64,000 bases of DNA from assembly GCA_051362555.1 (NCBI GenBank), contig CM120643.1:21952848-22016847 (forward strand). The letters are read 5' to 3'. A program made the position numbers and the translations under genes. Under the pieces are notes generated by a model. The model had not been told where the DNA came from. It did not search any database and was given only the letters and a program-made list of their open reading frames with translations. The DNA is from Lingula anatina. Lineage: Eukaryota > Animalia > Brachiopoda. Of this stretch, positions 1 through 64,000 are shown piece after piece (the first letter of the stretch is position 1; every line of letters begins with the position of its first letter).

Positions 1-625
1 ATTTTTGAAACACACGCTGTACAATAGACTCCGTTCAGACATAAAGTGTGAAAGTGCAATGCCCTATAGATGCATAGATGGTCATTTATATATTCTGAGA
101 ATGTCATTATGTATCAATTTCTCTTATTTTGAATGACAAAATAATGATTTTATTCATTATAATATCCAACTTTAAATGGTGTTTTAGCAATTAGAATTGC
201 TACTTCTACATGTATCATAGACAGTTATGTCATGACTAGATAAGTTCACCCTGAAACCTCTATAAGGTAGACAATCGCATCAAACTGCCATGGGAAATGT
301 GTCATCTTCAGCAAAATGATCGATTTTTTTGTATAGGTACACATTTATATTGAAATCTTTTGTTCAAGATGGATGTAGCTTTCTTCAGCTGGCATTTAAC
401 AACGAAATATTCCAAAAATGTAGACAAGCATGAGTAATAGTCATAAATCTACATGCAAAACTGCCAGTGCTACACTACAAGTGGTACACTGCACATGCAT
501 TAGGGTGTGAGATGTTGCATTTTAAATACATGTACGCGATAGACAATTACATATCTGAAAATGAATGAATGAAAATGATATTTTAGCAGTGTGCCACTTT
601 ATTGTTTTTGTTTTATTATAACTTT

Positions 626-907
626 TGTGACGAAGTTATTGGCTTGTCTTCGTCATGTTACGCGGGGTAGTAAATACAACTCAGATATTATCTTTCTTAT
701 TATTTATTGAACTACTGTCCAGTTATTACCCGCGCCGCTTCCTTCATCTCTATTCCTACCTCATGCAATCTCTAGCGGCCTTCTCCCTGTTTACACTATA
801 TAAGCGCAGTTGTATAAATACCATAAGAGCATGTCAATCAACTTAAGTTACTATACTAAACACTCCCCGCTCTTATTCGCTGCATGCTGTCACTAACTGA
901 CATTACA
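626..907 (-). repeat. 3' LTR
   Basis: TGTGACGAAG...GACATTACA; matches 5012-5289 with about 4 substitutions and one 4-bp indel by eye. Confidence 0.9.
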
Positions 908-3900
908 TTATCTCCCGGGGACGATATGCCTGTCCCTAGGCATATTTAAAATTAAAATATACATTAATTAAAATAAACTTTCTTAAACACTGCATTTGTC
1001 TTTTACCATAAATTCATGCAAAACAAAACTAAGTACATAGATTTTGTATTATAAACCTACGATAAGATAGAAATGCATTTGACATGAAACCCAAAATATA
1101 ACTCAAAGGAAGATAGATTGACAACTCTTCAGAAAATATGGTTGTTCGTGGATGTGCATTTACATGTTGTCATGTGTGGCCCAAGAGTACAGATATTTTT
1201 ATTTGTTTTCTCCGCGCAGATGTTTAAATCTGTTACTCTCTTATTATGGCTCTGACACATTTTATTATATAGTTTCTCTCTTTTGTTTGCCATATGGGAT
1301 GTTCTTGGGATGCACTACGTGAGACAATTGGGTTAGCTACTCCCTGCCGAAGAAACAGCATTCACCACACAACGTTGCGACCAGCGCATCGTTGATGACG
1401 AAGTACCTGTTCAACTTCATATTTATCCACACAGTAGCGCTCTCTTTTGATGACTATAAGAGAAACAACCGTTTTATATCAAACCCAATCCACGATTAAA
1501 CAAAAAACATACCGAAAAATAATTAAGTAAGAATCTTCCTTAATGCATATCAACAGTTTCACGTCATCATCTTTATAAAAGTTAAGTACACTGTTCCTAT
1601 ACCAATAACTGTATAGTTAAATATCAATAACTAATAACTATAAGACCGAAAAACTGAATATAGATATACTTTTCCTAAGTCGCGTGTTTAATATTCAATA
1701 CACAATATTTAACATTTTCTTATAACCACATGCAATAACATATAACTCAAAGTTAACCAATAAAATCTCAAGTTCATTTCCCACAAATGAAAAGTTCCAT
1801 TTGGTATGGTCCGTTACATCCTCCATTTTTGAATTTTAGCACGAAAGTTCAGTTAGCATATAATGTCAAATCCGTCCTTCTAGACAGTGCATAGCGATTG
1901 TCATCTGCCACTCATTGTATATGGATAAACGTCTTATTCGCGCACGTGTAGATAAATGTTCACAGTTTCCTGTATATCCACGAATGTCCATGTCCAGCGT
2001 TTACGAATATATCCAAAATGAATGAAGCAGAAATGCATGTCAAGAAAAACTTAACTACATATATTATAACAATCATCATCAAACTTGAATACATTCACAT
2101 TTAACAGGCAAGATTTTAACATGCCATAGTATTATTCATCCAAAAGATTATGATACCAATAAAACATATATGGAACCATGCTAATAATACAATAATATGT
2201 CTAATAATAATAATACTTATGCTAATAATAAAAATAATAATAACGCAATCTGGCGTCCCAGATGCTAGTATTTATATGACGTCATGCGCACACTTTTATA
2301 CCTCAACTCCAAATATTCAGTTATCCATAACCACATTGATATCCGTCACATCTTAATAATTTTATTCATCACAATATATCAAATAATATCCAAATATGGC
2401 CATTTATCCTTGCATCATTTATTCTCATTAACTTATTCGTTTCACTCGATCTTTTGATTGCCAATATAACCACATTATCAACTGACAAGATCATTTAAAG
2501 AAGATCATTGAAATGCCAGTGATTAGGACTTTAATTAAGGCAATTTGTCGAGAAACTATTCTCCAATTTTATTCTTCGCAACCCGAAAACATAATTTTAT
2601 TGAAGGGACTTCCAATAAGGTAGATTAATCATAATCTTAATATTTGCTTGTCACCTTCAAAGGTGCATGTGCACTTTCGACGATGTTTGACATTGCAAGG
2701 GGGTAGTGGGCGAAACAGAAGGGGTATTCTTATGAAAAGAATTATGATTCATCATCTGAAATTACGCAGACTGTAAGTCCAGGAGCCCTAAACCGAAACA
2801 AAGTGCAATAATAATTAGTATTGCCTGAAATTAAGGTGAATGCCATTTAGGTGTCATATCCTGTAAAAGAAAATTAAAAACTCGTTATGATGGATATTAA
2901 AATTACAAGGGTAGACGAAAAACGAAAAATTCATTTGCTGCCTCGATAACCTGGAAAAAAAACTATTTTATCAATATTGATTAGTGCAACATTATGGTTC
3001 AAGTCAACAACAAATTATTTCCAAATGCAGTTTTCCGTCTTGTCACGAATTTTTAACAGTGAAGTGAGATACCTCAGCTGTTGGAATCTCTTCAAACATT
3101 CCGCAACCTGTATAAATTCTTAAGGTCAATAGATGCATAAAATGTAAACGGAAATTAATTTACTCAATAAACATAAGACGTATCAAAAGATGGATAATGT
3201 TTACATTTATCTAAATTAGCAGGTATCGGAAAATATAAGACATACAAAATATATTCACCAAACAAATTTTACGTGTTGTTTTATAACAAGTCTACAACCA
3301 ATTCGAATTATTTCTTTAATCAATACTCACACTTACTTACGTGAATCTTTTTCGGAATCTGAGGGAAAATGAGGGACAACCATATCGCCGTTGAACTCCT
3401 AATAGTATTGTCCTAGAAAACACTTAGCGTACATGTTTAAAAACAAACGTCAAAGGCATTGAAATTTAAGAGCATCTTTTAATAATTTCCATAAAAAATA
3501 TTAATGACATTACTTTAAGATAGTCTCTTTACAAATATCTTAATTCTATCCAATTAGAATTCAACTTCTTCACGTTTGCTACTCCCATCTTACTGTCTGT
3601 TTTAAACAGGCGTGTTCTATTTCATTGACACACGACTTAGTATATTTTCTTCCTTTCCTTTACTCTTATGTTATTCACTTTAATGTCGCCTCGTTTAATT
3701 TTTAATTGGATCCCTAATATTCTAACCAAAAGGGAATCCATTTCCACTAAATAAGATACTGTGCTTCAACTTTTTATCTGACGCGACCTCGTAAGGCTTC
3801 TACTTTAAATAATTCATCAGTGGTCTGGGACAAATTTGCTTGTCCTGCAGTCTCATTTCCTCGTTTTTCTTCATTTTTTTATTTTTTCTTACTCTCTTTG

Positions 3901-5011
3901 TTTATGGGCAAAGTTAGCAACGAACCCTGGAGTTATTTTGGAGGAACTTTCCTTGTCAAACATTCAACACAAGAACGAACATAATGACATCTGTAAATGA
4001 CCTTTTCCAAAAAATACTTCGTGTGCGTAATGGTAACTACGTGTTCTAAATAACCTTATGACCGATTGCATTGTCGTGTAAACTAGACAAAACTTTGTAC
4101 TCTAACTTGTCTGAAAAACAAGTTGCAAAGAACCTCCTGGGTGGGGTGATTTTCTGCCATCAATTATCACGTTATCTCCTATCTCTAACAACAAGAAGCC
4201 GAGCGACTTTGCAACTAAGTAGAAGTTCGTCTAATGTCAAGTATGTGATAATTGACGCAAAATTCTTATCTTTACGCTGGAGTTTTTAAAACAATTGCTC
4301 TTTAAAACAAATGCCTCGCAATCTTGACATTTTGACAACGTCATATTTTTGTCACCTTTCTCTAACTGTTAAAAGCATTCCAGACCTTGAAATTCATAGC
4401 CACTCTGTTTTAATTTAAAGTAAAGTACTTGTGTCTAACATATGTATTCTGTTCAAACATGCATCATTAAAAAAACTGTGCAGGGTCATTATGCTTTTCT
4501 AAGTCTTATTCTTCAACGTTTCCCTCATGGTAAGGGCGGCGGCTAATCGCGTCTACATTCGCGAGGTGTTTACCTTTACTCTGCTTAATTGAAATCTGTT
4601 AGGGGATAAATTCAATAACCAATAATTCACTACTTCTAGAAATTCGATTACATTCAAATGGGCATGGAATTTTGGCACTGCCTTACACTTTGTCAACGCG
4701 AATATCAGTTACTGAAACTATATACCCTTAATACCTGACCTCTTCTCGCGCAATGAAACTATTCAGATAATGCTAAGTTTGCATTACTCAGCCTTCGTAA
4801 AACTATGTTTACCTCACTAAGGCAATATTTGAAATTGTGGCTGGCTACCATAAATTCATCTATATATCGCAAAAAGCATTTTCTAAAATAATCGTTTAAA
4901 GCAATTGTCTTGTGTTCGCCTGCTTATTTTTGTCCGGTGATCGTTCTCTCTCTTTCCGACAAGACTCATGATGTCAAACATCTATGTTTATATTTTGCAT
5001 CCTCCACCATT

Positions 5012-5289
5012 TGTGACGAAGTTATTGGCTTGTCTTCGTCATGTTACGCGAGGTAGCAAATACAACTCAGATATTATCTTTCTTATTATTTATTGAACTA
5101 CTGTCCAGTTATTACCCGCGCCACTTCCTTCATCTCTATTCCTACCTCATGCAATCTCTAGCGGCCTTCTCCCTGTTTACACTAAGCGCAGTTGTATAAA
5201 TACCATAAGAGCATGTCAATCAACTTAAGTTACTCTACTAAACACTCCCCGCTCTTATTCGCTGCATGCTGTCACTAACTGACATTACA
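5012..5289 (-). repeat. 5' LTR
   Basis: Second copy of the LTR, adjacent to the PBS on the minus strand. Confidence 0.9.
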
Positions 5290-5852
5290 CTTTTTATAAT
5301 ACGCAAATTACACTATCCTTGTAATATAATGCACTTTCCTCATTGAATATTTTGCTTATTATTTAAGCTTTATTTTATTTTAATTTTTCTATTGTCTAAG
5401 CACTCTAGAATGCTACCATGTGCGTATTTTAAGTTTATTCCTTGGAGTACAAAAAATACATAAATTGATTATGTTAAAAGAAAATATTTTTGTTCCCACA
5501 AATATATTTTTATTATTAACTATAACAAATATTTTTGTTATAGTTGATTATGAGTGTAAAAACATAATTTGAAATGTCTTATTTGGCTTGTCACACTGTA
5601 AATTTGTGTTTTTACACATTGATCTAAAATACCAGCAGATTCAGTTGCCTGTTTTCCAACTTTTTATTTATTAAATCTTATTGTATTCACACAACGTACT
5701 CTTTTTACATTGTGATGACACCGATGATAGGAAACTGAGGGCCCGTGTAAAATGAATAAAAAGTAAATTTCAATTGAAAATAAATTGTAAACAACATGAT
5801 AAAAACACTACTGCAACAGCTAGATCTCCAACTGTAACCTTCAACTATGTTA

Positions 5853-6186
5853 GGGACCATTCAGATTAAGAAGAGCCAAGTGCTAGTAAGTTCGCGACCT
5901 AAATATGGCGGACCTACATGAAATGAAGACCGCTTAATCCTGCAATGGTCTATCCGCCACTCCCACGCCTCCCCACGCGTCGTCCCTGTAGTGCACAGTT
6001 ATTAAATCTCAGCTCAATTTAACCGGTCGAGGGACAACGCGTGGGGAGGCGTGTAAGAGGCGGAGAGACTCTTCTCGATGTGAATGCTCTCCATCACAGG
6101 ATTAAGTGGTCTTTCTTTCATGTAGGTCCGCCATATTTAGGTCCCAGCCTTACTAGCACTTGGCTCTTCTCAATATTAATGGTCCC
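5853..6186. mobile_element. Tourist/PIF-Harbinger-like MITE
   Basis: ~95-bp imperfect TIRs (GGGACCATT...AATGGTCCC) with TTA on both sides (5850-5852, 6187-6189). Absent from the homologous upstream region of dioxygenase copy 2. Confidence 0.85.
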
Positions 6187-6270
6187 TTACTTTGTAGCCA
6201 AACCATTTAATACAAGGAAACGTGGTAAACATTTGCACACATTTGCTGGCAGTAGTACACGAGTAACAGA

Positions 6271-6928
6271 ATGGGAGAATCTGTAAGGACGACTGACGGG
6301 ACAGGTAACTTTTGTTTTTAAGTGATAATGACCTGTCAATATAAAGATTCAAGATATTTTATTTTAGTCTCACTCATGTAAAAAGAAATAAAAAATTAGA
6401 AGCAGTTAACTATGGCAGTTCTATATAGAACGGTGAGAGACTGAATATCCCTTGAAATATACGTTATTTAGAGCATTATTTATAGATAACTATTTATCTC
6501 TCCTTAATTCTAAAATGGGCATCAACTCTTGGCAACTAAATTAACCATGTTATCATTACTAATCATAAATAAAAAGTTGTTCTGATCATTTAAAAGATCA
6601 AAAAAGCAATTTTAAATAAAATTCAACACGTTTATCAGTAAAAAATGACAGTTACGTAGAAGGTGGACCTCTTCCTTAATACACCCAAATTCACATAAAG
6701 GGCATGTTCTTTCCACAATAGCTAATTTTTCATATCAATCAGTTTTTATTGGAAGTGAAGCAACCCCACACATCATCTTAGCAAGTACCCTTCGTTGATT
6801 ATATATCTAAGTATATGTAGCACCTTACGTCGTGACAGACGTGCATTCAAACCAGTGACAGTTAGCACATTTACAAATGTCTGCAACTGTACGCAAACTG
6901 TTTATTTAAATTTATTATAGTGTGTGTA

Positions 6929-6980
<52 letters not shown>

Positions 6981-9974
6981 GGGAGAAACTGTAGGATCGC
7001 GTGTGTCTCTGAACATGCTTGCTTGCGTGTTGTGATTTCTCTGTGAAGATAAGTGTAAAATCTGTTGTTATCTCTATGCATGATGATATGTTCACTAGTA
7101 AATGTGTCTTACTAAGAGACATGCATTCAAAATTTTAGGCTATCAGTATACAGATAACTTTGACGTTACTGACGAAGTGAAAGAGCAGTTTGACAGGGAT
7201 GGTTTTATTATATTGCGGTAAGGCAATGAACAGTTTCGAAACTTTCCCCTCTTCCTTGCATGATTAACGAGTTTTCCTAAATGGAAGTTGAAATAACTAT
7301 CCAACATCAGCACCTCCCCCTGCACACATTTTATGCTAGTGAATATTCGCATCGAACATTTCGATATTTAAAATTACATGTTGTCTGATGTAAACCGAGT
7401 TTATTAACACACATACGCACTGCGTGTTATTATTTGATAAATACAGAATGTAATCTTACATATATATCCGGTAAAGTGAAGGCTGATAAAATTCATAATG
7501 ACAGATGACGCCATCGCCAAACATGATATTGTATGCATCGTTATGCATGATAACGTTATCGCCGAATTTTTTTGTACCAATCACGGAAAAAAAGACACAT
7601 TTGCGTCTGATCTTGAAAGACATTGACATTCAGGCAGCACTTGAACCTCTTTAACTCAATTATGTCTTTGCATTCAGGAATTTTTTAGACACCGAAGAGG
7701 TGGCTACTTTAAGAACGACCCTGGAGCAAGACAAGACCCTGGAGGACAATTACTATACCAGGGACGATGGGGAAGGTAATCAGTCCAAAATGGCCACCTG
7801 GAAGCACCCTGTGGATGACATAACCGGGATGATTGGGAGGAGTGATAAAGCTGCCGGTACCGTGGAAAAGGTAGCTACATAGGCCTCTTAGCCTTTGTCG
7901 ACTGTCGTTCATTTTTCCTCTGATGTTAAATCATTATTTCACTGCATAAATTGTTTTACCTAATACATGTACCAGGCCTTAGTCTTTACATTTTTGAAGG
8001 AAAATTCACAAAGTGTGTTATTCAATTAATCTTATTTAGACTGCCAGGCTTCAATATTCAGTTAAGATACTGAGATTATCAATCTCTGTGGAAATTTGGC
8101 GTCCATAAAGCCTATCAATTAAATTTTGTATATTCGGTAAGCAAACAAATAAAAAATTCCAAACTTTGATTCCAGATTTTAGGGGGAGAGGTTTATCAAT
8201 ATCACGCCAAAGTCGTCATGAAAGAACCGTTCACAGGGGGTGCATTTGTATGGCACCAGGATTACGGGTAAAAATTTACAGGACCCTATTTGTTATTATT
8301 TTGATACTATTTTGATATAACATGTGTCATCGCACATTGCACAAACCTGTACGTTGCCAAGGTAAAAATTTAAAGAGCGTACAGCCAGTATAGACTACAG
8401 CTGTCCAGTAACGACCTTTACGTACTGCATCACTCGCATTCGCATTACTATCACAAAGAGGAGGCTGCGTATATCTTTTCAAAGAAAGCAAAGACATACT
8501 GCAAGTTAGTTCTCTCTGGTTATGCATTTTGACCATTGAGCATTAGCTGATCATTAGCTGCACAAGCTGTTGAGTCGACATTTTAGGTTTCAGTTAGAAA
8601 CAGTACCATTTAGGTCAAAATGATGCCATAACAAAATTTAGAAAAGGCATTTGCTGTTAGAGGAGTTTTTAATCCTGCTAATTGCTATTTCCAGTGATTG
8701 GTACCATTACGGCAACTTGTTTCCAGACATGGCTACTGTGTGGATTGCTGTGGACAGAGCAGACAGGACAAACGGGTGTCTGCAGGTAATGAAACACGAG
8801 TTGTATGTACATGTAGATATCATTAATATTCTCAGAATCCATCAAGGTGAATGCTGATGCCAATGTTCAATTCTATACAAAGAATGATTCAAAAGCATGG
8901 AATATTGATGTCTCTGCAGTCCGTAAAGGAAGCAAAGGTTACTCCTACTTTTGGTAAAAAATTTAGAACATGGTGTGAATTAGCAACACTTATATTGCAT
9001 ATTTATTTCCCGTTCATATTTAGGTGACACCACCAGCTACTCTTATTGTTTTTTCCTATAAAGAATGTGCATATAGTGACGTCCGCTAACTTCATACACG
9101 CAAAGACAAGTACCTTTCAAACCTATTCCTACATGTCCTCCACTGTATATATTACACCAAAGAGACTATATTTAATCACCACATCCTTTATATACATGCA
9201 GATACTACTTGGCTCCCATCAAGCTGGGCGACTGGAGCAGGTGAAAGTCGGTGAACAAACAGGGGCTGACCCGGAACGCGTAGAACTCCTTGCCAAACTC
9301 TGCCCCTTGACCTACGTCCAGCTTGACCCTGGAGACGCTCTGTTTTTCCACTGCAATCTGCTCCATCGAAGTGACCAGAATCACAGCCAGAACCGCCGTT
9401 GGGCTTACCTTGTCTGCTATAACCGTGCATCCAATGACCCAGTGTATAAACATCACCATCCTAACTACACGCCCCTGATTAAGGTGGGCATAGTACAATC
9501 AAACGTTTTTTTTTTTTTCAGTTTCATTCATTTTAATGATTAAAATCTCACCATTTCACTATTTTATTCACTTTTTTATTTGTTGGTTCTGCCTTTCTTC
9601 TTTAGCTGACAATAACTGATTTTATGATTTTGGTATATTTTAAATTCGCCAGTAATCACAACATTGACAAAATATGAAGGTTCCTTTCTCCATTTATTTA
9701 TGCAAGCAATTTCACTCTCGTAAACTACTGTACTGTTCCTGTCAGAAAAGTGTTTGACGTAAAATGCAACAAATCCATTACGAAGAATTAGCAATTGATG
9801 TGCAATTAGCAATTTATTTCATAATAACATAATATTGTTATTGCTTATGTCAAGGTACAGAATAGCAGAATTAAGGAATGTGGCATCAAAACACCCACTG
9901 AAGGAAAACTATTTTTTCATGGACCGAAAAGAGAGCGTGACCCTGCTATGGAAGTGCTAGAGAGGAAGGCCTAA
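6271..9974 (+). CDS. PhyH-family Fe(II)/2OG dioxygenase (proline-4-hydroxylase/ectoine hydroxylase-like), copy 1; 7 exons, ~296 aa
   Basis: Exons 6271-6304, 7139-7217, 7678-7870, 8176-8267, 8695-8785, 9202-9483, 9855-9974, all GT-AG and in frame (891 nt). Motifs [14 protein letters not shown] (HxD), [32 protein letters not shown] (distal His and 2OG-binding Arg). Confidence 0.9.
6918..6978. repeat. (TG)n/(AG)n compound microsatellite
   Basis: Visible dinucleotide runs in intron 1 of copy 1. Confidence 0.9.
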
Positions 9975-11464
9975 ACAGCCTAAACTTCAGTATATTTTAA
10001 TACTTTATTCAGACATCGATTAATTATGAGACACAATGTTACCATATGTGCTAAATGGTTTTCATTTTATTAACGTTCTGATGACAAAGACATTTTTTGT
10101 TTTGAATCTTTCTTATTACATATCAGTAACATATCAGACGGTTAGGATCAAAGAGACAGTGCACTGGTGCCAGCATTTTACATACACACGTGAATACTTT
10201 TGTTGAATCTAAATTTACTTTGAAAGAAGTAAACCTGATCCTCCCGTGATAAACACCCCTTCCTCGTCCCAACCTGGAACTCTGAACTAGTACACACGAT
10301 GTACTATAAAAAATGTGCCCAATCTGAACCGTAGGTTAAATGTTTTTATCTAAGGGCTCGTGCATCATAGTTGGGAGGAACTTTCAACAAACAGTTATGA
10401 TCAGGGATCTACTTACAAAACGGTTATTGCTTTACTACATATAGTAAGGTTATATACTCTACTTATACTTGTATGATCCCGCTGATATAAATGGCTACTA
10501 AAATATTGTAAACGAGTCAGCGATACAATACTTTTGTATAAGACTACTAGCACACTCTATGAGCAGAGAGTAACATGTATGCAAGATGTCCGATTGAAAT
10601 ATACATGTTTATTCTGATTTTGTTTCAAAATATATAGTATTTTAGCAAAGCACCACATAACTTTTCTTGTTACAATTATTTTTTGAAACGTTAAGGAGTC
10701 CACTACATCTGCAGCCCTTGTGATATTATGCTTTTTTCCTTTTTTTATTTCACTAAATGTGCTTCATTAAATATTTTGCTTCTAATTTAAGCTTCTTTTA
10801 GTTGATTTTTCTATTTCGGATGTACTTTAAAATACCACGTTTAGCTTAATTTAAGTTTATTCGTTGGGGAATCTATCATACAGCAATGAATACGTGAACT
10901 GATTATGTTTAAATAAAATGTTTTTGTTCTCGCTGCTTACATTAAGGCAACCTGTACAGCAGGAACAATATTTTTTGTTGACACCCCGGGTTTCACTACG
11001 AACCTGGCTTCATTTGATCAGACAATTCACATCAGAATTATAGTGGGCAACATATAACATCATAAGTTTGTTTGACGTGATTGGACGCCCCTCTTCACTC
11101 ACAGTTAAGTCCATTTCAACCTCCTTTATTACGACCAACTGTTTTTAAAATAACATAAAAATAAATACGGTGACTGAGCTTATTAACTCCTTCAGGTATT
11201 ACTGTTATAAAATTGATTTTTCTTTTTTAGCAAAATTGATTCGAGTAAGCAATAAGCCAAAGGCTCAGCTAGTCAATTTATGCAACCATTTATATTCTAT
11301 TTAACAGTTGGTCATACTAAAAGATACCACAATTTATGTTATTATTAATTCTCGAAACGAATCTTATAATGAATACGATATACATGTAATTAAGGTAACC
11401 CCGAACACACACTCACGCACGCAGGCAGGCAGATACACACACACACACACACACATACACGCAG

Positions 11465-11503
<39 letters not shown>

Positions 11504-11847
11504 TTTCAATAAATGGTGCATACAGAACTAGTACCGATACAGGTGTACAGTAAGAAAACAAACCTTCATAACAGAAGTCATCCCTCTGTCTAAGCATACA
11601 TGTATGGTGGTAAGTTGATAGAAATTAATCTACAACTGTAAATAAAACCGCGAACGCGTTGAGTTTGTCAAAATGACAAAAGCACCGTTTTAAACAATCA
11701 TTTACAATACCAGAAGATTTTATGTCTTCTGTTCCAACGTTTTATTTTTCAATCTCCTTGCATTCACGCAACGCACTACTTGTACATTGTAATAAAAATT
11801 ATGGTAAAAAAATTCAGCACCCACATAACATGATAAACATGTAAATG

Positions 11848-12764
11848 GCAGAGAGACAGACAAGACAGAAGGATGTCTGCAGGTAATGAAACACAAGTTC
11901 TAATGTGACGAGCATTCACTAAATCCATCAAGATGGGTGTTGATACCAATGCTCATTTCTGTACAAAGTGTACGGAGAGCAATTAAAATCTTTGAAATCT
12001 TGATGGTTTCTGTGTAATCCCTAAAGGAACCATTGTATCCAATTGTGTTTCTGTAGAAAATGTGTAAAAGTTATTGCATGTTAATTTGCTGAAATTTATA
12101 GGACACGTCTAGTTTGTTCCTTTTGTGTGTGTGTGTACAGAAACTGCATGGTGATGTACCCTAATTTCATGTATATATTGCTAAAGGCGAGTCAGAAAAA
12201 TACATCGTCAATCCATTTCTACCAGGGAAACCATGTGTCCGGTCTTGCGTAGTTTACGGTAAAAAGTCTTATCACGCAATTTTTCCAAACATGCAGATAC
12301 TGCCATCGTGCTGGACGAGTAAAACACGTGAAAGTCGGTGACCAAGTAGGGGCCGGTCTGGAACGCTCAGAGTTCCTGACCAAAGTCTGCCCCTTGACAC
12401 ACGTCCAGCTTGACCCTGGAGACGCCCTGTTATTCCACTGCAACCTGCTTCATCGAAGTGACCAGAATCACAGCCAGAACCGCCGTTGTGCTTATCTTGT
12501 CTGCTATATCCGTGCATCCAATGTCCCAGTGTATAAACATCACTATCCCAACTACACGCCCCTGATTAAGGTGGGTATAATACATTCCAATATTATCATA
12601 GTTACGTTCATTTATCTCTCATTTGTCTCCGTTGTGCTTATCTTGTCTGCTATATCCGTGCATCCAATGTCCCAGTGTATAAACATCACTATCCCAACTA
12701 CACGCCCCTGATTAAGGTGGGTATAATACATTCCAATATTATCATAGTTACGTTGATTTATCTC
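11848..12764 (+). pseudogene. Truncated PhyH dioxygenase pseudogene (3' part of exon 5 plus exon 6)
   Basis: Exon-5 tail ...GACAAGACAGAAGGATGTCTGCAG|GT. Exon 6 starts at 12297 with an 8-nt frameshifting deletion that removes the GSH codons. No exons 1-4 or 7. 146-bp tandem duplication across the exon 6 donor (12483-12628, repeated from 12629). Confidence 0.85.
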
Positions 12765-13216
12765 CTGTTTTTATCATTTTTATATTTGTTCGTTACATTT
12801 GCATAATACACCACATTTTAAATGGAACTTAGCCTAATAGACCCTTGACGTCCATTTTACTATCAACTCTTTAACATTCATGTGACCTTTATATTGTTTT
12901 GTATAATGCATTACCTTTATGGACTAATTTTATTGCCTGCCCTTCTTTTTTAGCTGACAATTACGGAAGTTATTAATAGGCTCAGCTTATGTATTTATGC
13001 AATCATTTACATGTATATTGTATAAAACACTTTATCATAATAAAAACGCCACAATTTCCCCGACGAAGGAAATAAGTAAAAGGCTCAGCTAGTGTATTTA
13101 TGCAATCATTTACATGTTTAATATATATAAATGTTCCAAACACTAATAAAAATGCCACGATTTATGTCATAATTAAATCTTGTAACGAATCTTTTAATGT
13201 ATACAATTAAGATAAG

Positions 13217-13253
<37 letters not shown>

Positions 13254-13780
13254 TTCTATAAACCTAGAATCGATACAGGTGCATTCTTTTTATTAAAGTT
13301 TCTGATATTATGTAAAATGAAAGTACGCGTCTCGATAGCCAGGTCCTACAGTACACTGTATGTCTATACACAAGCCTGGTGGCTGATCAAAATTAGCCTC
13401 AACTTTAGACATAACCGCAAAAGTGTTGTTAAGTTTGTCAAACTGACAAATGCATCGTTTTTACACAATTACGTACATTGCCAGCAGATCAAGTTTTCTG
13501 TTCTGACATTTTATTTTTCAATCTTGTATTCACGCAACACACTACTTCTACATTATGATGGCAGCGATGTTAGGAAACTGAGGGCCCGTGATAAACACGA
13601 TATACAAGTAAATGCCAATTGAAAATATATTGTAAACAACATGATAAAAACACTACCACAACAGCTAGATCTCCATCTGTACATTATAACTATGTCAGTT
13701 GATATGTAGTCAAGTCATTTAATACAAGGAACGGTGGTTAACTTTCACACAGTTGCTTGCAGTGGTACACGAGTAACAGG

Positions 13781-16429
13781 ATGGGAGAATCCATAAGGAC
13801 GACTGACGGGACAGGTAAATTGTGTTTTTAAGTGATAGTGATCTGCCAATATAAAGATTCGAGATATTTTATTTTAGTCTCACCTATATAAAAAGAAATA
13901 AAAAATTAGAAGCAGTAAAATATGGCTGTTTTATATAGAGCTACGAGAGATTGAATATCATTTAAGATATACGTTAAAGCATTATTTATACATAAAATCG
14001 TTAATTCTAAAAATCGGCGGCAGGTTTAGCAACTAAAGAAATCGTGTCATCATTACTAGTCACAAATAAAAACTTGTTCTGATCATTTAAAAGATAAAAA
14101 TTGTTGTTAAAACATCTAGCAATATTAAAAGTTCAACGCGTTTACCAATAAAAAAGGATAGTTAACTGAGAAGTGGACCTCGTCCTACATACACTTAGAT
14201 TCACATATAATGGACAGGTTCTTTCCGCAATAGCTAATTTTTCATATCGAATTTCTATTCGAAATGGGGTCACCACACGCCTCACCTTAGCAGGTGCCCT
14301 TCGTTGTTTATATATGAGTATATTAATATATTACGTTATGACTGACGTGTATTTAAACCACTTATAGGTTGCCTAGGTACAATTATCGGCAACTGTATGC
14401 AGACTGCTTATTTTAATCTATTATCATAGGCGCGTGTCTTTGTTAGCGAGAGAGAAAAAAGGGAGACTGTAGTGTCGCGTGTGTCTTTGGATGAACAGAA
14501 TGGCCTATTTATTGTGATGGTGTCGTGAGGATAAGTCCACTATCCATTGTGATTTCCATGTATGATGTTGTGTTAGTAAATGTGTATCACTGAAAGGTAT
14601 GTATTTTAAATTTAAGGCTTCCAATATAGAGATAACTTTGCCGTTACTGACGAATTGAAAGAGCAGTTTTACAGGGATGGTTTCATTATATTGCGGTAAG
14701 GCAGTAAGCTGTTTCAAAACTTTGCTCCCCTTTTTGCAAGATTAACAAGTGTGCCTCCGTAAATATGAAACGGAATAAATATCCAATATTGTCTAATCAA
14801 AACCGATTAATTAACACCCACATGAAAGGAGTTATTATAAGATAAGCACAGAATGTGATCTTATATCCGGCAATGTGAAGTTTGATAAAACTCAATAATA
14901 GCAGAAATATGCATCGACCGATGACGTAATCGCCGAGATTTTTTAGCCAGTCACGAAAAAAAAAAAAAAGACACATTTGCGTCTGATCTTGGAAGACATT
15001 GACATTCAGGCATCACTTCAACCTTTTTTCCAACCCTCTAATATCTTTGCGTTTAGGAAGTTTTTGGACACAGAAGAGGTGACTAACTTGAGAAAGGCCC
15101 TGGAGCAAGACAAGACCCTGGAGGACAATTACTATACCAGGGACGATGGGGATGGATATCAGGCCAAAACGGCCAACTGGAATCACCCTGTGGATGACAT
15201 AACCGGGATGATAGGGAGGAGTGAGAAAGCTGTCGGTACCATGGAAAAGGTAGCTACAGTACATGTACATGTAGGCCTCATATAATGTAATTTAACTTCA
15301 CAAATTGTTTTAATTCATGCGAACACTTTTGTGAAAAAATATTTAGACTGGCTTCAGCGTTCAGTTAAGATAGTGATTATAGGCCTATATACATCTCTGT
15401 GGGAATATGCCGAGTATTTTTAACCTATAAATTAAAGTTTTGTCTCTACAGTAAGCAAACGAGTAAAATAAAATTTTCCAATCCTTAATTCTAGCTTTTA
15501 GGGGGAGAGGTATATCAATATCACGCCAAAGTCATCATGAAAGAACCATTCACAGGTGGTGCGTTTGTATGGCACCAGGATTACGGGTAAATTTCACAGG
15601 ACAGCTCTTTTTACATTATTTTCACATGTTCACTGCATGCGCTATCGTTCAATGTATGATTCAGGAAGTTGTCGAAGTAAAAGTGAAGAGTGTGCAGCCC
15701 GTTTAGAATAACAAACTCTGACAAGTCTGAAAAAGACATTTTATATACTGCAACACCTGCGTTCACGTTACCATAATAAAGAGGAGGAGAGCCTGTGTGA
15801 CAGGAATGGTAGTTCTACATATAGGAACCGAAGTCCAGGGTCATATTATGATTAATACACGTTAGGGTTAGTCGGTGTACTGGGCCCCTGCGAAGATTTG
15901 TCTAATTTAACGCCCACTTGCGGTTTTAAATCTGTCCTAGAACCTAATGTTTTTCTCTTTTAATGAAAAATGTTCTTAATCTGTTCTAGGACATTCTGAA
16001 GGACTTCCCAAAAACAGTTTTCGAACTGTTACATTCGTTACTGAACAACAATAGAACTGTAAAACATACACCAAATATTCTAGAATAGATTGAGAACCGT
16101 AAGTATAAATGAGACAAATTTTTGCAGGGAGGGAGTCGTATATGGGGCGAATGTCACCTGTACAAAGTAATGTTGAACGGAGTACGGTTCCTAGCGAACT
16201 ACCATTCGTTGCAAAGGCGCCGTTCGTACACAATGATGTACGATACCGGCACATGTTTTCTGTCCCAACATTTTATATTTCAATAGCCTTGTATTCACGC
16301 AACGCACCACTTTTACAACATTATAGCATCGATACTAGGAAACTGAGGGCACGTGTAACAAGATAAACAAGTAAATGACAGCTGAAAACTTATTGTAAAC
16401 AACATGTCTCAAGGGTTGTTTTCACGTTA

Positions 16430-16486
<57 letters not shown>

Positions 16487-17699
16487 CGAGAAAAGACAAG
16501 AAAAGATGAGACCGCAACTTAGTTCTCTCTGCTCATGCATAGCGCCACAGCGTATATGAACAAGCTGCTGAGTTGGTGCACAGTGCCATTTTTGTAAATA
16601 TCATGTCAAAACAAAATTTAGAAAATGCATTTGGTCTTCTTTGCGCTTCTAATCAAAATGTCAAGAGTAAATTCTCATATTTTCTTTATACTGCTGGTTA
16701 TTTACTGCATTTGTGATTACTGTTATTTTCCAGTTATTGGTACGTTTACGGCAACCTGTTTCCAGACATGGCCACAGTGTGGATTGCAGTGGACAGAGCA
16801 GACAGGACAAACGGGTGTCTACAGGTAATGAAACATGTCTTGTAAATAGACATCTTTAACTTTCACAGAATCCATTGAGGTGAATGTTGATGTCAATGTT
16901 CATATCTGTACAAAGTGTACAAAGAATTATTTAAAAGCATAAATTAATGATGATGTCTCTTCAGTCCGTAAAGGAACCATTGGTTACTCCTTCTTAAGTA
17001 AAAATATGTAGAACACATATGTGACAACCATATTGCATATTCATTTGCCGTATATATTTAGGTGACTTATTACCGCAATTTTTCCATGCATGCAGATACT
17101 GCCAGGTTCCCATCGAGCTGGTCGAATAGAGCACGTGAAAGTTGGTGACCAAGCAGGGGCTGAACCGGAACGCGTAGAGTTCCTGGCCAAAGTTTGTCCC
17201 TTGACCTACGTCCAGCTTGACCCTGGAGACGCTGTGATATTTCACTGTAATCTGGTCCATCGAAGTGACCAGAATCACAGCCAGAACCGGCGCTGGGCTT
17301 ACCTTGTTTGCTATAACCGTGCATCCAATGACCCAGTGTATAAACATCACTATCCTAACTACACGCCCCTGATTAAGGTAGGCATAATGCAGTCAAATAT
17401 TATCATAGTTTCATTTTTGCTTCTATTCTAATTCATGTTTATATTTGTTTGTTTATTTTGCATAATACACCGCATTTCAAGATGAACATAGCTGAATAGA
17501 TAACGGGTCCATTACAAAATATTAGCAGTTGGTGTGCCATTTTATTTCATAATAACATATTGATATTTCTTACATCAAGGTACAGAATAGCAGAATTAAG
17601 GAATGTGGCACTAGAGAACCAACCGAAGGAAAACTATTTTTTCAAGGACCGAAAAGAGAGCGTGACCCTGCTATAGAAGTGCTAGAAAGAAAGGCTTAA
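13781..17699 (+). CDS. PhyH-family dioxygenase, copy 2; 7 exons
   Basis: Exons 13781-13814, 14617-14695, 15057-15249, 15495-15586, 16734-16824, 17096-17377, 17580-17699. Same lengths and phases as copy 1; HQD...H..R intact. Confidence 0.9.
15804..16207. mobile_element. MITE-like insertion in intron 4 of copy 2
   Basis: Inverted ends GAATGGTAGTTC...TAGGAACCG / CGGTTCCTAG.GAACTACCATTC and an internal GTTAGGGTTAG. Absent from intron 4 of copy 1. No clear TSD. Confidence 0.6.
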
Positions 17700-18119
17700 A
17701 CTACAGTATATTCTGAGACTTTATTCAGACATCGATTAATTATGAGACGCAAGGTTACCATATTACTAAATTAAATTGTTTTCATTCTATTAACGTTATG
17801 ATGGAAAATACTTTTTTGTTTTGAATCTTTTTTATCACATATCAGTAATATATCTGACGGTTAAGATCAGAAAGATAACCTCAAATAATAATTTTCTCAT
17901 GACGGTCTGAGAGCGTGGTACCAACATTTTACAGAGGATTAATACATACACTGTGATACACACGTAACTATTTTTGTAAAATCCATCCTTTTTTTATAAG
18001 AAGTAAACCTGATATTCCCGTGAGTAACACCCCTTCCTTGTCCCAACCTGGAACTCTGAACCTCTGGTAAATGTTTTGATCTAAGGGCTTGTGCATCATA
18101 GTTGGGAAAAAAACTCCTG

Positions 18120-18912
18120 GGCCTGGTTTTATAAAGGACGCTTATCACTAACCAGTGGATAAATTCTCCAAACACTGGTTAACGGCGTTTAAAATTGTGT
18201 TTTACAGCCGGTAAGTTAACGGACGTTTAATTTTTTTTAAACCAGTGTTTAGTTGCTTTGAACAGCTTATCCAGACCATATTTGGAAATAAAATTACCCA
18301 GAATGCAATGGGTTTCTATAAACAAAATAAAATACCCATAATTAATCCATTGTTCATTTGTTTTGTCTGCTATTCTTCAATGTACTTTGGCAATGTCAAC
18401 AATATCTGAGAAGACAAAGAGATGGTTTAGAATGATTTAGATGATTGAGATTGCCAAAGTATGTTTATGTACTTATTTTCAAAAAAAAAAAAAAATAATA
18501 ATAATAATAAATAAATAAATAAATAATAATAAAAATAATAAAAATAATAAATAAATAATAATAATATCATAAAAACATTCAAAATGAAACTAGTTTTCTT
18601 GAAAGAATTATTCCTTTCCGTCTCTGGAGCTGGTTGGTTTTGAAGTAAGTTTTCTAAATACAGTATCGAATTTCTACTGAATGTAAATCTTTCAATGAGT
18701 TCTTGCTCAGTTGCTCCATCAAAATCAAATAAATTTCTATTGAAATTTCTGTCTCTTTTCAGTCTAAAAGGTATATATCTCCGAGGATTTCTGGCAAACC
18801 GCAGCAGGTTTGCTATATTTATCCGGCGTTTAAGGAATTTAAACTATAAATTTAACCAACCGTTTAGAATTAACCATTGGTTAGTGCTAAACGACGTTTA
18901 TGAAACCGGGCC
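18120..18912. mobile_element. PIF/Harbinger-like MITE
   Basis: TIRs GGCCTGGTTTTATAAA... / ...TTTATGAAACCGGGCC with 3-bp TSD CTG (18117-18119, 18913-18915). Absent at the homologous position downstream of copy 1 (~10380). Confidence 0.8.
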
Positions 18913-20601
18913 CTGATCAATAAACAGCAATGATCATCTATCTACTTGCAAAACAGTCATTGCTTTATTTCATACAGTAAACTTCTACACTCTAAATATA
19001 CCTGTATGAAGCCACTGATATCAGGGGCTTCTAAAACAGCATACAAAATTAAAGTGTCAGCGATACAATAATTTTGTATCAGACTACTAGCGCACTCTGT
19101 GGGCAGAGAGTAACATGTAAGATGGCCGATTGAAATATACATGTATATTCTGATTTTCTTTGAAAGTGTATTGTATTTTAGCAAAGCACCACATAACTTT
19201 TCTTGTTCTAATTATTTTATGAAACGTTAAGGAATACACTATACCTGCAGCCCTTGTGATATTTTGCTCTTTTCTTTTTTATTTTTCTCTGAGTCCTTTT
19301 TTTGTTTCATTATACTTGCTTCATTAAATATTTCGCTTCTAATTTAAGCTGAATTTGTTTGATTTTCTATTGCTTATGCACTTTAAAATGCCAAGTTGAG
19401 TTTATTATAAGTTTATTCCTCGGAGAATTTATTATGAAGCAATGAGCACGTGAACTGATTATGTTTCAAGAAAATGTTTTTGTTCTCGATGCTTTCACGA
19501 GGGCAACCTGTACAGCAGGTAGAACATTCTCTGTTGACGCAGGGTTTCGCTAATGACCTGACTTCATTAGATTAGACAATTAACACCAGAGTTATAGTGG
19601 GGAACAAATAACCACATAAGTTTGTTTGACATAATTGGACCCTCCTCTTCACTCATAGTTAAGTCAATTGCGACATCCTTTATCGCGACAAACTGTTTTT
19701 GACATAACATTAAAGTAAATACGCTATCTGAGCTTTCCGCTTATTAACCCCTTCAGGTATTGCTGTTATGAAATTGAATTTTCTTTATAGCAAAATTGAT
19801 TCAATCCCATAGAAAGCAATAAGCCAAAGTCTCAGCTAGTGCATTTGTGCAACCATTTAGATTTTATTAAACCGTTGATCATAATAAACGATGCCACAAT
19901 TTATGTTATAATTAATTCTCGTAACGAATTTTTTGATGAATACGATGTAATTAAGATGATCATGAACACACACACACACACACACACGGACGCAGGCAGG
20001 CACGCACACACACACACACACGTGTACACATATTTTACACGCCTATTTCAATAAACGGTGCATACAAAACTATTATCGATACAGGTGAACAGTGTATATA
20101 TAATTTCTGATAAAATGGAAAAGGAAAACACACCTTCATAACACAAGTCTTACCAAGTCTTACCTCTGTCTAAGCATATGGTGGTAAGTTGATAGAAATT
20201 AATATACAACTGTACATAAAAACCGCAAACGAGTTATTGAGTTTGTCAAACTGACAAAAGCACCGTATTTAAACGGTGCTTTTGTCAGAAGATTTTATGT
20301 CTTCTGTTCATTTTGTTCATTTTATTTTTCAAGCTTCTTGTATTTACGCAGCGGGCTACTTGTACATTATGATAGCAAAGATGTTAAAAAAATCAGAACC
20401 CGTGTAACATGATACACAAGTAAATGGCATTATATTATTATACCTGACCCAGGCTAGCGCGTGATGATAAAAAAAAAGCGTTGTTGTAACAGACCTCCAA
20501 CTGTAACCTTCACCTAGGTCAGTGTGTCAGCCAAATCATGTACAACAAGGAAAGGCGATAAACTGACAGGCAGTTGGTTGTTGTGGTACGTGATTCAAAG
20601 A

Positions 20602-23600
20602 ATGGGAGAATTCGTGCGAACGACTGACGGTACAGGTAAATTGTGTTTTATAGAGATAATCTGTCAGTATATAGAGCATCTTAAGTAACTGCAAAGCCGG
20701 TTGTAGGTCGTGGGTCGTGTCTGCCGCGCTTTTAATCCTCTGATTGTTGTTTGCTCTGGTCTACGGTCGTTCACCTAACCCAGGTACAGATGTCCAAAAC
20801 TGTACGCTCATATATTAGGTGAGTTATATATTAAGTATGTGTGTGTGGGTTTGTGTGTGTTTGCCTATGTGAGAGAGAGAGAGAGGGGAAAGAGAGTGGC
20901 TCGTTTGAATGTGTGAGGTCGTGTTATGAAGATAAGTCAACAACATTTGATTATATTCATTATTTTGTGTTCACTAGTATCTCATCAAAAGGCATGTGTT
21001 CTAAATTTTAGGCTACCAGTATACAGATAACTTTATCGTTACTGACGAAGTGAAAGAGCAGTTTGACAGGGACGGTTTCATTATATTGCGGTAAGGCAAT
21101 AAATACTTTCAAACCCGTACACTCTTGTTTACAAACTTCACTAGATTCCCTGTGTTAGCTAAGGCCAGCATCAGGGGTTACAGGTTAAAGTGAAATACCT
21201 ATCGAGTAGGGGGCGCCGGAAGAGCTTATAGAGGATATAAGCATCGAAACTCACGACAGAAAATTTTAATTGGATTTTAATTGGATTTTAATTTTAAGCT
21301 GAAGCACGTTTGACAATACACAAACGGTATTTTAAAAAGTGTGGATTTCACAGTTCGAATTGCATGTTTATAAGCCTATTCCCCTACCTAAATACTGTAC
21401 TTTGATAAGCGAAATAATAAGTGGATATCTTAATATTTAAGCTCTGCTGTCCATTTTTTACCGCTTCGTTTGCCAAATATGATGCCGTTTCAATTGAACG
21501 GTGGTTGTGCTATAGTCGACCCTTCTTATAATTTTTATTTCTAGAAAGTTTTTGGACGCCGAGGAGGTCACCAACTTGAGAACGGCCCTGGAGCAAGACA
21601 GAGCTCTAGAAGACTATCACTATGCTCGAGACGACGGCCAAGGCCGCCAAACAAAAACAGTCAACTGGAGTCACCCTGGAGATGATATCACTGGTATGAT
21701 TGGAAGGAGTGAGAAAGCTGCTGGTACCATGGAAAAGGTATATCGGTCCTTTGTTGACTGTCATTAATATTTATTTTTCTTTCCTGTAAAAGGTATGATT
21801 TGGTTTTGCGAATCCCTGTAAGTCTGATTTATTATTTACAAAACTTATATTTAAGCAAAATTCATGAGTAAAGGGCCATATTAAAACTAGACTGGATTCA
21901 GTAAAAGTCCCTGTCATTTAAGGTCCTGACACTAACTTAATAAAAATAGGTGCTATATATCAAGCTTATAAACAATTACCTTTGTCTCTGCGGTAGGCAA
22001 TCTAGCAAAGTGTGTTTAATGTTAGACTCCTTATTCCAGCTTTTAGGGGGAGAAGTATATCAATATCACGCCAAAGTCGTTATGAAAGAACCATTCACAG
22101 GGGGTGCGTTTATATGGCACCAGGATTACGGGTAAAATATCCTATCTAACCATTTTTTTTATTCTTGAAGTTGTCAAAGTATATGAAGTATGTTAAACAA
22201 CCCAAAGTCCATTTACATATTACAAGGAAGTTTATAGCTGGTTGTTCACATTTTAAAATCTGTCTGACCTATGACTTTTTTTTTTTTTTTGAGGAAAAGC
22301 TGTTGAGTCAATAATTTAGGTTCCATTTGGTATAGAGTACCAGTAAAATGTCATATCATTACAAAAGATGAGTATTGCGAAAAGACTTTTGAAGTTCGGT
22401 GATATCTATTTTCCAGTTATTGGTACCTGAACGGCAACCTGTTTCCAGACATGGGCACAGTGTGGATTGCAGTGGACGGGGCAGACAAGACAAATGGATG
22501 TCTACAGGTAATGAAACACGTGCTATAAATAGATATAGCCAACATCCATAAAATACCTGGAGGTGGGTATTGGTGCTTATGATCATTTCTGTACAATATG
22601 TATAGAGAGCAAGCAAAATACATGTACTGGTACATGGAACATTGATGGTGTCTGTGCAGTCCATAAAAAAAAACCTGTTTTCACTTGCATTTTGTAGAAA
22701 ACATTGTTGCATTTTCATTTCTTGAACATATTTAGAGGACACGACCAGTTTCTCTTTTTTGTGTAAAGAAGCTGTATTTTGATGTCCACTAACCAAAGGC
22801 AAGTAGGAAAAATACATTGTCAACCCATTTCTACCAGTTGACCATGTGTCCACCATCGTAGCCTATACATTGAAAAGACTTATCGTCGCAATTTCCCATG
22901 CATTCAGATACTGCCAGGCTCCCATCGAGCTGGACGAATAGACCACGTTAAAGTCGGTGACCAAGCAGGGGCTGACCCGGAACGCGTAGAGCTCCTGGCC
23001 AAACTCTGCCCCTTGACATACGTCCAGCTTGACCCTGGAGACGCTCTGTTTTTCCACTGCAACCTACTCCATCGAAGTGACCAGAATCACAGCCAGAACC
23101 GCCGTTGGGCTTACCTTGTCTGCTATAACCGTGCATCCAATGACCCAGTGTATAAACATCACCATCCTAACTACACGCCCCTGATTAAGGTGGGCATTAT
23201 TCTGTCAATTATTCTTATAGTTATACAGGGGCGGAATTAGGCGGTTTTCTGGGTCTTCCGGAAGACGGTCAAATTCCTAAGTTTACATAGATGAGTACCT
23301 CTTTTTTCTGTAGGAAGACGGTCAAAAAATGGAGGATGTATCAACAAAGATAATTTGTAAGACTGTCAGAAAATATCTCTGGATCCGCCCCTGTTATAGT
23401 ATTTTTCTCGCAATTATTTATTTTGCGAAATACTGCACATTATTTCAGGATGAAGATAGCTGTATAGACCCTTAATTGCATCTATTTTACTATCATTCAT
23501 TAAGCATTCGTGCGCATAAATGTATACATTTGCATACATTTGTATGACGAATCATCTATTTTACTTAAACTGGCAATAACGGAATCATTTTGGGCGATTT

Positions 23601-23890
23601 CAAATGAGCATTGGTAAAATGTGAAATCGCCCTTTTCTCCCTTTATATCTATAGGCATTTTCACTCCTTCAGGCAACTTTTGTGTGACCTCAACTGATCT
23701 GTTTATTGCAAAATGTTAGCAATTGGTGTGACATTTCAAATCATAATAACATATTGTAACTTTTTTCAAGGTGCCGAATAACAGAATAAAGGAGTGTGGC
23801 ACTAAAACATCCACCGAAGGAAAGATATTTTTTCAAGGACCCAAAAGAGACCGTGACCTTGCCATAGAAGTGCTAGAGAGGACGGCCTAA
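20602..23890 (+). CDS. PhyH-family dioxygenase, copy 3; 7 exons
   Basis: Exons 20602-20635, 21012-21090, 21545-21737, 22040-22131, 22417-22507, 22908-23189, 23771-23890. In frame, catalytic motifs intact (AFIWHQDYGYWYLNG). Confidence 0.9.
23227..23393. mobile_element. Short non-autonomous DNA element (CAGGGGCGGA...TCCGCCCCTG)
   Basis: 10-bp TIRs flanked by TTATA on both sides. Related copies at ~37690-37856 and ~43211-43267 (reverse, partial). Confidence 0.7.
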
Positions 23891-25222
23891 ACTACAGCTA
23901 ATATATTAGGAGACTTTATTAAAACATTAATTAATTATGAGACACATTCTTGTCATATGTACTAAGTCGTTTCTTTTCTATTTAACATTATGACGTCACC
24001 AAAGGATAGTCAATGCTTTTTTCAAGTCAGTCGTATGTCGTTACGTGCAACAGGTGTGTTAGTTGTATATATGAGTATATACTGTGCGGTTCTAAAATAA
24101 TAATTTTTTCAAGCTGTCGAAAAGCAAAGTTAAAATTAAGGGATGTGGCACTAAATAATATTCTGAATGAAAAACGTTTTCATGGCCAGGATCATTCCTC
24201 AAGCAAATGCTACTAGAAAGGAAAGCCTGGTTTGTAGATTTCCATGTCGGACATGGACTGTTCATCATTCAAAACACTTACACTGAATGGTCCACTTTAC
24301 ATTTTCCATTATGATGCGACTACAGTAGATAATTTGCAATTGAATAACGGATCAAATGCATTTTGGTTTTTATTTATACCTTGTATTTACTAATTAATTT
24401 CAAATATAATCAGAATAATCCGTGTAGTCCTACAGATTATTGGAATATTCTATAATAAAAAAAAAAGTAAAGGGCTGTTGACAAAAAAGTATGTAAATTG
24501 ATTGTATTAATATTTTTAATCTTTCTACCAAGTTGGTCAGACATACCACGAATTATGTACCTGGAAAATTTCTCATAATCCTTGTACCTTCTAAGAGGGG
24601 AGAGCAGGGTGGGAGAAATCCTCCCCTCCGAAATATTTTTGGTTATCTTCTGCCACCTTTCTCACGGTCAACCCAAAACGCCTCTACCTTTCTTCCAGTC
24701 AACGTCTATACGAACAAGACAGGCAGCACGAGTACAGTTTGCATGTATTGTGGATCTTAAACAACTGCCCATCAAACATTTAAAGCTTACGAACTTGCCA
24801 GTGATATAGGAGGGCAATTGTACAGTTAAGTAAGGCTGCATTATTACAGTGCAAACATGTAGGCCTTAAACATGTTGCACATTTGACCGTTAGATCTTGA
24901 GGAAAAAAAACATTTGAAAAATTTTGCTTTTCAAAATGATCAAAATTTAAGAAACAAATGGTTGAAGTAAGGTAATATCTGCCCCCTCTCTCTTATTTCG
25001 TGTCCTTGGCCCGTTATGACCACAGGGTACGGCAAAGGAACCTAGCAGCTGTTGCCCGATAACATACGAAATAGGTAAAGTAAATCTAAAGGTTAGATGT
25101 AGGGCTACATGAATATTACGGGTTATCTCCTAATCGTGCCCTTTGATGCATACAAGCTTTCACTGCACAGTGGTGAGGTGAAATAAGGTGTCTCAGCATA
25201 GACAGGGGCCATTTGATTAAGA

Positions 25223-28200
25223 ATGGATTCCGATAGAACAACCGATGGATTAGGTATGTTCTAGCTTACGATCTTTTTGCTAAGTATATCTAAATATGAT
25301 GCGCTGTGATTGTCATTCCAAATCAAGAAAGAAGAAATGAAAATCGGTGATGATCATGATTGTCTGCATGGAACAGCGTGCGTGCCCGACATCACTTTTC
25401 AGCCAGGGGATGTTTTTGAGGGCGGGGGGGGGGGGGGGGGGGGGGGGGTACGACAGACCGCGAAAAGGTTAACTCTGGATCAAAATTTGATTAGGTTCTA
25501 GGCCATTATGGTAAATAAACGTCCACGTTTCTAGGAAACGACCCTCATTAAAGTTCCTGGCATCAGACGTACACATAGGTGCTTTGGATCGTTTTCAGCA
25601 TGTTTATAAACTAACGGATTTGATTGCCGCATACACTGTAAATAGTCAGCTTAGTTTGCTTTGCTGAACTTCAGGTTATCAGTTTGCAGATAACTTCATG
25701 GTTACAAATGAAGTCAAGGCACAGTTTGACAAGGACGGTTTCATCATAGTGCGGTAAAGTTATCACTCTCTCTCCTCTCACACACCTCGAGCTCGTTTTC
25801 ACACCTTCTTCCTGTTACTAGCGGGGTACATAATGAAAATTAATGCTTTACGCAGATCTAATGATGGTGTCATAAACATTTTTGAACGGGCATATACATG
25901 AATCAGAGCCATAAATAAAAGCCTCTTTGCAACCCCACAAATGAAATTTGTGCAAAATTGTTGGTAAATAATAACTTTTGCTGAGTCATCGCATCATAAT
26001 TTTTAGGATGATGAGTCTCATTGAATATTTGATATATAATTTTTATCCCTAAGGCCATAACATTTAATACAGGCAACAATTTGCTACATTGTTATTATTG
26101 TTAAAACGATTAGGATAGAGGGGTTATATAATAAAAGCGGCCTGGTTTGGCCAAATCACGAACAAACAATATTCCTTGTTACCTTCTTTCTTGCTATGAA
26201 TGAGACTATAAAAGTTTGTGGCACACTGAGATGGAGGAGACATAAAAATGTATACTTGACAACTTGATGTACATATGCTATTTTTTTAAATAAGCAATTT
26301 ACTAGATGGCGAAGAATTGGCCACATTGAAGAGCGCCCTTGAACAGGACCAAGGCCTGGCCAATCACAACTATGGGCGAGATGACGGGGAAGGACGGCAA
26401 ACTAAGACTACGCTGTGGAATTATCCTGGGGATGACATCACGGGCATTATCGGGAGGAGTGAGAAAGTCGCCGGCACCATGGAAAAGGTAGTCTAAATTT
26501 CTGTGTGATTATGAATGAATTATTGTACCTTTTGCTTTGGTGTGTTATACATGTATACGGACTGTTGTGCTTCGAGTAATTGTTATTTTTAAGACTGCCT
26601 GCCTCGTGAGGGTTAGTTAGAACCAAGTATGGCCGTTTTTTGCCATACTGGTCGCGTATAAAATCTCATTTAAAAAACACAGTTACTCTTAGTATCGTAA
26701 AGATAAATGGAAAGTGGTTTTGTAAGTGTTTATTGCATTGAACAGGAAAACTATTTTACAGAATTTCCCCTCGGAACAATATGAAAATGTTCTATCGGTT
26801 CTACTTAGCTTCTAGGTGGAGAGGTGTACCACTATCACGCCAAAGTCATCATGAAGGAGCCTTTCACAGGGGGCGCCCACATCTGGCACCAGGATTATGG
26901 GTAAAATATTTCCTTAATTCACAGCAAACGGTCAACGGAAATAACTGAAATTGTATATTGGAATCACCCAAAGTTGGAACTAGGACGCAATACTCTCATA
27001 TGTCCTAGGTTGGAATAATCACAGTTCCTGCAGGGTGGCTTGTTACTGTGATTACAGTGGCAAAGACTTGTTTTTATTTGATACCGTTTAAATAAAAATT
27101 TGAGGAGGCAATGCGTGTACCTTGCATTTGAAAATGCATGAGGGATTTCGGAAGTAACAGCCAATATGTTTATCTTTTGCATTTCGTCATTTATTATTCG
27201 TTAAATGTCGAGGTGAATCCAATAAACATTTTTCTTGGCTACTTCAGTCAATTGAACGGTAAGGGATATTGCTTAAACGCCCGTTATCAACAGTCAAATA
27301 TATTGTGTGTTCACATACACGGTAATTAAGCGTATTCATTTGATAATGATCGCATGCATTACTGTTGTGTCTTTTCCAGTTATTGGTACCTGAACGGTAA
27401 TCTGTTTCCAGATATGGGCACAGTGTGGATTGCTGTGGACAGGGCAGACAAGACAAATGGATGTTTAAAGGTTCTGCAAACTTCGATTCATGAGTTCAAA
27501 ATTGTTTCAATTTTTAAACATGTGCCATAAAAACATTTTAACTTAACTTTAGAAATACGTGGTTAGCAAATGGAAATGTCGATTAAATCGCGAACTAGTT
27601 AAATATTATTTATAACCCTTCTTTAACTACCTGAAGTCCCATGATTGTGCCTGCATGCTGGATACAAACATGTAGTTATACGAGTAGGCCTCATATATCC
27701 ATATTTTTAATTCAAAATAGATTCTGCCCGGTTCCCACCAAGCTGGACGCATAGACCATGTGAAAGTAGGCGACCAAGCCTGTGCTGACCTTGAGCGGGT
27801 AAACCAACTGGCGAAAGTCTGTCCACTGACATATGTCCAGCTTGACCCAGGAGACGCCCTCTTCTTTCACTGTAATCTGCTGCATCGAAGTGACCAAAAC
27901 AGCAGCCCAAATAGGCGTTGGGCTTTTCTTGTATGCTACAACCGCGCCTCTAACGACCCGGTGTGTAAACATCACCATCCCAACTACACACCTTTACAGA
28001 AGGTAGGTACTTGATAGCAATTTTTATCCAATATTTTGAAATAATATTGTCATTTTAGTTGTCTTTTGGGAGAGAAAATATTTTCGTTGATGATCTTACA
28101 GAAATTATCAGGGGGTAAACATTTTGCAGAAAGCTGCGAATATCTAGGATTTGTTATCACATATTTTTATGGTTAGGTTTCAAATGCGAAAATAAAAGAA

Positions 28201-28290
28201 TGTGGCGTGAAAACCGATACGACCGGAAAACACTTCTTTGGAGGGCCCAAGGAGGAGCTTGCCATGGACATATTATCCCAAGAAAAGTAA
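25223..28290 (+). CDS. PhyH-family dioxygenase, copy 4 (most divergent); 7 exons
   Basis: Exons 25223-25253, 25675-25753, 26295-26487, 26809-26900, 27380-27470, 27721-28002, 28177-28290. [15 protein letters not shown]...[14 protein letters not shown]. Confidence 0.9.
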
Positions 28291-28961
28291 TTTGGTGGAC
28301 CAGAAGAAATGCAAGCTATAAATCCTATTCAATCAAATCTAACTTGGATGACCCAAAGAAGGACATGCGTACATGTTGCAGATATGCATATATCCCGTTG
28401 ATATGTTAACCAACGGATACCCCACTTTGAGAAACAGTTCTAAGACGAAGTTGGTGTGTCTGTTATAACCACACGAACGTAACCAATCACAGGTTGTTGC
28501 GTGTTTGGTTTACTACAGACGTCAGTGGATTAAAAAAAAAAATAATAATAAATGAATAAGCAGATAAATAGATAAAATTGGGTAAAACAATCAATGAACT
28601 GAACCTGGGTGTGGTCTTATTTGTTCGTTCACCAATCCTAATTTGATATTGGGTTTTATATGAATTATTTGGTTTAATATATTTTGTTTTGTTAAATTGA
28701 AATCAAAATATCTCAAAAATCTTAGCAAATAATGTAGTTTATTTCTTTCAAACTTTCAGAAATAACATTCCTTGTTTAACCGAATAAAACGCACTGAACA
28801 TGTATCACTACAAAATATTGCTGTGTTTTACTTAAAATAGTGAAGTTGTAGTAGTTAAAATAACACCTTTGTCTTTATAGTGTAATCCTACATCCGCAGT
28901 GCATCACACAAGTATATGATAGGTCACGTGTTTTTGTTCAGTTACACGTCATTTGCATATG

Positions 28962-31900
28962 TCACTGACTTCTGAGCTGCTGCTGTCCATCATCTGCCTC
29001 ATCAAAGACGTTATAATCGTGCATGTGAGGGTGAAAATCGAGAGGCGAACCCTGCGATCGACATAATTCTTCCAAAGTCTTGATATTCTGGTCTGTTAGT
29101 CGAAGATATCGGCAGTTCAGAGCGTCTTTGGCAGTGAACGGAATCGTGTTTAATTCCCTCTCTTCCGACATCATTTTCGGAAGATGTGCCGCCAACATTT
29201 GCAATATTTCCATTCTATGTTTGTCATGCTGTTGGCTACTGAGAGAATGACCGGAAGTCTGTGGAAGGATCGCCTCCAACTTTTCTCTATTCATTGCGAG
29301 AAACGTTAATGAAATTAATGAAATCGGAAAAGAAGCAAGAGAATCCTAATGGTCTTTCTTCTAATCATTTTATCTTAGATTATGTGTCCTGGTAGTATGT
29401 ACCTATCCTAGCACCAAAAGCGATATAAACGTATCATAAGTACACATACTTGCATTTATAATTAGCATATACAAAGTTTACACAAGCTTACATTTAATGG
29501 CATACTTACCGAAGTTTTCTGTTTTTCGGATCGTTCAACATGCGACAAAAATCCGTCATCTCTTCATCGGTTACAAGACGCTTCTTGTTTCGGCTATCAA
29601 CGCGTTCTTTTTTATGCGGACTTTTAACGTTACTTGATGGTGTTCGAGCATTTTTTGTACTATCTGGTACTGTTATATGTATGTCCTAAAATATATAAAA
29701 TAAGCTGTTCTCTACTTGTTTTCCTTTAAATAAAAATGCTAAAGTTGTATTAGAACGGCGAAGGAAATTGGTGGGTCAAAATTGGAACCCATTTCCCAAT
29801 TTGTAAGAGACATGGTCTTGCTGTATCTATTCACTTTCTTGAGAAACCTGGCTTAGATTCAATGTGGGAAAATGTTTTTAATGTGGGAAAATGCCTCACA
29901 AGCCCACAAAACATTTCAAAACGGTGATCATACTCTGAAGTTACGAAAAAGGGCAAAGCGTCTGTGCATGCGTTTGTAATTGTGCACACACTGGACAAAA
30001 GAAGTGTCACCCCCTAACTCAGAGTAATAAAAGTAGGCAGATCTTGGGTATTTATAATGCCTGGTCTACTTATAATGTGACTAATGAGTATAAAACCGCT
30101 ATACCATTGAATTGTATTGTTGGTCTTGTACATGTACAGCAAATGTTATTCCTGTCTTCCTCCAATATGGCAAGATACAGGCAATTATCTAACGGTTATA
30201 GGTGCAAGTTGTTAACCTGAAGAGGCGGAATATAAGCAATGTCAGAATATCGATACAATTGAATTGTTCAGTCAGAACCGTGCAGAGGGTCTGGTCTCGG
30301 TATAGAAACACTGGATCAAGAGACAAATTGCCTCTGATGGGTCGTCCAAGAAAAAATACTGGCCGTGAAGACCGACGACTGATTTTGATGTCCAGGTTGT
30401 CAAAGTTCGACACTGCTTGTCAGTTGACAACACAGTGGAACAATTTCACACATAAGAATGTGTATGTGAAAATTGCTAGGCGTCGGTTACATGCTCAGAG
30501 AGTGTACAGCAGGGTAGCAAGACTGAAACCTCTTATATCGTTACAAAACAGGCAACGTAGAGTAAACTAGGGTCAACAGGATCTGGAACTGGACAGTTCA
30601 TGACAATTGGTCCTATATATTTTTCTGATGAGTGTCGCTTTGGTCTGACCTCTGATGACAGACGGGTACTATGCTGGCAAACTGATGGTAAAGCATTTGA
30701 ACCACATGCACTGAATTTTCGAACCCGGAGCAGCATATTCATCATGATGTGGGGCTGCATCAGCATCCATGGCTTGGGCGAATTGATAGTGGTTAATGGA
30801 AACATGAATCACTAGAAATATATCGATGTTTTGGAGTCAGGCTTGCTACCATCTATTACTGACATGTTTGGTGACAGGAATTATCCATTTGTTCACCAGG
30901 ATGACAATGCTCTTTGTCACAGGCCCAGAGCAGTTGATGATTGGTTTGACCAACAGGACATTCGCAGGATGATGTGGCCTGCCCAGAGTCCGGATGCAAA
31001 CATAATAGAAAATGTGTGGAATGATATGTCAAAACTTTTGACAAATGCCCGTCTAACCAGCAGAGAAACTCTGTTATATTCAGTGTTTCATGCTTGGGCC
31101 AGCATAAGCCCTGAACGCATCAGACAATTATATGAAACCTTGCTTCGTAGACTGGCACCTATTATTAGGTCACGTGGTTATGCCACTAAGTACTAATTTT
31201 GGACTTGAAACTGCATATTTTGGTAGAATGTATATTTTGTTCTCATTTTGTGATTTTTTGTGAAATTTGATGTTAATAAAATGATACCAGGAGCATATCA
31301 TTCCGAAGTCATTTATCTCCTCCATAGTATTAATTGGCTCAGTAGGGGTGACACTTCTTTTGTCCAGTGTGTGTACATTTTGAGTACCCACCTATCCAAC
31401 TTATTAATTGATTTCCCATGAAGAGTAAAAACCACATATTGTTTATTGATTTGTGTGGTAGCAAAATTCGTAGAAGGGATTCCTACCTTAATGTCCATGC
31501 TGTCTGTTGAATTCTGGTCCATATTGTTGAACTCACTGCTCGTTACAGCAATTAGATCTATTGAGTGTGAAGAATCTTCCTCGTTTTTGTGGGGTTTGTT
31601 TTTTACGACATACTTTTGAAAACTTGCCCGTCCACCAGCAATGGCGTCCCTGGAACCAATGGACAGTCGGCTTCCGGTCAGCTGATCAGCGGGTTTGTCA
31701 GTCTTAGGAACCTTGACGTAAACAAGACGACCTAGGCTGTCCCGCACCAGCTGTTCTTTCACGTGCCTGCTGTGGTAACGAACTAAGTTCCCTTGGCTGT
31801 CCCGCAGCAGTTGCCCCTTACTATCCCGTATTAAGCGGCCCTCACTTTCTCGCAAGAGGCTTTCGTTACTGCCTTGCACCAGTTGAGATTTGCTTTCAAA

Positions 31901-33928
31901 GTGAAGCCGTTTCTTGCTACCTCGGCGCAGGTTCTCCTGGCTACTTCTCTTTTTTGATGGCTGTCGTATACCCCTTGGTGTGGTGTTTATCGAGTCCTGC
32001 TGGTTCCTTTTGTAATTGGTTCGATTTTTGCCTTTTTTACGGTCTTTGCCTCCGATTTGGGGGAGAGTGGTCGAGCTGTCTTTCTGCTCTCGTGGGTGAG
32101 CCCAGGACCCTCGCCTTGCCTCTGCTGCTGCCTCTACTTTCAGTTTATAGGTACTGTCTGTAGGTAAAAGACAGTACATATATGGCAGATGTGATATCAG
32201 GAAATATCGCCATGTAACACATTTATTTGCTATTATTTTTTTACAACATTTTCAGGAGAGCTTCGTTTCACATCGCTCAGTGAAGAAAGACGTATGGAAG
32301 TTAATAGATATTTCGATAGTGATTATATTGTCCCTGATTCCGTTTTATTTGTTATCTAACTTTGCTAGCAAACTGATTTTAACTCTGCGTGTGTGTGTGT
32401 GTGTGTAAGTGGGTGGGTGGAAGCCTTCCGAAGGGTGTGCACGCGCGCGTGCGCTTGTTTTTGTATTTTAAAATACTGTGCATTTTCGAATAACAAATCC
32501 ATAATCCGTAATCAAATGGCTAGACGTATTAAAATGAAACCTATAGTTTTATAAAAGCTAAAAGGGGAACTGGGATACATACTATCTGAAGGTGGGGGAT
32601 GATGGGAGTGGCGTCTGTCAAATGTCCCCACTCTGCCAGTGTTCAGGTGGGTGACATCGTGCTTGCTTGCTCCTGGGATGTCCTCGCAATACTCCGCCAT
32701 TAAGGAGCGCATGCTTCTTCCTGGGGAGAAAATTAGAAATTAGAACATTTGGAACTGAGAGAGAGACCTAACGAAACGATTTACAGAAACAGTTCATGAG
32801 CTTGCTGTCGTCTTTCTTCTTGCATGTTTTGGAAAATAACCAATGTACCAGAGCTCGTATGAAGTAAAGGAATTTATAATATTCGTTTCTTCAAAAAAAG
32901 CCAAATCACATTTATCTGCACCCAAGCAGATCGGGTTGAAGAAACTACTACTTATTTTCATTTTGACAAAAGTGTCAGCTAATGAAATTAATGCTTTGCT
33001 GAGAAAAAATTGCAAAATTGGTGAAGACCAAAGGGAAATTCACTGAAATGTTTCTATGGCTTAAAGTAACATAAGCATACAATTACCTTGTTTCTTCTCA
33101 TAATCAAAAAGTTTTGACTTCACATTCTTGAACCTGTCGGTCTCGCTGTGCGTACTACCCGCGAGGGAGAAGCCATGGCAATCTTCCATTCCAACTTGAA
33201 GGTGGATGGGAACGTTACCCAGGTAACTAGAGATAAATCACATCTTACTTTCTCCACGAGGAAGGGCATAGCACGTTATTATTTAAAGCCAGTGTGTTGG
33301 ATGATTCTTGCAGTTATTTTATCAATTTAGAAATAAATAATATTTTGGACTTAATAGTATATATAGGCTTTTTAAAACTCGAGGACAACTTTTTGTAGAA
33401 TCTTATAATGTATGGCTACAGTAAGGCCTCGATCAATAATCACTGTACCGGGTTACACATCTTCTTAAGTTTTTTTAACACTTCTGTCTCTCTGACATGA
33501 TGTCAAGCTTTGTTTGTTAATTAACGTTATAAGTCACAGTCTAAGTCATTTTAAAAAGTTATCTTCTTTAGGTATGTGATTTCTCTAACGCCGAAACACA
33601 CCGCCCCTGAACATTTTGGTCAAAATCTGTTATAATTCCCTAGTAGCCTACTATTCTAAAAATCTGTAGATTTACCCTTAAATACCGTTGATATGAAGTA
33701 CACCTGTTTTGAATACGACTGTGGGAGAACTTACCTTGCAGAAGCAGCTTCAATCCTGTTTTCTTCGGCTAAAAGTTTAGTGACTTCGAGCACATTTAGC
33801 TTGGTTTCTTTTGAGAGCCTCCTGTATTTCTGAAAACACCAAGATTCGCCCTTTTTTTTCACAAAAATGATAGGAAGCAATTGAGTTAAAGAGTACAGGT
33901 AGTTTATGAATAGTGTATGAATCGATTG

Positions 33929-33977
<49 letters not shown>

Positions 33978-36900
33978 AACCTTTAAATTTCTTTCATCCT
34001 GTTTGTCTTTGTGGGATTGCAGTTGTGCTTGAAGCTTGTCGTAGCGGCTCATCATTTTTTCTTCTTCTTTTCTGAAATGAAAAAAAAAACTATTTCTTAA
34101 TTATTTTCATCGGTTTCAATGAATTAAAGGGGCAAGTAGTTGTCTTTCACGATGGTGTTGGGCGCATTGAGATTTTTATGGAAAACACCATAAAAGTTCA
34201 ATCATTTTTTTTTTTCAAATACATTTACGACAGCTGTCAAGCTAGATTTATTTATATGGTGCATAAAGAAAATGAAAATGTAGTTTCAATAATAAAGGCG
34301 ACTCTACCCCACTGCTTTGCAACATAAGCGCAGGTCAGTTTAAGCTCTTGGTAGTGGATTTTCATAAACTGGTTAATTTTATGATCACCTATAATGCAAC
34401 CAAAACAATTTGAAGTTTTCAGAAACAATGGTTCTCTTATTTTATATCAAGATGTTTTTTCTATCCACATGCCCGCCTAAATTGTCACGATAATGAATGC
34501 CTTAGAATGTACCTATATCTACTGCTATTTTATTATACTATGAAATCTATTAAAGATGTGATGTTGCCATACACAGCCACTGTCTTAAAAACGCCCTGTT
34601 ATTATAAAAAGTCCCGTAAAAGAAAACGGAGTAGGGAGTTTGAGGGAGAATATTGTAAGCGTTGTAGGCGTGTAGGCGTGAAGAGGAGGTCGAAAGGTCG
34701 CACGAAGAATTTTATTTTTTTTTACTGCTGGGTTCCACTGGGTTTGCACTGTAAACGTGTGCTCTATAGTTTTCTCTGTGCTTTGTGTCGTATTTAATGC
34801 CATTCATGCTCATCTATCCTTGTTTTATTCATTCCAATTTACAGCTACCCGGTTTACTTTTTGCTGTAATGCTTACTGTATCGCTAGCGAACCATTGATA
34901 TTTATGATAAAACGACTCGGACTGCAGACATTTCTTTACCCTTTACTGTTCTATTGAATTTAAGTCTTACATGAGCCGTTTATCGGTCACATGCACTCCC
35001 ATACTGTTGTCGTTACTGTTGCCATTGCTGTTTTATAATGAAATACAATTTCGCTTTATACAGACAGGCTACATATGCAATAGGAACTGAACGACAGCAG
35101 TACAGTGCTACATGTACAGTAGGCACTGTACGACAACAGTACGGGATTTATTTTCATTTTCTGCTATAAAACAGGGATTATCACTTCCTCAACGAGTATT
35201 AATTTACTTTTTAAGTATTTATTTGGATAATGAGCAGAACGCACTTATTAAACTACCATTAACCTAACGTTAACGTCAACGTGTGCTGATATGGGGATTT
35301 TTTCATCTGAAAGCAAATCAACACACCATCACGTGGTAACACCGACATCAATACAGTACAACAATAGCCTATTGATTCGAACTGCTGAATCAACATTCTT
35401 ATATTCAGATTACTCGCACCACTACGGCCGCCAGCTGTGTTGTGTACAGTTTATATAGTGGTAGTGCATCTTGCATAGTAAGGTCCGGAGGCAGAGGGTT
35501 ATCGAAATCTTACGAACCCATCCTCTGCAGTAATTTGACCTTCTGTTTTATTTTTACATGTTTATTGCAATTTGGGGTAAGCTTATTCTTAATTCGTACT
35601 TAACAATTTTTGTTTTGTGAACGATATTTTCGAGAAAGTTATTAGATGGATGACTGCATGCCAAGCTAAATTTACTTATATGGAAATGAAAATGTAGTTT
35701 AAATAATAATGGCGACCCACCCCTCCTCTTTGCAACATAGGCGCAGGTCAGTTTAATCTCTCGGTAAAGGACATAGCTGGATTTTCATGAACTGGTTAAT
35801 TTTATGATCACCTATAATGCAACCAAAATAACTTTAAGATTTCACAAGATTTCACACACAATGGTTCTCTTATTTTATATCAAGATGTTTTTTCTATCCA
35901 CATGTCCGCCTAAATTGTCGCGATAATGAATGCCTAAGAACGTAACTGCATCTACTGTAATTGCTGACTCAGCATTCTTGTATTCAGCTTGCTCGCACCA
36001 CTACGGCCGCCAGCTGTGTTGTGTACAGTTTATATAGTGGTAGTACACCGTACATAGCGAGGTCCGGAGGTAGAGGGTTATCGATATCTTTCGTTCCTAT
36101 CCTCTGCCACTCGCCCAAGGCAGTGATTTGACCTTCTGTTTTATTTTTTTTTACATGTTTATTCCAATTTGGGGTAAGGTTATTCTTCGTGCTACAATTT
36201 TTTTTGTTTTGTGAAAGATATTTTCGAGAAAGTCATTAGATGGATGACTGCCTACATTTTAATGCAGCATTGTCTTTTATTGTCTGCTTATATGTGACAA
36301 TTAACACGTTGATTTGCAATGCCTGAAGGGCAGTTGGTACCGCTGACCCGTTTATTGATACCCAAAATCTTCCCACTGCACTAGACTGACCTCGGCTTTT
36401 AAGGAAAAATACCGTTTTATTTTGGGAGAAAGCCCCTAGACGGCATGGGGAGGGGTAGCACTATAAGTAGGCATATTTATGACAATTACCATTATAAGCT
36501 TAAGATAAGAACAACAATATATTTTTGATAATAATAATTATAATAATAATAAATCAATATATAAATAAATTTATCAATGGGATCACGTTACTTTTGGAAA
36601 AATTAGGGGAGACCGGGGCTAGTTGGACCCCGGGGTAAGTTGACCCCCTTCCATCAAGTCTCTTAATTTAATAAAGTTACTTTAAGATGCTAAATTATTT
36701 CATTTGGACTCACTGCCGACGCTTACTTAGCACTATTGGATATGGTCACTTTACAAAATGATGTGACCAATTCTTTTACCCCCGGGGTCCAACTAGCCTC
36801 GGTCTCCCCAACATAGAGTTATCTAATAAATAACTCTGTGTTTTTAAATAAACAAGTGTGCACCACCAAAAGATTGACCGACAGCTTCTTCTCTGGCAGA

Positions 36901-38099
36901 AATCATTTTTATGTAAAATGTGGATTTCTCCTTAATGAGGACCAGGCATTCTTATATACCGGTTGGGCCTAGAGTTGATCGATTGAAACAGCTGAGTCAG
37001 CATATATGCTAATTTTCTGTACCACTCTAACCGCTAACTCAGGTGTGTGTTGTTTATATAGTAGAGGTCTCACAGGTGAAAGTTGTAAGGTCCGAATGCG
37101 GTGGGTTATCGAGCTCTTGTTTAATAATTCCCCACCGCAGTGTTTAGACCTTCCATTTTTCGAAAAATGTCAGTTGAAATTGGACTGTGTGCGACCGGTT
37201 AATAGAACTAAACTCATATTGTGCCAAGGGTGGCCATATAAAAGATACTGTGCCGACATACTGTCACACGTATTAAGAAATTAGCTGAGGTGTACACTAC
37301 GTGGCTTTTATAAAAACCTAAATCGGAGCATCTGTCTCGAAAAACTTTTTTTTAATATTAAAAATATTATTGAAATACGTTACTTCTCAGTTGTTCATAA
37401 AGTGATACGACGACCGAGCTTACGACCGAGCTTCACCACGTTTTGGTTATGTATTTATGAGTCTTTATATATCAATTGGACTTATTGGTCGACTTTTATA
37501 TTTCTCACATTATAATTTTTCAAGTTGCAGAAATTAAGAATGATTACCAAAACAGGGTCAATGCGTGGGATTGTGAAGAATGACCCACGTCATTGGAGCC
37601 CTTGTATGTCGCACAAAGCTGACAAGCATATATAACTTACATTTGACATCAGGCGGCGATAGTGGTGCGGAGTATTTGTAAATATTATATGGAGCGAATT
37701 TAGGCCCTCTTATGGGTCTTCCTGAAGAGGGTAAGATTTTCAAGTTTACATTGAAGGGTATCTAATTTTTTCTGTCGGAAGCCGGTCAAAAATGGAGGAT
37801 GGATAAACAAAGATAATTTGGAAGACTGTCAGAAAATATCTCTGGATCCGCCCCTGATTAATATAAAGCAAGCTATTTATAGAAGGGGAATTCCCTACCC
37901 TGAATAACAGGTGACGTTTTACAAGGCTACAATAGACCCCTATTAATTCTCAAAGTAGTAGTTAACAAATGTGCGTAAGTGTCTACCTATCAAAGTGTTG
38001 GCACGATATTTACTTAATTTTTTTACGATAATCTATCAATTTATGATTTAAATAACTTCCACAAATTAATAGTGTGTTAATATTTTACACACACATAAG

Positions 38100-38130
<31 letters not shown>

Positions 38131-38863
38131 TTGATGGCAAGCCATGTACAAGTTTCTTTATTACTAGAAGGCTACTGATATAATTTTCATGTTGGTTTTT
38201 GAAGTGTTCGTCTCTTAACGCTGAAAACTAAACGATTAATAGAAAGAATGAAAAAGTAATTCAAAACGCCCACAAACCTCTTGTCTGCAACGTCATAAGG
38301 GAATTTCTGTAGAAAATAATACCATTAAAATATAATCATGCTGAACATATCAAAATGTTTAAACCCCATAAGAATGAAATAAGGGTTACATGTCGATACG
38401 TCCCCTCACCGATACTTCCCCGCACTGATACTCCCCCGCACCGGTACATCCCCGCACCAATACTTCCCCGCACCGACACTCCCCCACAATTACAGATATA
38501 CTGAGGGGGAGTATTGGTGCGGGGAAGTATCGGTGCGGGGAAGTATCGGTGCAGGGGAGTATCGACATGGCCCCAAAATAAGAAGAAAGAGATTTACTAC
38601 ATGCATCTTTAGATAAAAATTCAATTTTAAATAATAAAGACTCGATTAAAATGAACAAAATATGCAGAAAATATATACTGTACTGACCTGAATTTCTGTT
38701 CCTGCTCCCCTTTTAAGTTATCAATGATATTGGACACTTTGTAGTAGTGTTTTCTTTCTCTCTGGTTGCCGACATGAGCGACAGTGTCTATAGAAGACCG
38801 GTCCAATGGAATTAAATTCATCACCAATTTTCCAGTTGGCTTGAGTAATTTACGAATTGGCAT
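28962..38863 (-). CDS. Uncharacterised protein with C16orf78/DUF4638-like C-terminus; 8 coding exons
   Basis: Minus-strand exons ~38863-38688, 34071-33981, 33829-33735, 33226-33087, 32720-32583, 32157-31487, 29685-29510, 29286-28962 join in frame with GT-AG sites. C-terminal ALNCRYLRLTDQNIKTLEELC...DFHPHM resembles the CRYLRLS..NI.TL..LC...D.HPHM motif recalled from vertebrate C16orf78 (from memory, not searched). Confidence 0.7.
29985..31373 (+). mobile_element. Tc1-like (DD34E) transposon, decayed, intronic
   Basis: ~28-bp TIRs CACACACTGGACAAAAGAAGTGTCACCCC. TA on the right, TG on the left (mutated TSD). Transposase from ~30167 to 31196 broken by frameshifts and stops, with GRPRK, FSDECRF, QDDNALCH and SPDANIIENVW; D-to-E spacing is 34. 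Confidence 0.92.
35477..35549 (+). ncRNA. Y RNA / stem-bulge RNA-like gene A (putative Pol III)
   Basis: AGTAAGGTCCGGAGGCAGAGGGTTATC...CCTCTGCAGTAATTTGACCTTCTGTTTT. GGUCCG/UUGACC lower stem with bulged C, upper stem GCAGAGG/CCTCTGC, UUAUC loop motif, T-run terminator, TTTATATA at about -27. Confidence 0.75.
36056..36142 (+). ncRNA. Y RNA / stem-bulge RNA-like gene B (putative Pol III)
   Basis: AGCGAGGTCCGGAGGTAGAGGGTTATC...CCTCTGCC[extra small hairpin]ATTTGACCTTCTGTTTT. TATA at 36029-36036. Confidence 0.75.
36606..36809. mobile_element. MITE (Tc1/mariner-pogo-like ends)
   Basis: ~30-bp TIR GGGGAGACCGGGGCTAGTTGGACCCCGGGG / CCCCGGGGTCCAACTAGCCTCGGTCTCCCC; TA on the left flank. Confidence 0.75.
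37081..37160 (+). ncRNA. Y RNA / stem-bulge RNA-like gene C (putative Pol III)
   Basis: ...GTAAGGTCCGAATGCGGTGGGTTATC...CCCACCGCAGTGTTTAGACCTTCCATTTTT. Upper stem TGCGGTGGG/CCCACCGCA covaries with A and B. TATA at 37053-37060; T5 terminator. Confidence 0.8.
38389..38569. repeat. Foldback element built from ~16-bp tandem units
   Basis: CATGTCGATAC + (CCGATACTTCCCCGCA)-like units, mirrored by (TGCGGGGAAGTATCGG) units + GTATCGACATG. Confidence 0.8.
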
Positions 38864-39004
38864 TTTCCTGTCCGAATATTGATCAAATTACCTACATATT
38901 TTCTTTGATGTAACCTCTGAAACCTACAAATACCTAGAAAAAAATAAGAGTTTGAGGCATATCTTACGCCATGTTTATTTCTCCAAGGAAACCTGCAAAA
39001 CGCG

Positions 39005-39085
39005 ATCATGACGTCACAATAAGCGTGATTACAAACGTCCAACTTTATGACGTAACCACAGTCCACGCACGACGTAACGTCATGA
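39005..39085. promoter_or_regulatory. CRE/ATF-like motif cluster in a divergent promoter region
   Basis: TGACGTCA 39009-39016, TGACGTAA 39048-39055, CGACGTAACGTCA ~39070-39082, between head-to-head ATGs at 38863 (minus) and 39751 (plus). Confidence 0.45.
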
Positions 39086-39750
39086 GTGTACAGCGTAACT
39101 GCTTATTCCTACTGTAGCTTCAAACGTGAGAGTGCGTGAATGTGATATACACTCTAGACCTTAAAACTGTCACTTTCCCTGCGGAAATACAATTTTTTCC
39201 GAAGAAGCAAACTTCAGAGACGGAATACGCTTTACTTATGCACCGGGACAAGCTCGTCCAAATTTAGCCATTGTTATTTCTGTTTTGAACAGACATTGAG
39301 ATTTCAGTCCATATGACGTAGTTAATTGTTTCATAAAATTAAATGCAATAGGTCTATCATGGAATGATAGCACGAAAGTGACCTGATAGCGGAATTAATA
39401 GTGTTTACCGGTAGTCAAACTGTACATCTCGTATCTATACAACAATCAATTTTGCCCCGATGACAAGCAGTAAGCCGAGCCTGACCTAATTTAAGAATTT
39501 AATCTAGGGCGCCATTGCATCCAAAACATTGACAGAATTATGACAGTTGGTCAAAGGTGCTTGATTGTTGTTAACATATTAGGACGTAGAAATGAAGAAT
39601 ATAGATTTCTTGACTAACCTGGGTATTTGCGTTCCAAAGTTACTAGAACTGACATCTGAGAGTCAGAAAGATTTACTTTGTGCAGTTATGCTGTGCGTAA
39701 ATCAACTGCGTTTGCTATGATTTTGGACAGTGTTGCCTCCTAGAGAAATC

Positions 39751-42700
39751 ATGGAAAGCAAGTCGAATAATTTAACACAGAGCACTTCTTTTATCGCGGG
39801 GAGTTCTGAAAAGACTCCGTTGTTGAAGCCAACATGTGACGACGGGGCGGCGGAGGGTCCCGAAAAAATTTCGAACGGCCGCGGAGGATGGCGGGCGGTG
39901 ACCATTATAATGGTTTTGGATTTTCTGCAGCACGTGGCGTACTTCACCGTGGTCACAAATATGGCTAGTCTGTGGTACGTTGAATTCAAACAAACAGACG
40001 TGGAATCTTTGAGCTACAGAATGATTTTTATTGGTAAGTAATCTTATTTGTCAAATACATGTACATCGTTTGTGTATTTTTTATTGTTCTCATTCTAAAT
40101 AAGACTGGACAATAAGCAAGGAATTAAAAGTTCAAATACAAAAATATAACAATAATATTCCAGGTGTTTGTCATTGCATGTCATTAGTGGGAGGAATCAT
40201 GGCAGACGTCTTTGTGGACAAGAAAAAAATGCTAGCCGTAGGATTTACTGCCTATCTTACAGGTCAGTTGCATTGATTCCATGGAGATAGTAAATTACCA
40301 AAAAGCAGTGTACGAAGGAGTTAATTAAAAACTAGCTGTAAAGTTGATTTTGAAACACGTGTATTTACTCCATCTTTATCAACTCGTATTAGATATTAGC
40401 CAATTTAGTATACGTCCTCGCACACCAGAATTCTATATTTTAAAACCCCTACACTAATGCTTCTTGTTTACATCTCCTTTCATCAAGCAATAAGCCCCCA
40501 CACAAGTGACCCCTTATAACAGGCCCTGTGATTAATCGATGTGGTCCTGGTCGACTCTTGGTCGAATTTAAATGCAGCCTCCCTCAATTATATATATGTA
40601 TATTTTTGCTTTTAAAATGCCACAATGTGCCGCCTTTTGGTAGGAGAATGACAGAATTGATTTTTTTTTTGTGCAGGCGCAAGTTTATTGGAGGCAGCAG
40701 CTGCAGCAAAACAGGTTAGTACACATGTAGTTCGCATATGTATGTGTCAGAATTGGAGACGCGTTTTTTTCTTCAGATTATTTAATTATCACATCTAGAA
40801 TATTGTACGTATAAATACGCATGAAAATGAATGCTAAATATTTAAATATAAAGCAAGTTTCATTATTGGCTTGATTTTGGCTGTTTAAAAAACATTTACT
40901 TTGAAAGCTGTGACCTCTATTGCAGAAAATACATGTACATGTAGATCTATGCAAATTACAGAATTTCTCAACACTTGCAATCATGATGCAAATATACAAC
41001 TTAGTTTGCTTATCAGCTGAATAACTAGGCCGAAAATGTTATCTGTGATAATGTCGTACTATGATAGAACTGATATTAGTGATTTAAATCGGGATATTTC
41101 TCATTGAAATATATTCAACACCCTGAGGAATAACTGTAAAACCTTAACCGAATGCGAACCCAGGTTTTTGTTAAGGGGGGGGGGGGGGTCACAAGGATGC
41201 ATTGATTATAAAAAATAGACAAGGACAAGTTCACTATAATGTAGGCTAAAGGACATGGGGATGAAAAATCGGGGCAAGAGAAAAGGGACATGGTCGTGCC
41301 TGTCCACTTTGCCCTCCTTTGATCCGCCGTTGCGCATACATGTACATGTAGTTGACTTAACTTTGTCGGCCATCCGAGTTAAACTCCCTAACTATTCAGG
41401 CCAGTAGAGAGCCCCCTGTCACTTAAGTCACCCTGCCTATCTGTCTGTCTGTCTGTCTGTCTGTCTGTCCACATGTCTTTTTGACATTGTGTATCTGTTC
41501 TTGACTCAGTTTATCAATGAAATGCATATTACAGTGGCCTGTACGAGAAAACGTCGCTGTTGCCGCCTTAGCATTATGTGTGATCGGGGAAGCCTGTATC
41601 TCTCCCAATTTGGCTGTCCTGGGCGTCACGCAGTTATCCAAATGTGAGCACAACTGTGAATTATTCATGCACATGTGAGTTATGACTATGATTTATATAC
41701 AATATACAAACGGGACGTGAATATCGTGAATAGAGAGCGCTAGTTCTCTGTCTGTTACATGTAATAGTATATCAACCATTTCTGTCGTATCGTGTGTGTG
41801 TGTGTGTGTGTGTGTTAAATGGTGCAAATTTACCTTGATATACTTACAAACTAAATGATATGATAATGATCTGTTGTAATATTGCAACTTCAAGTAACTT
41901 AACTGACTCGACAATGCTAAAATTAGACTGGCAAAAATGTTAGAAGAGACTGAAAACTGGTTGTGTAGCATCAACGATGCACGCCGATGAAATCTTTGAA
42001 ATAAGTCATATAATTTATCACAAGGTTATATTTATCACGGAACTGTGGCGCGTTCCTTGTGAACACACTTCTAGCGTTCGAGATTGGCCTGTCCAACAAG
42101 GGAGAATACTGGAAGAATTTTTTGCCGAGTTTGGTGGCGACGGCCTTAGCGTTCGTTATTTACTTGACTGGACTAAGGATATTCAAATTGGATACGAAGT
42201 CTGAAGGTAAATACGAAGTTTGAATTCCATTCATAAAAAAGCACCCTGCGTTTTAGATACATTTATTATCCACGGCATCCTGACTATCAGAGACTATCGA
42301 GATCGTTAGCCATCGTCAGCTCTCTTAAACTCGGGATGAACGATTCTTTCACATTCCTTTTAGATATATATTTATATTATTTTATACAGCGGGTTCTGAG
42401 ACATGCAGAAGTTTTTATTTATTGGCCAGTCATGTTGGTTGGCTAAAGCAATCCCGGACAGAGCAGAGTTATACCCTCACATCTCATATTCGAGACAGAA
42501 AAGAAACAGCTTTTGACAATCTAAAAAAGCTTGTCAAGATAGTGCTGGTGAATTCCTCAGTCTTTGGCTTCAACATTATATACTCACAGGTGAGTGTTGG
42601 TCCATCACGGTCCATCTTGGTCAAACATGGAATAAAAGACACCTTTTGGCAAAAATAGGAAAAATTCCCAAACATTTTAAAAAGAACCTAGAACAGTTTT

Positions 42701-44815
42701 TTCAAAACATTGCTATTTGATGCCAACTTGAGACATAAATAGGTTAAGTTGTAAAGATAGTACATGTAAGTGACACCCGTGGATCATCTGAGAATAATCA
42801 AGAATATGATCATAGAGCCGTCAGCCTCCTTCGATATTTTGAAAAAAAAAAAAAAAACATCGCGAAAAGTCTTATCAAGTTCCGATTTTTTTCCCTAAGA
42901 ACTGATAGCTGTTATAACCACCGTATGATATATGCATTTATTTTCTGCCTTTTTGTATGGAGATGTTAACAACATACGGAATCCAGGCCGACAGCGTGCT
43001 CTCTCCGCAGCACATCCAGGCACCTTGCGCATTCATGTCTAGCTTCAATGACACCACGGTCATCATCCTGGTGGCAGTCATCCTGGCCATGTTCAGCTCG
43101 AGACTTCGGTGGAGGAAACTAAAAGTGGACTTGTTTTCAAGAATGGGTAATGATATTTTTGGCTTCCATAGCGACACCAGTAAACACCAGTGCTGATAGC
43201 CTACCCCATGTAGGGGCGGCTCCAGAGATATTTTCTGACAGTCTTCCAAATTATCTTTGTTGATCCATGACGACATAATGGTTAATTCGATGTTCATGAT
43301 AGTGATAGTGTAAGATAATTTAATTGATATAATATATCAATGCCATATAACTCCATGTTTGGCACCGCATATTAGGAATTTAAAAATCAAAACAAACAAC
43401 TTTGGCTTATCTGGCATGTTGTCAAACGACATATACACTGTACGTGACTTTTATAGTATCCGATCTTTAGTTCCAAGATTTTATTATTATTATTTATTCA
43501 GGTATTGGTTTGGTGTGTGCTGTATTATCAGCCTTTGTTGCCATTGTCCTGGAGTTCGAGAGAAAGAAGGACTGCAAAGCAAATCATGGAGTTTCTTCGT
43601 TATCGGTTTTTGTTCTCATTCCCCAGTACGCACTGATAGGATTGGGAGAAATATTGACATTGGTATCAGGTATGAAAATAAAGTAGAGAGAGACAGAGAC
43701 ATCCAAATGACTGTGCGTTAAACTCACTTAAGTTAGTACCAGCCCATTATAAAATAATAGCTTACACCTTTGAATATTTCAAATTCTAGCTCTTTTTGAA
43801 GACTTTAGCTATTAGTATCTATAGAATTGATAACTTCATGAAAACGTATGATATATGTACTTCACAGAAAATCGTTTCAGTAGTATGTTGAAAATATTTT
43901 AATGTCCAAATTATTACCTCTAATTCAGGAATGCAATTGGCGTACCTGGGCGCCCCTAAAGGACTTCGGTGCACGTCGCTGGGGCTTCTGAAAACTGCTT
44001 TAGGTCTGGGGGATTTCACTGCGTATGGTGTGCTTGAACTGCTAGAGCGCTTTAATCCAGGTAGATATCTTGAAAACTGTCCTCACAAGGTATTTCAATC
44101 GTCCTTGTACAAGCCCGTCTTAAAAAAAAACACTGGTGTTTCTGACGTTGTGGATAAAAAGAGTCGCTGGTATAAACACCTTGACTTGGTGCGTGAAGCG
44201 AGAATGCTTTGTTAATCCTAATAGCATAATTGAATTTGATGTTGAGTAGGCAGATATGTATTTCGACTTTTCCCAAAACTTTCAATGAATGACCTTGCAT
44301 TAAGCCTTTACAATGATATCACTTATAAAGGAATCGGTATGTTAAGTAGGGTTTTAAGGTACTAAAAATATGGCATAAACGTTTCTTTTAAAATCCTTAA
44401 TATATAATCCGAGAAGAGTGCCCGACGGTTTTCATTTTACAAAGCAATGCTTAAAGTACAACCACTTCCATCTGAACAATAGAAAGAAGGCTATATTCAG
44501 TCACACCTATAAGTGCACATCTAGCTCAATGTTATATAATCGGTTTCAATTTTGTTCCCTCTAGATTGGTATGACCATCACGACAGATGCATGAGCCTGA
44601 ACTTGGGCCGCACTGACGACTACTTGCTGTTTTTAGTGGGTCTCCTAGTGGGTTGCTTTATTTTCTTTCTCATCGTGGCCCGGTACGTCAGCACAAGCGA
44701 TCGTATTAGTTCAAGGACACGCCGAAATACGACGACGTTACTGGGAGTGACGTCACAAAGAACTACATCAAAACTCTCTGTAAATAATTCAAATGTTAAT
44801 AAAGAGAAAGACTGA
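39751..44815 (+). CDS. SLC15/POT (PTR2) family transporter, SLC15A4-like, gene 1
   Basis: Exons ~39751-40033, 40164-40262, 40677-40714, 41534-41674, ~42026-42206, 42390-42589, 42963-43147, 43502-43669, 43929-44060, 44564-44815. Motifs GGIMADVF, LYLSRNCGAF, IIYSQ..TTYGIQA, LIPQYALIGLGE, LAYLGAP; N-terminal EKTPLL. Some boundaries approximate. Confidence 0.8.
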
Positions 44816-46084
44816 AATGCAGCCATTTCTGAAAGGTTGCCCATGCTCTTGTCAAATCTTACACGATGTCGATTTATTTATCTGCTGAGTGATGACTTTC
44901 TAGTGTGACGTCACTTGCAGCTAAAATTGCGTAATATTTATGCCTAAATGGGGTAGGGCAATTTAAGACAATTATAAGAACACAGTTTTAACAAAGACTT
45001 AGACTCAGTTGGAAATTGCATTCCAAGAAAAATTATGTAGGCTCTGTTTGTAAGACCTAGAATCCTTCTTAAATACAACACTTGCCACACCACCGCATAG
45101 CCTCTATTTATCTATAGCATATTTTCTGTTCCTGTAAATAATTTCCTATTCTTATATCTTAAGGATGATGGAAAGGAAAACCATTATCGTGATAGTCATT
45201 TTTGAATCACTCAGTACACGTTACTGGCTCCGAGCTTTCGGAGAACATGTCTGTCTGAGTGTCTCCTTGTGTATGGAGTGACCTAAATGAGTAGTATACG
45301 ATATTTGTCTTGATTGCAGGTTTAAATACCAATTTCATCGTGTTATATGAATCATATAATTAATAATAATTTTGAATCTTTGGTTATCATGTTGACTATA
45401 ATAGTCAAAGCTAGCCATAGCTCAATTGAAGTTCAATATCTGTAGCACCAATATAAGGACTTTTACGTGAAAAGACAGGAAATATTATATTGACAACGCA
45501 GACTTCTAAAGACCAGCAATATGTTCGTTTTAAATCGTTATAGAGCACGATGAGGTCCACAGCTGTTCACACCTGGGCGGTTTTCGTATTGAGTAGTCTT
45601 TACTCTTTCAAATGTCGACTGCGGACTTGCCCCGGGTTCTGTATGAACATATGAACGGTCTTTAGAAGCAAGGGGCCAACACAGCACAGTTGGGCTTAAA
45701 AAGACAAGTGAATGCCTGTTAAAAGCAATAGAGGCGAAGCAACTTTTGTAAAAAATAAAAATTTTCTCTCTGATTATCCCATCTCTGATGGCACATTTTG
45801 ATGAAATGCAGTACATGCGGAGTTAGCTATGGCTCAATTGAATTTCATGATCAGTAGCACCAATATAAGGACTTTTAAGTGAAAAGAAAGGAAATATTAT
45901 AATGACGACGCAGACTTCTAAAGACCAGCAATATGTTCGTTTTAAATCGATCACTTAATGTAAACTTTCTAAAGTATACCGTGTTTTTATGCAAAAGGTA
46001 AATTGCGAAGACCCACGAGAGCCCACATTCGTTGTCGTGACATCCTGATTCAGGGACCCAGTCGTTGTCGTGATGGGGTGACGT

Positions 46085-46186
46085 GCCTCATCCGGGATTC
46101 GAACTCGTGACTTTGCGTTTCCATGGTTGATGACGCTTTGGATTGCTCATTTGCATCCATGCACGCTACCGACTGCGCCGTGACAG
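46085..46186 (-). repeat. tRNA-derived (SINE-head-like) Pol III promoter module
   Basis: Minus strand GGCGCAGTCGGTAGCG (A box) ... GAGTTCGAATCC (B box); no clean cloverleaf. Confidence 0.5.
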
Positions 46187-46223
46187 ACCCGCCCACCCTC
46201 CGTACGTTCGAGTTACTTCTTAA

Positions 46224-47612
46224 AGGCCTACTGTGCTCTAGGAACACAGAGCGTTCACTGCTTTTTTTACAGTATAAAAACTATAAATCGACGTCAAAAA
46301 ATTGTTCTTTTTAAGTTTTAGAGAGAAAAGATGAGATTTAGATGAGAAAATTCTGATTGGTCAGTTTCTAGTGACGTAACCTGGGTAGTAGCTTCCCACA
46401 GCTGTACTAGTAATAGTATATACTATGCAGTAGGTGACTAAACATCCAGGTGTCAGAAAAACAAAATGCCGCAAAGTTGTGTTGCTCCCGGGTGCCGTAA
46501 TGTAGGTTACGATAAGAAAGACATCTGCTATTATATCCTGCCTGCGGATGCCGCAAAATGTAAAATTTGGCTCAATTCTCTGAAGTTAAAAAATCCCAGC
46601 ACAGTGTCAAAACACGCGAGGATCTGTAGCGACCACTTCGAGCCGGAATGCTTCGTACGTGACCTGCGAGCTGAATTGTGCGGTGGAAAAGCACGGAGAA
46701 AACTAAAAGATGATGCTGTACCCAGTATATTCGATTTTTCGGAGTACCAAAATGCGACAGTAAATGCCAGAGCGCTGCCGACGAGAGTCTTAGGCCTACC
46801 TGTAGGATGTGTGCATGATGCGGCGTCGAAAGGAAGAAGAGAGCAGCTTCTAGAGCCCCAAAAAAGTTCGTAGCAGAGGTACGTTGTCGAATTTTTTGGT
46901 TATGTTAGTGAAAACTTTAATATTAACATGATAGTGGAATCACATTTTTACTCGACATACTGCTGCACTGATCACGTGTAAGGCGGAAGTAGCGAGGTAA
47001 GTTGCAGAGGTGTGAAATGTAGTGTCCAATGCTATCAGTCCGATATCTTTGGCCTTTTGTCCACTGACCTGGCTCTCCCGGAATGACACTGGTAAACTGC
47101 ACGGGTGTGAAAAATAATGTTAGCTGTCACACCTGCATGTATTAGGTAACTTTCTCTTATCAGTCGGGATAAGAACATTCAGCTGACGCGACAGATGGGC
47201 ATGTGTGAAAAACTACGTTCGCTGCCCTGCTTCCAAACCTTTACTGTTAACATAGTTTTGGTGTATTTTGTTGGTTAATAAATGATAACCACGTAGGGAA
47301 TTCATCTTCTTTTGTGTATCTATCCTTCAATTCGTTCTCTGTTCATTTTTACAAAATAGTTCAGACAAAGCGATCGAGTAAATGTAAGTAAGCGGATAGC
47401 TGAATCGAATATGGCTTTCTGAGCCTCGACGCAAGTGACGTCACTCGCCTCAAAGCGCTACCACGCGGGAGTATCGTAAACTACATTCACACCTGCATAA
47501 AATCGGCTTTAAAAACTAAATAAACGTAAGAACTTTTTTTTTCATTACTCAAAAATGACTTTTGGGCACCTAATGGATAGTTTTAACCCGTTTTTTCATC
47601 ACAGTATACCTT
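46224..47612 (+). mobile_element. Kolobok-like DNA transposon, internally deleted, THAP-encoding
   Basis: TTAA flanks (46220-46223, 47613-47616), imperfect TIR AGGCCTACTGTG / CACAGTATACCT, THAP ORF inside; no DDE domain visible. Confidence 0.65.
46466..46873 (+). CDS. THAP zinc-finger ORF (transposon-derived)
   Basis: MPQSCVAPGC...LP...W...RICSDHFEPECF...LKDDAVPSIF: C2CH signature, conserved P/W/F and AVPTIF-like box. Confidence 0.85.
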   Translation: MPQSCVAPGCRNVGYDKKDICYYILPADAAKCKIWLNSLKLKNPSTVSKHARICSDHFEPECFVRDLRAELCGGKARRKLKDDAVPSIFDFSEYQNATVNARALPTRVLGLPVGCVHDAASKGRREQLLEPQKSS

Positions 47613-47664
47613 TTAAGTAATCAATCGCAATTTTTAAAAATAAATTCTGACCAGAAAGGACATT

Positions 47665-47748
47665 TACGCCTGCTGGGCCTCGAACCAGCCTACGAGTATT
47701 TGCCGGTATCCCAGACAACAAAGATACCACGGAGCCACGGCAGCTTCG
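47665..47748 (-). repeat. Second tRNA-like A/B-box module
   Basis: Minus strand TGGCTCCGTGG (A-box-like) ... GGTTCGAGGCCC (B-box-like). Confidence 0.4.
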
Positions 47749-47781
47749 TTGATACATGGTGATCAGATGGAATCTTTCAAC

Positions 47782-47870
47782 CTTGTCACAGAGAGGGTCA
47801 GATTGGATGCACTTGTATATAACTGCTTGTCACAGAGAGGGCCAGATTGGATGCACTTGTATATAACTGC
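47782..47870. repeat. 44-bp tandem repeat x2
   Basis: CTTGTCACAGAGAGGGYCAGATTGGATGCACTTGTATATAACTG occurs twice. Confidence 0.85.
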
Positions 47871-50767
47871 TGTCCCAATCGATAATCCGGGTGCCGCGTT
47901 TCATCCCACGCAACCCCAGTCCTCGACCATGGTTTATCATGAACGGTAAATTCCATGATGTACAGGAAGTCCTGTTTGAGAACCCGACACGGAGCTCGGA
48001 GTTTGATTTATACTTTGAATAATTTTGGCTTTACCTATGATATTAAAGAGTACAAAAGGATCAGAAGCGGTTTACAACAGGCGTGTTTTAGTTTAAGGGA
48101 CACCCTAAGAAGAGCTAGGGAATAAAGATAAAATCAAATGTGTAATTGCTGGTGCGATTTCCATTTAAGCAATTGCAGCGATGGAAACATTTGAGTAAAA
48201 CATAATTGGCAAATAATTCCGCCTAGAAGATATAGTTTTTCTGCTGAACACGGTTAACAGGTACCAATTCAAGTTCGGTCGTGTCGCTTTCATTGATGGG
48301 TCTGCTCGGAAAGTTCCGAGTAAGACGACGTCAGATGCTTTTATTTTCATTCTGTTTTGCACTGAGATAACGTTTGGTTTCACCTTTGACGTTATAGAGC
48401 ACGATGAGGTCCACAGCTGTTCACACCTGGATCAAAGGCGGTATACAACAGGCGTGTTTTAGTTGAAGGAAGATATATATTATTATTATAACCTGTAAAT
48501 ATATTTTGACTCTTCTTCCTTATCACCCTAACAAGACAGTAACAACTGATTGACCAACAGATACTGTATGACCTGGGTTTCAAAAAAAAAAAAAAAAAAA
48601 AAAAAAACAAAAACAATCAAGTGTGGCCCGATCTACCGGTTAATTCAGGATCATTTAGTGCCGAGTCTTGAATTTGGATAGGCCTGATATAAGTAAATTC
48701 CAGTATAATATTTCACCTAGAACCAACGCTTTTTTCCAGAATCGGGGTACTGGCAGTCCAAAACTGCCATCTGTAATTTCTTTCAAAATTTCAGGGCGTC
48801 AATCTTTTCCAAGTACCGGGAGCGGGGGTGGGGGTGGGGTAAAAGTTCATTGAAAAAATATTTTAAAAATAATAAATTTCATTGGGGAGGGAGGTTTAAA
48901 AATTATCGATAACGATCACCTGCTGACGCTCTTTCCCTGGGAAAGCCTTGCTTAAAACGGTATATTTATTTACTGTACGTGACACAAACTTATGCAATAC
49001 TGTTGTTCGCTGTGGTTTGCGGCAGTTATCCCCGGTAGTTGTCAGAAAATACATGTAGTCTGAAGAACAATTGATCGTTGTTGGATTATTACGCCTTCTT
49101 ACTATCCTCCTTGTTATATCCATGGTCAGCTAAATGACGAATCTCCTAAAAGCTAAACTTATATATGGTTTCATCCAAAATCAACCAATTATATTACAGG
49201 ATAAAGTTCTGATATATCAATTTTTTATTATTTGCTTGTGAACATTGCCCATGTCACCCTGTTAATTTGGAGGACTAAGCTGGATCAAGTCCGTGTCAAA
49301 ATTCTTTGAAGCTTTGCAGGAAAAATCTTCTTTTGTTTCTCTGGCTCCTTAGAAAGGCCGCTATCCAGATTTTATCTAGTGCTCCCAGGTCTGCTGTAGC
49401 TGCTCTTTAGATTTTTATCTGAGATAAATATCGCCAGCTAGAGTGCGTTCGATACACTTAAGACAAAGGCTACCTGAGAGTTGAAGGGCACTTAACCCTT
49501 CAATTAAGAGGTAAAGGAAGTTCCAGCTACATGGACGATTAAGATAGGACTTCTGAAGGCAGCTAGTATTATATATATATATTGTTTATTTACCTTAATT
49601 CTGTGAAAGCCAACGAGTAGGGCCCCCGGGTGTCAGAACAATGGTGCGTATACAACTTATACAGAAGATTGTACATTCAGGTGACGCTAACTTGCAATCG
49701 AAGGGAATTTTCGATTATACACCGTGAAAAATACACTAAATTCATGGAGAATAATATCATAATTGACAAAAAAAAAAAAAAAAAACATTGTGCATCCGTG
49801 CGTATGCCTGGTTACGCCGGCCCTTGCTATTGAGTATAGATAAATGGGGTTATAGTGCATTGACGCACTTAGATAAGTAACAACCTTTTGGTGACTTAAG
49901 ACTTCGCAACAAACTACAGTAAGCGCAAGCATTTTATTATTATTATAACCTGTAAATATATTTTGACCCTTCTTTCATATCACCCTAAGAAGGCAGTAAC
50001 AACTGATTGACCACCAGATACTGTATGACCTGGGTTTCAAAATTATCGCAACATACCTGAACATGCGCTTTTGTGTTGTTATGCTGCAGGTTGACCGTCG
50101 CTTCATCAAGCTAGATATTTGGTTTAGCACTGCAGTAATCGGGCATAGTAAACCAAACAGACTTTACTGACTGCCTTCCGCTTTGGGACCCTGGTCAGTT
50201 AGATTCTTATCATTTTCTACTGACAGACAGCTTTTGCGGCAGGGTTTGAAAACGATGTGGTAAGGCCTTCTACAACATGTTCATGTATAGTTACACTTTG
50301 AACAATGGTAATTAGCCACCCTTTTAATTCACTTGACACCTACTTACGTGAAAAATACCTATTTAATGCTCAATGGAAGTGATCGTAAAAAATACACAAT
50401 ATGGATGTCACTTACGAATCTAGGATTTTGCTAAAGGAGGTGTACAAGGATACAAAACATTTTCTCCTTTTGCTTGTCAAATTTTAACCTGTAGATGAAG
50501 AACGGGTGGAAAAACTGCTTTATTTTACTCATTCCAGTCGTTAAACCTTTTCTCTTGAGGGGGAAGAGTGAGAAAGGGATTATTGAGAACCCAAATGATG
50601 TCTATGTACATGTACCCGTTGTGGGATTGTAATAATTTGAAATCGTTATCTTGAATCTTTCTATTTAATACGTGGAGTTTTAATGTCTCAAATCGTACTA
50701 CTCATACATGTATGTCTCACATCTTCTTACATCCAATAAATATGCGTGGCATTACCCGAAATAATCT

Positions 50768-50798
<31 letters not shown>

Positions 50799-51806
50799 TT
50801 GGTTTTATATTCCCTATAGCATGCACCTCTGTCTATAAGCACGGTTGTTCTGATATAAATCACAGCTATTTTTGGTACGGTGATAGTGATCAACATTAAA
50901 AGATTGACGGGTCCCAAAAAAAATCTTATATATTTAGTACCTGTTCTATTGGGTGCACAATCCCTATGACAGAAAGCCATTTAACTGATAACATATTAAC
51001 TGAAGTCAAATAACTCCTTGAGACACATGACCGCAATCGAGACAATTGGGATTTGATCATACTGGTATATCATTCTTCACACTTGAACCATAATTAATTA
51101 CTCCGAGAAAAACCTACATGGCTCCTAGACAAAACACTTGCTGCAGTTCGTTCGCCAATCTTCAGGGACTGTTTTTGTTTTTTAATATCCAAGTATTATG
51201 TATATACAGGCAGACTTCTGTGACGTCACACTCACTACGCTACATTCTGCAACAGAGCGGTCTACTGTCAATTCCTAATGGGAATCAAATCTCTAATCCA
51301 TATCATCAAGATTAGAGGCACGCGCCGCTGATAACACTGGGTCCATCAGCATGAGAAAGTGTAAATGCGAGCCGATAGAGAGCATTGTTAATTTATCAGT
51401 TCACGTTGATAACGACCTTTATTATATAGAGGCCTGTATATACCAAACCAAGGGGTGAGCATTTATCTAAGTGATCAGTTTATCATTGGTTATGGATTGG
51501 GACGAGAAAGGAATGGATCTGCGACATTGATGTTATACAAGGTAAACTGGTTACAAAGTTATGGGCCTTCTAATGTAGATGTACTACCGAACGCTTAGAG
51601 ACAAAATGGTGATACGAAAATATGTCAGAAGCTCACGTTAGCATAGTAGGTCCCAAACAGCACTACACATTTATGTTTGAAAATTAAATGTCAATGGCCT
51701 ACATGTACCAGAACATGCGGGTATGATCATGTACCAGAAGTGGGATATCAACAAATTACTAATCACCACATGTTGAAGGTGATTGACAAAGTTTAAATGT
51801 CCTAAA

Positions 51807-54800
51807 ATGTACAGAGGAGAACCTGTTGGTCCATTGGGTACAAGGTATCACAAAAGACCGGGGTACGTTGGCGCCGCAAAACTCGGCGACCCCCGCGAAG
51901 TATTAAGAACGAATATAAGGACACAGTACGGAGCCTTGGCACGGACGAGGCTAAATGAAAACGAACGGCGAAACGCGGAGAATGTTCATGACAGTGACGA
52001 TGACACGGATGAGGATGAGAATGAAGGCATTAAACGCGTACCCTCAAACGCGAGCCTGGCCAGCGTGGATCAACAGAAAAATGACCCTGGGAATAGAGGG
52101 TCCTTACGGTCTCTGGAAGGACTCACTGACGATGAATTAGGCGATATGAGGTCGTCTAATTTGCCGTTAAATCCGGCTGAGATACGAAGGAATTTATCAA
52201 AAAGGCGAGCCAAAAAGAAGACCATGCAGATGACTATTTATGCTATTGTATTTTTCAATTGGCTTGCATACCAGGCTCTTTTTGTCAACTCCATGGATTT
52301 TACAGAAGATTCCTCCGTCGTCTTATTCACGGACAGGGCTGCAGGAGCGTTAAAGGATTCATACGCTAGTAAGTGTTCGTGGAGCACAAACATACACTTC
52401 GAATTCGCAAGCCAACTACACAGGCAATTTTGTTTCTGGAAATACACTCTTTTTTTATAAATGTCTCCATTCAGATAGGCCCCTAATGTTGAAAATAATT
52501 CCACACTTAGCAACAACGCTATTGTATTTTCCTTGATGCACTGTTTATTTTTTGTTTTCCTTTTTAAAATAAAGCAGAAGCTTCTATGTGGGTTAGGGCT
52601 ACAATTAAAATATTTTCTGTCATTGTGCGTAAAACAGTAAACCATATAGTGAGGAAACAATAATTTGTTCTTTTAACAATAGCACGATAATACCTAAATA
52701 AGACAGACACAACTTTTTACCACAATGTTCAGGCTTAACCTGTCTTCTGGCTGTATTTGGAGGTGCCCTGGCTGATTCGATGCTAGGCAACGTTAATGTC
52801 CTTCTGGCGGGAAATGTTTTGAGCCTTATAGGTAAGAAATTAAAATGAACAGTGAGAATAATTTTGATAGGCAACAGTTAATGTACAACTTCGAAGTAAG
52901 CTGTTAAAAGAAAACCCTTATATTCACATAAGCTGTACGACAGGTAATATTTTGATGTTGATTTTCACATTAATGTGCTCTAGCTTTGTCAACATTTTAA
53001 TTGTATTATTATTATTATTATTAAGCAAGTCTGTGAGTATCTGTTTCTTTGGCTGTTTTCAGTTTGCCATCGTTTCAATTTTAGGTTGTATAATTGTCTT
53101 AGTGTTGGCCTGTTTACCGAGAGAGGTAATGGAATTTATCATTATACAAACAAAAATATTTTATCACAATTATTAATTTTTATTGTTACTTTCAATGTCA
53201 AGTCGTCTTGAGATAGGTTTTGATAACCAATGTGTACTAGTACAAGAATCAAGAATTGAGCGCCCCAATGTAGTTTTAGGCAAAATATGAGTTTCTTTTA
53301 GCTGTGAATGTTGCTAAGAAAAAGCATTGAAAACATCAAAAACATATAATTTATATTGAAATGCGCAACGACAGTTTGACATTGTTGCTAGGTAGATACC
53401 TTTGAAAATAATTTCTCTGCATTCGACTATATATCATAACGAAATAAATACATGCATAATACAACACGCTTCAGATACATGGCGGAGATCAGTATATATC
53501 TGTGAGAAATGCCACCTTCATCACTGCAGTGTGTTTAGTTGGGGACGGCCTTGGCGTTCAGAGATCCATTCTGTTTTCCATAGGCCCCAACCAGCGGCGG
53601 AATCACCAGACGAAACGTGACATCATAAACTGGTAGGTTATTTGTATGACGCTCAGTTGGTCTTAAAATTAGCCTAAGAATAGCGCAGCAAGTGATGATA
53701 TCGAGTGGTGACTGTCGGACTTTTGAGAATTTGAAAAAAAAAAAAAAACGCCATAAAGTACACGAGTCTCAGCGAGTGACGCCAGAAGCAAGGAACTAAT
53801 TTATGTAAGTTGGCGAAGATAGAATCTATAGTTTTTGCCATAAGGTTACCATTTTCTTCTTTGAATTTAGGTTATAATTAAATTAGATTTAAAACTCGGT
53901 GTTCTTTAATCATTTTTTTACTTTTTTGTTATGTTGAAATTAGGTATAATCACTGTTCTTAAAACATTTTAAACTTTTTTTGTTAACTTAGGACATACTT
54001 TTTAGTAAACCTGGCCTGTCTGATACCATTTCTGTTAAAAGATGTGTTGGACGTAGTTACATGTAATAAGCAGCTGGACACCTTGTACTGGTGCATAAGC
54101 TTTTCCCCAGCAACTGTTCTTCTTGCCGTTAACCTACTTTTACTGACCTACAGGCGAAAAGGGTTTAAAAAAGACAAGAGCAAAGGTACGTTTTGACCTT
54201 TCTTTTAACTTTCAATTTCAATGCCGCAAACATGCGAGTTTTGGAAACTACTCGGGCACATCGTTCAGAAGCTGTGGTTGACTTAGCGTCTTTTCATTGG
54301 GAATTGGTGTACTTGAATTGTCGAGAAAAGGCACGTGCTTTGGGCGCCTTTTAAGGGGGCGTCACTGTGAGTATTTTATAGTGAAGCTGGTTTTAAAAAA
54401 GCGTTTCGGGTGCTTACACGGGGGGAGGGGGGTGTTAGAGCTTGCCATACTTTAGACGCTATGTTTTGCAAATACGTCCCTCCATCTTCATAATTATTAC
54501 AGAAAAAGACAAGTCAAACCTTGTAAAAGTTGCGCAGACTATCTACTCTAGTTCGATCCGGGGATCTTTGACGAATGGAGGTAGCACAGCGAACCAGAGA
54601 GGCGCCACCAGACCGTATAGGCCTCTGAAGAAGCAGGAGCAGATAATAGAGGAAAAACGTAACCTAACAAGGTCGTTCATAAAGCTTGTGACAGTGCTGC
54701 CTTGTATTTTACTGGTGCCTATGGTGTACAACGAGGTAAACCGTCTCTTTTCTTTTTCTTTTTTTGCGTCACTATTACAAAATTGACATTAATCACATAA

Positions 54801-56564
54801 AGCAAATTGTTTGTATTTCTTTACTTGAATCGTATAATTTAATTAGCAAAATTATTATCAAAGTAATTCTGAGGATTAGCCATATTTTAATATAAAAAAA
54901 GGAATCAAACAATGCCTGCATTAACAAGAACAAACTATAATTTTAAACCGAATGCAGAACACCATGAACACAAACTAATTTCCGTAACGTGGTATTTTTC
55001 GCACTTTCACAGGCGATGTATGTGTTTGAAAAGCAGGCCAAATGCATGACTGGGCTCACGATAAGGAACCGCATGGTTCCCTTTGGTTGGTACATACAGT
55101 ACGGTATAAGCGTAGTCTTCATCCCGGTGTTCAACTGTGTTGTATATCCATATACTCATAAAAGATACGGGCCGTCACCAATCGCAAGACTGAGTAGGTG
55201 CATAGCAGAGTTGTTGCTGCCTTTTTAATTGTTTTAAGATAATTTTTATAAAGATAAAGTGACATGTTTAACCATGTTTAACACCAAAAAGGGGCATGAT
55301 CAAAGAGCATGGGCAAATGTATTTTGTATCACCATTGTCTTGCTTGTGTGTATAATTTACGATACATTTGATCATTACAAAAATTTTAACGCTTATAATT
55401 GTGTACACAATTCTCCCAAAGGTTGTTAACTCTTTCTCTCTCTCTCTCTCTCTCTCTCATATACACATGCACGCGTGCGCGCTCATTCGCTCACGCACAC
55501 AGATGTGATATCTCATATGCAATTTCTCCTACTTTGTACATTACAGCCTTTGGGAGCGTGCTGTTTATATTGGCGATACTGGTGGCCATCTTCGTTGAAT
55601 CTGCTTTGGACGAGGCAGGCTGTGGGAGAGTTAGTGCGGCGCAACTCATCCCACAGTGGACGTTACTTGGGTTCGGAGCATTATTTATTTTCCCCACGGG
55701 TAAGATAGAACAGGGACGAAAGAAAATTACAACGTGGGGTTTGATACGAGGATTAGATTCAACATTCAGACTAGAGGGCATCTACTATATTAGAAGAACA
55801 TAAGATTGTTGTTAACTAAGAAAGGAGTTTTTTGATGACAAGTGTAAATTCTAGTACAGTTGTAAAAAATAAGTTACAAACAATCATTTCAGGTGTGGAG
55901 TTTGCCTACATGGAGTCTCCAGACGGCCTAAAAAGCACAATTGTCGGCTTTGTGTGGACCACATATGGAATTGGTCTCATTGTTGGGCAGGCGATGTTGA
56001 AATTTGTACATAAAAAATTTCGAGGTATAGATGAACGCGTTTTCACACTTTCCCGACAATTTGATTTGGTTCTCTGATTATGAAATCTTTGAAAGCACAG
56101 AGTTACAACAATGTTTTAACGCCAGGGGAGGGAAAGAAGAATGAGGATAAAGTAGATAATGTCTTTTAACCTGATCTGGTGTAATTGTATATTGATTATC
56201 CATGTCTGCCCCCCCTCCACCTTTAAGTTTGATCTTCCATGCAGTAAAATCACAATTTTTACGAACCTGACGCCATTTGACTCGTTTTTGTCTACTTCCC
56301 ATCATTGTTATTAATATTTGTGAGCGAATTTGCACTCGGTATCATCATATGCATATAACACTATTTTTTCTATTTCTAGACGAGGCCTGCAAGTCAAAGG
56401 ACGGATGTTCAAATCAACTGCCCCCTCTCGTCGCTCTTCTCATATTTCTAGTGGTCGGACACGTGATCTTCATCGCGGGTGTGTACTTTTATAAGCAGCC
56501 ACCCCCCAGGTCCCAGGACAGATCTTTGAACCAGAACGACAGCCGAGAGTCGCGACGGCGTTAG
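51807..56564 (+). CDS. SLC15/POT family transporter, divergent gene 2
   Basis: Exons ~51807-52368, 52733-52831, ~53083-53126, ~53475-53612, ~53944-54185, 54502-54735, 55013-55193, 55547-55699, 55883-56025, 56380-56564. Motifs FGGALADSMLG, LIPQWTLLGFG, GVEFAYMESP. Intron positions parallel gene 1. Start codon and middle exons approximate. Confidence 0.75.
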
Positions 56565-57451
56565 ACATCCAGTGTCCAATGTGATAGAGATTATAATTGC
56601 ACATGTACATGTATTTTCCAATTAGGCAAAGCTGAGCTAAGGAACGACTGAATTTTCCACGTTGCCTTAAACAGTTTCCTGGCATAGCCGCGTTCGAAGA
56701 TAATACTCATGGGTTATTATTATATTAGGAAGTAACATAATTAAATTTTGGGTTTAAACAAGAATAATCGGTTTTATTTTTTCTTCCAGTTTGATTCCAA
56801 TTCAAAGGTCTGTAATTATTAAGTTTGATGTAGAAAAAAATCACTTTTAATGCCTTTGTGGCAACGACCATCATAAACTCATATGAAAAGAACAAATAAA
56901 GGATATTCAGGTACCGTGTATACCGCGGAAAAATCGGATAGAACCTTTCTCCTTAAAATATAAAGGAAAAAATAAAGAAATAGTTATGGGCCACCAACTT
57001 TCTTTTTATTCTTTTAGTCTATATTAACAGACCATTTTCACCGATTTTGCCCGTTTTTTTTTTTCTGGACAAAATTTCTTGCATTTTAAGTGTGCATTGC
57101 TTAAAGAATAAGATAAAACTAGAAACCTAGGACAGTAATCGCATGATCTTTACTAAGACTTTATAGAACCATATAGAAAAGCACTCAGAGTTCAAGAGCG
57201 CAACCCTCCGCCAGGGAAAATTGTGGTAGATGAAAATACCGGTACATTCATTGTACGACACATTCATTACCTATATTACGCAATGGTGAAGAATCCTTAT
57301 TTTTACCAATATAAATTTGGTGAATGTTGATCCAGATCACCGCCAAAATCTTAACACTTACAAGTCAGTCAACTCCAGACAAATCCAAAAATATACATCT
57401 ATAACTTTTTGGGTCAAAGTGGTGACGAACGTAAAAGTCATAAGGCAGTAA

Positions 57452-57661
57452 GAGCGCATTCCCAGAGATTTAGATCGATCCAACTAGATCGGCCTAACTC
57501 CCTGGGGGTTCACGGTAGATTGCTGTCTGCCGACCGCGCACGAAAGTTAATTACCCCCTTACAGGTTTTAGTAGGCGGGAAAGTAAGACGGCTAAGCTGA
57601 CAGTAATCTAGTGAGACTCCCCACGGGGATAGATCGAACTAAAATCTGTGGGAATGGGGTC
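57452..57661. mobile_element. Tourist-like MITE
   Basis: Imperfect TIR GAGCGCATTCCCAGAGATTTAGATCGATC / GATCGAACTAAAATCTGTGGGAATGGGGTC with TAA on both sides. Confidence 0.7.
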
Positions 57662-57940
57662 TAAGACAAAAAGAAAGGCAACAAGGAAGACAAAAAGACA
57701 AAAACGGATATAAACAGGTAAAGGTTTAACCGGTAATATCTGATTCAGCATATGCAAGGACTGTCACATGTCCAAAGTAACAAGAAATGGACTACAGCTC
57801 TTAGTGGACTAACATCTCTGTCCGATTACCTTGAGATAAGGAAAGTTTAAACCCTCTCAAATGTAAACACACAGGATAAAGTGACCTGGACAATAAACTT
57901 CAACCCTTTCGTCCATTCGGCGTTTGTTCAGCAGTGAAAC

Positions 57941-60900
57941 ATGGCCTCGCTCACCACAGGTAAAGACAACACCAAAGTGGCAACAAAACAGCGTCCCGCT
58001 GTTTATATTCGTAGATCACGCGCTGACGACCCCGAGTATGGGTTCCCGGACGAATTCATCGAATTGTGTGAAGAACATTTTGACGTTTTATATGCGAAAA
58101 ACATAACCGGTAACCCTGAGCTGGGAAAGAGGGTCGTCGGGGCCTATAACCGAGGTCCTAGTATGCCGATTACAATTGACGAGTTGTGGAAGTTTCCCAA
58201 CTTGAAAATTGTTGTTTGCAGTGGCATTGGCTGGGATCATATTGATGTCCGAGGATTGAATGCACACGGTATTAAAGTGGCAAACAACCCTGGGGTCTCC
58301 AGTAGCGCGGTAGCTGACTTTGGGATAACTCTGATGTTGGCGTCTGCTCGTAGGCTGTTGGAAGGTATGGCGATAAAAAGAGAAACGATGTTCTCAAAGC
58401 CTAACGTGACATAACGCTAGTACCGTTATCAGTAAGTTAGTGGACAGGACACAAGATGTCTGGTTAGGGCCTTACTGAAAGTACATGTATACATATTATG
58501 CATGTACAGAAACATCTGGTCTACTTGGTAAATGTGTTTTGATGTGTGTATTCATTAATTATTCATTAATATGGACAAGTTAATGATGTTTGGTTTCTCC
58601 ATTATGACCTTGTTGGTGTAACATATTCACTTCCGCTTTTTTTATTTTATTTTATTTTTTTGCTACTGTGTTTTGTATAGAAAAGAGCTGAAAGTTGTGA
58701 CGACCACAATCGCGCGGTGACTGCAAAACACTTACATTTATGACATGAACAATTGTATTTATATTGTATTTATATTCCTCCATCCCAGTGCATCACAAAC
58801 TTGCATATTCCCGTTCATAGCAAAAGAGAATGCAACAAAGACTATCGGGTGTTCGTGATTTGGCCAAACAAGGCCGCTTTTATTAAATAAACTCACTATC
58901 CTAATAATTTTAACAATAATAACAATGTGGCAAATTGTTGCCTGCATTAAATGTTATGGCCTTAGGGATAAAAATTAAATATGAAATATTTAATTTTCGT
59001 TTGTGGGGTTGCAAAGAGGCCCCCACCATGTTTTGTGTCTTTACATTTCCGACCTGTTTCACAGGTTGAGTGGCATACTTTTTCATGCCTTATTTTTGTA
59101 ACAATTTTGTCCGCCTCGCTACGTCGAGGTGAGTGGCACGTTTTGTGTCTTTATATTCTGCTCCGCCTCGTCGGAGTGAGCGGCATGTTTTGTGCCTGTT
59201 CTATTCTGCTCTGCTTCGTCGGTTTAAGTGGTAAGTATGTGTATACGGTAAGTGGTAAGTATGCATATATATATATATACTCCCGATCTCAACATCAGTT
59301 TGAGTGTTTATGTTCCAGCCCTCTGCGATTTCCTCTGTGGGGTCTTCCTTGCCCAGTGCGCTTGGGCACCAGTCAAGGTTATGGCCTCTTTGCAACCCCA
59401 CAAACGAAATTTGTGCAAAATTGCTTGAAAATGATAACTTTTGCTGACTTGTCTCATCATTATTTTTAGGATGATGAGTCTTAGTTAATATTTCATATTT
59501 AATTTTTATCCCTAAGGCCATAACATTTAATGCAGGCAACAATTTGCCACATTGTTATTATTGTTAAAATTATTAGGATAGTGAGTTTATTTAATAAAAG
59601 CGGCCTTGTTTGGCCAAATCACGAACACCCGATAGTCTTTGTTGCATTCTCTTTTGCTATGAACGGGAATATGCAAGTTTGTGATGCACTGGGATGGAGG
59701 AGACATAAAGGAAAGTTTGGCGTAGTCAAACGATATTTTATGGCGACAACAATCTCCAGAGCTTATTTACGCACATGCGCATTCTGCACATGCGCAATTC
59801 TACTAGAGGGGTGGTCCCAATTGAGGCACATGTTGCTACTTATACCAGGGGACGTCACTGCCTGACCCATTTTGCGCTCATTCTGTTGTCGCGCACGATA
59901 CGTTGAAGCTACAAGTTATCTCCGACTTTCAACTTAAACCTTCAGTTCAAAAACTGTACTATTCTTGCAATATCCATGTAACATGATCTTGTTTAGTAGA
60001 AGGAAAAAGCTAATAACTATGTGTACTTATCAGTTGTAGTGCCCTAAGCATAAGTGAACCCCAAAATTCAAGATGTGTGAAGGGTGGGGGTTTATAAGAC
60101 AATCGAGATCAGAAGACTTATAAACGGAGTCGTAAATGTGCAACTCAAAGATAATTAATAAATAGTAGGTATAAACGGTAACTTCAGTGATAACTAAAAA
60201 ATTGAATAGGTGATACGCAAGGAGCCTTATAGTGCAGTCGCCGTGACCATTATTAGAGCAAACCAGAAAGTCACGAACAAATGGATTATGTCAACGGCAT
60301 CTGATAAATCAGTAGAGAAAATAACTTACCGCCTTCATGTAGCCTAATAGTCGGCAGATGTACTACGTACAGTGTACATGTACAGCTACTCCCTGCTTGA
60401 ACTTGTACATAATCTTTCGCTGATATAATATGCTGTAAACGTGTTGTAACGGTTCGAAATATCGATGAACTGCTGGAAAGGTCTCATCGAAGGAAAAGCC
60501 GATGAAATTTTTTGAACTGAAGGTTTAAGTTGAAAGTCGGAGATAACTTGTAGCTTCAACGTATCGTGCGCGACAACAGAATGAGCGCAAAATGGGTCAG
60601 GCAGTGACGTCCCCTGGTATAAGTAGCAACATGTGCCTCAATTGGGACCACCCCTCTAGGTAGAATTGCGCATGTGCAGAATGCGCATGTGCGTAAATAA
60701 GCTCTGGAGATTGTTGTCGCCATAAAATATCGTTTGACTACGCCAAACTTTCCTTTAAAACAAATGTATCGAACAAGTAACTAACAAGCTGAATTTATCT
60801 CTTTTTGATAATGTATCCCGAATCCTCATATGGTAAAGTTACTGGGTATAGTTGCCTCCTTTGCTAGAGAGGGGTTACCTCTATATGTACAGGTAACTCA

Positions 60901-62773
60901 CATTCACTAAGTAGACCCGAATACACAATTCCCCTTTTTTAAAAAATCTCTGCATATGTTCAAAATCCATAATTATTGAGAAATCTCTTGAGACATACCG
61001 ACTAGTGTTAAATGGTATGCATGTCACCACAGTCTCTCAGTTTCTCGAACGTGTCTCTGTTTTAGGAGTGCCAGTGGCCATGGGTCCAAAACAGTGTCAG
61101 AAATTCAACGTTAACTGGCTTGGCAATGATGTTTCATTCGCTTCCCTGGGGATAGTCGGGATGGGAGATATCGGTAGCAAGGTGGCAAAGAGAGCAAAGG
61201 CATTCGATATGGAGATATATTATCACAATAGGAATAGAAAGTGAGCGAACTTTAAACACGCTATTCTAGACACATGTACATGTAATCACTATACTGTAAA
61301 GGAAAGTAATTTGCTTATCCTATATTTAGATGATCCAACGGGTTTCGAAAATCGACAATTGCATTACCAAAATACATTCTCCGTCAATTCTGTAGTTTTA
61401 AAGGTGCTTTATCTCGTTATCCGGTTCAGAATGGACAATTTCCCATTTTTTTTTACGTTTTAGCAAAGCAAACAAAGTGAATTCATCTTTTTTATATTAT
61501 TTTATTTTACTTTTAGGCCTGAAGAAGAAGAATCATCTGTCGGTGCAACATATTGTTCAACGCTGGCAGACCTGCTTCCACGTTGCGATTACGTCATGAT
61601 CACGTGTCCCCTTACTTCAGAAACAGAAGGAATGTTCGGAGAAAATGAGTTCAAGTTAATGAAGCCAAGTGCAACAATAGTAAACGTTGCCCGCGGTAAG
61701 TAAAATTATCAGTATTTACCGGTACTTTTCTTTTCTAATTTTTGTCTAGATCTGGCTTTGGTTTTACAAAGCCCTTGGCTGCTTTATTGTCTTGTGGTGA
61801 GAGTATATACAGCATTGGTCAAAAAGGTTGTCCCACCCCCATTTCCATGTACTTTTATTTACAAATGATCACCTCACAGCTGTGAACTGTTAGAAATAGT
61901 GCTTTTTATCACGGATACCGTGTCTAACATGATTAATGGTTAAAACAATACAAAATAGTGGTGAAACTATACATATTTTATACCATTTAGTAAAATTTAT
62001 AAGAGGTACCCCCTCAAATCGACTGTTTCACTGTTACTTCTACAGATGTAAAGAAATGTCTATAAAATTGAAAAGGTGCCATCAAATGTCACCAAATTCA
62101 CACACAATTAGCATTAGGGTGTGCTCGTTAAAGATCACGTGCCTAACAGCGTGTGCGTCTACCGCGTACTGCAATTATCTCCTGTAGACGGCGCGACAAG
62201 GTTACAATTCTTAAACAAGTTTTTATGGGAATTTGTCTTGTGAGTGCCGTAAAATAAAAATGTACAAATAATTATGAATGCATAACCATGTCATATTTTT
62301 TAAATTTTGTTGTGAAGTTTGCAAATGTACGACGTGTCATCCTCTGTACTTTCCGACAACAATGTATAAATGCTGGTATCTCAAGCTAAAGTTGAATTAT
62401 TTTGAGACAGAAATAAATAGACAAATTTGAAAATATAACTTATAGCTGAATTAATCAATTAATTAATTAATAATCACACGAGGCATAATTAAGATAGAAT
62501 AACCTCTCTATTTCTTGATCAGGTGAGATAATCGACCAAGAAGCCCTGTACACTGTCCTGAAGAACAAGATTATCAAAGCAGCTGCATTAGACGTGACGT
62601 ACCCAGAGCCTCTCCCCAGGGACCACCCCCTCCTCACACTGCCAAATATCATCATAGCGCCTCACATGGCGTCTGCCACAGTGGAAACCAGAAAGAGGAT
62701 GCTGCCCCCATTGGTAGAGACAGTCCTAGCTGTTGTCGAAGGAAAGCCTCTGACAAATGAAGTTATACTGTGA
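57941..62773 (+). CDS. D-isomer-specific 2-hydroxyacid dehydrogenase (glyoxylate/hydroxypyruvate reductase-like); 4 exons, ~342 aa
   Basis: Exons 57941-58364, 61066-61240, 61517-61695, 62523-62773 (1029 nt, in frame). Motifs [23 protein letters not shown] (Rossmann), [26 protein letters not shown] (Arg/Glu/His catalytic set). Confidence 0.92.
58777..59700. mobile_element. Foldback/MITE with long inverted arms
   Basis: 58777-59020 is the reverse complement of most of 59384-59700 (left arm has an internal deletion). The same arm sequence occurs at ~25920-26246. Confidence 0.8.
59709..60754. mobile_element. Kolobok-like MITE with ~245-bp near-perfect TIRs
   Basis: AGGAAAGTTTGGCGTAGTC...CTTCAGTTCAAAAA (59709-59953) is inverted at 60509-60754. 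AGG...CCT ends; TTAA on the right, ATAA on the left. Confidence 0.8.
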
Positions 62774-64000
62774 TCACAAGCGTAGGAGACGGGGTCGAGG
62801 GGGGGGGGGAGTATCAAAAAGCTTGGGAAAGGGGATAAGGCCCCTGTCCATTTATATAAGCGAAATGTATACTTAAATTATAAATCGAAGTGGAAGTGTT
62901 CAAGTCCAAGTAAATAATGTTTGTCGATATTCCATCCGTCGGTATTTTTTGACCAAAGGGTTTATACCCCCCCCCCCCAAAAAAAAAAAAAAAAAAAAAG
63001 TAGAATTGTTTTCTACGTGCCCGATGAAATAAAACGCAATATGACAAATGTCATAGCGATAACTGTGAAAATGTATGTAACAACGGACTTGTTACAGGTA
63101 ATAAGAAATAATCAGTGTCAGTGTATTTATGTTTTGAACGTTCGGGGTACAGTAACCTTTCACAGATGAAACAAGTACGAATGCAAATTAAAAATAAATT
63201 CGAATTAGACTTCTGGCAATAACTGAATCTGATATTTTATGCTTGTAAAATGTGTCAACTGTGAAGTATGTTGTTATTATTATTATTATCATCATCGTCA
63301 TCATCATTATTATTATTATTATATTGCTTTTCAAAAACAATACCATTGCAAGCTTTTCAACTTAATTGTAATATCTGACTGAGGTAACGCAGAGAGTTAA
63401 AATGGTTGTTCCATCTACAAAAGTCACAGGGTGGATTTTTTTCATTGGATATTGGATATACATATTTCACTGGTCATTCCTCTGCACTTTGCTGTGAGAA
63501 TTCAGGTCAAAATGGTGTTATATCCCAGCTGACCTCTGGTAGAAAGCACAATGGCTGATTGCGACAGGCTCAACAAACACATTTTGACAATTTGACACAT
63601 TCTTATATTTTAAGAACTTTTAAATTGTATTGTTATCAAGACGAACATGTCTTTATAAACAGGTCATTTCCAACAGCAAGTCAAAATCTACATTGTACGA
63701 CTGGCAACGTGTCAGTTCCGGCACTTACGTTTGAAGGCCCCCTCCCCCATTTTCTTCTCCCTTCTACTGTAGCGCCAGACCCCTTATCAATTATGTCTAC
63801 ATGTAGATGGTGGCTAAACTGCGACAAAAGAAAATGTTCAAATGATTTAAAATTCATTTATTTCTGACACGTGCGTAAAATAACCTTGCCGCTGTGGCTT
63901 AGATATTTAGAATACAAAAGTAGCAATATTTATTTTCATGTCAGAAAGTTTAAAATAATAACATCATCTGAGTAGCTAGTCACATACAAAACCCAAACTG

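Follow-up and report, generated by a model that had tools for sequence, protein, structure and literature searches.

Three short, co-oriented Y RNA-like units, here designated A, B and C, lie on the forward strand of the window, by which we mean the whole 64-kb stretch of Lingula anatina DNA that was analysed. They sit antisense in what is predicted to be the first intron of a DUF4638 gene, and each is preceded by a putative promoter:

34072..38687, minus strand: predicted first intron of the DUF4638 gene, with the cluster antisense inside it (computed exon chain)
38688-38863, 33981-34071, 33735-33829, 33087-33226, 32583-32720, 31487-32157, 29510-29685 and 28962-29286, minus strand: predicted exons of the DUF4638 gene
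35383..35459, plus strand: predicted type 3 Pol III promoter of A (putative function)
35478..35549, plus strand: Y RNA-like gene A, ~72 nt (motif reading, Rfam, fold and held-out model; putative +1)
35962..36038, plus strand: predicted type 3 Pol III promoter of B (putative function)
36057..36142, plus strand: Y RNA-like gene B, ~86 nt (alignment, fold and held-out model)
36990..37062, plus strand: predicted type 3 Pol III promoter of C (putative function)
37085..37160, plus strand: Y RNA-like gene C, ~76 nt (Rfam, fold and held-out model)
34235..36251, unstranded: tandem duplication giving A and B (self-alignment; ~8% substitutions in the flanks)
36600..36810, unstranded: MITE-like repeat between B and C, with 30-bp terminal inverted repeats

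The initial annotation had placed the cluster antisense in an intron, and a computed minus-strand chain does leave an intron at 34072-38687, albeit a predicted one. The eight exons of the chain all have GT-AG boundaries and agreeing phases and remain open over 603 codons, and they encode PF15472 (DUF4638, E 7e-11); homology extending to exon 1 is weak, and the large host exon yielded no homologue when used as a query. On this computed chain, the units are predicted to lie within an intron of the host gene. No spliced reads over that intron were found in 8 mRNA-type runs, as the host gene shows next to no expression in them. In the same 150-nt runs (6-26% of each), host exons drew almost no reads and A, B and C drew none; as such libraries lose short unpolyadenylated RNAs, the absence of reads on the units is as expected and does not refute their expression.

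All the motifs originally described for three co-oriented units were found in place by sequence reading and alignment. GGTCCG begins at 35482 (A), 36061 (B) and 37089 (C), and TTATC occupies 35499-35503, 36078-36082 and 37106-37110, respectively. The 3' motif, TTGACC in A and B and TAGACC in C, is followed by a T-run that begins five bases past GACC in all three units and forms a T4 terminator in A (35546-35549) and B (36139-36142) and a T5 terminator in C (37156-37160). The unit starts, formerly given as 35477, 36056 and 37081, were refined: +1 is likely to be the G that stands four bases ahead of GGUCC, at 35478, 36057 and 37085, and unit C could start at 37081 instead. With +1 at this G, the bulged C is position 9 (C9; 35486 in A, 36065 in B and 37093 in C). 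The full descriptor matches the window three times and was not matched once in 100 dinucleotide shuffles.

The UUAUC pentamer, which has been defined as a family motif (PMC4450293), stands at the 5' edge of the loop in all three units. The GUG motif of the initial annotation proved to be present in C, where GUG pairs with CAC within the upper stem, and absent from A and B, which carry GAG-CUC. Unit C is thus the only one with the central UG-CA replication motif, and also the only one with the full vertebrate Ro60 contact sequence GGUCCGA, which in A and B reads GGUCCGG. Unit A has the lower stem GGUC/GACC; unit B holds an extra, hairpin-forming 14 nt in its 3' bulge (~36108-36121); and in unit C the base directly 5' of GACC, which sits opposite C9, is A rather than U.

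Fold z-scores are -2.5 for A, -2.2 for B and -5.7 for C. Across the three units, C9 is predicted to be unpaired with a probability of 0.83-0.96 and the C8-G pair to form with a probability of 0.75-1.0, and the predicted probability of the G10/N11 pairs of the canonical Ro helix is low (0.00-0.20). The bulge on the opposite strand measures 5-7 nt in units A and C and takes the form of a hairpin in unit B; the Ro-binding Y RNA type combines the exact GGUCCGA with a three-base bulge on that strand. The upper stem, with its GC clamps, forms 8 of 9 pairs in A and 9 of 9 in B and C. Compensatory change had been noticed in this stem, and two such pairs were confirmed between A and C (A-U to G-C at position 16 and A-U to U-A at position 18), with an additional C-G to U-G wobble in B.

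A first shuffle test of the upper stem, which took the best ungapped match anywhere with G-U allowed and so had low power, gave p values of 0.11 (A), 0.10 (B) and 0.04 (C), and many Y-like loci were non-significant as well. In a MAFFT alignment of 23 related units, 75.5% of cells are paired versus 67.9% in shuffles, with 41 double changes versus 24, and none of the 500 shuffles reaches the observed value, though kinship among the sequences inflates such tests. The lower helix has 87% of its cells paired, and pairs 3-87 and 4-86, which the pattern does not fix, are paired in 22 of the 23 units by 5-6 pair types.

The shared motif reported upstream of each unit was found ahead of all three: the TATA box TTTATATAG starts at 35450, 36029 and 37053, which is -28, -28 and -32 from the putative +1 of A, B and C. 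A PSE-like YACCACT lies at -61 in A (CACCACT, 35417) and B (CACCACT, 35996) and at -65 in C (TACCACT, 37020); we take it to be a putative PSE on the strength of its position and of the PSE consensus. YACCA starts between -65 and -61 in 14 of 24 related units, compared with 1.3% on average across 53 control windows and with 0 of 11 pattern-only matches. Farther upstream, a distal element occurs as TGCTGACTCAGCA in B (35962-35974), as GCTGAGTCAGCA at 36991 in C and as a degenerate, imperfect palindrome in A (35383-35395). The version in B agrees with the Maf/AP-1 palindrome.

An Infernal search against Rfam, proposed as a check on the Y RNA / sbRNA reading, bore it out in part. The best three matches in 3.7 kb are to Y_RNA or the nematode sbRNA ceN72 and fall on C (Y_RNA 31.9 bits, E 0.00089; ceN72 25.2 bits) and A (ceN72 22.6 bits; Y_RNA 19.3 bits), while unit B has no match up to E 10 and no unit attains the Rfam gathering score, the library cut-off of 38 bits for RF00019 and RF01656. 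Matches to MAT2A_F, mir-84, sn2841 and SNORD97 near the units (E 0.5-3) were taken as chance.

The descriptor returned 29 metagenome loci, of which 20 were judged Y-like, one of them from a stony coral; nine (L003, L005, L009, L010, L014, L019, L023, L027 and L028) were dismissed by eye as chance and had no model match, and L022 was left out as a duplicate of L013. Model R2 was trained on 19 metagenome units with the window left out, from a set picked by eye with a pattern built partly on A, B and C; it scores A highest (51.8 bits), followed by C (48.1) and B (38.6); no other match in the window exceeds 11.3 bits, and the highest score among 12 pattern-only control loci is 17.3 bits. Two of its training members pass Rfam gathering themselves, L013 (Y_RNA 38.7, ceN72 40.6) and L024 (ceN72 47.3). 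Five matches to the descriptor in 596 Gb of prokaryote genomes are considered chance, because none scores above 17.3 bits and none of the five genomes that carry them has a TROVE match. Viral contigs gave no descriptor match.

The family-defining features used here come from published work (PMC4726728, PMC4450293, PMC11277228, PMC4201824, PMC10498592). The leading Rfam matches, the held-out model, the covarying stems and the PSE-like motif at a fixed position all back the original Y RNA / sbRNA reading, and we propose that A, B and C are very probably Pol III genes of this type. Judged from sequence, they are likely to be working genes, and the evidence supports their being further members of a known family in a phylum without a documented member.

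The self-alignment matches 34235-34524 to 35659-35957 and 35380-35657 to 35959-36251, which makes A and B the products of a recent tandem duplication; C is an older paralogue. Between A and B, conservation does not significantly exceed that of the flanks (promoter, P 0.08; stems, P 0.53). Between A/B and C, the 3' flanks disagree at 46 of the 96 positions aligned and the TATA, PSE-like and distal motifs are retained; the preservation of these motifs and of two compensatory pairs despite the diverged flanks suggests that the A/B lineage has long been constrained. GAG and GGUCCGG are also found in animals besides Lingula (L001, the coral locus, L004 and L012), and A and B are likely divergent paralogues with GGUCCGG and GAG-CUC, of which B may be decaying. 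The MITE-like repeat is a passenger and no part of the genes. The motifs, family matches, covarying stems, fixed-position upstream motifs and A/B duplication are direct observations.

We wondered whether only one copy, most probably C, is a working Y RNA gene, with A and/or B intact-looking but dispensable or silent duplicates. This is compatible with the family assignment and, though doubtful, deserves serious weight: B bears its 14-nt insertion, A and B are without GUG-CAC and GGUCCGA, the distal element of A is degenerate, and the purifying signal between A and B falls short of significance. The retention of upstream motifs and compensatory pairs between A/B and C, the recurrence of GAG and GGUCCGG at L001, L004 and L012, and the top score of unit A in the held-out model speak for more than one working copy. 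It is far less probable that the units are no genes at all, being Y RNA-derived or other SINE/MITE copies or retropseudogenes. Retrocopies lose the external promoter, but ~95 bases of it are kept by each copy here, and A and B arose by a DNA-level tandem duplication that included their flanks. There are just three copies in the 64 kb, all inside 1.7 kb and all with upstream elements; dispersed promoterless copies were not found in the window, and true repeats in it drew 10-62 reads per run, whereas the units drew none. The precedent for such an origin is the ~1000 Y-derived retrocopies of mammals (PMC5745555).

Another alternative accepts the units as true Pol III stem-loop RNAs of the family that do not bind Ro60 and act via the upper stem and UUAUC alone, like most C. 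elegans sbRNAs. These sbRNAs were not found in ROP-1 immunoprecipitates (PMC4726728); GGUCCGG is shared by A and B with the C. elegans sbRNA primers Ce6 and Ce7, the ROP-1-bound CeY reading GGUCCGA; and C has an A opposite C9. We nevertheless think this improbable, as C carries the exact GGUCCGA that Xenopus Ro60 contacts, chiefly on the 5' strand (PMC4201824), CeN72 bound ROP-1 in a gel shift (PMC4726728), and A and B do not have the UG-CA needed for the replication role, mutation of which cripples sbRNA replication activity (PMC4450293). CeY is likewise without the central UG-CA motif (PMC4450293).

If A, B and C are Y RNA / sbRNA-type genes, then by analogy with vertebrate and nematode work SNAPc and TBP would read the PSE-like motif and the TATA box, and Pol III would initiate around the G four bases ahead of GGUCC and end at the T-run, with no dependence on the antisense host gene. 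Pairing between the 5' and 3' ends would expose the bulged C9 of GGUCCG(A/G), and La on the U tail and Ro60 on the lower stem would yield a Ro RNP, which would stabilise the RNA and gate the handling of misfolded RNAs by Ro60. The upper stem and UUAUC could form a module that supports the initiation of DNA replication, as in vertebrates and nematodes. Carrying both GGUCCGA and GUG-CAC, unit C appears the best candidate for the Ro60 and replication roles; A and B were left out of the replication-active subgroup because GAG-CUC replaces GUG-CAC. A joint reading, which we offer tentatively and regard as speculative, would make this the first lophotrochozoan Y RNA locus with split duties, C being of a dual Ro60-binding and replication type and A and B a GGUCCGG / GAG-CUC subclass with another role. 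The cluster would be induced by oxidative stress via a conserved Maf/AP-1-like palindrome at -94, and the strict 22-nt signature GGUCCG-N8-GR-GUUAUC would mark one ancient family missed by Rfam, with members in corals, in brachiopods, in a compact-genome eukaryote that does not look like an animal and perhaps in a phage or bacterium, in which case Y RNAs would predate animals.

In humans, Y RNAs are the small RNA partners of Ro60, a protein of RNA quality control. Reviews place Ro60 in most or all animals (PMC4726728, PMC11277228), yet descriptions of the RNA that partners it are confined, in reviews of 2015 and 2025 (PMC4726728), to vertebrates, nematodes, two insects and the lancelet. Annotation papers on a flatworm and a placozoan expected Y RNAs and did not find them, and our literature search found no described Y RNA for brachiopods, molluscs or annelids. 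The Lingula cluster, which lies under the Rfam cut-off, would extend Y RNAs to the brachiopod/mollusc/annelid branch, and the descriptor and model derived from it retrieve further members, including a coral one. Because the paralogues differ at exactly the Ro60-binding and replication-initiation motifs, they offer natural variation with which to ask which of the functions of Y RNAs is ancestral, and whether animals in general depend on Y RNAs to initiate replication.

Bacterial Y RNAs (YrlA/YrlB, Yrn1) have a 5' Ro-contact motif related to GGUCCGA, but the Lingula units have neither a tRNA-like domain (ARAGORN found no tRNA-like gene) nor an adjoining Ro60 gene, and have a eukaryotic promoter; the absent domain, the short loop and the animal genome set them apart from a bacterial YrlA-type Y RNA. 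The Y/sbRNA candidates of Anopheles, Bombyx and Branchiostoma (PMC4726728, PMC11825425) are also from invertebrates and were found by homology, but belong to Ecdysozoa and Chordata rather than Lophotrochozoa. Vertebrate Y RNAs (RF00019; hY1, hY3, hY4 and hY5) are longer (84-112 nt versus 72-86) and close the lower stem with GACU where the Lingula units have GACC; the latter also differ in the GGUCCGG and GAG-CUC of A and B, in scoring below gathering (31.9 of 38 at best), in their position in a predicted intron and in the distal Maf/AP-1-like palindrome. Both have an end-paired lower stem, C9 in GGUCCG, an upper stem, UUAUC at the 5' edge of the loop, a U tail, an upstream type 3-like promoter and a single local cluster, to which C adds GGUCCGA and GUG-CAC. 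Nematode sbRNAs (RF01656, ceN72-3/ceN74-2) and CeY belong to another phylum, and relative to them the Lingula units score 22.6-25.2 bits against 38, have the central UG-CA only in C and have a PSE-like motif that begins YACCA. What they share is the GGUCCGGA start, a nine-pair upper stem with GC clamps, UUAUC, UUGACC and a short loop, as well as an arrangement in tandem-duplicated arrays with one promoter for each gene.

The three co-oriented units, A, B and C, are most probably new members of the Y RNA / stem-bulge RNA (sbRNA) family. We placed the +1 of each unit at the G four bases 5' of GGUCC because the bulged C then falls at position 9 (C9), as is described for human Y RNAs in PMC11277228.

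35478-35549, plus strand: unit A, ends from the inferred +1 and the T-run
36057-36142, plus strand: unit B, ends from the inferred +1 and the T-run
37085-37160, plus strand: unit C, ends from the inferred +1 and the T-run
34072-38687, minus strand: predicted first intron of a DUF4638 gene, from the gene model, with A, B and C inside it in antisense

Every Y RNA-like motif listed in the initial annotation is present in the sequence and can be aligned, and the compensatory change it described between the upper stems of A and C is found as two such pairs. The upper stem of B differs by one wobble, and its bulge holds a 14-base insertion. The predicted folds of A, B and C show end-to-end pairing (z = -2.46, -2.17 and -5.73, respectively), with 5, 7 and 0 of 200 shuffles folding as well. 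C9 is predicted to be unpaired (0.88 in A, 0.83 in B and 0.96 in C), the pairs adjoining it being weakly predicted. Of the sequence features tested, C, which has an A opposite C9, lacks only an exact opposite bulge and a score at the Rfam cut-off.

The antisense position within an intron, also claimed initially, is borne out as a prediction by a computed minus-strand gene model whose eight exons match in phase, have GT-AG ends and stay open over 603 codons, the last of them encoding DUF4638 (E 7e-11). One homologue aligns over residues 20-599 (E 4e-11, 20% identity) and a second over residues 20-174 (E 5e-4), both reaching weakly into exon 1. The host exons are almost without coverage in four of four RNA runs, and no spliced read falls on the predicted intron. 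Another intron of this gene holds a broken Tc1/mariner-like DDE transposon (about 29985-31375), on which the RNA reads derive from other, often internally deleted, copies. Elsewhere in the window lie five tandem multi-exon phytanoyl-CoA dioxygenase (PhyH) family genes (7100-28060, plus strand; main exon 76-92% alike), a THAP-domain open frame (46442-46870, plus strand) possibly derived from a P-element-like transposon, and an exon at 57938-58411 with 94% identity to a Lingula anatina protein, which marks the window as DNA of Lingula, a brachiopod. Long perfect inverted repeats (58776-60757; 215, 151 and 98 bases, 100%) within a 2-hydroxyacid dehydrogenase gene reflect either a recent foldback insertion or an error of assembly.

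A and B form a tandem duplication of ~590 bases with flank divergence of ~8%, and comparison of the two gave no significant excess conservation. Judged from the 3' flank, where 46 of 96 places differ, C is much older than this duplication. Between B and C lies a MITE-like element (36600-36810) whose inverted ends are 30 bp long, and a second high-copy repeat at 37690-37856 recurs at 23228-23393 and 43212-43268. No reads fell on A, B or C in eight of eight mRNA-type runs (6-26% read), a library type that loses short unpolyadenylated RNAs. The MITE drew 10-62 reads in the same runs, which argues modestly against the units being a high-copy repeat.

To gather related loci we used a descriptor drawn from the three units, known Y RNA ends and the Rfam consensus (GGTCCG, 8 free bases, GR, GTTATC, 25-55 bases, GACC, 1-9 bases, TTTT). 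It matched three times in the window, never in 100 shuffles, at 29 metagenome loci and, across prokaryote genomes totalling 596 Gb, at five stretches; viral contigs gave no match. By eye, 20 of the 29 metagenome loci show a Y RNA fold (L022 repeats L013). The other nine were set aside as chance, and R1, a model trained on chosen loci and run on 28 of the 29, gave them no hit; in L017 it recovered, at 44.8 bits, a second copy that was not in its training set. Two loci pass Rfam: L013 (in one of its copies, Y_RNA 38.7 and ceN72 40.6; 8 loci given) and L024 (ceN72 47.3; 20 loci given).

The collected loci are varied. L001 holds a Y RNA-like gene (4001-4088, minus strand) of the GGUCCGG / GAG type, as in A and B, near a serine carboxypeptidase gene and with CCACCA at -63; we assign it to a stony coral because the best named match of the neighbouring protein is Montipora (77%). 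L013 carries two co-oriented Y RNA genes (4000-4081 and 2297-2381, minus strand) between mannose-6-phosphate isomerase and ankyrin genes, on a compact contig of 28% GC with eukaryote-type genes whose organism looks non-animal; L022 has the same contig content. L017 has two back-to-back units (317-475, minus strand) with animal-type UUAUC loops and without TATA or PSE, on a gene-dense, prokaryote- or phage-like contig with a YdcK solenoid gene nearby. Second copies ~0.5-0.6 kb from the first in L021 (4592 onward; long loop) and L004 (3499-3607, minus strand; 24 bits) suggest that small Y RNA-like clusters are common.

The descriptor was built partly from A, B and C themselves, and the training set of a model blind to the window, R2, comprised 19 units in 17 loci. 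This model scored A at 51.8, C at 48.1 and B at 38.6 bits, against at best 17.3 bits for 12 control loci with the pattern's fixed letters and, with filters off, 11.3 bits for the next-best hit in the window. When 23 units are aligned by MAFFT without model fitting, 75.5% of cells are paired (67.9 ± 1.2 in shuffles; 36-61% in slid controls) and 41 show two-sided changes (24.0 ± 3.6 in shuffles), counts that relatedness and hand choice of rows inflate; the values in the alignment fitted to the model are 79.2% and 64. Pairs 3-87 and 4-86, which the pattern does not fix, are kept in 22 of 23 rows with six and five pair types.

Upstream of A, B and C lie TTTATATAG (-28, -28 and -32) and YACCACT (-61, -61 and -65), the latter presumably a PSE from its position and the PSE consensus. 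YACCA, absent from the search pattern, starts between -65 and -61 in 14 of 24 Y-like units, a position picked after seeing the data in units not all independent; the same interval has it in a mean of 1.3% (highest 13%) across 53 control windows and in none of 11 hits sharing only the descriptor letters. On sequence grounds this arrangement fits the type 3 promoters described for Y RNA genes (PMC10498592). Each of A, B and C also has a distal motif, GCTGANTCARCA, at -94; the window holds no further site (4 matches over 3 sites against 0.05 expected, the pattern having been drawn afterwards), and the other Y-like loci do not share the motif. The form of the motif in B, TGCTGACTCAGCA, is one we take to be a Maf recognition / AP-1 palindrome. 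Oxidative stress raises four C. elegans sbRNAs, as PMC8477234 describes, and stress control of the Lingula units may therefore be considered as a lead only.

Rfam offers evidence on the initial Y RNA / sbRNA assignment that does not rely on the descriptor. At gathering scores nothing in the window matched; a relaxed-threshold search of 3.7 kb gave 10 hits, of which the best three were Y_RNA on C (31.9 bits, E 0.00089) and the nematode sbRNA ceN72 on C (25.2 bits) and A (22.6 bits). Y_RNA scored 19.3 bits on A, and B had no hit. Taken with the model, covariation and promoter-motif evidence, we judge the assignment real and correct. Our full-text literature search returned no brachiopod, mollusc or annelid example, though supplements, older papers and databases could list lophotrochozoan candidates. 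The lists of holders in reviews of 2015 and 2025 name vertebrates, nematodes, Anopheles, Bombyx, Branchiostoma and bacteria, and the relevant passages of the Schistosoma and Trichoplax annotation papers report Y RNAs as not found.

Most likely, Pol III would transcribe each unit from its own promoter and stop at the T-run, and the RNA would fold end to end, with La binding the tail and Ro60 the bulged-C stem, steps modelled on the vertebrate pathway as outlined in PMC4726728. Tandem sbRNA arrays are described in nematodes (PMC5745555). GGUCCGA, the contact sequence of Xenopus Ro60 (PMC4201824), is present in C together with GUG-CAC, which is tied to replication initiation (PMC4450293). A and B have GGUCCGG with GAG-CUC and, by these motifs, are variants outside the strict UG-CA subgroup. 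Position 11 is mainly G in the collected units and their central pair takes several forms (U-A 13, A-U 4 and C-G 2 across 26), so A and B lie within the range observed outside vertebrates. They start as do the C. elegans sbRNAs Ce6 and Ce7, whereas the ROP-1-bound CeY starts GGUCCGA (primer list, PMC8477234); C. elegans sbRNAs were not found in the ROP-1 precipitates described in PMC4726728.
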